In this document: positions 1 through 64,000 of the stretch, in pieces
Layout of the letters: each line of letters opens with the position of its first letter
Position numbering within the stretch: the first letter of the stretch is position 1
NCBI GenBank assembly: GCA_038747545.1
Contig: JBCDJT010000002.1
Location: 25,041-89,040, forward strand
Origin: Bacteroidota bacterium
GTDB lineage: Bacteria; Bacteroidota; Rhodothermia; Rhodothermales; JBCCMF01
Reading direction: 5' to 3'
Length of the DNA: 64,000 nt
Made by a program: the position numbers and the translations under genes
Notes under the pieces: generated by a model
Told to the model about the DNA's origin: nothing
What the model saw: the letters and a program-made list of their open reading frames with translations, nothing else
Databases searched by the model: none

Positions 1-1058
1 TTCTCAAGGCCAAGCTGTGCGTTCGTCAGCCGCACCTGCGCGCGCTGCACGCTATTCCGCGTGCTAAACCGGTCAAAGATGGGTACCGAAAGGCTGACAG
101 ACACGCTGCCACCGCGGAATAGGTCAACTTGGTCAGAAAAGTTGAGCGAGGAGGCGCTGGACCACCGTGTGCTGTAGTTCCCGTTCAGGTTGATGTTGGG
201 CAACCGAGTAGAGCGCGCGATGCGAATCCCTTCTGCCGTCGCTGAAATGCTTTTCTCCTGCGCCTGCAGGTCTGTACGTTGAGTGAACGCTTCGTTTAAC
301 ATCGTGTTGATGCTGTAGGCTTGCTCGGCCAAATCGTCTTCGCTCACATCGGGGATCACAAACTCGTAGGCGCCGAACGGGTCAAGCTGGAGGATCTGGA
401 TCAGGTTGGCTTCAGCCAGCTGGAGCAAGCGCTGCGTCTGGATCAGCTGCAGCTCGGCATTGGCCACCTGCGTCTCCTGCTGGAACTGATCGGAGATGGC
501 CCGCTGGCCCACACGGACAAACTCCTGGATGCGCTCCAGCTCTTGCTGCTGGGCCTCCAGGTTTTCCTCGCGGATGAGCACCTGCTGCGACTGGTCGATG
601 AGGTTGAGGTAGTTGCTCATCACCCGGAAGATGACGTCCTGGCGCTGGCGGCTGAAGCTCAGGTCGGCCGACTCCAAGTCGAGCTTGGCTTGGTTCATGG
701 AGGCCTCACGGCGGAAACCGGTGAAGAGGCTAACCCCGGAGGAGGTGCTCACACTCCAACTCTCCGTGGCGTCATCGATAAACTGGTTCGAGGTGGGGTC
801 GATGCTCCGCCCATAGCTCTGACCCGTACCGGTCGAGAAGCTGAGGTTGGGGTAGTATTGCATCCGGCTATCCGAGACCTGCGTGGCTGCAATCTCAACC
901 TGGTTGGCCGACTGCCTGAGGTTGATGTTTTGGTCCAGTGCAAGCTGGATGGCTTCGTTGAAGCTGATGCGCTGGGCATCTTGGGCATGCGCGGCTGTGG
1001 AGACGAACACGAGCAGCGCAAGCAGGGTGCCGAGGCGGCGGAGTGAGGAGGCGGTCAT
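1..1058 (-). CDS. TolC-family outer membrane efflux protein (3' end beyond window edge)
   Basis: Absent from the ORF track because its stop lies outside the window. Own translation from ATG (CAT at 1056-1058) gives MTASSLRRLGTLLALLVFVSTAAHAQDAQRISFNEAIQLALDQNINLRQSANQVEIAATQVSDSRMQYYPNLSFSTGTGQSYGRSIDP..., a signal peptide plus a typical OEP/TolC N-terminal repeat. The 321..1046 + ORF is its antisense shadow. Confidence 0.75.
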   Translation of the reverse strand, partial: MTASSLRRLGTLLALLVFVSTAAHAQDAQRISFNEAIQLALDQNINLRQSANQVEIAATQVSDSRMQYYPNLSFSTGTGQSYGRSIDPTSNQFIDDATESWSVSTSSGVSLFTGFRREASMNQAKLDLESADLSFSRQRQDVIFRVMSNYLNLIDQSQQVLIREENLEAQQQELERIQEFVRVGQRAISDQFQQETQVANAELQLIQTQRLLQLAEANLIQILQLDPFGAYEFVIPDVSEDDLAEQAYSINTMLNEAFTQRTDLQAQEKSISATAEGIRIARSTRLPNINLNGNYSTRWSSASSLNFSDQVDLFRGGSVSVSLSVPIFDRFSTRNSVQRAQVRLTNAQLGLE

Positions 1059-1644
1059 AGCAGAGAACAGGTGCAGTAAATCAGACTCATCGCGGAGGGC
1101 TAGACGGACAGTACTCAACAAGGTTACGATTGCTGTGAGGCAGCTCGTTCTGCGAGGGAAAACTGAAGCGTCAACATCCCTACTAACGAGAGCAGCTAGC
1201 CCATATTCCGTAGGCCTCGTCAACCGCCGTTCCAAACGGCTTGTGTGCGCACAAAGGCCTGATGAGATGCGCCAACTGTACGCCAGCGGACAGCTGTTGT
1301 TACAGTGTCGCACAACTCGTTTACAATGGGACTCAAGTTCACAGGCCCTTCAACAAATGAGCGCGTGCCGTGTCGACGAGGTGTTGCGTGTGACTAGGCA
1401 TCGCAGCCGTTCGGACGGGCCAAGCCGAAAACGGCAGGTAAACCGCGCGTGCTGCTGCTACATGGGCGCTGCGGAGTGGCCAGCGCTAAGCCCGTGCCGG
1501 GTGCCGGAGGCGCTGTAGAGGTATGCCGCGGGCATCAGATTTTCACAGGAGTAGGGAAGCTGTTAACCGTCACTTAAACGGCCACTCTGCAGAAATGCTG
1601 TATCATGGCAGCCTACCTGTTTCCATTTACCCCCACACTGCATT

Positions 1645-4600
1645 ATGAATCACTTGAAACGACTGGCGGGTCTCCTCACGCTGGTACTGCTGGTGCTCCC
1701 GGTATACGGGCAGGGCGTCACCACCTCGTCCATGCGCGGCGTTGTCACCGATGCGACAGGCGAGACCCTTCCCGGCGCCAACGTACTGGCCGTTCACACG
1801 CCCTCAGGCTCGGAGTACGGGACTTCTACCAACACCCAGGGCACCTTCAACCTGCGCGGCATGCGCGTGGGTGGCCCGTACACCGTCACAGTGAGCTTCG
1901 TCGGCTTCCAAACGTTCACGCAAGAAGGCATCTTCCTCTCGCTGGGCGAATCGTTCACGCTCAACGCCGAATTGGGCGAAGACGCTGTGCAGCTTGGCGA
2001 GGTTGAGGTGGTGGCTGCAGGCCGCATCTTCGACCAGAGCCGGACGGGCACGGGCACCAACGTAGACGAGACGGCCATCCGCAATATGGCGTCGGTAGGC
2101 CGTGACTTGGCCGACTTCACCCGCATGACGCCGCAGGCCTACGTCGAGAATGACGACGACGATGGCCCGGCCATCTCCATCGCGGGCCAGAACAACCGCT
2201 ACAACGCCATCTACATCGACGGCACGGTCAACAACGACGTCTTTGGCCTCTCGGCGCAGGGCACGAACGGTGGCCAGACCGGCTCCACACCCATCTCTAT
2301 CGACGCCATCGAAGAGTTCCAGATCGCCATCTCGCCGTTCGATGTCACCCAGAGCGGGTTCACGGGCGGCGCCATCAACGCCGTCACGCGCTCAGGCACG
2401 AACATGTTCGAGGGTTCGTTCTACTACCTGACGCGCAACGAGAACTTCGCGGGCAACACACCGGGCAACTTGCTGGGCCCTGGCGATGTGGCGGAGAGCC
2501 TGGCGCCGTTTAGCAACAACCGCTACGGCTTCCGCATCGGCGGTCCGATCATCGAGAACAAGCTGTTCTTCTTCGTCAACGGCGAGATCCTGCGCTCCGA
2601 GTCGCCGGTGCCGTTCAGCGCCGCCTACGGTGGCGACTCGGTCAACCGCCTGGGCGAGTTGGACCAGCTGCTGCAGAGCAACTTCGGCTACAACCCCGGG
2701 CCGTTCGGCGACAAGACCTCGACGCTCGACGACAACAAGCTGCTCGTCAAGCTGGACTGGAACATCAGCCGCCAGCACAAGCTGAGCGCTCGCCACAGCT
2801 ACTCGAAGTCGGACAATACCGACCAGTTTGCCAGCGGCGCCTCGCGCATCGAATTCTCGAACACGGCAGAGTTCTTCCCCAACGAGACCAACTCGACGGC
2901 AATTGAGCTGAACAGCACGTTTGGCACCGACTTCGCCAACAGCTTGATCCTGGGCTACACCACGGTGCGCGACGACCGCGACTTCACGGGCGACCCGTTC
3001 CCGTACGTCCAGATCGACGACGGCGCGGGCAGCATCCGCATCGGGTCAGAGCAGTTCTCCACGGCCAACCTGCTGGAGCAGGATATCCTCACCGTGACGA
3101 ACAACTTCAACTACTTCCTGGGCGATCACACGCTGACGCTGGGCGCGCACGCCGAGTTTTACAGCATCGGCAACCTGTTCATCCCGCGCAACTTTGGCTT
3201 CTACCGCTACCGCAGCCTGGACGACTTCATCCAGTCGGTCAACGCCATCAACAACCCGGCCATCGACCCAGCACAGCCGCGCGAATTCCGCCGGGGTTAC
3301 TCGCTCGTGGATGGCATCGCGGGCGATGGCTCGGGCGCCATCGGCGCGTTCGACGCCTACCAGATCGGCTTCTACCTGCAGGACGAGTTCCAGGTGAACG
3401 ACCAACTGCGTGTGACTGCTGGCCTCCGCGCCGACGTGCCCAAGATTACGTCGGAGCCGCGCTTTGCGCCCGACGTGTTCCGCACTACGATCCCGGCGAT
3501 CTTGAGCGCGGGCAACGAGCTGAACGGCGCTCGCCCCGGCCGGACGCCTGCCGCAGAGATCTACTTCTCGCCGCGTGTAGGCTTCAACTACGACCTGCCG
3601 GGTGAGAACGACGCTCAGCTGCGCGGTGGCGTGGGCATCTTCACTGGCCGTGTGCCCTTCGTGTGGCCCGGCGGCATGTTTCTCAACAACGGCACCAACA
3701 CGGGCGAAATCCGCGTGCGCGACGGTGTGCTGCCCAACGGCGACCCCATCCCGTTCGTGCCCGACCCGCAAGAGGCGCTGGACGGCACCGACTTCGGGCG
3801 TACGGTGGTCTCGCAGATCCCAGGTGGGCGCCTGGAGATGTTCGAGGAGGGCTTCCGCTACCCGCGCGTGCTCCGCACCAGCCTCGGCCTGGACTATGAG
3901 CTGCCGGGTGGCTGGATTGGCACGCTGGAAGGCCAGTTCACCAAGACGCTCGACAACATCCTGGTCACCAACGTGAACCTGAATCCGGCATCCATCGTGA
4001 ATCTGGAGGGTGCGGACAACCGCCCGGTTTACTTCGGCAACAACGTGGAGATCGATAGTCGCTACTCGGCCGTTCACCGCGTGGGAACGACCGACGAAGG
4101 CTACACCTACGACATCACCGCGATGGTGCAGAAGCAGATGCGTGAGGTGCTCAACGAGACCGATAACCTAGCCCTCATGTTCTCCTACACCTACGGGGAT
4201 GCTTACGTGCTCAACGACGGCACCTCGTCGCAGATCAACTCGATCTGGCGCGGCACCGAGAACGTGAACGGCCTGAACGACCTTGACCTGACGCGCTCCG
4301 ACTTCTCGCTCGGGAGCCGCATCCTCGGCTCGGTCACGTACCGCACCGAGTTCTTGAACAACCTGGGCACCACGGTCTCGCTGTTCTACGTGGGTGAGAG
4401 CGGCCGTCCGTTCTCGTACACCATCGCAGGCAGCCAAGACCTGCGCGGCGACGGCGACGGCTTCTCGGCTTCGCTGATGTACGTACCCAACAGCGCCAGT
4501 GAACTCGGCCTCTCGGGCGACGACGCAGCCGCCCTGGACGCGTTCATCGAGAGCAGCGACTACCTGAGCAGCCGCCGCGGCCAGTACGCCGAGCGCAACG

Positions 4601-4953
4601 GCAGCCGCACGCCGTTTGAGCATACCTTCGACCTCAAGTTTGCGCAAGAGATCTTCGCCAACTTCGGCGGGCGCCGCCAGACGGTAGAGCTCACGTTGGA
4701 CATCTTCAACATCGCCAACCTGTTCAACAGCGACTGGGGCGTGCGCTACAACGGCCTGGGCGCCGAGAGCCTGCTCGACTTTGAAGGCTTCAACGGCGCA
4801 CCAGGATCGGGCAACTTCACGCCGGCTTACAGCCTGGAGTTCAACCCCGACAACATCCCCACCGAAGAGGCGCTGTTCAACGCAGAGACCAAAGACGAAG
4901 GCCTCTACAGCTCGCGCTGGTTCATGCAGTTTGGCGTGCGCTACACGTTCTAA
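1645..4953 (+). CDS. TonB-dependent outer membrane receptor with CarboxypepD_reg-like N-terminal domain
   Basis: 1102 aa. Signal peptide, then MRGVVTDATGETLPGANVLAV...GTFNLRGMRVGGPYTVTVSFVGFQ (carboxypeptidase-regulatory fold), a plug region and a long beta-barrel ending ...FGVRYTF (aromatic C-terminus). Confidence 0.9.
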   Translation: MNHLKRLAGLLTLVLLVLPVYGQGVTTSSMRGVVTDATGETLPGANVLAVHTPSGSEYGTSTNTQGTFNLRGMRVGGPYTVTVSFVGFQTFTQEGIFLSLGESFTLNAELGEDAVQLGEVEVVAAGRIFDQSRTGTGTNVDETAIRNMASVGRDLADFTRMTPQAYVENDDDDGPAISIAGQNNRYNAIYIDGTVNNDVFGLSAQGTNGGQTGSTPISIDAIEEFQIAISPFDVTQSGFTGGAINAVTRSGTNMFEGSFYYLTRNENFAGNTPGNLLGPGDVAESLAPFSNNRYGFRIGGPIIENKLFFFVNGEILRSESPVPFSAAYGGDSVNRLGELDQLLQSNFGYNPGPFGDKTSTLDDNKLLVKLDWNISRQHKLSARHSYSKSDNTDQFASGASRIEFSNTAEFFPNETNSTAIELNSTFGTDFANSLILGYTTVRDDRDFTGDPFPYVQIDDGAGSIRIGSEQFSTANLLEQDILTVTNNFNYFLGDHTLTLGAHAEFYSIGNLFIPRNFGFYRYRSLDDFIQSVNAINNPAIDPAQPREFRRGYSLVDGIAGDGSGAIGAFDAYQIGFYLQDEFQVNDQLRVTAGLRADVPKITSEPRFAPDVFRTTIPAILSAGNELNGARPGRTPAAEIYFSPRVGFNYDLPGENDAQLRGGVGIFTGRVPFVWPGGMFLNNGTNTGEIRVRDGVLPNGDPIPFVPDPQEALDGTDFGRTVVSQIPGGRLEMFEEGFRYPRVLRTSLGLDYELPGGWIGTLEGQFTKTLDNILVTNVNLNPASIVNLEGADNRPVYFGNNVEIDSRYSAVHRVGTTDEGYTYDITAMVQKQMREVLNETDNLALMFSYTYGDAYVLNDGTSSQINSIWRGTENVNGLNDLDLTRSDFSLGSRILGSVTYRTEFLNNLGTTVSLFYVGESGRPFSYTIAGSQDLRGDGDGFSASLMYVPNSASELGLSGDDAAALDAFIESSDYLSSRRGQYAERNGSRTPFEHTFDLKFAQEIFANFGGRRQTVELTLDIFNIANLFNSDWGVRYNGLGAESLLDFEGFNGAPGSGNFTPAYSLEFNPDNIPTEEALFNAETKDEGLYSSRWFMQFGVRYTF

Positions 4954-5005
4954 GCACCTCCGCCTGATTGTCAGGGCATAGCCTCTGACGCCATGAAGCG
5001 TACGA

Positions 5006-5037
5006 GCGGGCGCTGGACCTTCGGGTTCAGCGCCCGC
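5006..5037 (+). terminator. Candidate stem-loop terminator downstream of the TonB receptor gene
   Basis: gcgggcgctggacc-ttcg-ggttcagcgcccgc is an imperfect GC-rich hairpin about 50 nt after the stop at 4953, followed by gctgtgtttcggg (weak T tract). Confidence 0.35.
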
Positions 5038-5122
5038 GCTGTGTTTCGGGTGCTCCCGATTCTGGACGGCAACGCGTACCTTGTCGCGGACATCTTTGTG
5101 CAAGGTCTGCCTACAGTGTGTG

Positions 5123-5244
5123 CCTCGGAGTTCCCTCTCCCGGGAGCTGGGAGAGGGACAGGGTGAGGGCGAATTAAGGACTGGCGCCGGCGCTGGTCTA
5201 CCTCACCCCAACCCTCTCCTAGCTCATAGGAGAGGGGGCGCGTT
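5123..5244. repeat. Double-hairpin palindromic repeat element, family A, copy 1
   Basis: cctcggagtt-[ccctctcc cgggagctg ggagaggg]-acagggtgagg...spacer...cctcacccca-[ccctctcc tagctcata ggagaggg]-ggcgcgtt. Reverse complement of the copy at 6830-6952, with arms about 90 percent identical by eye and a diverged central spacer. Confidence 0.85.
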
Positions 5245-5306
5245 GTGCTATGCTGAGGACGTCATATTTGCACTGTCTGACCCTACCGATCATCTATCCA
5301 CCCCTC

Positions 5307-6764
5307 ATGCGCAACGGCTTGAAGCTTGCCAGCGGCCCACTCGTGGCTGCCGTTCTGCTACTGATCCCGGCTCCCGAGGGGCTGGATGTGGCGGCGTGGC
5401 GCACCGTGGCGGTGGCAGCCTGGATGGCGCTGTGGTGGGTGACGGAGGCCATCCCGATTGCCGCCACGGCGCTGCTACCGATGGCGCTGTTTCCACTGCT
5501 GGAGATCCTGCCGATCCGCGCCACGACGGCGCCCTACGCCAACCCGCTCGTCTTCCTGTTCTTGGGCGGCTTTATTCTGGCTGCCGCCCTCGAACGGTGG
5601 AATTTGCACCGCCGCATCGCGCTCGTGGTGATCGGGGCGATGGGCACCGAGCCGAAGCGCATCATCGCGGGCTTCATGCTGGCAGCGGCGCTGCTGAGCA
5701 TGTGGGTGAGCAACACGGCCACCGCCATGATGATGCTGCCCATCGGCCTCTCGGTGATTGAGCTGACGAAGCGCGACGAAGCCGAAGCGGTGCAGGCGCC
5801 GTTCGCCATTGCCCTGCTGCTGGGGCTGGCGTACGGCTGTAGCATCGGCGGCATGGCGACCCTGATTGGGACGCCGACGAACGCGTTCCTCGTGGGCTTT
5901 CTCGAAGAGACGTACAGCTATGACATCGCGTTTGCCGACTGGATGATGCTGGGCCTGCCCCTGGCGCTCATCGGTCTGCTGGTCGCCTTTGCCTTGCTGA
6001 CGAGTGTGCTCTTTCCCGTCAACGTAGCCGCTATTCCCGGCGGACGGGCGTTCATCGCGGACGAGCTGCAGGGCCTCGGTCCGATGCAGGCGCCGGAGCG
6101 CCGTGTGGCGCTGGTGTTTGGCACGGTGGCCCTGCTGTGGATCCTGCGCCCGCAGCTGACGCCGTTCGTGCCCGGCCTCTCCGACACGGGTATCGGCATG
6201 ATCGGCGCGGTGCTGCTGTTCATCGTTCCGTCAGGTAGTACCGACCGCAAGACGGCGTTGCTCACGTGGCGCCACGCCGAGCGGATTCCTTGGGGCGTGT
6301 TGTTGCTCTTTGGCGGAGGCCTCAGCCTTGCCGCGGCCATCAGCAGTACCGGACTGGCCATGTGGATCGGCGAGCAGCTGACGCTGTTCGCCAGCTGGCC
6401 GCCGCTGGCGCTGATGTTGCTCGTGGTGCTCGTCATCGTCTTCCTCACCGAACTCACTAGCAACGTTGCTACGGTTGCGGCCTTCGTGCCAATCCTGGCG
6501 TCTATTGCCATCAGCATTGGCGAGAACCCGCTCGTGCTGCTGGTCCCGGCCACGCTGGCCGCGAGCGCAGCGTTCATGCTGCCCGTAGCCACGCCGCCCA
6601 ACGCCATTGTTTACGGCAGCGGCGCGCTCACCATCCCGCAGATGGCCCGCGCCGGGCTGGTTTTGAACGTTGCGTTCATTCTACTGACGACGTTGATCGC
6701 GTACCTGCTGATGCCGATCATGCTGGACGTCACGTTCGGCACCCTGCCGCTCTGGGCCGATTAA
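5307..6764 (+). CDS. DASS/SLC13-family sodium-coupled anion (di/tricarboxylate or sulfate) symporter
   Basis: Polytopic membrane protein. WWVTEAIPIAATALLPMALFPLL and TELTSNVATVAAFVPI resemble the two DASS hairpin motifs. The track ORF starts at 5250, but 5250-5306 is AT-richer and abuts the repeat, so I prefer ATG 5307 (MRNGLKLASGPL...). Confidence 0.85.
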   Translation: MRNGLKLASGPLVAAVLLLIPAPEGLDVAAWRTVAVAAWMALWWVTEAIPIAATALLPMALFPLLEILPIRATTAPYANPLVFLFLGGFILAAALERWNLHRRIALVVIGAMGTEPKRIIAGFMLAAALLSMWVSNTATAMMMLPIGLSVIELTKRDEAEAVQAPFAIALLLGLAYGCSIGGMATLIGTPTNAFLVGFLEETYSYDIAFADWMMLGLPLALIGLLVAFALLTSVLFPVNVAAIPGGRAFIADELQGLGPMQAPERRVALVFGTVALLWILRPQLTPFVPGLSDTGIGMIGAVLLFIVPSGSTDRKTALLTWRHAERIPWGVLLLFGGGLSLAAAISSTGLAMWIGEQLTLFASWPPLALMLLVVLVIVFLTELTSNVATVAAFVPILASIAISIGENPLVLLVPATLAASAAFMLPVATPPNAIVYGSGALTIPQMARAGLVLNVAFILLTTLIAYLLMPIMLDVTFGTLPLWAD

Positions 6765-6829
6765 CACCACTTCTGGTAGATGACTTCCCACCTGAGCCTA
6801 TCCGAGCAATTAACGTGCTGGTTTAGCAC

Positions 6830-6952
6830 AACGGGCCCCCTCTCCTATGAGCTAGGAGAGGGCTGGGGTGAGGTAGATTCGGTCTGGGCAGCACCCCTTG
6901 TTTCGACCTCACCCTGTCCCTCTCCTGGCTCCCAGGAGAGGGGACTTCGAGG
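6830..6952. repeat. Double-hairpin palindromic repeat element, family A, copy 2 (inverted relative to copy 1)
   Basis: aacgggcc-[ccctctcc tatgagcta ggagaggg]-ctggggtgagg...cctcaccctgt-[ccctctcc tggctccca ggagaggg]-gacttcgagg. The loop sequences are reverse complements of those in copy 1. Confidence 0.85.
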
Positions 6953-7043
6953 TTTACAGGGGTGGCAATTCCTACACCATACTGTCCAAGAACAGGTATA
7001 AGCAAACATCGCCAACACCTCCTCTCGCACTCCTCGCTCGCTC

Positions 7044-8564
7044 ATGCCCGCGCTCTCCAAAGTCCTCATCACCTCCGCAGCGTACCAAGACCGCACCGAC
7101 CTCCAAACGCCGCCGCCGTCCGTCTTTGACTTGCCCGAGAAGGTGCTCCAGTTCGGCACGGGCGGTTTCCTGCGTGGCTTCTGCGACTTTTTCATCGACC
7201 AAGCACTCAAGGCAGGGGCCTACGACGGGTGCGTGGTGATGGTCGGGTCCACGGGCAGCGGCCGCAGCGCCAGCCTCGCCCAGCAGGACGGGCTGTACAC
7301 CGTCACGGTGCGCGGCATCGATCAGGGCGAGACCATTGACCGCGACCACGTCATCGCCTCCGTCAGCCGAGCGCTCTCGGCCAAGGATGCCTGGGCCGAT
7401 GTGCTCGCCGTTGCCCGCAGCAGCGACCTGGAGGTCATCATCTCCAATACCACCGAAGTCGGCATTCAACTCGATAGCGAAGATCGTATCGAGGCCAACC
7501 CGCCGCGCTCCTTTCCCGGCAAGCTGACGGCGGTGCTTTATGAACGGGCGAAGCACTTTGGCTACAGCCCCGATGCCGGGCTGATCGTGCTGCCGTGCGA
7601 ACTGATCGAGAACAACGGGCAGGTGCTCAAGGGCATCGTGCAGGCGCTCGCCGAGCAATGGGCGCTCGGCCCCGACTTCCTCACGTGGCTCGACGCTTCG
7701 GTCACGTTCTGCAACGCCTTGGTGGACCGTATCGTCCCCGGCACGCCGCGTGGCGAGGCGCTGGACGCCCTCTATGACCGCCTCGGCTACGCCGACGATC
7801 TGCTCACCGTGGCCGAAGTCTACACGCTCTGGGCCATCGAGGGCGATGCCTCGGTGCGCAAGCGGCTGGGCTTCACCGACCCGAGCGTCAACCCGGGCAT
7901 CGTGGTGGCGGACGATATCACGCCGTACCGCGAGCGCAAGGTGCGCGTGCTCAACGGCACGCATACGTCATTCGTGCCCGCCACGTTTTTGTCGGAGCAG
8001 TTCATGACGGTGCTGGACGTGATGCGCGATGAAACCGCCTCGGCCTTCGTAGAGGGTGTGGCGCGCGAGGAGATTGTGCCCAGCCTGGACGTGCCAGATG
8101 GCCCCGCCTATGCCGAGGAGGTGCTTGACCGCTTCCGCAACCCGTTCCTGCGCCACCACCTCATCGACATCACGCTGCAGACCACGATGAAGCTGCGCGC
8201 GCGCGTGGTGCCTACCATCCTCAGCTACGTCGCGAAAACGGGCGAGGTGCCCCACCGCATCGCCTACGGCTTCGCTGCCTACCTGCGCTTCATGCGCGTC
8301 GCCCGCGTGGAGGATGGGCGCTACTTCGGCGCCCGCGCTAGCGGCGACATGTATCCCATCCGCGACGACCACGCCGACTTTTACCACGAGCTGTGGGATG
8401 GCATCGACCCCGCCAGTGACGCCGCCCTCCGCGCCCTCGCCCGCACCGCCCTTGCTCACACCGCCTTCTGGGGCGTGGACCTGAACACGGTGGGCGACTT
8501 CGGCACCGCCGTCGCCGATGCGTTTGTAGCCATCTGCCAAGGTGGCGCATTACCCCGCCATTGA
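7044..8564 (+). CDS. Mannitol-dehydrogenase-family hexuronate oxidoreductase (UxaB-like tagaturonate/altronate reductase; fructuronate reductase not excluded)
   Basis: 506 aa. LPEKVLQFGTGGFLRGFCDFFID, ISNTTEVGI, PCELIENNG, VDRIVPG and KVRVLNGTHT are colinear with my recollection of E. coli UxaB (IIQFGEGNFLRAF, FSNTTEAGI, PCELIDYNG, VDRIVTG, KVAILNGAHT). Confidence 0.8.
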   Translation: MPALSKVLITSAAYQDRTDLQTPPPSVFDLPEKVLQFGTGGFLRGFCDFFIDQALKAGAYDGCVVMVGSTGSGRSASLAQQDGLYTVTVRGIDQGETIDRDHVIASVSRALSAKDAWADVLAVARSSDLEVIISNTTEVGIQLDSEDRIEANPPRSFPGKLTAVLYERAKHFGYSPDAGLIVLPCELIENNGQVLKGIVQALAEQWALGPDFLTWLDASVTFCNALVDRIVPGTPRGEALDALYDRLGYADDLLTVAEVYTLWAIEGDASVRKRLGFTDPSVNPGIVVADDITPYRERKVRVLNGTHTSFVPATFLSEQFMTVLDVMRDETASAFVEGVAREEIVPSLDVPDGPAYAEEVLDRFRNPFLRHHLIDITLQTTMKLRARVVPTILSYVAKTGEVPHRIAYGFAAYLRFMRVARVEDGRYFGARASGDMYPIRDDHADFYHELWDGIDPASDAALRALARTALAHTAFWGVDLNTVGDFGTAVADAFVAICQGGALPRH

Positions 8565-8626
8565 CACACGCGGTCACGCGATGTTCACGCGCCGACGCGC
8601 TTACGCAAAAGACCTGAGACTGAATA

Positions 8627-9835
8627 ATGAAAATCACTGACGCCAAGGTGTTCGTCACCTGCCCCGGCCGCAACTTCGTCACGCTCAAGATCTACACCGA
8701 CGAGGGCGTCTACGGCATCGGCGATGCCACGCTCAACGGGCGCGAGCTGGCGGTGGCCTCCTACCTGACGGATCACGTCATCCCGTGCCTGATCGGGCGC
8801 GACCCGGCGCAGATCGAAGACACGTGGCAGTACCTCTATAAGGGTGCCTACTGGCGGCGCGGCCCCGTCACCATGACGGCCATCGGTGCCGTCGATGTGG
8901 CGCTGTGGGACATCAAGGGCAAGGTGCTGAACACGCCCGTCTACAACCTGCTGGGCGGCGCCAGCCGGACGGGCGTGATGGTCTACGGCCACGCCAGCGG
9001 CGCCACCATCGAAGAGACCGTCGAGGAAGTCGGCAAGTACATCGACAAGGGCTACAAAGCCATCCGCGGGCAGACGGGCATCCCCGGGCTGCCCGCCGTG
9101 TATGGCGTGGGCAAGGGCAAGCTGTTCTACGAGCCCGCCGACAAAGACATGCCGACCGAAGAGGTGTGGTCTACCGAGAAGTACCTCAACCACATCCCCA
9201 AGCTGTTCCAGGCGATGCGCGACACATACGGCTGGGACCATCACTTCCTGCACGACTCGCACCACCGCCTCACGCCCATCGAGGCGGCGCGACTCGGCAA
9301 AGACCTGGAGCCGTTCCGGCTGTTCTGGCTGGAGGATGTGGTGCCTGCCGAGTTGCAGGAGGGCTTCCGCCTCATCCGCGAGCACACCACCACGCCGTTG
9401 GCCGTGGGCGAGGTGTTCAACAGCATCTACGACATCCACACGCTCATCACCGAGCAGCTGATCGACTACTGCCGCATGAAGATCTCGCACGGCGGCGGCC
9501 TCACACCGATGCGCAAGATCGCTGCGCTGGCCGAGGTCTACCACGTACGCACGGGCTGTCACGGCGCCACCGACATGTCGCCCATCACGATGGCGGCGTG
9601 CATGCACTTCGGGCTATGGGTGCCCAACTTCGGCGCACAAGAGTTCATGCGGCACATCGACATGATCGAAGAGGTCTTCCCCAACCACTATACATTCAGC
9701 GACGGCTACGTCCACCCCGGCAACGAACCCGGCCTGGGCGTAGACTACGACGAGGAAGCGGCGGCAAAGTACCCGTACGAGCGCGCCTACCTGCCCGTCA
9801 ACCGCAAGCTGGACGGCACCATGTTCAACTGGTAG
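8627..9835 (+). CDS. manD: D-mannonate dehydratase, enolase-superfamily type (ManD family)
   Basis: 402 aa. [43 protein letters not shown]...[15 protein letters not shown] is the characteristic ManD-subgroup N-terminus; the C-terminus is ...[14 protein letters not shown]. Confidence 0.85.
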
Positions 9836-9974
9836 CTGATGGGCCCGCGGAGTGCGGCACCCCGCCGATGTAATGGAGTCGCTACGATCAGAGCTCGGGC
9901 GGGTTGGTGTGAAATGGATGATCGATGCCGTGCGTAGTATGGGCGTCGATACGTATCCCACGCGCTAGGTCTAT

Positions 9975-11246
9975 ATGCCGCGAGCCGTATACCTCTGTTT
10001 TTTGCTCGCTGTGCTGATGCTGCCAGCCCCAATGGCCTGGGCACAGGATCCCGCTCCCGATGCACTCGCCGCCACCGACCGCCTCCGCGTCTACCTCGAC
10101 TGTGACGGCTGCGACGAGACCCACATCCGCGCCGAGATCACGCTCGTCAACTACGTCCGCGATCCCGAGCAGGCCGATGTCCACCTCTTCATCACCAACC
10201 AGCGGACGGGCAGCGGCGGGCGGCAGTACGAGCTGTCGTTCCTGGGCCGCGAAGCGTTCGACTCGATTGAGTACACCTTCACGCACACCGTCGACCCCGT
10301 CACCACCACCGACGAGCGGCGCGAGGCCATCAATGACGCCATCCGCGCCGGGCTGACGCCCTACGTCCTGCAGCGCGAACCGCTCTCTGCGGTCGACGTC
10401 ACCTATGCGCAAGCTGATGTGGCGGATGTCGCCGCTGCGATGGAAAACGATCCGTGGAAGCACTGGGTCTTCCGCGCCTACATCGGCGATATCGAGCTGG
10501 AGCTGGAGTCCAACCGCACCGTGTTCGACTCGCGCTGGGGGATCTTCGCCGACCACGTCACCGACGACTGGAAGCTGCGCTTCCGGCCGTACTTCAACTA
10601 CGACTTCGTCCGCATCTCGCGCGATGACGACGACGATGTGACCAGCAGCATCTCGCGGCACGGCGTGGAGACCTACGCCATCAAGAGCCTCGACCAGCAT
10701 TGGTCAGTGGGCCTCTTCGCCGAATACCTCACCCGCAACGACCGCAACCTGAAGCACGAGGTGGAGCTGCTTCCCGGCATCGAGTACAGCATCTTGCCCT
10801 ACGACGAGGCCACCCGCCGCGCCATCACCATCGTCTATCAGGTGGGCGCCACCTACGTGGATTACTTCGAGCAGACCATCTTTGATAAGCTGCAAGAGAC
10901 GTTGTTCAGGCAGCGGCTGCGGGCGTCCGTCGCCATCCGCCAGCCGTGGGGCAACATCTTCAGCGGCCTGGAAGGCTCCCACTTCTTCAACGACTTCACC
11001 AAGCGCCGCGCCGAGTTCTTTGGCTCCGTCTCGGTGCGGCTCATCGAGGGGCTATCCGTCGAGATAGGCGGGCAGTTCGAGATGATCCAGGACCAGCTCA
11101 ACCTGCCCAAGGGCGACGCCACGCTGGAGGACATCTTGCTGCAGCAGCGCGAGCTGGCGACCGACTTTGTGCTCTCGGGGTCCATTGGCCTCTCCTACAC
11201 CTTCGGGTCCGACTTTGCCAACGTGGTCAACACACGCTTTGATTGA
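9975..11246 (+). CDS. Hypothetical secreted protein, probably an outer-membrane beta-barrel
   Basis: Signal peptide MPRAVYLCFLLAVLMLPAPMAWAQ, then alternating beta-strand-like segments. C-terminus ...GLSYTFGSDFANVVNTRFD. No family recognised. Confidence 0.55.
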   Translation: MPRAVYLCFLLAVLMLPAPMAWAQDPAPDALAATDRLRVYLDCDGCDETHIRAEITLVNYVRDPEQADVHLFITNQRTGSGGRQYELSFLGREAFDSIEYTFTHTVDPVTTTDERREAINDAIRAGLTPYVLQREPLSAVDVTYAQADVADVAAAMENDPWKHWVFRAYIGDIELELESNRTVFDSRWGIFADHVTDDWKLRFRPYFNYDFVRISRDDDDDVTSSISRHGVETYAIKSLDQHWSVGLFAEYLTRNDRNLKHEVELLPGIEYSILPYDEATRRAITIVYQVGATYVDYFEQTIFDKLQETLFRQRLRASVAIRQPWGNIFSGLEGSHFFNDFTKRRAEFFGSVSVRLIEGLSVEIGGQFEMIQDQLNLPKGDATLEDILLQQRELATDFVLSGSIGLSYTFGSDFANVVNTRFD

Positions 11247-11340
11247 TTGCACGTGTGTGTACCGATGTGTAGCACATCTTGCATCCCAGGGCCACCGGAT
11301 TGTATACTGCCGGGCAAGCACTCACCCCCTCTCATCCCTC

Positions 11341-11715
11341 ATGTCCCACGCTCCGCTCGTCCGCCACGATGCGCTGGTGCCCTCCGTCCATCCGTGGGGC
11401 GAGGTCGTTTTCTTCGCAAGCGCCGAGGTCGGTCCGGTACCCAGCGAGATGTCGCTGGGGCGCTGCACCCTCTATCCGGGGCAGGCTCTGCCCAAGCACT
11501 ACCACTCGGCCTGCACCGAGGTGGTCCATGTGCTCCAAGGCACCATCAGCCACCACGTGGGCGATGGGGAACTAGCCACACTGCAAGCGGGCGACACGGT
11601 GATCGTGCCGCCCCAATTTCCACATCAAGCGCGCAACCTGGGCGAAGAAAATGCGGTGCTGTTGATCTCTTTTTCGGCTGCACATCGTGACTTTATAGTA
11701 GTCGACGATTCATAG
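11341..11715 (+). CDS. Cupin-domain protein
   Basis: Two-motif cupin: G(QALPK)HYHSACTEVVHVLQG ... GDTVIVPPQFPHQARN. The track ORF (11167) is trimmed to ATG 11341 (MSHAPLVRHD...). Confidence 0.7.
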   Translation: MSHAPLVRHDALVPSVHPWGEVVFFASAEVGPVPSEMSLGRCTLYPGQALPKHYHSACTEVVHVLQGTISHHVGDGELATLQAGDTVIVPPQFPHQARNLGEENAVLLISFSAAHRDFIVVDDS

Positions 11716-11835
11716 GCCATCACTACGTTGAGCCGCTTATTGGGTGAAAGCTGGTTCGACGAGGCACAGAGGGGCCATCGGGATTTGGGTGAAGCCCCCG
11801 ATGCGTTCCTCTGTGCCGCCTTCTTTGCTGTGCCC

Positions 11836-13113
11836 ATGTTGCTTGGCTGCATCGCCGATGATTTCACCGGAGCCACCGACCTGGCCAGCACGCTCGTAGC
11901 CGGAGGCATGCGCACCGCCGTATGGCGCGGCATCCCTGACGAGGCCGCTGCAATCCCCGCCGTCGATGCGTTAGTCATCGCGCTGAAGAGCCGCACCATC
12001 CCCGTCGCCGAGGCCGTCGCCGCCAGCGTAGCGGCTTCCGCATGGCTGGCCCAGGCGGGCGCCCGGCAGCAGTATTTCAAGTACTGCTCCACGTTCGACT
12101 CTACCGATGACGGCAACATCGGCCCGGTGCTCGATGCGCTTTTGGATGCTCTGGGCGCCTCGTTCACGCTAGCCTGCCCCGCCTTCCCCGCCAACGGGCG
12201 CTCGGTCTACCACGGCTACCTGTTCGTGGGCGATGTGCTGCTCTCGGAGTCCAGCATGCGGCACCACCCGCTCACCCCCATGACCGACAGCGCGCTGCTG
12301 CGCGTCCTGGGCAGGCAGCTGCCAGGGCATATGGTGGGCCTGATCCCGCACCGCACCGTGCGCGAGGGCGCGAGCGCTATCGAAACCGCATGGCGCCAGC
12401 TGGCCGCCAGCGGGCACCGCGCCGCCATCGTAGACGCCATCACCGACGACGACCTGCACGCCATCGGGGCGGCCAGCACGGCATTACCGCTCTTGACGGG
12501 AGGCTCCGGCTTGGCGCTGGGACTGCCTGACGCCTTCCGACGGGCGGGGCTGCTAGACGACCACGACGATGCCGAGGCCTCCATGCAGCACATCGGCGGG
12601 GCAACCGCAGTCATCGCTGGGAGCTGCTCGGCGGCGACTCGGAAGCAATTGGAACGAGCCGAGGCGCACGGCTGGCCCATCTGGATCGTGGAAGCAGACG
12701 CGGCCATGCAGCACCCCGACGCCTTGCTCGCCGACATCCTGGGGTGGGCCGAGCCGCAATTAGGCAGCACGCCCGTCGTCATCGCCGCCAGCGCAGACCC
12801 GGCGGTGGTGGAGGCGGCACAAGCGCAGTACGGACGCGCCGCCATCGGCGAGCGCATTGAGGCGGTGCTGGCTGGCGCGGCGCAGGGGCTGGTGCAGCGC
12901 GGCATGCGGCGCCTGGTCGTGGCTGGGGGCGAGACCTCGGGCGCGGTGGTACAGGCCCTCGGCGTGCAAGGACTCCGCATCGGCCCCGCCATCGCGCCGG
13001 GCGTCCCGTGGGTGCGTCCCGTCGATTCGCCCGAGCCGTTGGCATTAGCGCTCAAGTCCGGTAACTTCGGCGGCGAAGACTTCTTTGCCGAAGCCTTTGC
13101 CCTCACCTCCTAA
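11836..13113 (+). CDS. otnK: Four-carbon acid-sugar kinase (DUF1537 family; 3-oxo-tetronate kinase OtnK-like)
   Basis: MLLGCIADDFTGATDLASTLV is the DUF1537 N-terminal signature. C-terminal ...VVAGGETSGAVVQALGV...ALKSGNFGGEDFF is the nucleotide-binding half. Start trimmed from 11728 to ATG 11836. Confidence 0.8.
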   Translation: MLLGCIADDFTGATDLASTLVAGGMRTAVWRGIPDEAAAIPAVDALVIALKSRTIPVAEAVAASVAASAWLAQAGARQQYFKYCSTFDSTDDGNIGPVLDALLDALGASFTLACPAFPANGRSVYHGYLFVGDVLLSESSMRHHPLTPMTDSALLRVLGRQLPGHMVGLIPHRTVREGASAIETAWRQLAASGHRAAIVDAITDDDLHAIGAASTALPLLTGGSGLALGLPDAFRRAGLLDDHDDAEASMQHIGGATAVIAGSCSAATRKQLERAEAHGWPIWIVEADAAMQHPDALLADILGWAEPQLGSTPVVIAASADPAVVEAAQAQYGRAAIGERIEAVLAGAAQGLVQRGMRRLVVAGGETSGAVVQALGVQGLRIGPAIAPGVPWVRPVDSPEPLALALKSGNFGGEDFFAEAFALTS

Positions 13114-13132
13114 GCCGACCTCCTCATCGGAC

Positions 13133-13768
13133 ATGACGACAGAAACGAAGCTGCGCGACGCGCTGGCGATGCACGGGCAGGCGCTCTACCAGCGCGGCCT
13201 CGCCCATGGGTCGGCGGGCAACATGAGCGTCCGCCTTGACGACGGCATCCTCATCACGCCCACCAACACGTGCATGGGACGCCTCGACCCGGCGCGCATC
13301 GCCAAAGTGGGCTTCGACGGCCGCCACCTCTCCGGCGATAAGCCCTCAAAGGAAGGCTTCCTGCACCTCGCCATGTACGAGGAGCGCCCGCAGGACACCG
13401 CCATCGTCCACCTGCACTCGACGCACTCCGTCGCCTGTGCGTGCATGGACGGTGTAGACGAAGCCAACGTGCTGCCGCCGCTGACGGCCTACTACGTGAT
13501 GAAGGTGGGCACGCTGCCGCTCGTGCCGTACTTTCGCCCCGGCGACCGAGCGCTGGCCAACGCTGTGCGGCACTACGCCAAGCAGCACCACGCCATGCTG
13601 CTGGCGCACCACGGCCCCGTCGTCTCGGGTAAGGCGCTCGACGCTACGGTGTACGCGATGGAAGAGCTGGAAGAGACGGCCAAGCTGTACCTGCTGCTCC
13701 AGTCCCAGGCGTACCGCACGCTCACGCCCGAACAGATCGCCGACTTAAACGTGGCCTTCCCGTCGTGA
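13133..13768 (+). CDS. otnC: Class II aldolase/adducin-family protein (3-oxo-tetronate 4-phosphate decarboxylase OtnC-like)
   Basis: GSAGNMSVRLDDGILITPTNTCMGRL ... HLHSTHSVA ... LLAHHGPVVSG are class II aldolase motifs. It directly follows the DUF1537 kinase, as in described tetronate pathways. Start trimmed to ATG 13133. Confidence 0.8.
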   Translation: MTTETKLRDALAMHGQALYQRGLAHGSAGNMSVRLDDGILITPTNTCMGRLDPARIAKVGFDGRHLSGDKPSKEGFLHLAMYEERPQDTAIVHLHSTHSVACACMDGVDEANVLPPLTAYYVMKVGTLPLVPYFRPGDRALANAVRHYAKQHHAMLLAHHGPVVSGKALDATVYAMEELEETAKLYLLLQSQAYRTLTPEQIADLNVAFPS

Positions 13769-13772
13769 CGCG

Positions 13773-16142
13773 TCAGCTGGTGCGCAGGCTCTCCACCGGG
13801 TTGGCGCGGATCGCCTTGAACAGGTGCAGGCTCACGGTGAGCAGCGCGATGCCAAGGGCGAGTCCCAGCGCGATCAAGAAGACGCCCGCGCCCAGCTCCG
13901 TGCGGTACGCGAAGTCGGAGAGCCAGCGCTGCATGGCGGCATACGCCAGCGGTCCCGCGATCACAAAGGCAATCAACACGAGCACCACGAAGTCGCGCGA
14001 GAGCAGGCCCAGGAGGTCAGCTGCGGTAGCGCCCAGCACCTTGCGGATGCCGATCTCCTTGGTGCGCTGCTGCACGATGTAGGCCGTCAGCCCGAAGAGG
14101 CCGAGGCAGGCGATACACACGGCGAGCATAGCAAAGACGATGAACAGCTGCCCCAGGCGCTGCTCGGCGCGGTACATCGCGGCGAAGTCGTCGCTGAGGA
14201 AGGAGTAGTCGAACGGCATATCCGGTACAAACTGCTGCCAGGTCGCTTCGAGGTGGGCCAGCATGCCCGGCACATCGGACGGGTTGAAGCGGACGGCGTA
14301 GAAGCGGCGTGCCTCGGCGCCAGCCTGCATCATCAGCGGCTCGATGTCGGTCCGCATGTCTTCCATGTGGAAGTCGCGCACCACGCCGATGACCGTAAGC
14401 GTCTGCTCGCCACTTTGTATGGTCTTGCCAAGCGGGTCCTCCCAGCTCAGAGCTCGCACAGCCGTCTCGTTGATCACGATGCCGTCGGCCAAGTCGGCGG
14501 GTCGGCCGGCATCAAAGAATCGACCCTCCGCCATTTCCAACTGGAGCGCTTCGCGCAGTTCTGGGCTCGTCCTGATGGCTTGAAGGATAACCGTGTCTCC
14601 GTCATAATTTTCGATGTCCCTACCGCGAAACCACCGTATCGCCGTGGGTTCACTCGGCACGCCCGAAGCCCGCGCTACCGTCATCACGCTTGGATGCTGC
14701 GCGAGTGCCTGCTGGAAGGATTCGGCGCTGGCCTCGGGCAAGGCTGCGCGCGTGTGGACCACGGCGACCTGATCCTGATCGAACCCGAGCCGGCCGTGTT
14801 GTACAAAGTGGAGCTGGTCTTGAATGACCAGGGTACACACGATGAGCACGACCGAGACGGCGAACTGGAACACGATGAGCCCCTTGCGCAAGGCGGGCAG
14901 CGACCGCATCCGCACGTCGCCCTTGAGCACCGTGGCCGGGCGGAAGTGGGAGAGCACAAAGGCCGGGTACGCGCCCGCCAGCACACCGACGATGGTGCCC
15001 GTCGCCAGGACACCCATCCACAGCAGCGGATGCGCAAGCGGTAGCGTCAGGCCGCGCTCCATGAGCACGTTGAACGCGGGGAGCACCAGTTGCACGATGC
15101 CGACGGCCAGTACGACGGCGCCCAGCGCCATCAGCACCGACTCGCCCAAGAACTGCGCAATGAGCTGCTTCCGCGCCGCGCCCACCGACTTCCGCACGCC
15201 CACCTCCTTGGCGCGCTGCGCCGCACGCGCGGTGGCGAGGTTGGTGTAGTTGATGCACGCGATCAGCAGGATGAGGAGCGCGATGGCCGAGAAGAGGTAG
15301 ATGTAGCGGATGTCGCCCTGGGGAGCAATGTCGTTGGTGGCCTCGCTGTGGAGGTGGATTCGGGTTAGCGGGATAACCGACAGCTTCATGCCCTCCGCGT
15401 AATTGGCATCCAAGATGGGCTGTAGGGCCTCTTGCTGATCCGTAATGACGTCAGGACGGACGCTGTCTCGCAGGAGCACATACGTGAACGCCCCGGTGTT
15501 CCACTTCCGGTTCTCAGCTGGTTTGTCGGTAGCGATGGAGAGCAGGAGGTCGCCTCGGAAATGCACATTCTGCGGCATGTCCTCGATAAGCCCGACAACC
15601 TCATACGTGGTCGCGTCAGCACTCCACTTCTCGTGCCGCACAAGCGTCTGGCCCAGAGCGGGTTCATCGGGGAAGTACCGGGCTGCTGCGGACCGGGAGA
15701 GCAGCGCGGTGTTGGGCTCCGCCAATCGCGCTGCCGAGCCTTCCACCACCTCAAAGTCGAAGACGTCGAAGAAGCTGGGGCCCACGTTCAAGACGTGCTC
15801 CTCGTAGAACTGGATGTCGCTTCCTTCGCTCGACATCAGTGGCTCAGACTCGCGCTGCACCTGCGCGATGGCTTCGATGCCGGGCACGCGCTCCTGCAAC
15901 AAGCTGGCAACTGGCAACGGAGCGCGTGCCCAGTGGCCGTTCTCTTGATCCAAGATTTGCTCCACGCGGTAGATGCGGTCCGCGTTGCTATGCATGGTGT
16001 CAAACGAGCGCTCGTCGGCTACGTAGAGTAGGATGAGCAGCACGCATGCCAGCCCGAGCGCGAGCCCCAGGACGTTGATGGCCGTGTAAATCGGCTGGCG
16101 TTGTAGGTGGCGCAGCGTGTGGCGCAGGTTGGCAACGAGCAT
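13773..16142 (-). CDS. Duplicated FtsX/MacB-type ABC permease (no adjacent ATPase)
   Basis: 789 aa. LRHLQRQPIYTAINVLGLALGLACVLLI, a large periplasmic domain, and two FtsX modules (KEVGVRKSVGAARKQL and KEIGIRKVLGATAADL). Confidence 0.9.
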   Translation of the reverse strand: MLVANLRHTLRHLQRQPIYTAINVLGLALGLACVLLILLYVADERSFDTMHSNADRIYRVEQILDQENGHWARAPLPVASLLQERVPGIEAIAQVQRESEPLMSSEGSDIQFYEEHVLNVGPSFFDVFDFEVVEGSAARLAEPNTALLSRSAAARYFPDEPALGQTLVRHEKWSADATTYEVVGLIEDMPQNVHFRGDLLLSIATDKPAENRKWNTGAFTYVLLRDSVRPDVITDQQEALQPILDANYAEGMKLSVIPLTRIHLHSEATNDIAPQGDIRYIYLFSAIALLILLIACINYTNLATARAAQRAKEVGVRKSVGAARKQLIAQFLGESVLMALGAVVLAVGIVQLVLPAFNVLMERGLTLPLAHPLLWMGVLATGTIVGVLAGAYPAFVLSHFRPATVLKGDVRMRSLPALRKGLIVFQFAVSVVLIVCTLVIQDQLHFVQHGRLGFDQDQVAVVHTRAALPEASAESFQQALAQHPSVMTVARASGVPSEPTAIRWFRGRDIENYDGDTVILQAIRTSPELREALQLEMAEGRFFDAGRPADLADGIVINETAVRALSWEDPLGKTIQSGEQTLTVIGVVRDFHMEDMRTDIEPLMMQAGAEARRFYAVRFNPSDVPGMLAHLEATWQQFVPDMPFDYSFLSDDFAAMYRAEQRLGQLFIVFAMLAVCIACLGLFGLTAYIVQQRTKEIGIRKVLGATAADLLGLLSRDFVVLVLIAFVIAGPLAYAAMQRWLSDFAYRTELGAGVFLIALGLALGIALLTVSLHLFKAIRANPVESLRTS

Positions 16143-16338
16143 GATAAGCGGTGGACTTCCGAGATGACGCTCAGGCCCATGACAAACGCAATGCCGAACC
16201 GCGATACACGGCTGTTACGTTGTTTTGAGGCGCTGGCCTGTCCGCGAGCGAACACCACTGAATCGGCAGCGGACACTGCACCCGTTGAACCTGTGTGGCG
16301 TGTCGGCTAGATTGCCGCTCCATCTGCTCATTGCCGCC

Positions 16339-18504
16339 ATGTCTCGTCTTCTCCTGTTTCTGCTGGTCCTCCTCGTGGGCGCGGCCTGTCAGGCGCCGCC
16401 TGCGGAGCCCATCGCCGACCCCCACCAGCCCGCGCATGCCGTTTGGGATACGTACCTGGGCGATGCGCACTCGACGCAGTACTCGTCGCTCGATCAGATC
16501 ACACCCGCCAATGTGACCGACCTAGAGGTGGCGTGGACCTACCGCACGGGCGATGCCAGTGCTACGTCGCAGATCCAGTGCAACCCACTCATCATCGGCC
16601 GCACGCTCTACGGCACCACGGCTGGGCTCAAGGTCTTCGCTGCCGACGCCACCACGGGCATCCCGCAGTGGACGTTCGACCCGGTGGATTACGGGGCGGA
16701 GATCAACTGGTCGGGCGCGAATCGCGGGCTCGTGTACTGGCGCGATGAGGCGGGCAGTGCTCCTGCCCGCATCATGTACACCGCAGGCGCGTGGCTCTAC
16801 GCCATCGACGCCGCCACAGGCATCTTGCTGGAGGACTTCGGCACGGGCGGGCGTGTGTCGCTCAAGACGGGCCTGGGTACGCCAGAAGAAACCGACGACC
16901 TGTTCATCGTCTCGAACACACCCGGCGTGCTCTACGGCGACCTGCTCATCCTGGGCGGGCGCGTCCACGAAGGGCCCGGGCCGTCGATGCCGGGGCACAT
17001 CCGGGCGTTCAACGTGCGCACAGGCGCGATGGCGTGGATCTTCCACACGATCCCGAAGCCCGGCGAGTTCGGCGCCGACACCTGGCTCGACTACGACAAG
17101 ATCGCCAGCGAGCGCATCGGGGGGGCGAACGCGTGGAGCGGCCTGACGGTAGACCACGAGCGCGGCATGGTCTTCATCCCCACGGGCTCGGCCACGTGGG
17201 ACTTCTACGGCGCCGCCCGCCCCGGCGACAACCTGTTCGCCAACACACTCCTCGCCCTCGACGCCGCCACGGGCGAGCGCATCTGGCACCAGCAAATCGT
17301 GAAGCACGACCTGTGGGACCGCGACCTGCCTGCCTCGCCCAACCTCGTCACCGTTATGCACGATGGCGAGCGCGTCGATGCGGTGGCGCAGGTCACGAAG
17401 GATGGGCACGTGTGGGTCTTTGACCGCGACACGGGCGCGCCGCTGTTTCCCGTGGAGGAGGTGCCGCAGCCGCCCTCTGACCTGGAGGGCGAGTGGACGC
17501 CCGCCACGCAACGTCTCCCCACGCAGCCGCCGCCGTTCGCGCGCCAGGTCTTCCGCGAAGCCGACATCACCGACCGCACGCCCGAGGCCACGGCGTACGT
17601 GCGGGCGCGCTTCGACGGCGTGCGCAGCGATGGGCAGTTCGTGCCGCCCAGCACGCAGGGCACCATGATCTTCCCCGGCTTCGACGGCGGTGGCGAATGG
17701 GGCGGGGCCGCCATCGACCCCGCCACCGGGCTGCTCTACGTCAACTCGAACGAGATGCCGTGGATCTTGACGATGGTGGATCTGACGAAGGCTAACTCGC
17801 GCGGTGAGATGGTGTACCAGCGCAACTGCGCCGCCTGCCATCGGCCCGATCGCAGCGGCATCGAAGGCAGCAACTTTCCCTCGCTATTGGACCTGGAAGA
17901 GCGCCGTGACCAGCCTTACGTGACAGCACTCCTCGAAACCGGGCGCGGCTTCATGCCGTCCTTCGCGCACCTCAGCGTCAGCGACGTGGATGCGCTGCTG
18001 GGGTATCTATACGAGGATACGACGGCCTCGACAACGGGCAGCTACACCCAGCACAGCGGCTCGCCCTATGGCCACACGGGCTACAACCGCTTCTTCGACC
18101 AGGACGGTTATCCCGCCATCAAGCCACCGTGGGGACAGCTCAACGCCATCGACTTGAACAACGGCACGATCCGCTGGCAGGTACCGCTCGGCGAGTTTCC
18201 CGAGCTGACGGCGCAGGGCATCCCCAAGACCGGTACCGAGAACTATGGCGGCCCGGTAGTAACAGCTGGAGGCCTCATTTTCATCGCCGCGTCGAAGGAT
18301 GAGCACATCCGCGCCTTCGACAAGACCACGGGCAAGGAGCTGTGGCAGCACAAGCTGCCCTTTGGCGGCTATGCCACGCCTGCCACGTACAGCGTAGACG
18401 GGACCCAGTATGTGGTCATCGCTGCTGGGGGCGGCAAGATGGGCACCGCGTCAGGTGATGCATACGTGGCGTTCGCGCTGCCTGATACCAACTCTGAGAG
18501 ATGA
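16339..18504 (+). CDS. PQQ-dependent (quinoprotein) dehydrogenase lipoprotein with an internal c-type cytochrome module
   Basis: Lipobox LLVGAAC. Quinoprotein propeller start is YSSLDQITPANVTDLEVAWTYRTGD...CNPLIIGRTLYG. CAACH at 17826-17840 with downstream GFMPSF (Met ligand candidate), and propeller blades resume after it (PPWGQLNAIDLNNGTIRWQVPLG...). Start trimmed from 16225 to ATG 16339. Confidence 0.85.
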   Translation: MSRLLLFLLVLLVGAACQAPPAEPIADPHQPAHAVWDTYLGDAHSTQYSSLDQITPANVTDLEVAWTYRTGDASATSQIQCNPLIIGRTLYGTTAGLKVFAADATTGIPQWTFDPVDYGAEINWSGANRGLVYWRDEAGSAPARIMYTAGAWLYAIDAATGILLEDFGTGGRVSLKTGLGTPEETDDLFIVSNTPGVLYGDLLILGGRVHEGPGPSMPGHIRAFNVRTGAMAWIFHTIPKPGEFGADTWLDYDKIASERIGGANAWSGLTVDHERGMVFIPTGSATWDFYGAARPGDNLFANTLLALDAATGERIWHQQIVKHDLWDRDLPASPNLVTVMHDGERVDAVAQVTKDGHVWVFDRDTGAPLFPVEEVPQPPSDLEGEWTPATQRLPTQPPPFARQVFREADITDRTPEATAYVRARFDGVRSDGQFVPPSTQGTMIFPGFDGGGEWGGAAIDPATGLLYVNSNEMPWILTMVDLTKANSRGEMVYQRNCAACHRPDRSGIEGSNFPSLLDLEERRDQPYVTALLETGRGFMPSFAHLSVSDVDALLGYLYEDTTASTTGSYTQHSGSPYGHTGYNRFFDQDGYPAIKPPWGQLNAIDLNNGTIRWQVPLGEFPELTAQGIPKTGTENYGGPVVTAGGLIFIAASKDEHIRAFDKTTGKELWQHKLPFGGYATPATYSVDGTQYVVIAAGGGKMGTASGDAYVAFALPDTNSER

Positions 18505-18581
18505 TTGTGCGATCCAACTTGTCATCCCTCGGCTCTGCTCGGGATGACAAGATTAGACGGTGTGCTGCACTGTAAATTTCC
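18498..18581. repeat. Hairpin repeat element, family B, short form (inverted relative to the 45.15 kb copy)
   Basis: gagatgattgtgcgatccaactt-[gtcatccc tcggctctgctc gggatgac]-aagattagacggtgtgctgcactgtaaatttc. Both termini match the reverse complement of 45152-45309. It lies between convergent genes. Confidence 0.75.
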
Positions 18582-18614
18582 AGAGCTGGCATGAGCATCT
18601 CCGCTGGGGGGAGG

Positions 18615-20537
18615 CTACGCCGATGGGCTCGGCTTGGCATCGAGCAGGTCGCGCAGGGTGGCGAAGAGGCGTTCGGGAGGGCACGGCTTGGGCAGGCATA
18701 CCGCGGCGCCTGCCGCCAACACCTCGGCGGCGCGGTCGGTAGCTAAGCCACTGTTGGCCAGGATAGGCAGCTCGGCGTGCAGTGCCTGCGCATGCTTGAT
18801 GACCGCCAGGCCATCGATGCCGGGCATCATCAGGTCCGTGAGCAGGATGTCGAAGTCGCTGCCATAGCGGTTGAGGAAGGCGATGGCCTCGTCGCCGCCT
18901 TGCGCAGCGGTAACCATGTAGCCCGCGTCCTCCAACAAGTCCTGCGTCACATCGAGCAAGGCATCCTCGTCGTCAACCAACAGAATGTGCTCGCCGTGGC
19001 CACGCAGATCCTGGCGGTCGGCGGCGAGCGGTTCAGGCCGGTGTGTTTCGCTCGCCATGGGCAGGTACACCGAGAACGTAGTGCCTTCGCCGACCTCGCT
19101 GGTGGCGTTGACGAAGCCTCCGTGGCTGCGCACGATGCTGTAGACGGTAGAGAGGCCGAGCCCGGTGCCTTTGCCCGTGGGTTTGGTGGTGAAGAACGGC
19201 TCAAACACCTTCGCCAGCACATCGGGGGGCATCCCGGTGCCCGTGTCGGTGATGGCGATGCAGACATAGGTCCCTGACTCGGCGTTGAGCAGCTCAAGCA
19301 GCTCATTTTCCTCGGTGAGCTCTACGTTGGAGCCCTCGATGTGCAACTCGCCGCCACTCGGCATGGCATCGCGCGCGTTCACGCACAGGTTGACGAGTAC
19401 TTGCTGCAGCTGCGTCGCATCGCCAATGACCGCGTGTAAGTCAGGCGAGACGTCGGTCGTCACGGCCACCGTTCTCGGAAATGTTTGGTCCACGATGTGC
19501 ATCACCTCATCGAGGATGCGGCCGGGGTGCAGGCGGTGGCGCTCGCCTTCTACGCCGCGGGCGAAGGCCAAGACCTGGCGCACCATGTCAGAGCCGCGCT
19601 GGGCACTCTTCTGGATCATCGAGAGGGTGCGGCTGGACTTCTCGTCGGTAGCGAGTCGTGTTTGCAGCACCTCCACCCCGAGCAGCACGGGCACCAGCAG
19701 GTTGCCGAGGTCGTGCGCGATGCCGCCCACCAGCGTGCCGATGCTCTCCATCCGCTGCGACCGCAGGAACTGCAACTCCAGCTTCTTCCGCTCGGTGATG
19801 TCGGTTTTGATCATCAGCACCGAGCGTGGTTCGCCAAAGGAATCGCGCACGAGCGTCCAGCGGCTGTCGAGCACAATATCGGCGCCAGACTTGGTGGTGG
19901 GCAGCCACTCGCCCGACCACGCACCACGCATGAGCACCTGCTTCCACGCATCGCTGTCCCGCAGGTCACCTTCGGCCAGGTGATCTGTGGTCACCTCATC
20001 GGCGTGCCAGCCCAGGACGTCTTCGGCGCTCTTGTTCCAGTACGTGACCTGCCCCTTGAGGTCGAGCGCCATAATGACGTCGCGCGCCTTGTCGATCAGC
20101 TCGGCCTGCTCGCGGATGCGCTCGTCGGCACGGTGGCGCTCCAAGGCGTAGCGGATGGAGCGCTCCAGCAGCTGGGCGTCGATGTGGTTCTTCGAGAGGT
20201 AGTCCGCCGCCCCGGCCATCATGGCCTGGAGGTCGGTGTCGAGGTCGCCCTGGCCCGTCAGCAGGATGAGCGGCGTGGCCGCCCCGCGCGCACGAGCGTC
20301 TTCGATGAGCTGTAGCCCCGTACGCGGCCCCAGCCGGTAGTCAACGAGGGCTACGTCGTACGGGTGGCTGAGCACCGCGTCGAGTCCGGCTTCGTACGTC
20401 TTGTGCCAGTCGAGCTCAAAGGCTTGGCGGCCCTTCTGGAGCAGGCGACGCGTGATGATGTAGTCGTCGGGGTCGTCTTCGATGAGCAGAAGGCGAACAG
20501 GGGTGTCCAGCATACGTGTACCAGTGGGCAGAGACAA
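18615..20537 (-). CDS. Hybrid sensor histidine kinase (REC-PAS-HisKA-HATPase-REC)
   Basis: N-terminal receiver VRLLLIEDDPDDYII...VALVDYRLG, a PAS region, H-box GGIAHDLGNLL, ATPase G-boxes DTGTGM and GTGLGLS, and a C-terminal receiver ILLVDDEDALL...ILLTDLMMPGIDG. Confidence 0.9.
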   Translation of the reverse strand: MSLPTGTRMLDTPVRLLLIEDDPDDYIITRRLLQKGRQAFELDWHKTYEAGLDAVLSHPYDVALVDYRLGPRTGLQLIEDARARGAATPLILLTGQGDLDTDLQAMMAGAADYLSKNHIDAQLLERSIRYALERHRADERIREQAELIDKARDVIMALDLKGQVTYWNKSAEDVLGWHADEVTTDHLAEGDLRDSDAWKQVLMRGAWSGEWLPTTKSGADIVLDSRWTLVRDSFGEPRSVLMIKTDITERKKLELQFLRSQRMESIGTLVGGIAHDLGNLLVPVLLGVEVLQTRLATDEKSSRTLSMIQKSAQRGSDMVRQVLAFARGVEGERHRLHPGRILDEVMHIVDQTFPRTVAVTTDVSPDLHAVIGDATQLQQVLVNLCVNARDAMPSGGELHIEGSNVELTEENELLELLNAESGTYVCIAITDTGTGMPPDVLAKVFEPFFTTKPTGKGTGLGLSTVYSIVRSHGGFVNATSEVGEGTTFSVYLPMASETHRPEPLAADRQDLRGHGEHILLVDDEDALLDVTQDLLEDAGYMVTAAQGGDEAIAFLNRYGSDFDILLTDLMMPGIDGLAVIKHAQALHAELPILANSGLATDRAAEVLAAGAAVCLPKPCPPERLFATLRDLLDAKPSPSA

Positions 20538-20608
20538 GGTATCCCCTGCACGCGCACGCGCCCGAAGGGTTCACCGCGCCAGGAGCCACCAAGCCGTCGT
20601 GTTGCCCC

Positions 20609-21052
20609 CTACTCGGGCAGCCGCACAATCTCAAACCAGAAGTCGCCGATGACCTGGATGGCCTTGGTGAGCCCGTTGAACGACACGGGTTTCGTGACGA
20701 AGGCGTTCACGCCAAGGTCGTAGGTCTGCAGGATGTCCTGCTCGGCTTCGGAGGTGGTGAGGACGATCACCGGGATGCGACGTAGCTCGGGGTCTTGCTT
20801 GATCTCGCTCAGCGCCTCGCGACCGTCTTTACGCGGCATGTTGAGGTCCAGCAGGATCACGCCCGGCCGCGGTGCGGTGGCGGGATCGGTGTACTTGCCG
20901 CGGCGGTAGAGGTAATCCATCAGCTCCTCGCCATCTTCGACTACATTGATGGTGTTGGCGAGGCGGCTGTTTTTCAGGGCACGGATGGTAAGGAGCTGAT
21001 CATCCGGATCATCTTCCGCAAGGAGGATCTTCACAGGGTCGCGGTTGCTCAT
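20609..21052 (-). CDS. Single-domain response regulator (REC only)
   Basis: MSNRDPVKILLAEDDPDDQLL...VILLDLNMPRKDG...PVIVLTTS...AFVTKP. Its ATG at 21052 overlaps the upstream kinase stop (ATGA). The track ORF is trimmed by 39 codons. Confidence 0.9.
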   Translation of the reverse strand: MSNRDPVKILLAEDDPDDQLLTIRALKNSRLANTINVVEDGEELMDYLYRRGKYTDPATAPRPGVILLDLNMPRKDGREALSEIKQDPELRRIPVIVLTTSEAEQDILQTYDLGVNAFVTKPVSFNGLTKAIQVIGDFWFEIVRLPE

Positions 21053-22566
21053 GGTGGATTGGTTTGAATCTCCTGCACAATAGGGAGCGCTATGATGAAT
21101 GTGGCTCCTTCTCCCGGTACGCCTTCGGCGCGGATCGTCCCGTGGTGGCGCGACACAATCCTGCGGCAAATGGCCAGACCCATGCCCGTCCCGGGGTAGC
21201 TGTTGCGGCCATGCAAACGGCGGAAGGGCGAGAAGATGCGGTCGGCATACTTCGGCGCAAAGCCGATGCCGTAGTCCCGCACGCTGACCTCAACCATATC
21301 CGCTGTCGCTTGCGAAGCCGCTGCAAGGCCTACCTCTACGCGAGGGGCTTGATCAGGCGGGCTGAATTTAAGCGCGTTGCTGACGAGGTTTTGTAACAAT
21401 TGGTGCATTTGCGAAGGGTCGGCTTCGACGGTGGGAAGCCGCCTGACGTACACCTCTGCCTCGGTCTCTTGGATGCGGTACTCGAGGTCGGAGAGTACGT
21501 CCACCATGACCTTGTTGAGGTCTACGGGTTCGAACGCCCGGCCGTGTGTAGCCACGCGGCTGAATGCCAGCAAGTCCGACAGCAGGCGCGACATACGGGT
21601 GGCCGCCTCGCCCACGCGCTCTAGGTAATACGGCCCTTCGCCGCTGAGCTGGTCGCCGTGGTCTTCGGCAATCAGGTCGGTGAACGCCCGGATCTTGCGG
21701 AGCGGCTCCTGCAAGTCGTGCGAAGCCACGTACGCGAAGTCCTGCAGCTCCTGGTTCCGCTGCTCCAAGACGTGCGTGTAGCGCATGCGCTCCCGCTCTA
21801 CCTGCTTGCGGTCGGTGATGTCTACCGCGCTGAAGCACACGCCGATGACCGCGTGATCTTGGTCGTAGACGGGCGACTTGCTGAGTTCATACCACACCTC
21901 GTCTTTGCCCAGGCGGTACCGGCGCTCATGTACGGTGGTGCCACCGTCCACGGCACGCTCGAAGTCTGCGCGGAACGAGGTAGCGTCGGCATCGGGCATC
22001 ACATCGTAGAACGAGCCCCCTACCTGAGGGGCGCGCCCGAACATGGCCTGCGTGTGCGTCTGCGCCACCGAGTTGACAGCCTGCACGTTGCCGTTGAGGT
22101 CGAGCAGGACGAACGACTGAATGCTGTTGTTGAACAGGGCCCGCAGGTTGGCCTCGGAGGTGCGCAGGGCTTCTTCGCTGCGCTTCTGCGCGGTCTTGTC
22201 CTCCGCAAACATGATGAGCCCGCCGATCTGGCCGTCGGCGCCGTACCACGGCCGCATCTCCCATCCGATCCAGTACGTCTCGCCGCCTGAGCGAGCGATG
22301 GGGTCGCCTTCGCTGTGCAGCAGCTCGCCTTCCAGCACGTGCTCAAAGGTGCTCGCCCAAAAGCCGCTGGCGTCGTCGAAATAGTCGGCGTGCGCCTCGC
22401 CTTTCAGGGAGAGCAGGTGCAAGTCGAAGTCACTGGCCCATCGGCTGCTGGCCATGATGTAGCGCAGGGACGTGTCCATCATCGCTACGGCGGCAGGCAT
22501 GTGCTGCACGAACAGCTGTAGGGAGTTCACCTGACTGAACATCGACGGTGCCGTGGCGCCGCTCAT
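21049..22566 (-). CDS. PAS-domain sensor histidine kinase
   Basis: 505 aa. Two PAS-like regions, H-box FAYVASHDLQEPLRKI, and ATPase motifs DYGIGF and GTGMGLAICRRIV. Confidence 0.9.
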   Translation of the reverse strand: MSGATAPSMFSQVNSLQLFVQHMPAAVAMMDTSLRYIMASSRWASDFDLHLLSLKGEAHADYFDDASGFWASTFEHVLEGELLHSEGDPIARSGGETYWIGWEMRPWYGADGQIGGLIMFAEDKTAQKRSEEALRTSEANLRALFNNSIQSFVLLDLNGNVQAVNSVAQTHTQAMFGRAPQVGGSFYDVMPDADATSFRADFERAVDGGTTVHERRYRLGKDEVWYELSKSPVYDQDHAVIGVCFSAVDITDRKQVERERMRYTHVLEQRNQELQDFAYVASHDLQEPLRKIRAFTDLIAEDHGDQLSGEGPYYLERVGEAATRMSRLLSDLLAFSRVATHGRAFEPVDLNKVMVDVLSDLEYRIQETEAEVYVRRLPTVEADPSQMHQLLQNLVSNALKFSPPDQAPRVEVGLAAASQATADMVEVSVRDYGIGFAPKYADRIFSPFRRLHGRNSYPGTGMGLAICRRIVSRHHGTIRAEGVPGEGATFIIALPIVQEIQTNPP

Positions 22567-22702
22567 GGACGGCTGTGATATGGGAACGGACGTGGCCAGG
22601 GCGCAAACCTGTAGAAACGGTAGGGATAGACGTAACTTCCACGCCTACGCGCTGCACGGGCTCCTGGGGGATGGTGAGGCTGGGGTAACGTACCCGTAGC
22701 CG

Positions 22703-23887
22703 CTATGCAACATCGGCCGCAAACCGAGCCTGGATCTGCTCCAGGTGGTCGCCGCCGTAGCGCTCCATGAACGCCTGGGCGATCGTATAGGCCACTACCG
22801 CCTCGGCCACCGTCGATGCGGCGGGCACGCTCGTCACGTCGCTGCGCTCATAGCGGGTAGGCTGGGCCTCGCCGCTGGCAAGGTCTACCGTGCCGAGGGG
22901 CTTGATGAGCGTGGGGATGGGCTTCATGTAGCCGCGCACGACGATGGGCATGCCGTTGGAGATACCGCCTTCGATGCCGCCGGCGTGGTTGCTGGTGCGG
23001 CGGTAGCCGCTGTCGCCCTGGGTGATGGGGTCGTGGACCTGCGAGCCCGGACGGTACGCGCCCAGCATGCCATCGCCAATCTCCACGGCTTTCTGGGCTT
23101 GTATAGAGAGGATCGCCTGGGCCAGCCGCCCATCAAGCCTGCGGTCCCACTGCACGTAGGAGCCGAGCCCCACGGGCACGCCCGTGACGACGACTTCGTA
23201 GATGCCGCCGAGCGAGTCGCCTTCCTTCTTCTTGCCCTTGATGTAGTCGATGCACTGGGCGCTGAGCTCGGGGTCGAGCATGCGCACCTGGCTGGCGTCC
23301 GCAGGGGCGTTGAGGCCTTCGGCGCCATCGGCGGTGAGCGCGGCTACACGCTCGTACCACGCGTCGGGGTGCTCGTAGCCTACGCCGCCAATGCGGACGA
23401 CGTGGCTTCCGATCTCGATGCCGAACTGCTTGAGGAACTGCCGCGCCAGGGAGCAGCACGCCACGCGCATCGCCGTCTCGCGCGCGCTGGAGCGGTCGAT
23501 GACCGGGCGGATGTCGTTCAGGCCGTACTTCTGCACGCCCACGAGGTCGGCGTGGCCAGGGCGGGGCAGTGTGATGGGCTCGATGCCCTCGCCGTCGCCT
23601 TCAACGGCCATGACCTCGGGCCAGCCCGACTTGTCCTTGAGGTAGGCCGCGTTGTCCAGCCGAAGCGCGACGGGGCTGCCCATCGTCTTGCCAAACCGGA
23701 TGCCGCTGTAGATATGCACCTTGTCGCGCTCGATCTTTGCGCGCCCGCCTCGTCCGAAGCCCAGCCAGCGCCGGGCCAGGTGCGTGTTGATGTCTGCGGC
23801 GCCTACAGGCACACCCGCAGGCAACCCTTCCACAATGCCAATCAGCGCCTCGCCGTGCGACTCGCCTGCCGTAAAGTACCGGATCAT
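22703..23887 (-). CDS. aroC: Chorismate synthase
   Basis: MIRYFTAGESHGEALIGIVEGLPAGVP...RPGHADL...RSSARETA... is the canonical AroC sequence; 394 aa. Confidence 0.95.
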   Translation of the reverse strand: MIRYFTAGESHGEALIGIVEGLPAGVPVGAADINTHLARRWLGFGRGGRAKIERDKVHIYSGIRFGKTMGSPVALRLDNAAYLKDKSGWPEVMAVEGDGEGIEPITLPRPGHADLVGVQKYGLNDIRPVIDRSSARETAMRVACCSLARQFLKQFGIEIGSHVVRIGGVGYEHPDAWYERVAALTADGAEGLNAPADASQVRMLDPELSAQCIDYIKGKKKEGDSLGGIYEVVVTGVPVGLGSYVQWDRRLDGRLAQAILSIQAQKAVEIGDGMLGAYRPGSQVHDPITQGDSGYRRTSNHAGGIEGGISNGMPIVVRGYMKPIPTLIKPLGTVDLASGEAQPTRYERSDVTSVPAASTVAEAVVAYTIAQAFMERYGGDHLEQIQARFAADVA

Positions 23888-24014
23888 GTAATTCTGTTGA
23901 GTCCGTGTCCTGAGTGGGAGAGGAGGGGCCGGAATCTACACCACAGACGCCTCAGAAGGCGCACGAGCGGCGCGGAAGTACGCTTTGTCATTCCTTCTTC
24001 ACTCGTTCGCTACG

Positions 24015-24920
24015 TCAGTGCGGCGCGCGCGTCTGCTGGTTGACGTAGCCCGCCCGCTGCAGCAATTCCAGCGGCGGCACCCAGCGCACCGTGTCTACGT
24101 ACGCCGCGCCCACAAAGCCAAAGCCGTTCTCGACGTTGGAAAACAAGCCGGGCTCCACCAGCACCTCGGCATCGAACCGCCCGATAGGCGACACCCAGGC
24201 GGCGTCGCCTACGTGGATGCGCGCTTCGATGGCATTGAGCACCAGCAGGGCAAAGCGCTCGTCGAAGGCGTCGTACGCCTCCCGCACGGCTTCTACATCT
24301 GCCGTGAGGTCCACGTTGATCTCCCATCCGCCGTTCACAGGCTGGGCCCGCCCCTCGTAGGGTACAATCACGTTGAGCGCGCGTGTGGTGGTGGTCCCTG
24401 CCCCCGCCACCGACTCTACCTGGTACTCTACGTCGATGCGGGGCATCGTGGGCGGCTCGCCGTCGACGCGGACGGGCAGCAAGATCGGGCGTACCTGCCC
24501 TCGGTTGGGTTCGGCGACCCGCACCGTCACGGGCGGCGGCACCGTCACCGGCGCGGTCGTGCTCGTGGCGCTGTCAGACCGCTGGGCCTCGAACGTGAAC
24601 GTCTCGCCGTGATGCACCGGGAAGGCCGACCAGAACACATGCCGCCGGTCGCCATCGGCCAGTGTCACCAGCGAGTCCTTCCACACGCGCACCTCGCCCG
24701 TCGTTTGGTTGCGCGAGGTGAAGGTGGCATCGAGGTCTACGTCGCCAATCAGCTGGAGCTGGTTCTCGATGGAAAAGAGCCGTACGGCCTGCGTGTCCAC
24801 CTCGGGGTTCACCAGCCCCCACATCGTAAAGGGCCGCTCGGTGCCTTCGATAGGGTCAACCGATGTGTCGCAGCCGAGCAGCGCGCTCCAAAGCATGAGG
24901 ATGACGAGGCCGCGCTTCAT
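24015..24920 (-). CDS. DUF4249-like lipoprotein (partner of the upstream TonB-dependent receptor)
   Basis: Lipobox ALLGCD. 301 aa. ATGA overlap with the receptor stop at 24917-24920. This receptor plus small lipoprotein arrangement is common in Bacteroidota. Family assignment is from memory, not from a search. Confidence 0.65.
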   Translation of the reverse strand: MKRGLVILMLWSALLGCDTSVDPIEGTERPFTMWGLVNPEVDTQAVRLFSIENQLQLIGDVDLDATFTSRNQTTGEVRVWKDSLVTLADGDRRHVFWSAFPVHHGETFTFEAQRSDSATSTTAPVTVPPPVTVRVAEPNRGQVRPILLPVRVDGEPPTMPRIDVEYQVESVAGAGTTTTRALNVIVPYEGRAQPVNGGWEINVDLTADVEAVREAYDAFDERFALLVLNAIEARIHVGDAAWVSPIGRFDAEVLVEPGLFSNVENGFGFVGAAYVDTVRWVPPLELLQRAGYVNQQTRAPH

Positions 24921-27166
24921 TTGACGTCCACCTTGAGGCCAAAGGTGGGCAGAAACGGCAGCTGGTCGGTGCGGCTGAGGGTGAAGAGGTCCAGGCTGAG
25001 CAGGTTGCTGCGGTTGTACACGTTGATGATGCCCGCCTGCGCCGTGAGCGAGAGGGCGGGGAGGTCAAACGTACGCTCTGCCGACACGTCCAGGCGGTGA
25101 TACGCGGGGAGGACGCCGTCGTACGGGCGGGTGTAGATGACACGCTGCTCATCGCCGGCGCTGAAGAGGTCGCTCACGCCCTGCATCAGCACAAAGCCGT
25201 CGAAGCCGACGATGCGGCTGTACGGCAGGCCGGAGCCGTAATTCCAGCGGATGCTCAGGTCCACACCGCCCAGCTGCGTGCCGAGCAGCGCATTGACTTG
25301 GTGGCGCCTGTCGTGCGGCGGTCGGAAGGAGAGCGTTTCGGTGCCGTACCAGAGGAGCAGGTTTTCCTGCTGGGCTTCGTACCGCACCGACGACAGCCCG
25401 TAGTTGACGTAGGCGTACAGGTTGCGGCCCGTCCACTCGGCGCGCAGGTCAAGGCCGCTGGAGCGTCCCGAAGCGGGTTGCAGCTTGGTGCTGAAGCGCG
25501 GAAACGCCGTCCACTCGCTGATGTACAGCCCGCTCAGCCACTTGTGGTAGATCTCGGCCGAGAGTTCAATGTTGGCGCGTGGCCTCACGTTATACCCTGC
25601 CAGCACATGCGTGGCGCGTGGCCACTCATCCGGCGGTGGGTTGCGCCAAGCGGTGAAGATGCTGGTGGCATCGCGGCGGTCGTGCAGGCCGATCACTTCC
25701 TGGTGGTGCAGCCCGAAAGCCGTGCTGAAGGCGTGCGGGCCTGTCTCATACACGGCGCGGAAGCGAGGTTCGAAGAAGGCGTGCATGCCCGTGGTGCTGG
25801 GGAAGAAGTGGAGCACCACGCCCGGTCGTACCAACAGCCCCTTGGCCACGTAGATGTCGGGCTCGGCATAGAAGCCCGCCTTCGTGCGGCGGTTGAAGTC
25901 GAAGCTCAGGTTTTGGTACAGCCCGGAGAGCTGTGCGCCGAACTCGGACGTGCGCCAGAACAGCCCATAGTTCATGTCCACGCCGCCCAAAAAGTACGTC
26001 ATGTTGACGCCGTAGCTGAAGCCCGTGAAGTCGACGGTGCGCACGGGGTCGCCCTCCGGCCCCACGGTAGAGTTGAGCCGTGAGATAGAGACCTGGATCT
26101 CCGTAAAAAACGGACGGTCCTTCGCTAGAAACAGGTAGCGCAGGCCATACGAGCCGTTGCGCCACCGCACCTCGTCCAGGTCGCGGCCCGGTGCGGGCTC
26201 ACCGATGGCGCCGCGGTCGTAGGTGTAGATGCCGCTGAGCGAGATCTGGTGGTTCTGGTTGAGCACCGTGTGCAGCTTCACGAAGGCATCGCCAAACTTG
26301 AAGGGCAGCGGACGGTCGATGTAGCGCGAGGCGCCTTGGTCCAGCACCGAGTGCCGCACGGAGGCGAGCAGCGAGACCTGGTCTTTGGCGATCGGCCCCT
26401 CCACCTGGGCGGCGCTGAGGAACGGGCCCACCGAGGCCGTGCCATCCCAGCGGCGCTTGTTGCCGTTGCGGCTGTACACGTCGATGACTGACGCGATGCG
26501 GCCAGAGTAGCGGCTGCCGAAGCCGCCCGCATACACGTCGGCCCGGCTGATGATGTCGGTGGGGAAGGCTGAGAAGAAGCCGAGCACGTGGAACGGCTGC
26601 AAGAGCGTCATGCCATCGAGCCGCACCAGGTTGTGCGACGGCTCGCCGCCCCGGATGAAGAGCTGCCCGCCCTGGTCGCCGATGGTGACAATGCCGGGTA
26701 AGGTGGTGAGGTACGTGGCCAAGTCGCCCGACACATCGGGTGTGGGCACACGCTCAATGTTCTCCGGCGTGATGGTCTGGGCGCCCGCGATGAGGCGGGC
26801 CGCGCTGCCTTCAGCTTCGGCTTCCACCATCACCTCTTGCAACTCGGTCTCTTGCGGAGCCAGCACGATGTTGAAGGTGCGCACCTCGCCTGCAGTCAAC
26901 GCTAGCGTGTCCACCTGGGCCTCGTACCCAATGAACGACGCTCGCACGATGTAGCGGCCCGGCGTGAGGCGAGCGATGGCATAGATCCCGTTGCCATCGG
27001 TCACCGTCCCGCTCACGTCGCCCTCAGCGCTTGTGGCGACGACGTTGACGCCCTGGAGGGCTTCGCCATCGTCGGCGCCCGTGATGAACCCGCGTACCGT
27101 AGCGGTCTGCGCATGGGCTGCTCCGCTGGCCAAGGCGAGCACCAGGAGGAGAAGACAGCGGCGCAT
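24917..27166 (-). CDS. TonB-dependent receptor with CarboxypepD_reg-like domain
   Basis: MRRCLLLLVLALASGAAHAQTATVRGFITGADDGEALQGVNVV...GRYIVRASFIGYE, then a plug and a barrel ending ...PTFGLKVDVK. Start trimmed from 27292 to ATG 27166. Confidence 0.9.
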   Translation of the reverse strand: MRRCLLLLVLALASGAAHAQTATVRGFITGADDGEALQGVNVVATSAEGDVSGTVTDGNGIYAIARLTPGRYIVRASFIGYEAQVDTLALTAGEVRTFNIVLAPQETELQEVMVEAEAEGSAARLIAGAQTITPENIERVPTPDVSGDLATYLTTLPGIVTIGDQGGQLFIRGGEPSHNLVRLDGMTLLQPFHVLGFFSAFPTDIISRADVYAGGFGSRYSGRIASVIDVYSRNGNKRRWDGTASVGPFLSAAQVEGPIAKDQVSLLASVRHSVLDQGASRYIDRPLPFKFGDAFVKLHTVLNQNHQISLSGIYTYDRGAIGEPAPGRDLDEVRWRNGSYGLRYLFLAKDRPFFTEIQVSISRLNSTVGPEGDPVRTVDFTGFSYGVNMTYFLGGVDMNYGLFWRTSEFGAQLSGLYQNLSFDFNRRTKAGFYAEPDIYVAKGLLVRPGVVLHFFPSTTGMHAFFEPRFRAVYETGPHAFSTAFGLHHQEVIGLHDRRDATSIFTAWRNPPPDEWPRATHVLAGYNVRPRANIELSAEIYHKWLSGLYISEWTAFPRFSTKLQPASGRSSGLDLRAEWTGRNLYAYVNYGLSSVRYEAQQENLLLWYGTETLSFRPPHDRRHQVNALLGTQLGGVDLSIRWNYGSGLPYSRIVGFDGFVLMQGVSDLFSAGDEQRVIYTRPYDGVLPAYHRLDVSAERTFDLPALSLTAQAGIINVYNRSNLLSLDLFTLSRTDQLPFLPTFGLKVDVK

Positions 27167-27501
27167 AAAGCGGGACCGTATGGACGAGCGAGGGTAGCGC
27201 AAATATAGCCGAACAGGCACCCACAGCGCTTCACGGCGTGATATTCGTACCGCACTTGTGGCAATTCGCAGCGGAGCAGAGTCCAGCCACATCCGCTTCC
27301 GAATGGGCAGGTTAGTCCCGGTCGTGCGGCGATTTGGAGCTATCCGTTCTGGTCAAATCGGCAGACTAACGGCAACTGTGAGGAGTGCAGCGTACCTGTT
27401 CGAACAACGGGATCAATTCCCCCGTGGCAAGGCCTAAGAATTTGTAATCGCTGGCTTTTGGTCGTAGCGTTGGGCCTGGAAAGTGCCCTTGGAGCGAAGT
27501 T

Positions 27502-29046
27502 ATGCGCGTACCTCAATCAACCGATGTCACATCGCTTGCGTCAGCCCGTGAGCATCCACCCGGTGTGGCGGAAGCCTCGCCGTTTGCCCATGTGCCTGAT
27601 GCGTTTGAGCGGCTTGCACGGCGCGAAACGCTCTACCGCCGATTGGTGGAGACGACCAGCGATGGCGTGTGGGTCATTGACACCGAGCATCAAACGACGT
27701 TCGTCAATGAGGCCATGGTCGATATGCTGGGCTACGCCAAGGCCGACTTGCTGGCCATGACGATCTACGATGTCGTGGATCCGCAGATGCATGAGACGCT
27801 CGATGAAAACCGGCGCAAGCGTGTTGCAGGCCAGAGCGACGAGTACGAACTCGGGCTCAAGCACGCCAACGGGCGCACCGTCTGGGCATCCATACGCGCC
27901 ACGCCGATGCATGCCCCGGAAGGCGCCTACGAAGGCGTGTTTGCGATCGTGACCAATGTGACGGAGCAGCGTGCGCAGCGTCATGCTCTCCAGCGCAGCG
28001 AGGCGCGCTTGGAAGCGATGTTGCACAGCATCACAGACGCCTTCTTCGCCGTAGACAAGGCATGGACCATCATCGCGATGAACCCGCAGGCGGAGCCCCT
28101 CATGGACGCCAAACGCGAGGCGTTGATTGGCCAGAACCTGTGGGACTGTTACCCCGAGGCGCGTGAAACGACGTTTTATCGCAACTACCACCGCGCTATC
28201 GCTGAGCAGGTGACGGTGCGATTCGAAGAGTATTATCCGCCGCTAAACACGTGGTTTGAAGTGCGCGCCTTTCCGTTTGACGGTGGCCTCTCGGTATACT
28301 TCACCGATATCACGCCGCGCAAGCTGTACGAGGCCAAACTGGAGTCCACGGCCGCAGCACTTGAGCAGCGCAACAAGGAGCTGGAGCAATTCGCCTACAT
28401 CGCTTCGCACGATCTGAAGTCACCGCTGCAGTCCATCTCCGGGCTCGTGAAGCTGTTTCGGAAGCGCTATGGCGATGCGCTAGAGGGCGTGGGGCAGCAA
28501 TATCTCGACTTCATCGCGGACGGTGTCGATCGGATGGCGCGGCTGATCGACGACTTGCTCAACTTCTCCAGGGCCAGCAACAAAGCCCTGAAGCTGCAGC
28601 CTGTGGAGTTGGACGCCATGATCCGAGTGCAACTCCACCAGTTAGAAGCGCAAATTGTGGCGGCCGAAGCCGAGATCACCGTGGACCCGTTGCCCGTGGT
28701 GATGGCCGATGGCCGCTACTTGGGGCAAGTGTTTCAGAACTTGCTCGCCAACGCGTTGGCCTACCGTCGGCCTGGGGTGGCGCCTGTTGTGCAGGTGAGC
28801 GCTAGCCGAGAGGCAGACAGGTGGCGTATCGATGTGCGCGACAACGGCATCGGCATCGCAGAGGAACACCAGGAGCGGATCTTCGACATCTTCCAGCGGC
28901 TCCATACCGAGGAGGATTATCCGGGTACAGGCATTGGCTTGGCCATCTGCCAGCGCGTGGTGGAGCGCCACGGCGGCACACTCTCGGTTACCTCTCTGCC
29001 TGGCGAGGGCTCCACATTCAGCGTGCGGCTCCCCGCGAGCGCGTAG
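27502..29046 (+). CDS. PAS-domain sensor histidine kinase
   Basis: 514 aa. Two PAS regions, H-box FAYIASHDLKSPLQSI, and ATPase motifs DNGIGI and GTGIGLAICQRVV. Confidence 0.9.
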   Translation: MRVPQSTDVTSLASAREHPPGVAEASPFAHVPDAFERLARRETLYRRLVETTSDGVWVIDTEHQTTFVNEAMVDMLGYAKADLLAMTIYDVVDPQMHETLDENRRKRVAGQSDEYELGLKHANGRTVWASIRATPMHAPEGAYEGVFAIVTNVTEQRAQRHALQRSEARLEAMLHSITDAFFAVDKAWTIIAMNPQAEPLMDAKREALIGQNLWDCYPEARETTFYRNYHRAIAEQVTVRFEEYYPPLNTWFEVRAFPFDGGLSVYFTDITPRKLYEAKLESTAAALEQRNKELEQFAYIASHDLKSPLQSISGLVKLFRKRYGDALEGVGQQYLDFIADGVDRMARLIDDLLNFSRASNKALKLQPVELDAMIRVQLHQLEAQIVAAEAEITVDPLPVVMADGRYLGQVFQNLLANALAYRRPGVAPVVQVSASREADRWRIDVRDNGIGIAEEHQERIFDIFQRLHTEEDYPGTGIGLAICQRVVERHGGTLSVTSLPGEGSTFSVRLPASA

Positions 29047-29085
29047 GCTTGCAGGACAGCAGCGAGGCTACAACCAGGGAGCGGC

Positions 29086-29547
29086 CTACGTCTGGTAGTA
29101 CTGCAGGATGTCGGCCTCGGCGGTGCTTTCTTCGAGCACCTCGCCGCACTTGCGGCAGGTGAAGCGGATGCTTTTGGGGTGGCCCATGCTGAGGCCTAGG
29201 AAAACGCCCGACCAGTAGTTGAAGCTGGGGTACTGGGCCTCGGGCGAGACCCAGAAGCTGGCGCGGGTGTGCCCACAGCGGCACGTGGGCAGGTTGGCGT
29301 CGCTGTACGCCTGCTCCAAGTTGACCTGCACCGTGACCGCGGTGCCCACGGCTTCGTGAATCGCCAGCGTAGCGCGGCGGGCGGCCTGCCGGGCGAAGGG
29401 CGCGTCGGTATCGTCGAGCACCAGCGTCACGCTGACGGCATCGCCCTCGACCCGAACATCGCGGATGCGCTCCATCTGCGCCAGCGTCTGTCGGTGTTGC
29501 GGCTCTTGGAGGTGGGCGAGGGCATCGAGGATGTGGTCAGGCGACAT
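29086..29547 (-). CDS. Hypothetical protein: DUF59/MIP18-like N-terminal domain fused to a C-terminal CxC...CxxC zinc-ribbon-like region
   Basis: 153 aa. The N-terminus ILDALAHLQEPQHRQTLAQMERIRDVRVEGDAVSVTLVL resembles the Mrp/ApbC-type DUF59 domain. The C-terminus carries CRCGH ... CRKCG. Confidence 0.5.
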   Translation of the reverse strand: MSPDHILDALAHLQEPQHRQTLAQMERIRDVRVEGDAVSVTLVLDDTDAPFARQAARRATLAIHEAVGTAVTVQVNLEQAYSDANLPTCRCGHTRASFWVSPEAQYPSFNYWSGVFLGLSMGHPKSIRFTCRKCGEVLEESTAEADILQYYQT

Positions 29548-29676
29548 GTGTGCAGGACGGGACGTGAGGCGGGCAGTGGCTACGAGTCCCTTGATGCTGC
29601 GTTCCGCTAGGTGTTACGCATCCGCGACGGGCTCCATGCAACTTTCTCCAAACCGCCCGTAGGCTCTGCCTTTAAT

Positions 29677-29692
29677 ATCTACATTTGTGGAT
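29677..29692. promoter_or_regulatory. Imperfect inverted repeat immediately upstream of padR (candidate PadR operator)
   Basis: atctaca-tt-tgtggat, a 7-2-7 repeat with one mismatch per arm, ending 4 nt before ATG 29696 in an AT-rich stretch. Confidence 0.3.
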
Positions 29693-29695
29693 AAT

Positions 29696-30037
29696 ATGAA
29701 GGGCAACAACCTGGGCGAGTTCGAAGAGCTGATCCTGCTGACGGTGGCCGCGCTGCACGGCGGCGCGTACGGCCTTGCCATCAAGAAGACGCTTGCGGCC
29801 GAGACCGAACGTAAGGTGACGCTGAGCGCTGTCCATGCCGCCTGTAACAGGCTGCAAGACAAGGGTTTTCTGTCGGCCGAGTTCGGGGCCGCCACCGCGC
29901 GGCGCGGCGGCAAGCGCAAGAAGCTGTACACCGTCACAGTGCGCGGGCAGGAGGCCTTGCACGAGGCCCAAGCGCTTCGCATGCGCCTGTGGCGCCGCAT
30001 CCCGCCCGGCAACCTCCAGATCGACGTGTCATGGTAG
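29696..30037 (+). CDS. PadR-family transcriptional regulator
   Basis: MKGNNLGEFEELILLTVAALHGGAYGLAIKKTL...AVHAACNRLQDKGFL...GGKRKKLYTVT is a PadR winged helix. The track starts at GTG 29687; ATG 29696 is preferred. Confidence 0.85.
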   Translation: MKGNNLGEFEELILLTVAALHGGAYGLAIKKTLAAETERKVTLSAVHAACNRLQDKGFLSAEFGAATARRGGKRKKLYTVTVRGQEALHEAQALRMRLWRRIPPGNLQIDVSW

Positions 30038-32688
30038 ACGACCCGCGCCCCTACCCCGACCCGCTGCCACGCCTCACCCGCGTGCTCCGTGCCCTCTGCG
30101 CCGACCGCTTCTGGGAAGAAGTCAGCGGCGACCTGCACGAGCTGTTCCTCGACGACGTGGAGGCGTATGGCGTGGCCCGCGCCAACCGCCGTTACCTGCT
30201 CAACGCCTTCCGCTACCTCACGCCCTTCTTCATCAGCCAAACCTCGGCGTTCGTCGCCCTCCAACCCGCCATGCTCAAACACCACCTCAAGATCTCGACG
30301 CGCCACCTCGTGCGCCAGCGGTTCTACTCGCTCATCAACATCAGCGGCCTGGCAGTGGGCCTGGCGTGCTGCCTGATGATCGTGCTCTTCATCCGCCATG
30401 AACTGAGCTACGATCAGCACTTCACTGATGGTGACCGCCTCTACCGCGTCCTCGACAGCTTCGAGTCCGCCGAGCGGTCAGGGATAGCCAGCGTGACGGC
30501 GACGCCCGTGGCCAGCGCGTTGGAAGCCGACTTCCCCGAGGTAGAGCAGGCTACGCGGATCGCGCCGCAGCTCTACGAGGCGGGGTCAAGCCTCGTGCGC
30601 ACGGCCAACGATCCGCAGAACCGCTACGAGACCGGCTTTGTCTACGCCGATCCCAACTTTTTCGCTGTCTTTGACTTCCCGTTCGTGCAGGGCACGCCCG
30701 AGACGGCCTTGGCCGAGCCTCGGACGCTGGTGCTCACGGAGCAGCGGGCTGCCGAGCTATTCCCCGGGCAGGACCCGGTGGGGCAAACGCTCGTCCTCAA
30801 CAACGACACCGAAGCGCCCTTCACCGTAACGGGCGTGCTGGCCGATCTGCCGTCGAACACGCACTTTCACTTCGACTACCTGATGTCGATGGCGGGCGTG
30901 GAGGTGGCGCAGATCCCGAACTGGAGCTTCTCGAACTTCGTGACCTACGTGAAGCTGCGCGAGGGCGTGGCGGCCCAGGCAGTGAACGCCAAGCTCCCCG
31001 CATTCATGGCAACCTACCGGGGCGAGCCGCGGCTGGGCGCGTCGGCTACGTTCACGCTGCAACCCGTGCAAGACATCCACCTCTATTCGAGCGATATCTA
31101 TGGCTTCTGGAGCCACGGTAACATCCAGTACGTGTGGCTCTTTGGCGCCATCGCGGCGTTCATCCTACTGATTGCGGCGATCAACTTCATGAACCTGTCC
31201 ACAGCACGGTCGGCCAACCGGGCGCGGGAGATCGGACTGCGCAAGGTGCTGGGCTCGGTGCGGGCCCAAGTGGCTGCGCAGTTCTTGGTGGAGGCCGTGG
31301 TCATCAGCGCGCTGGCGATGGGGCTGGCCGTGGCCCTCGTGGCGCTGGCCCTGCCGTGGTTCAACGCCCTCGCCGACCAATCGCTGACGCTACCGTGGGG
31401 CGAGGCGGGCATCTACCCTGCGCTACTCACGACGTTGGTGGCCCTGGGTCTGCTCGCGGGTGCGTATCCGGCGCTCTACCTCTCGGGCTTCCAGCCCATC
31501 CGCGTGCTGAAGGGCAGCCTCAGCATAGGCAGCAAAAGCGGCACGCTCCGCTCGGCGCTCGTCGTCTTCCAGTTTGCGACGTCGATTGTACTGCTCATCG
31601 GCAGCTTGGTGGTGAGCCAGCAGATGGACTTCCTCCAGAACAAGGCGCTCGGCTTTGAGAAGGACCAAGTGCTCATCGTGGAAGACAGCTTCACGCTGGG
31701 CGAGCAGGCTGAGGCGTTCAAGGCCGAACTAGAGCGGATCCCCGGCGTGCAGCGCAGCACCTCTAGCAGCTTCGTGCCCGTAGAGGGCTACACGTACAAC
31801 GGCTCGGGGGCGTGGGTAGAAGGCACAGACCCGGCTGAGGGCGAGATTGCCGTGGCCAAGTGGTTTGTGGACGATGACTACGCCGAGACGCTGGGCTTGG
31901 AACTGGTAGCGGGTCGCTTCTTCGACCCGTCTCGCCCCGGCGATGCCGAGGCCACCGTGCTCAACGAGGAAGCCGTGGCCGAATTCGGGTTCGACGACCC
32001 CATCGGGCAGCGCGTGCGGTCGTACACGCGCCTGGACCCGGAGACGGGCGAGCTGGTCTCGGACGCGTACACGGTCATCGGCGTCGTCAAGGACTTCCAC
32101 TTCCAGTCGATGAAAGACGACATCGGTCCGCTCACCATGGTGCCTGGCCAGGGCGGTCAAGCTACACTCATCAAGCTCAGCACGGATGACGTGCAAAACA
32201 CGCTGGCACAGGTCGAAGCTTTGTGGACGCGGTTCGTGCCCGAGCAGCCCTTCCGCTACAACTTCTTGGACGAGCGGTTCGCGCAGATGTACACCTTCGA
32301 GGCGCGCGTGGGCCGCTTGTTCGGCGTCTTCACTGCGCTGGCGATGCTGGTGGCGTGCCTCGGGCTGTTTGCGCTGGCCGCCTTCATGACCGAGCAGCGA
32401 CGGCAGGAGGTCGGCATCCGCAAGGTGCTCGGCGCCTCGCTGGCGCAGATCATCGTCCTGCTCACGCGCCACTTCGCCATGCTGGTGGGCATTGCCTTTA
32501 TCGTAGCTGCCCCGGTGGGCTACCTGCTGATGAGCCGCTGGCTGCAGGACTTCAGCTACCACGCGCCCATCTCGCTGACGGTCTTCCTCGTGGCGGGCGT
32601 GTCGGCGCTCGTCATCGCCGTGCTGACGATCAGCTACCAAGCTACGAGGGCGGCGCTGGCCAACCCAGCGGAGAGTTTGCGACAGTAA
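30031..32688 (+). CDS. Duplicated FtsX/MacB-type permease with PadR-associated N-terminal prefix domain (ADOP-like orphan permease)
   Basis: 885 aa from ATG 30031, overlapping the padR stop (ATGGTAG). The prefix is FWEEVSGDLHELFLDDVEAYGVARANRRYLLNAFRY. Two FtsX modules (REIGLRKVLGSVRAQV and QEVGIRKVLGASLAQI). Confidence 0.9.
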   Translation: MVDDPRPYPDPLPRLTRVLRALCADRFWEEVSGDLHELFLDDVEAYGVARANRRYLLNAFRYLTPFFISQTSAFVALQPAMLKHHLKISTRHLVRQRFYSLINISGLAVGLACCLMIVLFIRHELSYDQHFTDGDRLYRVLDSFESAERSGIASVTATPVASALEADFPEVEQATRIAPQLYEAGSSLVRTANDPQNRYETGFVYADPNFFAVFDFPFVQGTPETALAEPRTLVLTEQRAAELFPGQDPVGQTLVLNNDTEAPFTVTGVLADLPSNTHFHFDYLMSMAGVEVAQIPNWSFSNFVTYVKLREGVAAQAVNAKLPAFMATYRGEPRLGASATFTLQPVQDIHLYSSDIYGFWSHGNIQYVWLFGAIAAFILLIAAINFMNLSTARSANRAREIGLRKVLGSVRAQVAAQFLVEAVVISALAMGLAVALVALALPWFNALADQSLTLPWGEAGIYPALLTTLVALGLLAGAYPALYLSGFQPIRVLKGSLSIGSKSGTLRSALVVFQFATSIVLLIGSLVVSQQMDFLQNKALGFEKDQVLIVEDSFTLGEQAEAFKAELERIPGVQRSTSSSFVPVEGYTYNGSGAWVEGTDPAEGEIAVAKWFVDDDYAETLGLELVAGRFFDPSRPGDAEATVLNEEAVAEFGFDDPIGQRVRSYTRLDPETGELVSDAYTVIGVVKDFHFQSMKDDIGPLTMVPGQGGQATLIKLSTDDVQNTLAQVEALWTRFVPEQPFRYNFLDERFAQMYTFEARVGRLFGVFTALAMLVACLGLFALAAFMTEQRRQEVGIRKVLGASLAQIIVLLTRHFAMLVGIAFIVAAPVGYLLMSRWLQDFSYHAPISLTVFLVAGVSALVIAVLTISYQATRAALANPAESLRQ

Positions 32689-32728
32689 GAGCAAGAGAGA
32701 TCGGCGTAGAGGCAGACAGGCTGGCCAG

Positions 32729-32749
32729 ATTACCCCAATGCGGGTATTG
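32729..32749 (+). promoter_or_regulatory. Conserved palindromic upstream motif, copy 1 (ATTACCCCAAnnCGGGTATTG)
   Basis: attaccccaatgcgggtattg ends exactly 60 nt before ATG 32809. A near-identical motif sits at the same spacing before the paralog at 34852. Confidence 0.45.
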
Positions 32750-32808
32750 GCCGTAACGAAGCCGCAGGATAACCTACTGTTTTCCCTCCACCTGCGATTT
32801 CGAACCTC

Positions 32809-34581
32809 ATGAAAACGATTGCTTGGCTGGCTGTGCTAGGTCTTGTCAGCAGCGCCTCGGCTTTTGCACAAGTGGAGACACCATCCACGCGCGATCAGAA
32901 CGGCTGCCCGGCTGCCCGCAGCGGAAACGGACCGCTCAACATCAGCTACGGCGGTGCCCTGTCTAGCAGCGATGACATGCTTGAGGAGCGCCTGTACTAT
33001 GACACGTGCACGATCCGGCTCAACGAAGGCGAGCGGGTGGTGATTGATCTGACCTCTGACGCGTTTGACACCTACCTCTTCGTGCGATCGCCCAGCGGCG
33101 AGGTGACGCAGAACAACGACCACGAAGGCTTCACCAACCGCTCGCGCATTGAGCTCGGCGCTACCGAGACTGGGGACTGGCTGATCGGATTCACCTCGCG
33201 GTACGAGAAGAAAACAGGTGCATACCGAGTGACCATAACGACGACGGCGCAGGACAGCGAGCACAGCTTCATCACCCGAACGGGCAGCCTCGCTGCTATC
33301 ATCTCAGAAATGATGGCTCGTGAGGACGGCAATTCGTACGTCATAAACGTGACCGCTGGGCAGCGCGTTATCGCAGACCTCACCTCGTCAGATTTTGACC
33401 CGTATCTGATCCTGATCGACCCCAGTGGGAATAAGACGCGGAACGACGACTATGAAGGCGCCTCTGACCGATCGCGCATCGCGCTGACGGCCAGGGAAAG
33501 TGGGGAGTGGAAAGTGATAGTCACGAGCTCTAAGGCAGGCGATGCAGGAAGCTATACGCTTCAGATAAATCGGCCAATCGCCAATATTATGGGCTCACTT
33601 GACGACGAAGATGACCAACTCAGCAGCGGCGAATACGCCGACGTTTATACCGTGGATCTGGCGGCTGGGGAGGATATCGAGATCAGCGTGGTCTCCTTCT
33701 ACATAGAGCCCTTCGTAATTCTGATTGACCCCAACGGCGAACAAACGCAGAACTATGCCTACAGAGACATAACTAGCCACGCGGCCATCGAGCTAACGGC
33801 AGGCGTAACCGGAGCGTGGACCATCATTGTGACAAGCGTTAAGCCCGGAGAGACTGGGAAGTACCTGCTAAGTACAACGCCCAGCACCAGGGAAGGCGGG
33901 CGTGTGGGCAGCGCAATGAGCCCCTCTGGAGGCGCTGGCAGCAGTGCGCTCCAGGGCACGCTCAGCAGCAGTGACCGCACGCTCAACAAGGGCGAATACT
34001 ACGACGCTTACTACGTGACCGTAAACGAGGGCGATCGCATCCAGGCGGCGCTGACGTCGAATGACTTCGACACCTACCTCGTGGCCATGTCATCCAGCGG
34101 CGATCGGCAAGAGAACGACGATGTCGATGGCTCGGAGAACCGTTCCAAACTCGACTTCCGCGCGACCGAGGACGGCCAGTGGCGCATCATAGCGACGTCG
34201 TACGACGGTGGCGAGCGCGGCGCGTACAACCTGGAGCTGACGCCTTCACCCGTCACAGGCCCTGCGGCCGAACAAGCCTTCTATGGCACACTCCGTGCGG
34301 GCGACCGCACACTGGACAGCGGCGAGTACTACGATGTTTACTACTTCCGGGCTGAGGCAGGGCAAACAATCACGGTCAAGATGACTTCGCTCGACTTTGA
34401 TACCTACCTCCTTGTGGCTGACCCGAGTGGGGAGATGACAGAAAACGACGACTTCCGCGACTCGAAGAACCGCTCGCGTGTGGATCTGACCGCCCAAGAG
34501 ACCGGGGAGTGGCGCGTGACGGTGACCTCGTACAAGCCCGGCGAGACGGGTGTCTATGGTCTAGAACTAGTGGTGGAATAA
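32809..34581 (+). CDS. Secreted protein made of five tandem PPC-type (pre-peptidase C-terminal-like) repeats
   Basis: Signal peptide MKTIAWLAVLGLVSSASAFAQ. Five repeats of about 100-115 aa follow the pattern G.L...D..L..GEYYD.Y.....G......TS.DFD.YL....PSG....NDD...S.NRSR..L.A.E.G.W...VTSY..GE.G.Y.L. Confidence 0.8.
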   Translation: MKTIAWLAVLGLVSSASAFAQVETPSTRDQNGCPAARSGNGPLNISYGGALSSSDDMLEERLYYDTCTIRLNEGERVVIDLTSDAFDTYLFVRSPSGEVTQNNDHEGFTNRSRIELGATETGDWLIGFTSRYEKKTGAYRVTITTTAQDSEHSFITRTGSLAAIISEMMAREDGNSYVINVTAGQRVIADLTSSDFDPYLILIDPSGNKTRNDDYEGASDRSRIALTARESGEWKVIVTSSKAGDAGSYTLQINRPIANIMGSLDDEDDQLSSGEYADVYTVDLAAGEDIEISVVSFYIEPFVILIDPNGEQTQNYAYRDITSHAAIELTAGVTGAWTIIVTSVKPGETGKYLLSTTPSTREGGRVGSAMSPSGGAGSSALQGTLSSSDRTLNKGEYYDAYYVTVNEGDRIQAALTSNDFDTYLVAMSSSGDRQENDDVDGSENRSKLDFRATEDGQWRIIATSYDGGERGAYNLELTPSPVTGPAAEQAFYGTLRAGDRTLDSGEYYDVYYFRAEAGQTITVKMTSLDFDTYLLVADPSGEMTENDDFRDSKNRSRVDLTAQETGEWRVTVTSYKPGETGVYGLELVVE

Positions 34582-34771
34582 GTCGCGTAGCCTGTGCCGC
34601 GAACGGCTGTGCTGGCGGTGGCGCATGCAAGATACGCAGCGCATCATCTCCCGATAAAGGAGATACGCTTCATGATAGCTCCGGTGCGTCAGTCGGTAGT
34701 GGGCAGCTAGGGGCGCATCTGTGGCCTGTTGTAGCGCCAAAGAGGGGGTTTTAGGAGGCAGCGCGCTACGT

Positions 34772-34792
34772 ATTACCCCAAGCCGGGTATTG
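34772..34792 (+). promoter_or_regulatory. Conserved palindromic upstream motif, copy 2
   Basis: attaccccaagccgggtattg ends exactly 60 nt before ATG 34852. Confidence 0.45.
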
Positions 34793-34851
34793 TGCCCTCT
34801 CAATGAGCACATGTAGTCTGCGCCTAACGTTCCACCTACTTTCCCGATGTC

Positions 34852-36855
34852 ATGAAGTCGCTCGTCTGGCTGGCCTTGTTCAGCCTCCTTGGTCTCACAT
34901 CCGCCGTTGCCCAAGAGCAGATCACCGTCAAGCACTCGTGCAGCTACATCGGCGAGCTGCCGGATGAAACGCTGTGGAGCTTCGCGTCAGACATGGAGGC
35001 GCAGGACGCTGTGGCGCGCGTGATGAACTTCACGGGGCTGCCGCAGAACTTCGACATCATGGCCGCCAACGTGCCCAACGCGGCGGCGGTGATCCGCGGC
35101 GAGCGGCGGCTGATCCTCTACAACCAAGGCTTCATGGAGCGCGTGGCCAACGCCACCAGCAACGACTGGGCCGCCATCAGCATCATGGCGCACGAGATTG
35201 GCCACCACCTCTCGGGCCATACGCTGGAAGCCGGCGGGAGCCGTCCGAAGATCGAGCTGGAGTCCGACCGCTTCTCGGGCTACGTGCTCCAGCGCATGGG
35301 CGCCAGCCTGGAAGACGCACAGATCGCCATGCGCACGCTGGCCAGCGACCGGGGCAGCGACACCCACCCCGCTAAGAGCGCCCGCCTCGCGGCGATCCAA
35401 AACGGCTGGATGGCCGCCCGCGACCAGAACGGCGGGGCCGTCCGCGATCAGCAGCCTGTCACGCGCAACGACGTACCCGTGCAACCCACGGTAGCTGACA
35501 ACGACGCCTGCCCAGCCGCCCGCAGCGGCAGCGGCCCCCTCAGCGTCAGCTACAACGGCACGCTCTCGCCCAGCGACGACCAGCTCAACGACGGCGAGCA
35601 CTATGACGTGTGCGGCATTGCGCTGAACCAGGGCGAGCAGGTAGTGCTCGATCTCACGTCTAACGCGTTCGACACGCACCTCTTCGTCATTTCGCCCAGC
35701 GGCGAGATCACGCAGAACGACGACTACGAGGGCTCCACCAACCGCTCGCGCATCGAGCTCGACGCCACCGAGAGCGGCAACTGGCGCGTGGGCGTCACCT
35801 CGTATGCGGGCGGCGAGACGGGGGCGTATCAGGTGAACGTAACGGCATCGCGTGGCGGCAGCGGCGGCGGTGGCCTCGCCACGTACACGGAAAGCCTCGC
35901 CGCGGGCGATGCTCAGCTCAACAGCGGGGAGTATGTGGATGGATACCGGGTCAATGTCACCGCCGGACAGCGCATTTTCATTGACCTCACCTCGTCAGAA
36001 TTCGACCCGTTCTTGATTCTGGTCGACCCCAACGGCGAGCGCACGCAGAACGACGATTTCGAAGGCTCCAGCAGCCAATCACGCATCGACTTGACGGCTG
36101 GTACGAGTGGCGAGTGGAATGTGTTGGTGACGAGCTACAAGCCGGGTGAGGCCGGTGCGTACACGTTGCAAATGAGCCCGCCGCTCGGTAGCGGTGGTAA
36201 GGGCGGCAGTGGCGGAGGCGGCCTACGGGGCACGCTCAGCAGCAGCGACCGCACGCTCAACAAGGGCGAATACTACGACGCCTACTACGTGACCGTAAAC
36301 GAGGGCGACCGCATCCAGGCGGCGCTGACGTCGAACGACTTCGACACCTACCTCGTCGCCATGTCATCCAGCGGGGATCGGCAAGAGAACGACGATGTCG
36401 ATGGCTCGAAGAACCGCTCTGAACTGGACTTTCGCGCCACAGAGGAAGGCCAATGGCGCATCTTTGTCACGTCGTATGCCGGTGGCGAGCAAGGCGCGTA
36501 CAACCTCGATCTCACGCCCTCGCCCACGTCGGGCGCGGTCGCTTCGCAGGCCTTCCGTGGCGAGCTCAACGCCAACGACCGCACGCTAGACAGCGGCGAG
36601 TACTACGACGTCTACTACTTCCAAGCGAACGCCGGGCAGACCGTGACCGTAGAGATGACCTCGCTCGACTTCGACACGTACATCGTGGTGGCTGACCCGC
36701 GCGGTGGTAAAACCGACAACGACGACTTCCGCGACTCGAAGAACGTCTCGCGACTGGAGCTGACGGCCCAGGAGAGCGGGGAGTGGCGCGTCACGGTGAC
36801 CTCGTACCAGCCGGGCGAGACGGGCGCCTATCGCCTGGACGTGAGCGTTCGCTGA
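34852..36855 (+). CDS. Secreted M48-like zinc metalloprotease domain (HEIGHH) fused to four PPC-type repeats; paralog of 32809..34581
   Basis: Signal peptide MKSLVWLALFSLLGLTSAVAQ. IMAHEIGHHLSGH (DNA 35191-35208) ... ELESDRFSG ... THPAKSARL is an M48-style HExxH...E...HP..R arrangement. Four repeats follow, colinear with repeats 1, 2, 4 and 5 of the upstream paralog. Confidence 0.8.
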   Translation: MKSLVWLALFSLLGLTSAVAQEQITVKHSCSYIGELPDETLWSFASDMEAQDAVARVMNFTGLPQNFDIMAANVPNAAAVIRGERRLILYNQGFMERVANATSNDWAAISIMAHEIGHHLSGHTLEAGGSRPKIELESDRFSGYVLQRMGASLEDAQIAMRTLASDRGSDTHPAKSARLAAIQNGWMAARDQNGGAVRDQQPVTRNDVPVQPTVADNDACPAARSGSGPLSVSYNGTLSPSDDQLNDGEHYDVCGIALNQGEQVVLDLTSNAFDTHLFVISPSGEITQNDDYEGSTNRSRIELDATESGNWRVGVTSYAGGETGAYQVNVTASRGGSGGGGLATYTESLAAGDAQLNSGEYVDGYRVNVTAGQRIFIDLTSSEFDPFLILVDPNGERTQNDDFEGSSSQSRIDLTAGTSGEWNVLVTSYKPGEAGAYTLQMSPPLGSGGKGGSGGGGLRGTLSSSDRTLNKGEYYDAYYVTVNEGDRIQAALTSNDFDTYLVAMSSSGDRQENDDVDGSKNRSELDFRATEEGQWRIFVTSYAGGEQGAYNLDLTPSPTSGAVASQAFRGELNANDRTLDSGEYYDVYYFQANAGQTVTVEMTSLDFDTYIVVADPRGGKTDNDDFRDSKNVSRLELTAQESGEWRVTVTSYQPGETGAYRLDVSVR

Positions 36856-36941
36856 AGGGGCGTGCAATGAGTACCTTAACGGGTGGGCGCCGCGGCCGAT
36901 ACACGCTGCGTCCATCCGTTTCGTTTTACGGTCGCTTTGCC

Positions 36942-37811
36942 ATGCGCGTGCTCATTGCCTCCCTATTCGCTGTCACTATGCTCACGGCGTGCGATGCAAC
37001 CACGCCCATCGCCCCCGATGCGCCGTACACGCAGGCTGAGGTCGATGCGCTGGTAGCGCGATGGAATGAGGGTCAACCATCGTTCGGGGAAATCACGGCC
37101 ATGTACCTCGCAGCATTTGGACGGGGCGAAGTGCCTGAGTTTACGCACGAGAGCTCTCGCGACCACAACAGGGCTTTTATGGCGTCGATGGATCTAATGA
37201 TGAACTTGTACCACTGGTCTCGAGACGGATACGAAGCACTTCCGTCGGACCGCGCAGCAGCCTTCAAGGCTGGCGTTGAGCGTTTCACCGAGTCTCATGC
37301 TTTGGTGTTGCAAGATCGACCACACATTGCCGGCAGATTGGGCGAGCAGGCGTTGCAAGTAAGTCTGCACCCTCGGCACGAAGCCGTACTTCCCGATGCG
37401 TCAACCCGTTTGTACTATCTCCAACTCGCTTTGGAGTACGGCCCCATCCAAGAGTGGAGCGTCTGGACCTACCACCTCGAACAGCTGCAAGCGACTCACT
37501 GGCATAGTGCGGCTGACATGGCTCGGCGCGGCCTGATTCAGCTTGCCGCAAAGGAGCAAGCCTATTACGCTGAGGTCTCGCTCGCCAAGCGTTTCTACGG
37601 ATGGCTCATCAAGCACACACCCGAAAGCCTGCAGACACCACCGTCTGGCGATGAGGTAGACCCCGCTGATTGGGAGGACTTTCTCCACGAAATGGAGGAG
37701 CCATGGAGACCACATCAGCAGTTCAAGGTGGTAGAAGGCCAAGTTGAGCCCGATGCGTCCAGAACGGTCGATGTCACTGACATCCGCACCCGGCTGATGG
37801 CGCTGCTCTAG
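36942..37811 (+). CDS. Hypothetical lipoprotein (visibly lower GC3 than its neighbours)
   Basis: Lipobox MLTACD after MRVLIASLFAV. 289 aa, mostly helical-looking, no family recognised. Start trimmed from 36783 to ATG 36942. Confidence 0.55.
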   Translation: MRVLIASLFAVTMLTACDATTPIAPDAPYTQAEVDALVARWNEGQPSFGEITAMYLAAFGRGEVPEFTHESSRDHNRAFMASMDLMMNLYHWSRDGYEALPSDRAAAFKAGVERFTESHALVLQDRPHIAGRLGEQALQVSLHPRHEAVLPDASTRLYYLQLALEYGPIQEWSVWTYHLEQLQATHWHSAADMARRGLIQLAAKEQAYYAEVSLAKRFYGWLIKHTPESLQTPPSGDEVDPADWEDFLHEMEEPWRPHQQFKVVEGQVEPDASRTVDVTDIRTRLMALL

Positions 37812-37909
37812 CGGGCGCGGCGCACAGGTTTTCAGCGCAAGAAGGTGTATCTTGCGCAGCACAGGCGGAGGATCTTCCGACCTGAGACCTGTCGACCTTC
37901 GACCGCCCC

Positions 37910-38467
37910 ATGCACCGCTGGCTCAAACTCGCCAACTCCATCGACCGCTTCGCCGACCGGACGGGGCAGGCGGTGTACTGGCTGACGCTGGCGATGGTGC
38001 TGATTGGCGCGTTCAACGCGGTGGCGCGCTACCTGGACCGCTACACGGGCCTCGGCCTCAGCTCGAACGGCTACATCGAAGCGCAGTGGTACCTGTTCAG
38101 CCTCGTCTTCTTGCTGGCCGCTGCCTACACGCTGCGCCACGACGGGCACGTGCGCGTGGATGTGCTCTACGGGCGCCTCTCCAAGCGCGGGCAAGCGTGG
38201 ATCAACCTCTTGGGCACCGTGCTCTTCCTGATGCCGTTCTGCCTCGTCATGCTGTGGGTGTCGTGGCCTACGGTCGTCAATTCGTGGGCGGTCCTCGAAG
38301 TCTCGCCCGACCCCGGCGGCCTGCCGCGCTACCCCATCAAGACGATGATCCCGGTGGCGTTTCTGCTGCTGCTCATCCAGGCCACGTCGATGCTGATCCA
38401 TCAGGTGGCCGTGTTGCGCGGCGTAGCGCCTGCTGCCGAAGAACACAGCGCAGCGGTGGACCGTTAG
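37910..38467 (+). CDS. TRAP-transporter small permease subunit (DctQ-like), without adjacent DctM/DctP
   Basis: 185 aa with four predicted TM segments. IDRFADRTGQAVYWLTLAMVLIGAFNAVARY ... HVRVDVLY is typical of DctQ. Confidence 0.7.
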   Translation: MHRWLKLANSIDRFADRTGQAVYWLTLAMVLIGAFNAVARYLDRYTGLGLSSNGYIEAQWYLFSLVFLLAAAYTLRHDGHVRVDVLYGRLSKRGQAWINLLGTVLFLMPFCLVMLWVSWPTVVNSWAVLEVSPDPGGLPRYPIKTMIPVAFLLLLIQATSMLIHQVAVLRGVAPAAEEHSAAVDR

Positions 38468-38513
38468 CGCGCCTCACTTCGCTACATCCACCCTCCAACT
38501 CCGTCCGCAGGCT

Positions 38514-39263
38514 ATGGCAGGACATAATAAATGGTCGAAGATTAAGCGGCAGAAGGCCGTCACCGATGCGCGGCGCTCGAAGGCGTGGGCGCGCATCACC
38601 CGCGACATCATGGTGGCCGCGCGCGATGGCGGCGGCGACCCGAGCATGAACGCCAAGCTGGCCCTGGCGGTGGACAAGGCCAAGGGCGAGAACATGCCGA
38701 AGGACAACATCGAGCGCGCCATCAAGCGCGGCACGGGCGAGATCGAAGGCGCCGACTACGTGGAGATGACGTACGAGGGCTACGCCCCCGGCGGCATCGC
38801 GCTCTTCATCGACGCCCTCACCGACAACACCAACCGTACCGTGGCCGACATCCGCGCCATCCTTAACAAGGCAGGCGGCAGCCTGGGGCAGAGCGGTTCG
38901 GTGGCGTTTCAGTTTAACCGCAAGGGCATCTTCGACATCCCAGTGGGCGAGCATGACGAGATGGAGCTGTTCGAGCTCGTAGCCGAGGCGGGTGCCGAAG
39001 ACCTCGTGGCCGAAGACGACAGCTTCACTGTGACCACCGCGGTGGAGCACTTCGGCGACGTGCAGGCCGCGCTGAGCGAGGCGGGCGTAGAGGTAGAAGA
39101 GGCCAGCCTCCAGCAGATCCCCATCACCACCACCGCGCTGCCGACGAAGCAGGCGCAGACCGTCCTCGCCGTCATCGACAAACTCGAAGAGCATCAGGAC
39201 ATCCAAGCTGTCTTCTCTACGCTCGAAGTAGACGATGCGACCCTTGCTGAGCTAGACGCCTAG
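38514..39263 (+). CDS. yebC: YebC/PmpR-family DNA-binding transcriptional regulator
   Basis: MAGHNKWSKIKRQKAVTDARRSKAWARITRDI... is the canonical YebC N-terminus; 249 aa. Confidence 0.95.
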   Translation: MAGHNKWSKIKRQKAVTDARRSKAWARITRDIMVAARDGGGDPSMNAKLALAVDKAKGENMPKDNIERAIKRGTGEIEGADYVEMTYEGYAPGGIALFIDALTDNTNRTVADIRAILNKAGGSLGQSGSVAFQFNRKGIFDIPVGEHDEMELFELVAEAGAEDLVAEDDSFTVTTAVEHFGDVQAALSEAGVEVEEASLQQIPITTTALPTKQAQTVLAVIDKLEEHQDIQAVFSTLEVDDATLAELDA

Positions 39264-39306
39264 CGATCACCACCCGCTGCCTCTCCATCGTCAATCCCTA
39301 ACCGCC

Positions 39307-39852
39307 ATGATTGTCCTCGGCGTTGACCCTGGCTCCCGCGTAACGGGCTATGGCGTTATCCAGATCGTCAAGGGGCAAGAGCAGTTGGTGGAGTACGGCG
39401 TGCTCAAGCTCGATGTGCAGAAGAGCCACCAGTGGCGGCTGAAGCAGGTGTACGACCGACTGCTCAGCGTCATCGACCGCTGCCTCCCCGACGCGTGTGC
39501 TGTGGAGATGCCCGTCTACGGCAAGAACCCGCAGTCGATGCTCAAGCTGGCGCGTGTGCAGGCCGTGGCGATGCTGGCCGCGCTCAACCGAGAGATCCCC
39601 GTAGTGGAGTACACGCCGAAGGAGGTCAAGAAGTCGGCCACGGGCAAGGGCAACGCCAGCAAGGAGCAGGTGTGGTACATGACCCGCGCCGTGCTCAATA
39701 TCACCGACGAGCCCGAAAAGGTCATGTTCGATGCCTCCGATGCGCTCGCCGTGGCACTCTGCCACGCCCACCGGGGCGCCAAGGGCAAGACGCCGCAGCA
39801 CGACAGCTGGGACAGCTTCCTCAGCGCCAACCAGCACCGCATTATTGGGTGA
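39307..39852 (+). CDS. ruvC: Crossover junction endodeoxyribonuclease RuvC
   Basis: MIVLGVDPGSRVTGYGVI...AVEMPVYGKNPQSMLKLARVQ...DASDALAVALCH. The yebC-ruvC linkage is widely conserved. Confidence 0.95.
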   Translation: MIVLGVDPGSRVTGYGVIQIVKGQEQLVEYGVLKLDVQKSHQWRLKQVYDRLLSVIDRCLPDACAVEMPVYGKNPQSMLKLARVQAVAMLAALNREIPVVEYTPKEVKKSATGKGNASKEQVWYMTRAVLNITDEPEKVMFDASDALAVALCHAHRGAKGKTPQHDSWDSFLSANQHRIIG

Positions 39853-39946
39853 TTGCAAGGTGAGCGTAAGACGTACATGATCCGATCCTGACGGCGATCT
39901 CGCTTACTGGACAGATTCGTTTCCAGCAATCTATCCGGTCACGCGC

Positions 39947-42900
39947 GTGCGCATCGTTACCCTGCTCAGCCTCCTGCTCCTCGCTGCCAGCCCCGCCTGG
40001 GCACAGGACGGCGCGTTAGACACCGCCTTCGACGGCGACGGCATCGCCACCATCGACGTAGCCGCTAGCTCGGTCTTCGCCTATGGCGGCGGCACCACGG
40101 CATCGGGGCAGTATGTGGTGTGCGGCGATGTGTTTCTCTCAGGCCGCCCCACCACCAACGGCACGGACATGGCGTTTGCGCGCTTCAACGCCGATGGCTC
40201 AGCGGACACCAACTTCGGCACCGACGGCGTGGCGATCATCGACTTGGGCGGCAACGAACGCGCCGACGACTGCGCGATAGACAGCAGCGGCCGCATCTAC
40301 GCCGTCAGCATCAGCGGCGAGGTGGGCGTGCGCGATGTGATTGTGGCCCGCCTCACGGCCAGCGGAAGCCTCGACACCTCGTTCGACACTGACGGATGGC
40401 TGGCGATCAACGGCGGGTTCTCGGAGGTCGCCAACCGCATTGTGGTCCAGCCCGACGGCAAAGTGCTCGTGGGGGGGCGCGCTGAGGACAACTTCAACAG
40501 AGGCGTGATGCTGTTTCGCCTGAACGCAGACGGTACGCTTGACACGTCTTTCGACGGCGATGGCTTCCTCCGCACGCTGATTCCCTCCAGCACCGGGTTC
40601 AACGACCTCTACGATCTGCTTGTGGACAGCAGCGGCCGGATCATGGCGGTAGGCGTAGCGTCGGGGCAGCTCTTGGTCCTCCGGTACGCGGCCAACGGCG
40701 CGCCAGACACTGGCTTTGGGTCTAACGGCATCGCCCGAATCGATCTGCCCGGCTCCTCAGATCCTGGCCACGCCATCGGGGTCGATAGCCAAGGGCGCTA
40801 CCTCATCGCCGGATACACCAATGCCAGCAACGACCCGTACGTGCTGCGCCTCCTCAGCAATGGCAGCATCGACAGCGCGTTCAACGGGGGCAACCCGCGC
40901 GTCATCGATTGGGCGAGCAGCAACGCGTTTCCCGAGCCGCGTGTGATCGTGCAGCAGAACGACGAAGCCATCGTGACCGGGTGGGCGCAGAACAACAGCA
41001 ACCTCTTCCTGAGTCGCGTCACGACGTCGGGCGCGCTGGACACCAGCTTTGGTACGGGCGGGACGCAGACCATCGGCACAGGATTTACGTTTTACCGGAT
41101 GGGCACCGCCTTCGTCGATGTGGGCAATCGGATTGCCATCATGGGGGTAGGACGGCAAAGTAACGGGACCTACGCCTATGCGGCCACGCGACACCTATAC
41201 AGCGGCGTATCGACCACCACGGTGGACCTCGAACTAGGCAGCGCCGCCCAGGGTGACAACCCCGAGGTGAGCACGGACGGTACGCTGGTATTCACCCTCA
41301 CCAACGGCGGTGCGCTCACGGCGACGAACGTCACGGTGGGCATCACGCTCCCCAGCGGCCTCGCCCACCAGAGCAACAGCGGCGGCTACGCCCCCGACAC
41401 GGGCGTGTGGACCGTGGCCTCGCTCGCCCCCGGCGCCTCGGCAACGCTGACGCTGACCGTGCGGCGCACCCAAAACGGCACGCAAACCGTGACCGCCGAG
41501 GTCACCGCCGTCACCCAGACCGACTTCGACTCGACGCCCAACAACGGCAACACGGGCGAGGACGACTACACCTCGCTGACGCTCGGCGCCGTCTCCAGCA
41601 CGTTGCGCTATGCGCTGCGCCTGGACGGCGATGGCGACTACGTGGACTTAGGGTCGAGAACCCTCAGCGGCTCGGCGATCACGCTGGAGGCATGGGTCAA
41701 CGTGGCCAGCTTCCCGGCCGCCAACCAGATAGCCACGATTGTGGGAACCGAAATCTCGACAGGCAACAAAGCCATCCTGCGCATCGGCGACTTTGGGGTG
41801 GAGAGTAACCGCGTGCAGTTCCTGCTGGGCTTCGGGGGCTCCGATGCGCGGCTCGACGCCACCCTCCTGCTCTCCGCCGACAGGTGGCACCATGTGGCAG
41901 GCGTGTACGATGGCAGCACTATGCGGATCTACATCGACGGTCAGGCAGCGGGCTCGGTCTTTCAGACGGGCACTTTCAACGCGTCAGGCAATCTCCGCAT
42001 CGGCCAGTCGGTGGACGGCCGCTACCTCAACGGCACAGTTGACGAGGTACGCATCTGGACATCGGCGCGCTCACAGGCCGACATCCAGGGCGCCATGCAC
42101 AGCGTGTTCGGCTCGGCGCCCACGGGCCTCGCCAATTACTGGCGGCTGGACGAAGGCACAGGCACGACCACATCGGATGCAGGCTCGCGAGGCTGGAACG
42201 GCGACCTCAAAGGCAATGCGCAGTGGGTGGAGGCCTCTTCGCCGCTGGGCAACAGCAGCGCGTATGCGGCTAGCACTACGGCGACCACTGTGGGCGCCAG
42301 CGGGAGACAGGTGCAGGTAACGTTGGCCAACAGCCCAGCGCCCGGCGGCGGCAACACCCTCGGCGTATACACCTACGGCGCCGACAGCCGCACCACGGGC
42401 GAGACCTTCCCTACAGGCGTCACCGCCCGATCAGGCGTCATCTGGGGCTTCGCCGAGCGCGGCACTGTGAGTGCCAACCTCGTCTTCGACTTCGGCGGCC
42501 TGAACGCCATCAACAAAGCCACGGCCCGGCTGCTCAAGCGCGATACGCCGACTAGCGCGTGGGCCGATGACTCGGGCAACTGTACCTACAACGGCACGGC
42601 CAACACGTTCACCTGCGCCAATGTCACCAGCTTCAGCGAGTACAGCATCGGCGAGGCCGAGACGGCGCTCCCGGTTGAACTTACCGCGTTCACCGCAGCG
42701 CTCGACGGCTCGGCAGCCGTGCTGACGTGGCAGACGGCGAGCGAGACGAACAACGCGGGCTTCTCCGTGGAGATGCAAGCCGCCAATGCAGCGCCGTGGA
42801 CCACGCTGGGCTTCGTGGAGGGCAGCGGCACCACGCTGGAGCGCCAGCGCTACCAGTACCGCCACGCGCTGCCCGTCAGCGGGTCGTATGCGTTTCGTCT

Positions 42901-43231
42901 CAAGCAGATCGACTACGACGGCACCTTCGCCTACTCGCCCATCGTGGAACTGACCACGTTACCTGAGGCAGCGCTCGTCGTGCATCCGGCGTATCCCAAT
43001 CCGGTCCACGACCTCGCGACGCTGACTGTCGAGGTCGGGCTCGGCGCCTCCGCCACGGTCGCGGTGTACGACGTGCTCGGGCGCCAAGTGAAAGTCGTTC
43101 ACCACGGCGACCTGACCGCCCAGGCGCATCGCCTGCAGGTGGATGTGACAGGCCTGGCCGCCGGGCTGTATGTCCTTCGTACCACCGTCGGCCAGCACGA
43201 GCACGCCCAGCCGCTGATGGTGACGCGGTAG
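39947..43231 (+). CDS. Large T9SS-secreted protein: delta-60-type repeats + DUF11-like domain + LamG/concanavalin-like domain + T9SS C-terminal sorting domain
   Basis: GTG start with a signal peptide. Seven DT.FD.DG-type repeats. DUF11-like ...LTLTVRR...DSTPNNGNTGEDDY. LamG-like LRLDGDGDYVDLG...EAWVN...WHHVAGVYDG...VDEVRIW. C-terminus AYPNPVHDLATLTV...VAVYDVLGRQV...LAAGLYVLR. Confidence 0.85.
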   Translation: MRIVTLLSLLLLAASPAWAQDGALDTAFDGDGIATIDVAASSVFAYGGGTTASGQYVVCGDVFLSGRPTTNGTDMAFARFNADGSADTNFGTDGVAIIDLGGNERADDCAIDSSGRIYAVSISGEVGVRDVIVARLTASGSLDTSFDTDGWLAINGGFSEVANRIVVQPDGKVLVGGRAEDNFNRGVMLFRLNADGTLDTSFDGDGFLRTLIPSSTGFNDLYDLLVDSSGRIMAVGVASGQLLVLRYAANGAPDTGFGSNGIARIDLPGSSDPGHAIGVDSQGRYLIAGYTNASNDPYVLRLLSNGSIDSAFNGGNPRVIDWASSNAFPEPRVIVQQNDEAIVTGWAQNNSNLFLSRVTTSGALDTSFGTGGTQTIGTGFTFYRMGTAFVDVGNRIAIMGVGRQSNGTYAYAATRHLYSGVSTTTVDLELGSAAQGDNPEVSTDGTLVFTLTNGGALTATNVTVGITLPSGLAHQSNSGGYAPDTGVWTVASLAPGASATLTLTVRRTQNGTQTVTAEVTAVTQTDFDSTPNNGNTGEDDYTSLTLGAVSSTLRYALRLDGDGDYVDLGSRTLSGSAITLEAWVNVASFPAANQIATIVGTEISTGNKAILRIGDFGVESNRVQFLLGFGGSDARLDATLLLSADRWHHVAGVYDGSTMRIYIDGQAAGSVFQTGTFNASGNLRIGQSVDGRYLNGTVDEVRIWTSARSQADIQGAMHSVFGSAPTGLANYWRLDEGTGTTTSDAGSRGWNGDLKGNAQWVEASSPLGNSSAYAASTTATTVGASGRQVQVTLANSPAPGGGNTLGVYTYGADSRTTGETFPTGVTARSGVIWGFAERGTVSANLVFDFGGLNAINKATARLLKRDTPTSAWADDSGNCTYNGTANTFTCANVTSFSEYSIGEAETALPVELTAFTAALDGSAAVLTWQTASETNNAGFSVEMQAANAAPWTTLGFVEGSGTTLERQRYQYRHALPVSGSYAFRLKQIDYDGTFAYSPIVELTTLPEAALVVHPAYPNPVHDLATLTVEVGLGASATVAVYDVLGRQVKVVHHGDLTAQAHRLQVDVTGLAAGLYVLRTTVGQHEHAQPLMVTR

Positions 43232-43268
43232 TGCTGGCGTTCTGGCCACATCGATCCAGGATCGCTCC

Positions 43269-43595
43269 TCAAGCGCGGAAGACGGAGAGCTGCTGTCCTT
43301 TGGCAGCATAGCCAGCCGCCTCCGTGATGGCTGCTGCGAACGGGCGGATCGCAGGGTAGGTAAATGGATGAATGTGCAGAAAGACCAAGCCGATAGAGTA
43401 CGCTGCCAAGCCCTGCTGAAAACCGACGCCGCGATCTGCCGTGATGAGCACCCTGAAGTCGGCTTGAGCGGCCGCTGCCATGAGATCACCGTTGTCCAGG
43501 TTGTTCCACCCCATGTAGTGTGTGGTGGAAACGTCGAGGGGAGCCAGGTCTAGCCGCAGTCTGTGCGGCACGTTGTGGTCCAGCAGCACCTTCAT
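43269..43595 (-). CDS. DUF5615-family PIN-like putative toxin
   Basis: MKVLLDHNVPHRLRLDL...DNGDLMAAAAQADFRVLITADRG. ATGA overlap with the upstream DUF433 gene at 43592-43595. Confidence 0.7.
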   Translation of the reverse strand: MKVLLDHNVPHRLRLDLAPLDVSTTHYMGWNNLDNGDLMAAAAQADFRVLITADRGVGFQQGLAAYSIGLVFLHIHPFTYPAIRPFAAAITEAAGYAAKGQQLSVFRA

Positions 43596-43804
43596 GCGGC
43601 CCGGTCTGCCGTGCGCTTGCGCAAGTCGTGCAGGAAGGCATGCACGAGAGCCCGGTCAATGTCGAAATCGTCCAGAAAGGCATCCACGCTGGCGCCCGAC
43701 TCTAGGTAGTCGAACAGGATCGCAACGGGAATGCGCGTCCCTGCGAAGACGGGCTCGCCTCCTAGCTTATTCGGGTTGACCTCAACGGGATCTATGATGT
43801 CCAC
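43592..43804 (-). CDS. DUF433-family putative antitoxin
   Basis: 70 aa. KLGGEPVFAGTRIPVAILFDYLESGASVDAFLDDF is the DUF433 signature. Confidence 0.75.
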   Translation of the reverse strand: MDIIDPVEVNPNKLGGEPVFAGTRIPVAILFDYLESGASVDAFLDDFDIDRALVHAFLHDLRKRTADRAA

Positions 43805-43874
43805 GGTTCCGCAAGTTTGTGCGCGAGCAAGTACCGTGAGGTGCGGATGCGGGTTTCGGAAAGGCGAATGCTGC

Positions 43875-44744
43875 TTACTGACGTTGTCCGCGCACCGTGA
43901 TGCTCAGCAGGGCGTTCCCTGACGCTCTGAAGGTACGCACCTCGCCGCGGTCTACGCTGGCGGGCAGGGCCTCGTCGGGCACGTCGATGGCGCGGGAGGC
44001 GACGACCTCCACATTGGTGAAGCCTACTTCGCGCAGGAGGTCGAGGTAGCGGCTGTGCGGAATAGCGCCTGCCACGCAGCCCGCGTGCAGCTCCAGCGAG
44101 CGCTGGATGCTGGGCGGGAGTGTGCCTTTCACCACGATGTCGGAGACGCAGAAATGGCCGCCGGGCTTGAGCACGCGGTGCATCTCGGCAAAGGCTGCGG
44201 CCTTGTCGGGGACGAGGTTGAGCACGCAGTTGCTGATCACCACGTCCACGCTGGCGTCGCGCACAGGCAGGTGCTCGATCTCGCCCAGCCGAAACGCGAC
44301 ATTGCCATAGCCTAGATCGGCGGTGTTGGCGCGGGCGCGGTCGATCATGGCAGGCGTCATGTCCACGCCGATCAGCTGGCCGCTCTCGCCGACGATGGTG
44401 CGGGCGATGAACAGGTCGAGACCCGCCCCCGAGCCTAAGTCGAGGACGGTTTGGCCGGGCTCTAGGCCCGCATGTTCGGTGGGCACGCCGCAGCCCAACT
44501 TGAGGTCGCCGGTAGCGGTGTAGCCGTCCACGGTGGCATACGCGTCGCCGATCATGTCACTGACGCCGCCGTCGCAGCAGGCAGGACCGCAGCCACAGCC
44601 AGGCTCAGGCGCTGCCTCGGCGATAGCCGCGTACGTTTCGCGCACGGTAGCTCGGATTGTCTCAGCCGAGGAAGCCGGAGCCAATGTTTCGGGGGTGCAG
44701 CACGTGGGACCGCAGCAGGTACTCGGTTCGGGTGTGGTCATCAT
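43875..44744 (-). CDS. arsM: Arsenite S-adenosylmethionine methyltransferase
   Basis: N-terminal Cys-rich CCGPTCC. LGCGVPTEHAGLEPGQTVLDLGSGAGLD, ISNCVLNLVPDK and ELHAGCVAGA match ArsM conserved-cysteine and SAM motifs. ATG 44744 gives an ATGA overlap with the arsR stop; the track uses GTG 44750. Confidence 0.85.
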   Translation of the reverse strand: MMTTPEPSTCCGPTCCTPETLAPASSAETIRATVRETYAAIAEAAPEPGCGCGPACCDGGVSDMIGDAYATVDGYTATGDLKLGCGVPTEHAGLEPGQTVLDLGSGAGLDLFIARTIVGESGQLIGVDMTPAMIDRARANTADLGYGNVAFRLGEIEHLPVRDASVDVVISNCVLNLVPDKAAAFAEMHRVLKPGGHFCVSDIVVKGTLPPSIQRSLELHAGCVAGAIPHSRYLDLLREVGFTNVEVVASRAIDVPDEALPASVDRGEVRTFRASGNALLSITVRGQRQ

Positions 44745-45091
44745 GAACACGTAGAATCAGGTGAAGAGGAACAGCAGTCGGGGCCGAGGCCAGCAAACAG
44801 GACGGCAAGCGCACGTTGCGCCTTAGCGAGCGTGGCCGGATTGAGGCAATAGCACGAGCGCGGCCCGTCGATGTGGCCTTGGACGAAGCCCGCTTGCTTG
44901 AGCGCCTTGAGGTGTTGCGAGACGGTGGCCTGCGCCAGCGGCAGGTCGTCCACAATCTCGCCGCAGATGCAGGTGCCGCGCTCCGCCAACACGCGCAAGA
45001 TGGCGACGCGAGCCGGATGCCCAAGCGCTTTGGCCCAGGCGGCGAGTTCGACATCGGATGGGGCGAAGGCTGTGGATATAGTGCGAGGCAT
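44741..45091 (-). CDS. arsR: ArsR/SmtB-family metalloregulator
   Basis: LAAWAKALGHPARVAILRVLAERGTCICGEIVDDLPLAQATVSQHLKALKQAGFV is an ArsR wHTH, with a Cys-rich tail. Start trimmed to ATG 45091. Confidence 0.85.
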   Translation of the reverse strand: MPRTISTAFAPSDVELAAWAKALGHPARVAILRVLAERGTCICGEIVDDLPLAQATVSQHLKALKQAGFVQGHIDGPRSCYCLNPATLAKAQRALAVLFAGLGPDCCSSSPDSTCS

Positions 45092-45093
45092 AT

Positions 45094-45138
45094 CAGCTCG
45101 TTTTATCGTATATCGCAAATATACGATAAAACGAGCTG
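45094..45138. promoter_or_regulatory. Perfect 20-5-20 AT-rich palindrome 3 nt upstream of the arsR start (candidate operator/promoter or 5' hairpin)
   Basis: cagctcgttttatcgtatat-cgcaa-atatacgataaaacgagctg, read directly. The arms are exact reverse complements. Confidence 0.5.
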
Positions 45139-45151
45139 GCAGACCAATTCT

Positions 45152-45309
45152 GAAATTTCATAGTGCAGCACACCGTCTAAATTTGTCATCCCGAGCGAAG
45201 CCGAGGGATCTCCCCCGATCTCGTTTTGCACAACTTCAAAGTGGGAGATCCCTCGGCTCCGGCCTGTGGCCTCTGCTCGGGATGACAACCTTGATCGCAC
45301 AATCATCTC
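45152..45309. repeat. Nested-hairpin repeat element, family B, long form
   Basis: gaaatttcatagtgcagcacaccgtctaaattt-[gtcatcccgagc...[gagggatctccc...gggagatccctc]...gctcgggatgac]-aaccttgatcgcacaatcatctc. The termini match the short copy at 18498-18581 (inverted). Confidence 0.8.
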
Positions 45310-45403
45310 CCCGAACTGGTATCACTGTGTACCCTCTGCACGAAAAAAGTGTACGAGAACACCAGCGCTGGCGATTTCGGGGGCAGCGCTGCGCCTTCTG
45401 CTG

Positions 45404-45548
45404 CCATCCTGAGCGGAGCCGAGCGGGCTAGGCACACCCCAGGTAGATCTCCCCTGATTACGGATGGCAACACCTCAAGGTGGGAGATCCTTCGGCTACA
45501 GCCCGGCGGGCCTTCGCTCAGGATGACACCTTTGATCGCATAAGCATC
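45404..45548. repeat. Nested-hairpin repeat element, family B, diverged tandem copy lacking the left terminus
   Basis: ccatcctgagcgg...agatctccc...gggagatccttcgg...cgctcaggatgac-acctttgatcgcataagcatc has the same nested architecture as 45184-45309 at lower identity. Confidence 0.65.
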
Positions 45549-45620
45549 TTCCGGGGCTGTTCTGCCATGCCGCAGGTCGTCCCTCTAGCGTCTCAGCCGA
45601 TCAGGTACGTCGTGGCGCGA

Positions 45621-46568
45621 TCAACGCTCCAGGAACGCCTTGACGGCTCCGGCGAACACCTGTGGCTTCTCGATTTGCAGCAGGTGGCCGCAGCGCGGAA
45701 TCTCGACGAGCGTGGCGTTGGGCATGGCTGCTTCGGCCCGCTCGAACACCTTCGCGGTAAAGCCGGGATGGAGGAACGGGTTGGGGATGAGCCCATCGTT
45801 TGCGCCGTAGATGATGAGCGTTTCCGCCGTCACCTCGCCCAGACGGTCCGTCGTGGGCTCGTCGAGCATGGCGCCCACCGATTGGATGACGGCGTAGGCG
45901 AACTCCTCAATCTCCTCCCCCTTCGCCATGCGCATGCGCTCCTCCACCATCCACTCGTACTCGTCGCGCCACGTGTAGAAGTTGCGGTTCAGGTTGGTGC
46001 GCACGACCTCTTCGCTGGAGCGCACGATGTCGTCGATCCGAAACACGTTGCGCAGCCACTTCGCTTCGCCCGGCTTGAAGGCTTCGACGCCCGCTGGCGA
46101 GGCCAGCACCAGCTTCTCCAGGCGGTCGGGGTGGTTCAGCGCAAACGTCAGCCCGATCTGCCCACCCATCGAGTGCCCGGTAACTACGGCGCGATCAATA
46201 GCGAGGGCATCCATCAGCGCCACCACCTGGTCGGCGTAGAACGCCATGCCGTACGGGAGATCGCCCTTGGCGGATTTGCCATAGCCGGGGAGGTCGAGGG
46301 CGATGACGCGGTAGTCCTCGGCGAGCAGCGGGATAGCATAGCGCCAGAAGCCCGCATTCGAAGCCAAGCCGTGGATCAAGATGATCGTCTGGTCGCCTGC
46401 GCCTTCGTCGATGTAGGCGAGGGGGAGGTCGCCATCGGTGCGCTGCGTGGCGAAGCCGTAGTCGATGTCCTGGAATTCGAGCGCAGGCATCGCGGCGTAC
46501 TTGTAGCCTGAACACGCGCCCAGCAGTAGGCTTAGCGCGCCGAGTAAAACAAGGTTCTTCATGTGCAT
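45621..46568 (-). CDS. Alpha/beta-hydrolase lipoprotein
   Basis: Lipobox LLLGACSG. HGLASNAGFW, nucleophile elbow GHSMGG, and C-terminal ...IPRCGHLLQIEKP (His). Confidence 0.85.
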   Translation of the reverse strand: MHMKNLVLLGALSLLLGACSGYKYAAMPALEFQDIDYGFATQRTDGDLPLAYIDEGAGDQTIILIHGLASNAGFWRYAIPLLAEDYRVIALDLPGYGKSAKGDLPYGMAFYADQVVALMDALAIDRAVVTGHSMGGQIGLTFALNHPDRLEKLVLASPAGVEAFKPGEAKWLRNVFRIDDIVRSSEEVVRTNLNRNFYTWRDEYEWMVEERMRMAKGEEIEEFAYAVIQSVGAMLDEPTTDRLGEVTAETLIIYGANDGLIPNPFLHPGFTAKVFERAEAAMPNATLVEIPRCGHLLQIEKPQVFAGAVKAFLER

Positions 46569-46572
46569 CTCG

Positions 46573-48126
46573 CTAGAACATCAGCCAGCTTAGGGTGACG
46601 AAGTGCGTCAACGGATTCATGGGGCGGCTGCCTTGGTTGGTGATGGTGGGCGCGTCGTAGAAGTCGCCCAGCCACGCGTAGGCCGCGCTGTACCCGACCG
46701 TCAGGAAGACGCCCAGGTTGTACTTGACCTCGGCGTTGATCTCGGTGCCGATGTACCGCCCGCCCTGCCGGGGCGCGACGTTGGAGAAGGCGGTGACCAG
46801 CCCGACCTTACCGTGCAGGCGGTTCGGAATCAGCGACTTGGAGGCCGTCAGGAAGCCCGCCGACACGCCCAGGCCGAGGTTGGAGATGTCGTGTACCATG
46901 CTGTAGAAGCGGTTGATCACCTGCGGGTCGGGGAACATGAGCAGCGCCCGGTGCGAGGTGAAGATGCCCGCCGGCGTGCCCCACACGTTGCCCGTCAGGA
47001 CCGAGTTGATGGTGCGGTCCGAGGCGCCGTTTTCGTCGCCCGTGGTGTACAGGCCTTCGAGCGAGACGAAGTCCTGATCGGTACCGCCCCACTTGTAGGA
47101 GGCGCGGGCGTTGGCAGCCACGCCCAACACATCGGCGAAGCTCACGCGCTCGTTATCGGCAGCCAGCGTATCGACCACGCCGAAGTTGGTGTTCACGAAC
47201 GCGTCAAGCCACAGGCGCGAGTTGACGAAGTCGCGGCCGTGCGAGTAGTTGAGGCCCGCCCAGAAGAGGTCGGCCTCGTACTTCTGCGAGGTGCCGGGCA
47301 GCCGGATGCGCGTGGCGCCGTTGTAATCGGCGAGCTGGCTGGTGAGTCCTTGCCCTAGCACCGACACGCCGCCCGCCTCCTTGCCCCGATCGGCCACGTA
47401 CCACGCGTTGACGCCCAGCGTGCTCTTGGCCGTGATGCGGGTCTCAAGATCGACCATGAACAGCGAGACGTCGTCGTCGAAGGCGATGAGGTTTTCCCAC
47501 AGCTGGTAGGCCCCGGCGCGGGCGTACGTGCCGTCGTTGAGCAGCCCGTACCACGTGATGCCCGTCCCCTGCGTGCCCCAGTAGGACAGCTTGCTGCCGC
47601 TGTTCTGGGCGAACTGCACCGTGTTGATGTTGGGATCGCGGGGGTTGTCGAAGATGCGCTGCAGACCGACCACGACGTTCCACGGCTGCTCGGTGGGCTT
47701 GAGGGAGATGTTGGCCAGCAGCGTCTGCATGTTCACCTGTCCGCCACCGATGCCGCCGCCTGCGTTGTTGCCTGCGCCATAGGCCCGGTCGCCGAAGGTG
47801 TAATCGATCTTGAACAGCGCACGGAAGGTCGCCAGCCCGTCCAGCACTGCCGGGCGGTACACCATGAACGGCACGAACCGCTGCTCGGTGTAGTAGGCCA
47901 GGTTGTCCGAGGTATTCGTCGAGTTGCCGCCAAACATCCGCCCGATCACCTGCCCCTGCAGGAAGTCGTTCGTGGGGCTGATGTTGCTCACGGTCGTCTT
48001 GGTGAACGAGTACCCGATGAACTGAAACTCCTTGCGCACCGGATCTTGCAGGTGCTCGATCCCGCCTTGCGCCAATACGGGGACCGCCATGCTCGTCAGG
48101 AGCGCGATCAGGGCTAGCTTCTTCAT
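46573..48126 (-). CDS. Hypothetical outer-membrane beta-barrel (porin/channel-like)
   Basis: Signal peptide MKKLALIALLTSMAVPVLAQ. 517 aa with alternating strands and a terminal ...VTLSWLMF. Start trimmed from 48204 to ATG 48126. Ends 4 nt from the downstream gene. Confidence 0.65.
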   Translation of the reverse strand: MKKLALIALLTSMAVPVLAQGGIEHLQDPVRKEFQFIGYSFTKTTVSNISPTNDFLQGQVIGRMFGGNSTNTSDNLAYYTEQRFVPFMVYRPAVLDGLATFRALFKIDYTFGDRAYGAGNNAGGGIGGGQVNMQTLLANISLKPTEQPWNVVVGLQRIFDNPRDPNINTVQFAQNSGSKLSYWGTQGTGITWYGLLNDGTYARAGAYQLWENLIAFDDDVSLFMVDLETRITAKSTLGVNAWYVADRGKEAGGVSVLGQGLTSQLADYNGATRIRLPGTSQKYEADLFWAGLNYSHGRDFVNSRLWLDAFVNTNFGVVDTLAADNERVSFADVLGVAANARASYKWGGTDQDFVSLEGLYTTGDENGASDRTINSVLTGNVWGTPAGIFTSHRALLMFPDPQVINRFYSMVHDISNLGLGVSAGFLTASKSLIPNRLHGKVGLVTAFSNVAPRQGGRYIGTEINAEVKYNLGVFLTVGYSAAYAWLGDFYDAPTITNQGSRPMNPLTHFVTLSWLMF

Positions 48127-48216
48127 GGCCAGAGCGTTTCGTGAACGGGACAATAGACACACCGAAGCGCCGCAGCAACGTGATACGCTGCGGCGCTTCG
48201 GCACGAGACAGGGTTG

Positions 48217-48948
48217 CTACTGTGCGGTTGCGCGGACGTACCGCTGCACGTTGAGCTGCATGAAGTTGCCCCCCGAGGTGCTGCCGAAGCCTGCGGCGGC
48301 CGTGGGCGGCGTGACGCCCGTGAGTGGCGGGTTCGTCTGCGCGACTTCGTAGGTCAGCACGCCATCCAGGTTCTGATAGATGCCTGCCGAGGTCAAAGTC
48401 GTCGGCGCCGATTGGCTGACCGTCACGTTACGGATGGTGCCTTCGCCTGCAGTGGCCTGCCACGTGCCCGTCAGCGTAACCTCTGAGTTGCTGGCATCCG
48501 TCGTGACAACGGTGTACGTACCGTCGGCGCGGAAGTCGGCGGTGATGCGGACGGTGTTGAACGGCGGGGCGGCCAGCAGCGGGGCGATGTTCGTCCCTTC
48601 GGAGACCCAGTTGCCCACGAGCGGGTCGTTCACGGTGAAGTCGATGGCGTCTGTGTCGTCGCCACGGCTGACCTGGATGGTGGTCGCGCCAATCGGGGCG
48701 CCATCGGGCACCGTCGTGACGATCTGGGTTTCGCTGACGGAGGTGACGGTGGCCGAGGTAGGCCCGAAGCGGACGCTGAGGCCCGCCGTGGCATCGCCAA
48801 AGTTCTCGCCCGTGATGGTGACGCTCACGCCGCCGTTGCCGTTGTCAGGCGTGACCGAGAGGATGGTGATGCCTTCGTCGCCGCCGCTGTCACAGCCGAC
48901 GAACACGAACGCCAGGAAGACGAGGGAGAGGAGAGAAGTGAGTCGCAT
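48217..48948 (-). CDS. Lipoprotein with IPT/TIG-like domain and C-terminal lipocalin-like region
   Basis: Lipobox FVFVGCDSGG. ITILSVTPDNGNGGVSVTITGENFG...IVTTVPDGAPIGATTIQV is IPT/TIG-like. A GNW...GTYTVV...LTGTW pattern is reminiscent of lipocalin-like domains (weak, by eye). Confidence 0.6.
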   Translation of the reverse strand: MRLTSLLSLVFLAFVFVGCDSGGDEGITILSVTPDNGNGGVSVTITGENFGDATAGLSVRFGPTSATVTSVSETQIVTTVPDGAPIGATTIQVSRGDDTDAIDFTVNDPLVGNWVSEGTNIAPLLAAPPFNTVRITADFRADGTYTVVTTDASNSEVTLTGTWQATAGEGTIRNVTVSQSAPTTLTSAGIYQNLDGVLTYEVAQTNPPLTGVTPPTAAAGFGSTSGGNFMQLNVQRYVRATAQ

Positions 48949-48969
48949 AGTAGGGACCTGGTTTGTGGT

Positions 48970-50478
48970 TTAGGAGCGGTTTTGGTGGATTAAGTCGCGT
49001 TTCTGGATCTTCCCCGAGGCGCTTTTGGGCAGCTCCGGGAGATGCGTGAAGTGTTTGGGCACCTTGAACTTGGCAAGGTTGGCTTGGCAGAAGCGCTTCA
49101 AGGCTTCGATGGCCAGCGGCGTGCCGTCGGTGGTGGCATAGAAGGCGTGGCCCACCTCGCCCCACCGCTCGTCGGCAACGCCCACCACGGCGGCCTCTTT
49201 GATGGCGGCGTGCGCGCGCAGCACGTGCTCCACCTCGGCGGGGTACACGTTCTCGGCGCCGCTGATGAACATGTCTTTCTTGCGGTCCACGATGTAGACG
49301 TAGCCCTCGGCGTCGCGGCGCACGAGATCGCCCGTGCGGAGCCAGCCGTCCTGGATGGTGGCGCGCGTGGCCTCGGGGTTGTTCCAATAGCCCGGCGTGC
49401 AGACCGGCCCCTTGAGCAGCAGTTCGCCCACCTCGTCCACGCCTACCTCGCGGTCCTGCTCATCGACGATCTTGATGTCGATGTAGAAGTTGGCGAAGCC
49501 CACCGAGCCGATCTTGCGCACCGCGTCCTCTTCGTTCAGCGAGAAGACGTTCGGGCCGAACTCCGTCAGCCCGTACCCTTGGCGGATGGGCACGCCCTTC
49601 GCGTTCCACTGCTCGATCAGCCCCAACGGCATCGGCTCGCCGCCGACGATGGCGTACCGGATCGACGCCAGCGAGCAGGAGGCAAACGAGGGCGCGTCGG
49701 CCATCATCTGCATCATGGTAGGCACGCCGAAGAGGATGGTAGCGCTTTCGGCATCGGACAGGCGAAGGATGGCGTCGGCGTCGAACTTCTTGAGCAGGAT
49801 CACCGTGCCGCCGCGATGCAGTACCGGCGTCGTCAGCACGTTCCAGCCGCCCGTGTGGAAGAACGGCGCGAAGGTCAGGATGACCTCGTCTTGGGTGAGG
49901 TTGAGCCGCAGCCCAGTGTTGACCGAGTTCCAGAAGAGCATCTGGTGCGTGATGAGCGCGCCCTTGGGGCGGCCCGTCGTCCCCGAGGTATAGAGGATCA
50001 TGCACGCGTCCTCGAACTGCGCTGCCACAGTCGTGGTGGGCGGCTCGGCTACTGCCTGTGCATCGGCCACGAAGGCGTCGAACGACGTGCGGGCGGGCAG
50101 GTGGTCGGCCAGCGCCTCGGCAGCATCTTGGTAGTCGGCGTCGTGGATGAGCAGCGCGGGCGTCGCATCCTGCAGCTGGAACGCCAGCTCGGGCACTGCC
50201 AGGCGGTAGTTGAGCGGCAGCAGGATCGCGCCCAGCCGCTGGAGCGCGAAGAACAGCGCTACGTACGCGATGCGGTTCTGCGCCAGCACCGCCACGCGGT
50301 CGCCGTGCTGCACGCCGTAGTCCCGCCGCAGCACCGCCGCCATCTGCTCCACGAGCCGGTACAACTCGCGGTAGGTCAGCTGCTCGCCCGTCTCGATGCT
50401 GCGCAGCGCCACCTTCTGCGGCGCGTAGACGGTCCAGCGCCCGATCCAATCCAGTTCTATGTGCGGTGTCGCGCTCAT
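48970..50478 (-). CDS. Adenylate-forming enzyme (acyl-CoA synthetase / AMP-dependent ligase family)
   Basis: 502 aa from ATG 50478. ILYTSGTTGRPKGALITH, GYGLTE, TGDLVRRDAEGYVYIVDRKKDMFISGAENVYPAEVE and a terminal SGKIQKRDL. The track ORF (to 51093) is over-extended through the upstream gene. Confidence 0.9.
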   Translation of the reverse strand: MSATPHIELDWIGRWTVYAPQKVALRSIETGEQLTYRELYRLVEQMAAVLRRDYGVQHGDRVAVLAQNRIAYVALFFALQRLGAILLPLNYRLAVPELAFQLQDATPALLIHDADYQDAAEALADHLPARTSFDAFVADAQAVAEPPTTTVAAQFEDACMILYTSGTTGRPKGALITHQMLFWNSVNTGLRLNLTQDEVILTFAPFFHTGGWNVLTTPVLHRGGTVILLKKFDADAILRLSDAESATILFGVPTMMQMMADAPSFASCSLASIRYAIVGGEPMPLGLIEQWNAKGVPIRQGYGLTEFGPNVFSLNEEDAVRKIGSVGFANFYIDIKIVDEQDREVGVDEVGELLLKGPVCTPGYWNNPEATRATIQDGWLRTGDLVRRDAEGYVYIVDRKKDMFISGAENVYPAEVEHVLRAHAAIKEAAVVGVADERWGEVGHAFYATTDGTPLAIEALKRFCQANLAKFKVPKHFTHLPELPKSASGKIQKRDLIHQNRS

Positions 50479-51512
50479 GGGCTCCAGAAGGGTAAAACGT
50501 GGGCTAAGAACTCGTCGGGGCGCTCGATGTAGGGCGAGTGGCCCGTGCCTTCCATCACGACTTCGCTGTAGGCGCCGCCCTTGGCGCGCCGCTGCTCCAG
50601 CACGTAGCGCGTCTGCGCGACCATCGGCTGCGGCGGGTAGAGCGCTTCGCCGGGGTAGTTTGGGATGAGGCCCAGCGTTCCGAGTGTGCCAAAGTCGAAG
50701 AGGGACGCATCGCTGACGATCTGGTCCTGGTCGCCGCGCACCCACAGCACCGGCACGCTGGCCGTGGCCTCGATGAAGCGCGCCACGGTGTCGCTCAGGT
50801 GCTTCGGCGAGACGGCGTTGAGCGGCCCCCATACGCCGGGCCGCACGAACGGGTAGTGCTCGGACGCCTCGAAATCGCCTGGGTAAAACTGCTCGCCAAT
50901 CTGCATCGCCAGCAGGCCGTCCAGCAGTTCGTCCTCGGCGGGTGTTGTGAACGACGGGTGCCAGTAGTAGGTGTTCATCACGGCGCGCGGGCTGGCGTTC
51001 GGGTCGTCCAGGCTGCGGTCGTCGGCCTTCAGGCGCTCCACGAAGACCGGATTGGCGATGCCGCCGCCCGAGCCTGCGAAGTCGGGCCAGCACGGTTCGC
51101 CTTGCTCGCCCTTGGAGCCACCAAAGCCATATGGCGAGCCGGGGTTGACCAGCGTGGCGCTTGCGAAGCGCTCGGGGTGGCTTCCCAGGAGCGCGTACAG
51201 GATGTTGCCGCCCAGCGAGTGCCCCACCACATGCACCTGCGCGTGGCCCAGGTGGTCGAGTAGCGCGATGAGGTCATCCACCACATCGCCGAAGCCGCGC
51301 GTAGCGTCGATGGGCCGCGCCTCGGTGGCGCCGTAGCCGCGCGTGTCGGGCGCGAGGGCGGTGAAGCGCTCGGGGAGCCGCGCCATCAGGTCCTTCCAGA
51401 AGACGGACGACGATCCGTTTCCGTGGACGAGCAGGACGACGGTCTCGCCGCCGGGCCTCACCAACGCGTGCTGCGCCAGCCGCGCCGTGGGATAGGTGAC
51501 AGCGTGGATCAT
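50475..51512 (-). CDS. Cytoplasmic alpha/beta hydrolase with large lid insertion
   Basis: 345 aa from ATG 51512. VVLLVHGNGSSSVFW, GHSLGG, a lid of about 110 aa, VRGDQDQIV and GTGHSPYIE. ATGA overlaps at both ends (51509-51512 and 50475-50478). Confidence 0.85.
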   Translation of the reverse strand: MIHAVTYPTARLAQHALVRPGGETVVLLVHGNGSSSVFWKDLMARLPERFTALAPDTRGYGATEARPIDATRGFGDVVDDLIALLDHLGHAQVHVVGHSLGGNILYALLGSHPERFASATLVNPGSPYGFGGSKGEQGEPCWPDFAGSGGGIANPVFVERLKADDRSLDDPNASPRAVMNTYYWHPSFTTPAEDELLDGLLAMQIGEQFYPGDFEASEHYPFVRPGVWGPLNAVSPKHLSDTVARFIEATASVPVLWVRGDQDQIVSDASLFDFGTLGTLGLIPNYPGEALYPPQPMVAQTRYVLEQRRAKGGAYSEVVMEGTGHSPYIERPDEFLAHVLPFWSP

Positions 51513-53053
51513 GCGGCGGATACCTCTGGGGTGTTGGAGGTGGAGTGCGCCGCGCCATCGGTAGCGAACAGCGAACTGCCCAGAACGATCAGCACCGAGG
51601 AGGCGATGGCGACGGCGGCGGCCACGCCGGGGTTCTCGCCCGTGGCCGCGGTAAACGGCACCGCGAGCTGGCCGTAGTACATCGAGAAGTGGATGACCAC
51701 GGCGGCCACGGAGGCGACCATGATGCCGCGCCGGTTCGCCTTCCAGCCAAACAGCCCAAACAGGATGGGCACGAAGGCCGCCGAGAAGTACGCGTAGACG
51801 CCGTTCTGCGCGAAGATGCCGACGCTCAGCTTGGGGTTGACCAGCTGATCCCACGAGATGAACACGCAGGCTACGCCCAGCGCCACAATCACCCACTTGT
51901 TGACCTGCACGCCGCGCTGCTCAAAACCGTCCAGCTTGCCCATCCGGCCCGCCAGCGGCTTCAGGATGTCCTGCGTGATGGAGACCGAGATGGACTGGAT
52001 CAGCCCCTCCATCGTGGAGAGGCCCGCCGAGATGAGCCCCATCACCACGATCAGCCCGATGAAGACGGGAAACTCGCTCACCACATACGCCGACACCAGC
52101 CCGTCGAGCGGGATCGCAGCGCCGTTCGCCGAGAGGTCGGGGAAGGCGAGGCGGATGTACAGGCCGGCGATCACCACGAGGAAGAACAGCATCTGCACAC
52201 TGGCGCCCACGAGCAGGTAGCGGTTCACATCACGGTCGCTCTTGAGCAGCAGCGACTTCGTCAGGATGTGCGGCTGGCAGATGATGGCGATGCCGACGAT
52301 GAATTGGCAGACGAAGATCTCGAAGTAGTCGCGGAAGAGGAAGCTGTCGTTGTTAGTTGTGGCGATGAGCTTGGGGTCGATGGCGCTCAGCTTGTCTAGG
52401 AAGCCGCGCACGCCGTTGCTGAAGTGCTCGTAGCCCGAGGTCAGGAGCACCACGGCCACGATCAGCATGAGCACCGCTTGGATCGTGTTGGTGTAGACCA
52501 TCGAGTTGGCCCCGCCGAACATCATGTAGCCAAACACGAAGACGACGATGCCCAGCAGCGCTGCCCACTCGGGGATGTTCAGCGTGCTCGACAGCACCTT
52601 GGTGAGCCCCACGCAGATGAGCACCAGGAACGTGATGAGTAGCAGCGAGAGCACGGCGAAAAAGACGCCGAAGCCCTTGCTCTGGTAGCGCGTCTCCATC
52701 CACTGCGCCATCGTCAGCGCCTTCACCGAGTGGCCGTGCTTGCGGAAACCCTTGGTGAGCACCACCAGCGAGATCAACGCGGCCACCGGCAGCGCAATCG
52801 CCATCGACAGGATGCCGCTGATGCCGTAGACGGCGACGAAGCCGGGGTTGATGATGAACGTAGCCGCACTCGTGATGGACGCCGCCAGCGACAACCCGAC
52901 CGCCGTGGGCGAGAAGAGGATGCTGCCTACGGCGTAGTCGTCGACGGAGCGGATCTCGCGCGCGCCGCGAATCACAAAGAAGAGGATGGCCCCCGCGTAC
53001 GCGAGCACCAGGACCCATCCGGCAATGACCATACTTTGCGATGCAAGGCTCAT
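51509..53053 (-). CDS. Sodium:solute symporter (SSS/SLC5) family transporter
   Basis: 514 aa, about 13 TM segments. The N-terminus ...FFVIRGAREIRSVDDYAVGS... is typical of SSS members. Confidence 0.9.
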   Translation of the reverse strand: MSLASQSMVIAGWVLVLAYAGAILFFVIRGAREIRSVDDYAVGSILFSPTAVGLSLAASITSAATFIINPGFVAVYGISGILSMAIALPVAALISLVVLTKGFRKHGHSVKALTMAQWMETRYQSKGFGVFFAVLSLLLITFLVLICVGLTKVLSSTLNIPEWAALLGIVVFVFGYMMFGGANSMVYTNTIQAVLMLIVAVVLLTSGYEHFSNGVRGFLDKLSAIDPKLIATTNNDSFLFRDYFEIFVCQFIVGIAIICQPHILTKSLLLKSDRDVNRYLLVGASVQMLFFLVVIAGLYIRLAFPDLSANGAAIPLDGLVSAYVVSEFPVFIGLIVVMGLISAGLSTMEGLIQSISVSITQDILKPLAGRMGKLDGFEQRGVQVNKWVIVALGVACVFISWDQLVNPKLSVGIFAQNGVYAYFSAAFVPILFGLFGWKANRRGIMVASVAAVVIHFSMYYGQLAVPFTAATGENPGVAAAVAIASSVLIVLGSSLFATDGAAHSTSNTPEVSAA

Positions 53054-53062
53054 AGCGCGTTC

Positions 53063-54052
53063 CTACCACCTGAAGGCGTTGCAGGCGAACGTGAGACCGC
53101 CGCCCGAGCCCATCAGCACGAAGATGTCGCCCGGCTGGAGCTCGCCACGCCGCACCGTGATGTCCATCGCCATACCGATAGCCGCCGAGCCCGTGTAGCC
53201 ATAGGTGCTCATGATCGTAGGCGCCACCGCGCGGTCGAGCCCCAGGTTGTCCATCGTCTCATGGATCTGGTTAATGTTGATCTGGGTCATGAACGCCTTC
53301 TTGATGTCGGACACGGCAAAGCCGCCGCGCTCGGCCACCGTCTGGATCATCTCCGTCCACATCAGCGGATTCAGCTCCTTGGGGAATTTCTTGGCGAAGA
53401 CCAGCTTGTGCTGCTGCTGCTGCACGCTCTCCGCGGTAGTGGGCAGCGCCGAGCCGCCGTGGTAGATGCCCATGTAGTCGTTGTACTCCCCCTTCGTCCG
53501 GCTGTCCGAGGCGAGGTGGTAGGGCTGGTCGGCGTCGATGGCTTTGACGACGCCTGCGGCGGCGCCATCGGCGAAGAGGGTCACGGTCTTCTTGTCGTCC
53601 AGGTTGAGAAAGCGGCTCATCCCATAGGCGCCGATGACAAGCGCATGGGTGTAGCGCTCGTCGGCCTTGAGGAAGTTGGCCGCCGTCTCTGCTGCCATGA
53701 CAAACCCGGCGCAGGCGGTGTTCAGGTCGAAGCTCGTCGCCTGCGTCAGCCCCATGCGGTCGCAGACGACGGCAGCGGTGGAGGGCGAGATGAACTCGGG
53801 CGTGTCGGTGGAGATGATGACGAGGTCGATGTCTTCCGGGCCGACCTGCGCCATGCTGAGCGCGTTGTCTGCCGCCGCCACGCAGAAGTCGCTCAGGCGC
53901 TCGCCGTCCTGCATCCAGCGCCGCTCGCGGATGGTCAGGTTCTCTCGCAGCCACGTGTCCACGTCCTGCCCCAGCCGCTCGTTGAACCAGCTGTTGGGCA
54001 CCACGTGGTCGGGAACGGCCATGCCGGTGCCGATGAAGCGGACCGTCCTCAT
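53063..54052 (-). CDS. KAS-III (FabH)-like thiolase-fold protein retaining the active-site Cys but apparently lacking the catalytic His and Asn
   Basis: 329 aa from ATG 54052 (ATGA overlap with the SDR stop). FDLNTACAGF (Cys). MTQIN sits where FabH has PHQAN, and YGYTGSAA where FabH has HGNTSAAS. C-terminal GSGGGLTF. Confidence 0.85.
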   Translation of the reverse strand: MRTVRFIGTGMAVPDHVVPNSWFNERLGQDVDTWLRENLTIRERRWMQDGERLSDFCVAAADNALSMAQVGPEDIDLVIISTDTPEFISPSTAAVVCDRMGLTQATSFDLNTACAGFVMAAETAANFLKADERYTHALVIGAYGMSRFLNLDDKKTVTLFADGAAAGVVKAIDADQPYHLASDSRTKGEYNDYMGIYHGGSALPTTAESVQQQQHKLVFAKKFPKELNPLMWTEMIQTVAERGGFAVSDIKKAFMTQININQIHETMDNLGLDRAVAPTIMSTYGYTGSAAIGMAMDITVRRGELQPGDIFVLMGSGGGLTFACNAFRW

Positions 54053-54792
54053 ATGATCACGCCTCCGTCTACGCTGAGCGTGGTGCCCGTGATGAAACTG
54101 GCGTGCTCCGAGGCGAGAAACACGTAGGCGTTGGCAATGTCCTCGGGCCGACCCATGCGCTGGAGCGGCGTCTTCGACACCATGCCGTCGATCACGGTCT
54201 CCGGCATCTTCTGCACCATCTCGGTGGCGATGAAGCCCGGTGCCACGGCGTTCACGCGCACGCCCTTGCGGCCCAGCTCGCGGGCCCACGTCTTCGTCAT
54301 CCCAATCACGCCCGCCTTGGTAGCCACGTAGTTGGTCTGCCCGAAATTCCCGTAGAGCCCCACCACCGAACTGGCGTTGAGGATCACGCCCGACCGGGCC
54401 TCAACCATGAACGGCGCCACGGCCTTGGTGCAGTTGAAGACGCCCGTCAGGTTAACGTCGATGACCTGCTGCCACGTTTCGGCGTCCATCTTCATCAGCG
54501 TGCGGTCCTTGGTGATGCCCGCGTTGTTGATGAGCACATCCACGCGCCCTGTCCGTGCAACGGCATCCTCCACGGCGGCCTGCACCTCGTCTAACTGCGT
54601 GACGTTTACCTTGCTGAAGGCCGCGGCGTGCCCATGTTCTGCCAGTTCAGCGACAAGCGCTTGGCCCAACGCCTCGTTGACATCCCAGCACTCGATGCGC
54701 GCGCCCAGGCCGGCAAATGCCTGAACGGTGGCCCGCCCTATGCCTGCAGCGCCTCCGGTAACGATGACCGTCTGGTCTTTGAACGAAAACAT
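54049..54792 (-). CDS. Classical short-chain dehydrogenase/reductase, FabG-like (3-oxoacyl reductase type)
   Basis: VIVTGGAAGIGRA, NNAGI, S...YVATK and GVRVNAVAPGFIATEM. ATG 54792 is preferred over the track start at 54819, which lies in an AT-rich palindrome. Confidence 0.9.
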   Translation of the reverse strand: MFSFKDQTVIVTGGAAGIGRATVQAFAGLGARIECWDVNEALGQALVAELAEHGHAAAFSKVNVTQLDEVQAAVEDAVARTGRVDVLINNAGITKDRTLMKMDAETWQQVIDVNLTGVFNCTKAVAPFMVEARSGVILNASSVVGLYGNFGQTNYVATKAGVIGMTKTWARELGRKGVRVNAVAPGFIATEMVQKMPETVIDGMVSKTPLQRMGRPEDIANAYVFLASEHASFITGTTLSVDGGVII

Positions 54793-54804
54793 ATATTTGT
54801 AGTG

Positions 54805-54820
54805 TTTGAAAATTTTCAAA
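54805..54820. promoter_or_regulatory. Perfect 16-bp palindrome TTTGAAAATTTTCAAA between the regulator gene and the SDR gene (candidate operator)
   Basis: Read directly. It overlaps TACATTTG on the coding (minus) strand, which fits the Bacteroidota -7 consensus TAnnTTTG, and lies 12 nt upstream of ATG 54792. Confidence 0.45.
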
Positions 54821-54860
54821 TGTAGGGTGTGACGCGTGCCCCATGCTTCCTGTACCCGGC

Positions 54861-55349
54861 CTACCCTGGCACAGCCTGCTTCTCCTGGTCCCAGGCTTGC
54901 AGGAACTGCCGATGGAAGGTCTCCATCAGCGTGTAAAACGCCTCCATCTCTTGCATGCGCTGGTTGAAGTAGGCGACCTCTGGGTCTGCTGCGGCCAGCG
55001 CCTCAGAGTGCTGAGCAAAGCGCTCGCCGAGCTTCCGGTTTTTCCGCATGGAGGAGGTGTAGTTGCGGAATGCCTGGCCGAAGATGTCCTCGGTGGCCCG
55101 GTAGTAGTCCTTGCGTTCGCCGGGTATCCAGACCTTCTCGATGAGGTTGTGGTCTTTCAGGCGGCGAGCGATCTGCGAAATCGGCCCCTTGCTCATCTGG
55201 AGTTCTTCCGAAATCTGGTCGAGCGAAAGCGCTTCCGGCGTGATGAGTAGTAGAGCGACGATCTTCCCCATCAACGAGCTGTATCCCAAGTTCTGGTAGG
55301 CTTGGGAGTACGCGTCGATGAGCTGCAGTTTGAGGTCGTCTTTAGTCAA
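54861..55349 (-). CDS. GbsR/MarR-type winged-helix transcriptional regulator
   Basis: LIDAYSQAYQNLGYSSLMGKIVALLLITPEALSLDQISEELQMSKGPISQIARRLKDHNLIEKVWIPGERKDYYRA is the GbsR-family pattern. The start is uncertain: the track ORF runs to 55469 through AT-rich, intergenic-looking DNA, so I prefer TTG 55349 (low certainty). Confidence 0.7.
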   Translation of the reverse strand: MTKDDLKLQLIDAYSQAYQNLGYSSLMGKIVALLLITPEALSLDQISEELQMSKGPISQIARRLKDHNLIEKVWIPGERKDYYRATEDIFGQAFRNYTSSMRKNRKLGERFAQHSEALAAADPEVAYFNQRMQEMEAFYTLMETFHRQFLQAWDQEKQAVPG

Positions 55350-55364
55350 GATTCTCGTTTTGCG

Positions 55365-55380
55365 TTTGATTTGTATCAAA
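55365..55380. promoter_or_regulatory. 16-bp palindrome TTTGATACAAATCAAA upstream of the regulator gene (candidate autoregulatory operator)
   Basis: The half-sites TTTGA/TCAAA and the spacing are the same as in the palindrome at 54805-54820. Confidence 0.4.
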
Positions 55381-55499
55381 TACTGAAAAAGTAGAGCGGA
55401 TAGCAAGTACTTTTTTCGATTAGTGCGCTGAATATCGCGGGAGCGTGGCCGAGCGGGGTAGTATCCCAACGGTGGGAGCCGTCCCCGAGGAGGACAACG

Positions 55500-57950
55500 C
55501 TACTCAGCGTTGAGGAGACGTACCGCGGTTGCATACGCCTCGGGCATGGCATCGGCCGCGGTCTCCACATCGGTGAAGGCGTGCAGCAAGCGGCGCGCTT
55601 CGGGCCGTCCCCCCTGTTGGCTGTGCAGCGCCAGGCCTAAGCTGTACAAGAGGTTGAGGCGGTGCGGCGCCTCAGCGGCATACACCACAGAGTCGATGCG
55701 CAGCGCCTCGCGGTAGTGATAAATTGACTCGGTGTGGCGCTCCTGAAGATGATAGAGGTAACCTAGCCAGCCGTGTGTGTTCGACAGGTTGGAGTGCGGT
55801 TCTCCGAAGACCGTGCGAGAGATGTCGATGCCCACGTGAAGCAGAGATTCAGCCTCAGCGACCTCACCATTCTGGATCAAGAGGCCTGCCAGCTGATCGA
55901 TGGAATCGGTGACGTCAGGGTGGTTGCGGCCAAGAAATGCGATAGTGGTGGCTAGCGCTTGGCGGGACAGCGTCTCGGCTTCGTCCATCTCGCCTCGAAG
56001 CTCAAGCAGGCTGACCAAGTTGTGCTGCGTGTACGACACAAGCAGATGATCGGCGCCCAACAGGTCGATCCGCAGGGCCAGCGAAGCCCGGAGCAGTGCT
56101 TCCGCTTCCTGTACATCGCCGAGGTCTTGCACCGCCAGCGCGAGGTTGTTCTGCACCTTAGCTAGACTCACGGACGGCGGCTCATCACGGTGCAGTTGGT
56201 GCGCTTGCCGCAAGTAGTACGCGGCGGAGTCGGGCATGGTGCGCATCCAATACGTAGTACCCACTCGGTCGAGGGTCTCGGCAAGAACGGTTGGTACTGT
56301 CGTATGCTGGCGCTGGATGGCTAGAGCGCGCAGCGCCAACGTCGTCGCCTCGCGTGGGCGGTCTTGGTCTTCGCGCAGTGCGCTGAGGCGCAAGTAGCTC
56401 TCCGCCACCTCGGGCGCATCGGGGCCGTGTGCGTCCTGCCGTAACGCTAGGGCCTCCAGGAGCAGCGAGTCGGCCTGCTCAAAGAGCGCCAAGTCGGCGT
56501 ATACGTCGCCGATGCGGGTTTGCAGCGTAGCACGCATGGCAGGCTCTGTGTTGAGTTCAGAAGCCAGGCGCTCCGTGCCGAACTGGAGCAGTTCCAGGGC
56601 TGTCGTCTCGGGCGTCACTAGCCCGGCCTCGCTGTACGGACTGGCGCCACGGAAGAGGGTGCCCAGGAAGTCGGCTACCGATTCTGATTCGCGCCGTGCC
56701 TCCTCGGCTGCGACCTGGGCGGCTTCGGCGGTATGCCGCAATGTTCGTTCGCGGAGGCCTACGACTACCAGAGCCGCCACCACGACGAGCACACTCGCAA
56801 CGGCCCACCTATGGCGCTGGATGAACTTGCGCGCCAGGTACCCAGCGGTCGGCACGCGCGCAGTGACGGGCGCTCCGGCCAAGTGCTGGCGGAGGTCGGC
56901 GGCGAAGGCTTCGACGGAGGTGTACCTGTCCGCGGGGGCCTTGCGCAGTGCCTTGAGGGCGATGGCGTCTAAGTCACCGTGCAGCCGCCGCGCCCGCCGT
57001 GCCGACTCGCGGCTGGGCGAGAGCGTCTGCACGCGCATTGAGGGCCGCACGGGGTCACGCTCGCAAATCAGCGTCTCAACTTGCCGTGGCGAGCACCCCT
57101 CCAGCGCGTAGGCGCGCACATCGGTGAGCAGCTCATAAAGGATGAGGCCGAGCGCATAGACATCGGTGGCGGTGCTGTGGGGCTGCCCTAAGAGCTGTTC
57201 AGGGGCGGCATAGGCGGGCGTGAGCACCTGCTGCCCGGTGCGCGTGAGTTGTAGATGTCGGTCGTCGTGCGTGTCGTCCGGCTCAACGAGCTTGGCAATG
57301 CCGAAGTCGAGCAGCTTCGGCTGCCCCTCAGCATCCACCAAGATGTTACTCGGTTTGAGGTCGCGGTGGATGATAAGGTGCTGGTGGGCGTACTGCACGG
57401 CATCGCACACATGCAGAAAGAGGCGGAGGCGCTCATCCAAGGCGCAACGGTGGTGCTGCACATAGGCTGTCACCGGCTGGCCGTCTACATACTCCATGAC
57501 GAAGTACGGCAACTGGGCGTCCGTCGCGCCTGCATCCATCAGCCGAGCGATGTGGGGGTGCTGGAGCTTGGCCAGGAAGCGTTGCTCTTGCACAAAACGC
57601 TGCCGCAACACGTCCGAGGGAAAGGGATAGCGCAGCAACTTGAGGGCTACGTGTGTATCGAGGTCGCCGCGGTGGGCTAGAAATACCGCGCCCATCCCTC
57701 CGCGGCCAATCGCCTTCACCAAGCGGTAGGGGCCAAGCTGTTCAAGGTGGGGTGGGATCTGGGGCACCTGCCAGGCAGGCATAGCGTCCAGGTACGCGGG
57801 CGCATCGGCATCGGCAGCTAAGAGGCTCAACACCTCGCGGGCCAGCGCCTGGTCATCGCCTGCGGCGGCCTCCACGAAGGCGCGCGGGTCGGCGTGGGCC
57901 AGCGCTTCCTCAAAGAGCTGCTGAACGTGAGGCCAGTGTGCAGAGTCCAT
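55500..57950 (-). CDS. Ser/Thr protein kinase with one TM segment and C-terminal TPR repeats
   Basis: 816 aa from ATG 57950. Kinase motifs GRGGMGAVFLA, VALK, HRDLKPSNILV, DFGIAK and APE; TM WAVASVLVVVAALVVVGL; then repeated TPR-like helices. The track ORF is over-extended by 122 codons. Confidence 0.85.
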   Translation of the reverse strand: MDSAHWPHVQQLFEEALAHADPRAFVEAAAGDDQALAREVLSLLAADADAPAYLDAMPAWQVPQIPPHLEQLGPYRLVKAIGRGGMGAVFLAHRGDLDTHVALKLLRYPFPSDVLRQRFVQEQRFLAKLQHPHIARLMDAGATDAQLPYFVMEYVDGQPVTAYVQHHRCALDERLRLFLHVCDAVQYAHQHLIIHRDLKPSNILVDAEGQPKLLDFGIAKLVEPDDTHDDRHLQLTRTGQQVLTPAYAAPEQLLGQPHSTATDVYALGLILYELLTDVRAYALEGCSPRQVETLICERDPVRPSMRVQTLSPSRESARRARRLHGDLDAIALKALRKAPADRYTSVEAFAADLRQHLAGAPVTARVPTAGYLARKFIQRHRWAVASVLVVVAALVVVGLRERTLRHTAEAAQVAAEEARRESESVADFLGTLFRGASPYSEAGLVTPETTALELLQFGTERLASELNTEPAMRATLQTRIGDVYADLALFEQADSLLLEALALRQDAHGPDAPEVAESYLRLSALREDQDRPREATTLALRALAIQRQHTTVPTVLAETLDRVGTTYWMRTMPDSAAYYLRQAHQLHRDEPPSVSLAKVQNNLALAVQDLGDVQEAEALLRASLALRIDLLGADHLLVSYTQHNLVSLLELRGEMDEAETLSRQALATTIAFLGRNHPDVTDSIDQLAGLLIQNGEVAEAESLLHVGIDISRTVFGEPHSNLSNTHGWLGYLYHLQERHTESIYHYREALRIDSVVYAAEAPHRLNLLYSLGLALHSQQGGRPEARRLLHAFTDVETAADAMPEAYATAVRLLNAE

Positions 57951-58109
57951 AACGCCAGAGCGACGGTGAGGCCTGAAGATACACGACATCCAGCACACAG
58001 GCACGCGTGTGGCGCTGCCGAATGGCGGGCCCTGCCGGAAACGGTGCCTCGCATTGTGGGTTGGAGAGCCCTCGCACAGAAACCAACCGGGTTGATTCTC
58101 CGACCGCCT

Positions 58110-58511
58110 ATGGCTACCTACACCGAACGCAGCGCCTACCCGCATCCCGGCGACTTCAAAGTGATGCGTCCCGAATACACCGAACTGGACGAGGATGGGC
58201 TCTACACCGCATCTATTACCATCGCCCCGTTCAAGGTGGTGGGCAAGAGCGCTACGATGGCTGGCGCCCGCCGCGCTGCGCTCTACGAGGCCGACAAGAC
58301 CTACCGCTCGTACCATCCGTCATACCGCGTCAAGAGCCCCTTTCCCGAGGAGTTCGAGGACTCGGAAGGCGTGACGTGGACGCGCGTGCCGCAGGTGCAA
58401 CGCACCATGCTGGGCGACTACAAGTTTACCGACGCCGATGGCGAGGAAGACTACGCCAACATCGAGACGATGCTGCTGTGGGGCGTGCGGCCAGTCTCCC
58501 AATACGAGTAG
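58110..58511 (+). CDS. Hypothetical small acidic protein
   Basis: 133 aa from ATG 58110 (MATYTERSAYPHPGDFKVMRPEYTELDEDG...). GC3-rich codon usage resembles the neighbouring genes. No family recognised. Confidence 0.45.
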   Translation: MATYTERSAYPHPGDFKVMRPEYTELDEDGLYTASITIAPFKVVGKSATMAGARRAALYEADKTYRSYHPSYRVKSPFPEEFEDSEGVTWTRVPQVQRTMLGDYKFTDADGEEDYANIETMLLWGVRPVSQYE

Positions 58512-58637
58512 CGGCCTGGGCAGCGCCCTTATTTTTCCCTGAGGATAGTCCGATATTGAGAAACGGCGCAGCAGTCGCCTTGTGCAGCTGCTGTGCGCAT
58601 CATCCTGCCCTTGCTGTTCTGAAGTATAGAAGAGCTC

Positions 58638-60584
58638 ATGCTCCCCGCCGCCGCGACCACAAGCGCCCTCGCCGCCGAAAACCAGCGGCTCCGCGACGAG
58701 AATGCCCGCCTCCGCGCGCTACTAGCGCACGACGATGGCGCGTCTCCTCACGCTGAGGTAAAGCCGGAAGTAGCATGGTCGGCCTCGCATCAGGCCCTCC
58801 TCAGTAAGTTGCCCGCTGGCATCGTATACGTAGACGAGCAGCAGCGCCTGCACTTCAACCGCCACGTTGAAGCGATTATTGGGTACACGGCGGAGCAGAT
58901 CCCGACGCTTGAGGCGTGGTTCGCCACGCTCTACCCAGGGCAGAGCGCCGCCGTCCAGGCGATCTACCGCGGCGACCGCGAACTCGGCTTCCCGCACCCC
59001 ACCACCGTACCCGTCCACTGCGCCGATGGCGTGACGCGGCACGTGCGGTTTCAGGGATACTACGACGTGGGTGCCGAGTATTGGCTCCTCACCGATATCA
59101 CCGACGAGGTGGCGGCGCAGACGGCGCTGGCGCAAAGCGAAGGGTTTTTGCGCAGCATCTACGAAGGCACCGACGTAGCCACCTGGGTGATGGATGTGGA
59201 CCCTGACGGTACCATTCACTTCGTGGCTAACAACGCGGCCTTTGAGCGGCTGACCGGATTCAGCGAAGCGTACATCGCGGGCCGCACCCCTGATGAGCTG
59301 GCGCCGCGCATTCCTCGCGAAGCTGTTGAGCAGATCAAAGCCAATTACCAACGCTGCCTCGACACGCGGGCGTTCACGACCTATGAGGAGTGCGTACCCA
59401 TTGACGGTGAAGACCACTGGTGGGTGACCAGTCTGACACCGCTGTTTGAGGATGGGCGCATCTGGCGCATCATCGGGTCCACCACCAACATCGATGCGCA
59501 GAAGCAGGTCGAGCTCCAACTGCGCGAGGCCCAGGTCTTCAGCGAACGCATCATTGAGGCGAGCCCCGACCTCACCTACGTGCTCGACCTCGAGACGATG
59601 GAGAACGTGTTCGTCAGCAGTCAAGTCAAAGAACTGCTTGGGCTGAGCGACGAAGAGGTGGGGGCGCCTGTGAAGCCCGAGATCCATCCCGAAGATGTGC
59701 CCAAGGTCATGGCACACCTCGCCCAAGCCGCTGACGCCACCGATGATCAGGTACGCGAACTGGAGTACCGCGCTCGCCACAGCGATGGCACCTGGCGGTG
59801 GTTCGTAGACCGCTCCGTACCGTTCCAGCGCACAGCAGCGGGAAGGGTCAAGACGGTCCTCGGCACCGTGGCCGACATGACCGAGCGCAAGGCGCATGAG
59901 CAGGCGCTTGAGCGCATGAATGCCGAGTTGAAGCAGTTCGCCTATGTGACCTCGCACGACCTCAGCGAACCGCTACGCACCATCCGCAGCTTCCTCGACT
60001 TGTTCAAGCGCCACTACGGTGAGCACGTTGACGAGCGGAGCGCCGAGTACCTGCGCTTCGTCCACGAAAGTGCCGCGCGCATGGAGCAGTTGCTTAAAGA
60101 CCTGCTGGCTTACTCGCGTGCCACGAATGGCGAGTTGCAGCCCACCGAGGTCCACCTCGACCTGGAGGTGCAGCGTATCGAGCGCGTGCTCGCCAAGAGC
60201 ATCGCAGAGAGTGGAGCAACCATTACCACGACCAATCTTCCTGTGGTAGCGGGCGACCGATCCACGCTGAGCGTGTTGCTGCAAAACCTCATCAGCAACG
60301 CGATCAAGTTTCGAGGCGCGGCTCCGCCCGAAATCGCGATCAGTGCCGTGGCAAACACCGCGGGCTGGATCATCAAGGTGCAGGACAACGGTATCGGGTT
60401 CGATCCGAAGCACGCAGGCCGCATCTTTAAGGTGTTTCAGCGGCTGCACACGCGCGACACCTATCCGGGCACGGGCATTGGATTGGCCATCTGTCAACGC
60501 ATTGTGGAGCGCCACGGCGGGCGCATCACGGCCACGGGCACCCCTGGAAAGGGCGCCACCTTTACCTTCACGCTAGCGCGCTAG
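58638..60584 (+). CDS. Multi-PAS sensor histidine kinase
   Basis: 648 aa. N-terminal coiled-coil-like ENQRLRDENARLRALL, three PAS-like regions, H-box FAYVTSHDLSEPLRTI, and ATPase motifs DNGIGF and GTGIGLAICQRIV. Confidence 0.9.
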   Translation: MLPAAATTSALAAENQRLRDENARLRALLAHDDGASPHAEVKPEVAWSASHQALLSKLPAGIVYVDEQQRLHFNRHVEAIIGYTAEQIPTLEAWFATLYPGQSAAVQAIYRGDRELGFPHPTTVPVHCADGVTRHVRFQGYYDVGAEYWLLTDITDEVAAQTALAQSEGFLRSIYEGTDVATWVMDVDPDGTIHFVANNAAFERLTGFSEAYIAGRTPDELAPRIPREAVEQIKANYQRCLDTRAFTTYEECVPIDGEDHWWVTSLTPLFEDGRIWRIIGSTTNIDAQKQVELQLREAQVFSERIIEASPDLTYVLDLETMENVFVSSQVKELLGLSDEEVGAPVKPEIHPEDVPKVMAHLAQAADATDDQVRELEYRARHSDGTWRWFVDRSVPFQRTAAGRVKTVLGTVADMTERKAHEQALERMNAELKQFAYVTSHDLSEPLRTIRSFLDLFKRHYGEHVDERSAEYLRFVHESAARMEQLLKDLLAYSRATNGELQPTEVHLDLEVQRIERVLAKSIAESGATITTTNLPVVAGDRSTLSVLLQNLISNAIKFRGAAPPEIAISAVANTAGWIIKVQDNGIGFDPKHAGRIFKVFQRLHTRDTYPGTGIGLAICQRIVERHGGRITATGTPGKGATFTFTLAR

Positions 60585-61228
60585 ACCAGCCCCTCGGCAC
60601 TGGCGAGGTGAGGGTACAGCCGGCGCAGGCGGATGAAGATCAGCACGTGCGTGGCGATGATGAGCGGCACGATGAACGTGGGCAATAAGCTCATGGGGAA
60701 GGCCGTGATGGCCGCCATCTGCTGCATATCGGCGAGGCCGAGCTGCAGCCCGCGGCCAACGACACTGAGGATGTCGAACAGGCCAACCACGTTCCAGATG
60801 AGCACAGTCCACCAGCGCCTGCGTGACGTAGCGGGAAGCGCGAAGAGGGCTACGCCGATTGCTGTGGAGGCAACAAATATGTCGCCCCATCCGGCGAATA
60901 GCGCAAACTCGGCGGGCAAGTCGCCGCGCGCGTGCAGCACCAGGAAGGCGATGCCTACGAAGCGGGTGACGTGGTAGAGGACGAGCATCCAAAGGGGTAT
61001 CGTCAGCGCCCACTGGCGGAAGGCGGGCACGAGGTACCCCGCCGCCAGCGCCGCCGCTACCAAGCCCCAGATGGTGACGCCCACCACAAACGCGGGAGGT
61101 TGGTAGAACACGCCAGACAGGCCTACGAGCACGGCAAGCCCAAACCACCCGCCGAGGGTGAGCACCAGGCGGCGGGGCCAAGCGGTGGACGTGGATGGCA
61201 CAGAAGAGGCTATAGGCATGAGGCGCAT
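60581..61228 (-). CDS. Hypothetical integral membrane protein
   Basis: 215 aa with about six hydrophobic segments. No family recognised. Divergent from the HxlR-type regulator gene. Confidence 0.55.
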   Translation of the reverse strand: MRLMPIASSVPSTSTAWPRRLVLTLGGWFGLAVLVGLSGVFYQPPAFVVGVTIWGLVAAALAAGYLVPAFRQWALTIPLWMLVLYHVTRFVGIAFLVLHARGDLPAEFALFAGWGDIFVASTAIGVALFALPATSRRRWWTVLIWNVVGLFDILSVVGRGLQLGLADMQQMAAITAFPMSLLPTFIVPLIIATHVLIFIRLRRLYPHLASAEGLV

Positions 61229-61341
61229 CGAGGTTGAGCGAGGAGAGCACGTGCGGCATAGGGTTCCGAGTGGAACGCGTTGCTAGACAGACAGTACGGA
61301 TAACAATGCTTTTATTCAATCGTTTAGTTTAAAAAATAATA

Positions 61342-62037
61342 GTGAATCGTCGAGCCTATCATCAGTTTTGCGGTCTAGCCAAGGCGCTCGACCTTGTGGG
61401 GGAGCGGTGGACACTGCTCATCGTTCGGAATCTGCTGCTGGGGCCGCTGCGCTACTCGGACCTACGCCACGGCCTGCCGGGCATCACAACCAACCTGCTC
61501 GCCAAGCGCCTCAAGGAGATGGAGGCGCACGGCTTGATCGAGCGCGTCCGGCGGACGCCCACGGCGCGGAGCTTCGCCTACCGCCTGTCGGAGCGCGGGG
61601 CGGCATTGGAGCCCGCCATCCATGCGCTGGGCCATTGGGGCATGTCAGAGATGCACACCGTCGGCGCCGAGGACGAGCGCCGCTTCGAGTGGCTGCTCGT
61701 GAGCGTCAAGCGGCGCTACCTCGGCGGGGCCACGTTGACGGCCGAACTCGTGGCCGACGATGTGCCCTACACGTTCCGACTCACCCCACAGGCCATCGCC
61801 ATCCAACGCGGCGCGGTGCCATCCCCTCAGCTCCGCCTTGCCGGGCCAGCCCCCGTGCTAGGACGCCTGCTGCTGGGGGCATACACGTCGGGTATGTTGC
61901 CCACATCCATCACCGTGGACGATCCCGCGGGTCACTTGGCATCCTTCCTCGCTGCTTTCCGGTACCCTGATCGCCTGCCTGTGCTGGCCAGCGAGGCGTC
62001 AGCCACCCAGGAGGGAGAGCAAGTACGCGCAGAATAG
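61342..62037 (+). CDS. HxlR-type winged-helix regulator with C-terminal SCP2-like extension
   Basis: GTG start. CGLAKALDLVGERWTLLIVRNLLLGPLRYSDLRHGLPGITTNLLAKRLKEMEAHGLIER is the HxlR signature. The C-terminal 110 aa assignment is tentative. Confidence 0.8.
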   Translation: MNRRAYHQFCGLAKALDLVGERWTLLIVRNLLLGPLRYSDLRHGLPGITTNLLAKRLKEMEAHGLIERVRRTPTARSFAYRLSERGAALEPAIHALGHWGMSEMHTVGAEDERRFEWLLVSVKRRYLGGATLTAELVADDVPYTFRLTPQAIAIQRGAVPSPQLRLAGPAPVLGRLLLGAYTSGMLPTSITVDDPAGHLASFLAAFRYPDRLPVLASEASATQEGEQVRAE

Positions 62038-63183
62038 CGCGGCGTAGATGCCCAGGAAGTAGCCGGCCACGGCCATCAGCAACCCCACGGGCGCCATCGC
62101 GGGGAGGTAGACGCCGGCCACGATGGGTGCGCTCGCCGCCCCGCCTACGTTGGCCATGCTGCCCGTCGCCACGAAGAAGAGCGGGGCCTTCAGCAGCTTG
62201 GCGGCGAGGAAGAGGATGCCGACGTGGATCAAGATCCACACCAGCCCTGCCAGCAGGTACAGCGGGGCTTCGAGCACTTTGGCAAGGTCGGCCTGGGCGC
62301 CGATCGTAGCGAGGAGCAGGTAGAGCGCTACGTAGCCGATCCGCGACGCGCCGACGCGCTCCAGCTTGCGCATGGGCGTGAACGACAGGGCCAGCCCGAG
62401 CGTCACCACGAGCAGCACGGCCCACGTGCTGTGGCTGATGATGGCGCCGAGGGCAGGCAGGGCGTCGCCCGCGAGGCGGCACAGGACGGCCGCGCCGAAA
62501 GCCAGGCCAAGCATCACCATCAGCTGTGCGATGCTGGTGGGCTCGCGCTCGGCGTCGAGGGCGCCCAGGCGTTCGTTGAGGTCATTGACGGCAGAGAGGT
62601 CCGCACCTACCCAGCGGTCGAAGCGGCCTTGCACGGCGCTGAGCGCAATCAGCACGCCCATCCAGCCGTAGCCCACCACGACATCCACCACGATCAGCGG
62701 TGCCAGCGTGTCTGCCGAGGCGCCCACGCTCTGCTGTATGGCCACCATGTTGGCGCCACCGCCAATCCAGCTACCTGAGAGCGCCGCGAAGCCTTTCCAC
62801 GCCTCGGGGTCTTCGAACAGTCCGCCAAACAGCGCAAACGACACGGGGCCGCCAATCACGATGCCGAGCGTCCCCGCAAGCATCATCGCCAGCGCCAAGC
62901 CGCCGAGCTTGAGGATGGCGGGCACATCCACGGCAATCATCAGCAGGAAGAGCGCCACAAGGAGCAGGTAGCGGCTGGCCCAACTGTAGAGCGGGTGCTC
63001 GGCGGGAATCACGCCCAGCGTGGTGAGCAGCATCGGCACAAAGTACGCCCAGATGACGGGCGGCAGGTACGTGTAGAGCTGCTTGAACGGCGGTACGTCG
63101 CGCACCGCAAAGACCACGGCCAGCACCCCAGCGAGGAGAGCAAACAGCGTGGTGGTATCGGTGATGAGGGCAGGCTCGGGCAT
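61999..63183 (-). CDS. DUF819-like polytopic membrane protein
   Basis: 394 aa with 10 or more TM segments. Family name is from memory of similar sequences (low certainty); the coding call is solid. Confidence 0.7.
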   Translation of the reverse strand: MPEPALITDTTTLFALLAGVLAVVFAVRDVPPFKQLYTYLPPVIWAYFVPMLLTTLGVIPAEHPLYSWASRYLLLVALFLLMIAVDVPAILKLGGLALAMMLAGTLGIVIGGPVSFALFGGLFEDPEAWKGFAALSGSWIGGGANMVAIQQSVGASADTLAPLIVVDVVVGYGWMGVLIALSAVQGRFDRWVGADLSAVNDLNERLGALDAEREPTSIAQLMVMLGLAFGAAVLCRLAGDALPALGAIISHSTWAVLLVVTLGLALSFTPMRKLERVGASRIGYVALYLLLATIGAQADLAKVLEAPLYLLAGLVWILIHVGILFLAAKLLKAPLFFVATGSMANVGGAASAPIVAGVYLPAMAPVGLLMAVAGYFLGIYAALFCAYLLSLLGG

Positions 63184-63265
63184 CGAAGCAGGACAGCCGT
63201 GGAGGAGCCGTGCAAGATGCGATCCTCACCTGTAGGCCGCAAGCCCAGCCATCAGAATACACGTG

Positions 63266-63685
63266 TCAGCCGAGCGCGTCGAACACCTCTATCACGCGCG
63301 GCGGCGCAGGGATCGGGCGCCCACGTTCGGCATCAACGAAGCAGAGCGTGACATGGCCCGTAACGAGGATCGGCTGCGTCTCGGCGTTGCGCACCTCGTA
63401 ATCGATGCGGAGGCGCATGCGCGGGCGCTCGCGGACGATTGAGGTGATGGCGAGCAGGTCGTCGTAGCGCGCCGGGCGCTTATACTGCACCGCGAGGTCG
63501 ATGACGGGCATGATGACGCCTTCGTCTTCCAGCGTTTTGTAGGCGAGGCCCATCTCGCGCAACGCTTCCGTGCGCGCCACCTCGAAGTAGTCGATGTAGT
63601 GCGTGTGGTACACCACCCCCATCGGGTCGCACTCGCGGTACCGGACGCGGTGCAGGTACACGTGATCCAGAACGGGGGCGCTCAT
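63266..63685 (-). CDS. 4HBT/YbgC-type acyl-CoA thioesterase
   Basis: VRYRECDPMGVVYHTHYIDYFEVARTEALREMGLAYKTLEDEGVIMPV is the hotdog-fold YbgC pattern. ATGA overlap with the accA stop at 63682-63685. Confidence 0.85.
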   Translation of the reverse strand: MSAPVLDHVYLHRVRYRECDPMGVVYHTHYIDYFEVARTEALREMGLAYKTLEDEGVIMPVIDLAVQYKRPARYDDLLAITSIVRERPRMRLRIDYEVRNAETQPILVTGHVTLCFVDAERGRPIPAPPRVIEVFDALG

Positions 63686-64000
63686 CCGTGCGCTTGCCCG
63701 TTGGCATAGGGCTGCAACGTGGGCTCGCCAGCTGGTGGGCGCACCTCGTACTCGCCGATCTGGTCGAGCTTGGCGAGGCGTGCATCCAGCAGGTCTGATG
63801 CGCCGATCGGATCGAGGGCGCTCAGCGCCTTCCCGATGGCGTGCCCCACGGTGTCGAACGTGGTGCTGGGGTTGCGATGCGCACCGCCCACAGGCTCGGG
63901 CAGAATCTCATCGATGATGTTGACCTTGATGAGGTCGGGCGCGGTGAGCTTGAGGGCGCGTGCGGCGTCCTCCTTGTAGTCCCACGAGCGCCATAGGATC
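63682..64000 (-). CDS. accA: Acetyl-CoA carboxylase carboxyltransferase alpha subunit, C-terminal part (5' end outside window)
   Basis: Own translation upstream of the track ORF gives ...WDYKEDAARALKLTAPDLIKVNIIDEILPEPVGGAHRNPSTTF..., matching the conserved AccA C-terminal region (IIDEIIPEPLGGAHRD). Confidence 0.8.
   Translation of the reverse strand, partial: ILWRSWDYKEDAARALKLTAPDLIKVNIIDEILPEPVGGAHRNPSTTFDTVGHAIGKALSALDPIGASDLLDARLAKLDQIGEYEVRPPAGEPTLQPYANGQAHG

Follow-up and report, generated by a model that had tools for sequence, protein, structure and literature searches.

Described systems with which the present locus may be compared include the Ole/beta-lactone pathways, fatty-acid synthesis, and the textbook 3-hydroxybutyrate pathway, the last of which does not require a KAS-like enzyme. 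Literature searches by component or candidate substrate, the coverage of which was incomplete, yielded no description of the function of the locus, and, in line with the preliminary description, in which no characterised pathway was recognised, we found no characterised equivalent. The locus is situated in a window of 64,000 nucleotides, which is the whole stretch of DNA that was analysed, and forms a tightly packed operon of nine genes, all on the minus strand (Table 1). It had been introduced as a ten-gene locus, but the accompanying list also contained nine. The common strand, the ATGA overlaps at 54049-54052, 51509-51512, and 50475-50478, the gaps of 9 nt (53054-53062), 21 nt (48949-48969), and 4 nt (46569-46572), and the 90-nt gap at 48127-48216 were all reproduced exactly from the ORF coordinates. 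Since these overlaps and very short gaps are accompanied by an operator motif that is restricted to the neighbourhood of the regulator gene, the locus appears to be a single regulated unit.

Pfam and NCBIfam profile searches, which were used for domain assignment, bore out the classes originally given to the regulator, SDR, KAS III-like protein, SSS symporter, ligase, both hydrolases, and TIG lipoprotein. We consider the locus to be best explained, with a probability of approximately 70%, as a repressor-controlled operon for the uptake and catabolism of an ester-linked hydroxy-carboxylate nutrient. The original suggestion that an ester or carboxylate is captured, hydrolysed, imported, activated with CoA, and further processed is supported by co-conservation, the channel or receptor, the symporter, the SDR, and thiolase/MaoC genes, and the evidence also fits 3-hydroxyacid catabolism, which had been listed as one option.

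Table 1. Features of the locus, with positions in the window.
Feature	Position	Strand	Remarks
Putative operator palindrome TTTGATTTGTATCAAA	55365..55380		Directly upstream of regulator start
Winged-helix regulator (REG), GbsR/CudC-like, MarR superfamily	54861..55349	-	162 aa; TTG start 55349
Putative operator, perfect palindrome TTTGAAAATTTTCAAA	54805..54820		Between regulator and SDR genes
Classical SDR	54049..54792	-	ATG start 54792; FabG-like by score, NAD-type
KAS III (FabH)-fold protein	53063..54052	-	ATGA overlap with SDR gene
Sodium:solute symporter (SSS)	51509..53053	-	Pfam SSF, 120.5 bits
Cytoplasmic alpha/beta hydrolase	50475..51512	-	Abhydrolase_1/6; ATGA overlaps on both sides
Adenylate-forming acyl-CoA ligase	48970..50478	-	AMP-binding, 291 bits; AMP-binding_C
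Predicted surface lipoprotein	48217..48948	-	Lipobox, acidic residues after Cys, TIG spacer, C-terminal beta domain
20-bp stem-loop	48158..48205	-	Within 90-nt lipoprotein-barrel gap; found by terminator-like scan
Predicted outer-membrane 18-stranded beta-barrel channel	46573..48126	-	Signal peptide, C-terminal Phe; AlgE/OprD-like
Exported alpha/beta-hydrolase lipoprotein	45621..46568	-	Abhydrolase_1, 117 bits; GHSMGG
Palindromic repeat pair, ~110 nt each	45179..45533		Downstream of last gene; marks locus end

When the KAS-like protein was used as the query, at least 590 species genomes gave a match (Bacteroidota, Ignavibacteriota, Calditrichota, Marinimicrobia, and allies), and gene neighbourhoods were counted in 80 loci located through such matches. 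These loci contained genes for the KAS-like protein (80), SDR (71), ligase (68), SSS symporter (62), exported hydrolase (61), barrel (41), a regulator orthologue (40), the lipoprotein (39), a TonB-dependent receptor family (21, mostly in loci without the barrel), and the cytoplasmic hydrolase (13), the last of which is an accessory gene. Because the partner genes keep their order across most of the 80 loci and in several phyla, the gene set represents more than chance; the conservation of the neighbourhood, raised as a question in the preliminary description, is thus strong and extends across phyla. The nearest relatives belong to Balneolales and not to Rhodothermales, as judged from the identity of the KAS-like protein (76% versus 63%, respectively). 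Approximately ten loci are flanked by LytS/LytTR sensor pairs.

The SDR (Pfam adh_short; adh_short_C2, 232 bits) narrowly passes the cut-off for FabG equivalogs in NCBIfam (303.8 versus 296), and the locus may, on this score, be linked to fatty-acid synthesis. Strand beta-2 of the SDR ends in a Trp-Asp pair, the Asp of which is kept in 68 of approximately 73 homologues. The nearest solved structures are the SDR/FabG-named entries 4NBW, 4NBU, and 4NBV, which we take to be NADH-dependent FabG homologues, and the next, 2et6, a "(3R)-hydroxyacyl-CoA dehydrogenase" (246 bits), ranks above canonical FabG entries. We propose that the enzyme is an NAD-type (3R)-hydroxyacyl-CoA dehydrogenase. This Asp and the solved relatives of the SDR, together with the genes that join the locus in other lineages, namely one for acetyl-CoA acetyltransferase (thiolase; directly upstream, 13 loci) and one for a MaoC R-hydratase (five loci), point to catabolic, R-specific chemistry, which is the direction that we infer for the operon.

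The KAS-like protein (Pfam ACP_syn_III and ACP_syn_III_C) scored below the FabH cut-offs in NCBIfam (221.8 versus 249). As had been observed from the sequence, it lacks the His and Asn of this family; an alignment to solved FabH retained Cys114 and placed Gln257 and Tyr286 at the positions of His and Asn, respectively, and this triad is invariant in 120 homologues and also in A1. Sequence comparisons identified the protein as a FabH derivative (E 4.5e-39), whereas its match to OleA was partial (E ~1e-15). The reported likeness to an Ole/beta-lactone enzyme set holds for the enzyme classes and does not extend beyond them. The Ole/beta-lactone pathway was rejected on the basis of this FabH-derived, not OleA-like, protein and an NAD-type SDR with (3R)-hydroxyacyl-CoA dehydrogenase relatives.

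The lipoprotein (Pfam TIG, 46 bits; AlphaFold model, pLDDT 92) possesses a conserved eight-stranded beta C-terminal domain (approximately residues 108-240), which is the only domain retained in homologues of approximately 165 aa, and its top Foldseek matches were Bacteroides "auxiliary nutrient binding" surface proteins, aligned through the TIG domain. Asp/Glu residues after the lipobox Cys averaged 2.7 in its homologues (n=6) and 0.05 in those of the exported hydrolase, in which SGYKYA, a stretch free of acidic residues, comes after the lipobox LLGAC; the hydrolase is predicted to face the periplasm. Its gene most often directly adjoins that of the barrel or TonB-dependent receptor, and almost every locus with a barrel gene has the lipoprotein gene ahead of it (39 lipoprotein and 41 barrel loci). 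Searches of Pfam, NCBIfam, and the PDB with the barrel sequence returned no match. The structure model (pLDDT 70) showed 18 strands, and Foldseek retrieved AlgE (E 8e-17) followed by MOMP and OccD/OccK/OprD, which bears out the class assigned earlier and indicates a porin-type, AlgE/OprD-like channel; PF13372 was carried by five barrel homologues among the 120 matches listed. An uptake logic is suggested by this barrel, the acidic signal of the lipoprotein, the flanking LytS/LytTR pairs, and an MFS protein of the anion:cation-symporter type that replaces the SSS symporter in four loci.

The match of the symporter to its nearest equivalog, PanF, fell well short of the cut-off (103.8 bits versus 328), and we propose that the protein imports the released carboxylate across the inner membrane. 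The cytoplasmic hydrolase has a Ser nucleophile in GHSLGG and no signal peptide, its homologues lack a lipobox in 13 of 13 cases, and its top NCBIfam match was intracellular short-chain PHA depolymerase (82 bits, cut-off 300, N-terminal half only). For the exported hydrolase, the nearest NCBIfam families were PcaD, meta-cleavage hydrolases, and PHA depolymerase, all under cut-off, and the best PDB match was 4f0j (111 bits). The ligase most closely resembled 8wev/8weu, a feruloyl-CoA/fatty-acyl-CoA synthetase (379 bits), then FadD13 (303 bits), with generic MenE/FadD-type NCBIfam matches under cut-off. Since the hydrolase, ligase, and symporter matches all fall under curated equivalog cut-offs, they do not fix the substrate.

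In the proposed uptake and catabolic operon, the substrate would be bound by the surface-exposed lipoprotein, cross the outer membrane via the 18-stranded channel (or a TonB-dependent receptor in other lineages), and have its ester bonds cut by the periplasm-facing serine hydrolase, after which the released acid would be imported by the Na+/solute symporter (or the anion-type MFS in some lineages) and converted to a CoA thioester by the ligase. The SDR would then oxidise (3R)-hydroxyacyl-CoA to 3-ketoacyl-CoA in an R-specific beta-oxidation, and cleavage of the keto compound to acetyl-CoA units may fall to the Cys-Gln-Tyr protein, to a thiolase with a gene inside or outside the locus, or to the two together. 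The locus has no conserved acyl-CoA dehydrogenase, which fits a substrate already hydroxylated at C3. Among substrate classes, oligomers of (R)-3-hydroxyalkanoates derived from polyhydroxyalkanoate debris are the most likely, an identification that is itself doubtful; the statement combining it with the general scheme falls somewhat short of even odds. Both hydrolases match the solved PHB depolymerase 8ynv, and this and the top NCBIfam match of the cytoplasmic hydrolase provide mild hints towards PHA, but the similarities to PHA depolymerases do not extend beyond the N-terminal half, the generic part of the hydrolase fold. The feruloyl-CoA synthetase relationship of the ligase also counts against the proposed explanation, as do the lack of an extracellular PHB depolymerase among recurrent neighbours and the KAS-like gene, which is the most conserved and coexists with a true thiolase in 13 loci.

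The regulator reached 56 bits (E 3e-15) against the NCBIfam CudC model, far short of the 218 set as its equivalog cut-off, and its Pfam MarR_2 and PadR matches were both sub-threshold. Start codons were refined from homologue lengths (median of 163 aa for regulator orthologues), and the TTG start leaves the upstream operator-like palindrome non-coding. This palindrome, one of only two TTTGA-N4-8-TCAAA matches in the window, overlaps a promoter-like site (sigma-70-like hexamer pair at 55379-55351) and may serve as an autoregulatory operator; 17 of 39 related loci carry the motif ahead of their regulator gene. The second palindrome is a putative operator of the eight-gene operon; 23 of the 33 spacers between regulator and SDR genes contain the motif, across phyla, and none of the 23 loci without the regulator has it upstream of the SDR gene, with a background of 96 matches in 1.41 Mb. 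The regulator would bind these TTTGAAA-N2-TTTCAAA palindromes and dissociate in response to the substrate or the corresponding CoA ester. The conserved putative operator flanking the regulator gene is a feature beyond those previously described.

Another such addition is the stem-loop that separates the lipoprotein gene from the barrel gene, a recurrent intercistronic structure: the gap has a folding energy of -39.4 kcal/mol (z -3.2), and in 31 of 38 related loci the corresponding gap gave a z no higher than -3. The hairpin repeats noted at the end of the locus correspond to two copies of a palindromic element of approximately 110 nt (~45179-45290 and ~45400-45533; inverted-repeat pairs I2, I3, I4, and I6), which have the common ends GTCATCC(T/C)GAGCGAAG. 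The motif TCATCCTGAGCGAAGG occurs in these repeats at 45511 (-) and 45186 (+), with 0.05 matches expected by chance.

The nine-gene locus is a conserved and regulated unit, and it represents a nutrient-utilization operon of a kind already known from the hca locus and the PULs, several parts of which are new: the Cys-Gln-Tyr KAS III-fold enzyme, the predicted pair of an AlgE-like channel and a surface lipoprotein, a conserved putative operator and an intercistronic stem-loop. We consider it probable, at roughly 70%, that its products act in the capture, de-esterification, import and CoA-dependent breakdown of an ester-linked hydroxy-carboxylate. A characterized equivalent was found neither in family libraries and solved structures nor in the searchable literature, whether by component or by candidate substrate.

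The window derives from a Bacteroidota metagenome-assembled genome, and an identical KAS protein is present on a 91-kb NCBI contig. Regarding the layout of the locus, the preliminary description counted ten genes, although its own list held nine, and nine consecutive minus-strand genes are what the region contains. The junctions that it gave (ATGA overlaps at three places, spacings of 9, 21 and 4 nt at three others and a single wider gap of 90 nt) were exact, and the hairpin repeats that it placed at the end of the locus are two copies of a roughly 110-nt palindromic element downstream of the last gene. Apart from the barrel, which matched no family, its gene assignments agreed with those obtained from Pfam and NCBIfam, namely, a winged-helix regulator, a classical SDR, a KAS III-fold protein, an SSS symporter, a cytoplasmic alpha/beta hydrolase, an adenylate-forming ligase, a TIG-domain lipoprotein and a lipoprotein alpha/beta hydrolase, hereafter the exported hydrolase. 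It had also allowed for the genes not being conserved together. Homologous loci were therefore of interest as a check on this point: an alignment pattern of the KAS-like protein was scanned against one genome per species, which gave at least 590 confirmed matches, and 80 loci were kept, the components of which were counted by tblastn and all-against-all clustering of the locus ORFs. The same set recurs in these 80 loci, and a functional unit is thus favored. They span Balneolales, which include the closest relatives (KAS identity of 73-76%), Rhodothermaceae, Flavobacteriales, Cytophagales, Saprospiraceae, Chitinophagales and Bacteroidales, as well as Ignavibacteriota, Calditrichota, Marinimicrobia, Krumholzibacteriia, Zhuqueibacterota and Chlorobi-like lineages; cultured carriers include Cyclonatronum proteinivorum, Marinoscillum furvescens and Fodinibius species.

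Features of the locus and its surroundings, with positions in the window and the number of related loci that contain each component
Feature	Position (strand)	Loci (of 80)	Remark
938-aa ORF	55500-58316 (-)		directly upstream of the locus
Operator-like palindrome	55365-55380		just upstream of the regulator gene
Regulator gene	(-)	40	TTG start at 55349, from homologue lengths
Operator-like palindrome TTTGAAAATTTTCAAA	54805-54820		between the regulator and SDR genes
SDR gene	54049-54792 (-)	71	ATG start at 54792, from homologue lengths
KAS-like gene	53063-54052 (-)	80
SSS symporter gene	(-)	62
Cytoplasmic hydrolase gene	(-)	13	accessory gene
Ligase gene	(-)	68
Lipoprotein gene	48217-48948 (-)	39	precedes the barrel gene in nearly all barrel-bearing loci
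Stem-loop, 20 bp	48158-48205		in the 90-nt lipoprotein-barrel gap, 48127-48216
Barrel gene	46573-48126 (-)	41
Exported hydrolase gene	45621-46568 (-)	61
Palindromic repeat copies	45179-45290, 45400-45533		common ends GTCATCC(T/C)GAGCGAAG
186-aa ORF	44871-45431 (+)		probably no real gene
1094-aa protein gene	39947-43231 (+)		T9SS C-terminal sorting domain

The commonest order across the loci is regulator, SDR, KAS, SSS, ligase, lipoprotein, barrel and hydrolase, and the variations on it concern mainly the ends of the proposed route. A TonB-dependent receptor family occurs in 21 of the 80 loci, mostly those without the barrel and lipoprotein, and the exported hydrolase usually lies beside this receptor. 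An MFS carrier of the anion:cation-symporter type takes the place of the SSS protein in 4 loci, thiolase II (acetyl-CoA acetyltransferase) is encoded directly upstream in 13, a MaoC R-hydratase gene follows the ligase gene in 5 loci of the Balneolales type, and LytS/LytTR pairs lie alongside in about 10. In 15 loci of the Bacteroidia type (L083:5903-7336 and 14 others, e.g., L016, L026, L052, L057 and L076), a cytoplasmic protein of 477 aa, unmatched in both Pfam and NCBIfam, is encoded in place of the GbsR-like regulator and may be an unrecognized regulator itself. A reduced variant in Phaeodactylibacter (loci L060, L061, L069 and L080) comprises the KAS-like and ligase genes together with those for a TonB-dependent receptor and a protein similar to the N-terminal AAA_26 part of phosphate acetyltransferase, with no SDR, symporter or hydrolase gene in the vicinity. 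The KAS-like protein and the ligase look like the minimal core. Two typical Bacteroidota-type loci carry a Firmicute or an alphaproteobacterial label (L017, 'Bacillota bacterium' MAG; L067, 'Thalassovita sp.' MAG), and their contigs of 9.7 and 16.6 kb are probably mis-binned. MutS, BrkB, cytidylate kinase-like proteins and PLP enzymes also recurred as neighbors and were set aside as unrelated housekeeping genes.

The regulator is CudC/GbsR-like with a score of 56.4 bits against a CudC cut-off of 218, which denotes family-level similarity of the wHTH region only. The palindrome TTTGA-N4-8-TCAAA has exactly two matches in the 64-kb window, and they flank the regulator gene. Across phyla, 23 of 33 intergenic regions between the regulator and SDR genes contain it, as do the upstream regions of 17 of 39 regulator genes, in comparison with none of 23 SDR upstream regions in loci that lack the regulator and a background of 96 matches in 1.41 Mb. 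Its presence in regulator-bearing loci and absence from those without a regulator suggest that this putative element is very probably the operator of the regulator. The choline-type family match of the regulator is also the point of departure for a highly improbable explanation of the locus, the catabolism of acyl-carnitine, carnitine-like or other quaternary-amine esters, in which an esterase would free a 3-hydroxy acid that is then activated with CoA, oxidized at C3 and cleaved to betainyl-CoA and acetyl-CoA. Carnitine is an (R)-3-hydroxy acid that would suit the ligase, the NAD-type SDR and a cleavage step, and the cytoplasmic hydrolase could serve as a thioesterase; however, the CudC/GbsR-type match, the only family-level one that the regulator has, lies far below its cut-off, unrelated regulators take the place of this protein in half of the loci, small zwitterions need neither a specific channel with a surface lipoprotein nor a TonB-dependent receptor, the alternative carrier is of the organic-anion MFS type, and betaine transporters of the BCCT or ABC type are not among the recurrent genes of the loci.

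Regarding the KAS-like protein, its best solved matches are true FabH enzymes, which align over the full length (E 4.5e-39), while OleA, PqsD and PqsC score far below them, and it is judged from these alignments to be a FabH derivative. It nevertheless misses the FabH cut-offs (NF006829, 221.8 vs. 249; TIGR00747, 193 vs. 292.1) and lacks the Cys-His-Asn triad of FabH: in the alignment to solved FabH, the triad reads Cys114-Gln257-Tyr286, with Cys kept, the catalytic His (His244 in FabH numbering) replaced by Gln and Asn (Asn274) by Tyr in every member. In 120 homologues, the most distant of which are 54% identical, neither this triad nor the TQININ and GYTGSA motifs around it vary, and the triad was not seen in any top-ranked solved relative among the printed alignments. 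The thiolase/KAS III fold, the Cys in an NTACAG motif, the Gly-rich oxyanion loop and a Trp aligned with Trp32 of E. coli FabH, presumably the CoA-stacking residue, are retained and are shared with FabH, OleA, PqsD and PqsC, in contrast to the Gln and Tyr that stand for His and Asn. A Gln occupies the position aligned with Arg249 of E. coli FabH, which we take to be the ACP-docking residue. The active site is therefore not a decayed one: it was replaced, and the replacement has been conserved. The options for its role are a degradative thiolase of the KAS III fold, a CoA-dependent thiolytic cleaver of oligo-ester-CoA and an acyl-CoA transacylase.

The SDR (247 aa) is a classical adh_short/FabG-like protein, with an Epimerase family match of only 23.6 bits, and narrowly reaches two FabG equivalog cut-offs (NF004198, 303.8 vs. 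296; TIGR01830, 302.5 vs. 297.75). An acidic residue at the end of strand beta-2 is a signature of NAD(H) preference in the SDR classification, and a Trp-Asp pair ends this strand here, the Asp37 of which is kept in 68 of about 73 homologues; the predicted cofactor site accordingly carries Asp37 instead of the NADPH-type site of FabG. The best solved relatives are 4nbw, 4nbu and 4nbv, followed by 2et6 ('(3R)-hydroxyacyl-CoA dehydrogenase') at 246 bits, and all four outscore canonical FabG and acetoacetyl-CoA reductases; the first three, of the 4NBT-4NBW series, are presumably NADH-dependent FabG homologues.

These two proteins bear on the possibility that the locus salvages acids for the synthesis of lipids. 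A short or branched acid would be imported, activated with CoA, loaded or condensed by the KAS-like protein and reduced by the FabG-like SDR to give a primer or a 3-hydroxyacyl unit for fatty-acid or lipid A synthesis. The two FabG cut-offs passed by the SDR, the FabH descent of the KAS-like protein (best PDB matches, E 1e-39) and its retained acyl-accepting Cys, oxyanion Gly loop and Trp32-aligned Trp speak for such a pathway, and later steps of an elongation cycle would be supplied by MaoC and, in the 3 loci that have one, by an NMO enzyme of the FabK-like kind. We nonetheless regard salvage as quite unlikely: the His and Asn of decarboxylation are replaced in every KAS-like member, Gln stands at the Arg249-aligned position, the SDR has an NAD-type Asp, no ACP gene lies within the locus, a degradative-type thiolase adjoins in 13 loci, and an outer-membrane uptake system with a periplasmic hydrolase would be excessive for small primer acids. 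The gene for this NMO-family (FabK-like) flavoprotein is confined to three related loci (L075, L076 and L083, Bacteroidales/Lentimicrobium), where it is located upstream of the thiolase-SDR-KAS genes and has the opposite orientation.

The ligase is predicted to be of the ordinary CoA-ligase type within the ANL adenylate-forming family, with AMP-binding (291 bits) and AMP-binding_C (65 bits) domains and the C-terminal catalytic Lys motif SGKIQKR; its NCBIfam matches are MenE/FadD-type models. Its nearest solved relative is 8wev, an actinobacterial feruloyl-/fatty-acyl-CoA synthetase (379 bits, about 44% identity as read by eye from the alignment), the next entry scoring 303 bits. The symporter reaches the SSS family (SSF, 120.5 vs. 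a Pfam cut-off of 22.8) and is no PanF equivalog (103.8 against a cut-off of 328). Biosynthesis and export of a lipid-like product in the manner of OleABCD, lipstatin or nocardiolactone, with which the locus has four broad classes of enzyme in common (a thiolase-fold protein, a reductase, an adenylate-forming enzyme and an alpha/beta hydrolase), is largely refuted by these assignments and is the least probable of the explanations considered. Solved OleA chains match the KAS-like protein only partially (residues 26-141) and weakly, at about 1e-15 vs. 1e-39 for FabH, the His and Asn retained by OleA-type thiolases, which catalyze a non-decarboxylative head-to-head condensation, are Gln and Tyr here, the SDR is of the classical NAD type and not of the OleD 3-beta-HSD (extended SDR) type, the ligase resembles a CoA ligase, the cytoplasmic hydrolase is missing from 67 of the 80 loci, and the conserved hydrolase is an exported lipoprotein, unlike OleB. 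The conserved partners are moreover uptake components, that is, the symporter, the porin-like channel or TonB-dependent receptor, and the exported hydrolase. Membership in the Ole/beta-lactone group was rejected on these subfamily grounds, with the features of OleA, OleD and OleB all lacking, and the distinction from such pathways drawn in the preliminary description holds.

The similarity of the ligase to 8wev also raises the utilization of hydroxycinnamate esters of the feruloyl, coumaroyl or chlorogenate type, for which the hca cluster of Acinetobacter baylyi, with HcaR and HcaG as what we take to be a MarR-type regulator and an esterase, would be the analogue. The substrate would enter through the channel, an esterase would free the phenolic acid, and import and CoA activation would be followed by shortening of the side chain along a CoA-dependent, beta-oxidative path, with a hydratase, the SDR as dehydrogenase and cleavage by the KAS-like protein or a thiolase. 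Like the hca cluster, the locus unites in a single regulated cluster a dedicated channel of the outer membrane, a hydrolase for esters, a carboxylate carrier of the inner membrane, a CoA ligase and catabolic enzymes that depend on CoA. The hca roles of the porin HcaE and the MFS protein HcaK are described (10.1101/2021.09.07.459243), and the porin, inner-membrane transporter and catabolic genes have the same arrangement in both. The lead of feruloyl-CoA synthetase over the next solved ligase relative is wide, and channels of the OprD/OccK type include aromatic-acid channels such as OpdK with vanillate. On the other hand, the 8wev sequence has also been deposited as a fatty-acyl-CoA synthase, an Ech-type hydratase/lyase and an aldehyde dehydrogenase are present neither in the window locus nor as recurrent neighbors in the 80 loci, the MaoC hydratase that the route needs occurs in only 5 loci, and the locus is found in pelagic, hypersaline and anaerobic lineages with no obvious route for an aromatic product. 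The locus further differs from hca in that an SDR of the NAD type and a KAS III-fold protein with the Cys-Gln-Tyr triad make up its cytoplasmic enzymes, its channel is AlgE-like, paired with a surface lipoprotein and exchangeable for a TonB-dependent receptor, its carrier is SSS as opposed to MFS, and it occurs in Bacteroidota-related phyla and not in Proteobacteria. This hca-like explanation appears unlikely.

The barrel protein (517 aa, with a signal peptide and a C-terminal Phe) had no Pfam match at E <=0.01 and no NCBIfam match; PF13372 (Alginate_exp) is precomputed for 5 of 120 listed homologues. Its model, with 18 strands and a mean pLDDT of 70, retrieved the alginate channel AlgE in Foldseek (E 8e-17, TM 0.54-0.67), followed by MOMP and the carboxylate channels of the OprD/Occ type (OccD/OccK at E 1e-10), which indicates a predicted 18-stranded channel fold of the AlgE/OprD type; a FadL-type or lipid channel was ruled out by this fold. 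The protein is 55-60% identical between phyla, unusually conserved for an outer-membrane protein. The least confident loops of the model (e.g., residues 53-68, 116-128, 258-271 and 378-394) are among the most conserved stretches, a hint that conserved loops within the channel, or forming a plug, are left unresolved by the model. The lipoprotein model (pLDDT 92) consists of a TIG domain and an eight-stranded C-terminal beta domain, the latter being the conserved part, and its architecture matches the surface nutrient-binding lipoproteins of Bacteroides, which were the top Foldseek matches. An acidic stretch after the lipobox Cys is the surface-export signal of Bacteroidota; homologues of the lipoprotein carry strongly acidic residues there, e.g., KKDDDE, in contrast to the exported hydrolase, which has none, and from this difference the lipoprotein is predicted to be exposed at the cell surface and the hydrolase to face the periplasm. 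The two hydrolases of the locus are 30% identical to each other, and no other paralogues of the locus genes were found elsewhere in the 64-kb window.

The gap between the lipoprotein and barrel genes folds unusually stably, with z <=-3, in 31 of 38 related loci of unrelated sequence, with mononucleotide shuffling as the only control. This suggests a conserved intra-operon RNA structure, which perhaps sets the lipoprotein-to-channel ratio, and the stem-loop may serve for attenuation within the operon, for processing or for stability. An Rfam scan of 44500-56000 found no known RNA or riboswitch at the locus, the sole hit being a chance miRNA match (E 0.88).

The envelope part of the locus is similar to PULs of the SusC/SusD type in its surface lipoprotein, which combines an Ig-like spacer with a binding domain at the C-terminus, in the succession of outer-membrane import, periplasmic hydrolysis and inner-membrane symport under a local regulator, and in the TonB-dependent receptor of some variants. 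It differs from them in lacking SusD, glycoside hydrolases and sugar kinases, in having a TonB-independent 18-stranded channel as the common outer-membrane component, and in a downstream chemistry of acyl-CoA metabolism. No SusD-like cluster recurs in the 80 loci, and the TonB-dependent receptor variants stand alone.

In the catabolic scheme that we favor, the substrate would be bound at the cell surface, pass the outer membrane and be cut in the periplasm by the serine hydrolase; the organic anion would be imported with Na+ and ligated to CoA, the resulting (3R)-hydroxyacyl-CoA would be oxidized in an NAD-dependent step, and a C-C cleavage would follow. The cytoplasmic steps resemble the R-specific beta-oxidation of the peroxisomal MFE-2 type in the closeness of the SDR to 2et6, its NAD-type Asp and the MaoC hydratase (the fold of hydratase 2) that accompanies it in 5 loci, whereas the proteins are separate here, not fused into one multifunctional enzyme, and are coupled to an uptake system and a KAS III-fold protein instead of an SCPx-type thiolase. 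The monomer is suggested to be already hydroxylated at C3 and the substrate to be an oligomeric ester because the locus has no conserved acyl-CoA dehydrogenase, the SDR and MaoC form an R-specific, MFE-2-like pair, a thiolase is often adjacent, and the outer membrane has a polymer-type channel or a TonB-dependent receptor. Polyhydroxyalkanoate (PHA) oligomers fit best among such substrates because they are ubiquitous, linear, carboxyl-terminated and R-configured, in agreement with weak similarities of the hydrolases to PHA depolymerases, and we tentatively propose PHA as a possible substrate.

A more far-reaching and rather doubtful reading is that of a 'polyester (oligo-hydroxyalkanoate) utilization locus' across Bacteroidota-related phyla with a new catalytic type of the KAS III fold at its core. 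The ligase would prime the free carboxyl end of the imported oligo-ester with CoA, and the Cys-Gln-Tyr enzyme would attack the ester bonds thiolytically through its Cys while Tyr and Gln protonate the alcohol that leaves, so that several 3-hydroxyacyl-CoA units would be released for one ATP; alternatively, this enzyme may be a degradative thiolase of the KAS III fold. The AlgE-like channel and the surface lipoprotein would then form a new TonB-independent uptake pair for linear anionic oligomers.

If the proposed function is true, one of the more widely conserved operons of Bacteroidota, Ignavibacteriota, Calditrichota and related phyla would be a dedicated route for non-sugar ester-linked carbon, which would extend the idea of the utilization locus beyond glycans and suggest that polyester or other necromass rich in esters has a sink in sediments, soda lakes and oceans. 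The locus would also offer an enzyme that derives from FabH and has an invariant Cys-Gln-Tyr site, a new uptake pair for the outer membrane and, after identification of the ligand, a regulator-operator pair directly usable as a biosensor.

Regarding the genomic surroundings, the window also encodes TonB-dependent receptors, a MacB-type permease, a PQQ dehydrogenase, a T9SS-tailed protein and a methyltransferase, and no functional link of these neighbors to the locus was found. The 186-aa ORF, which has no Pfam match, overlaps the palindromic repeats. The 938-aa ORF, on the same strand as the locus, combines a transmembrane segment and a Ser/Thr kinase motif (HRDLKPSNIL) with a long C-terminal part rich in repeats, and is not conserved beside the locus elsewhere. 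The 1094-aa protein, with DUF5122 beta-propeller repeats and DUF11 and Laminin_G_3 domains in addition to its sorting domain, is secreted and unrelated to the locus.
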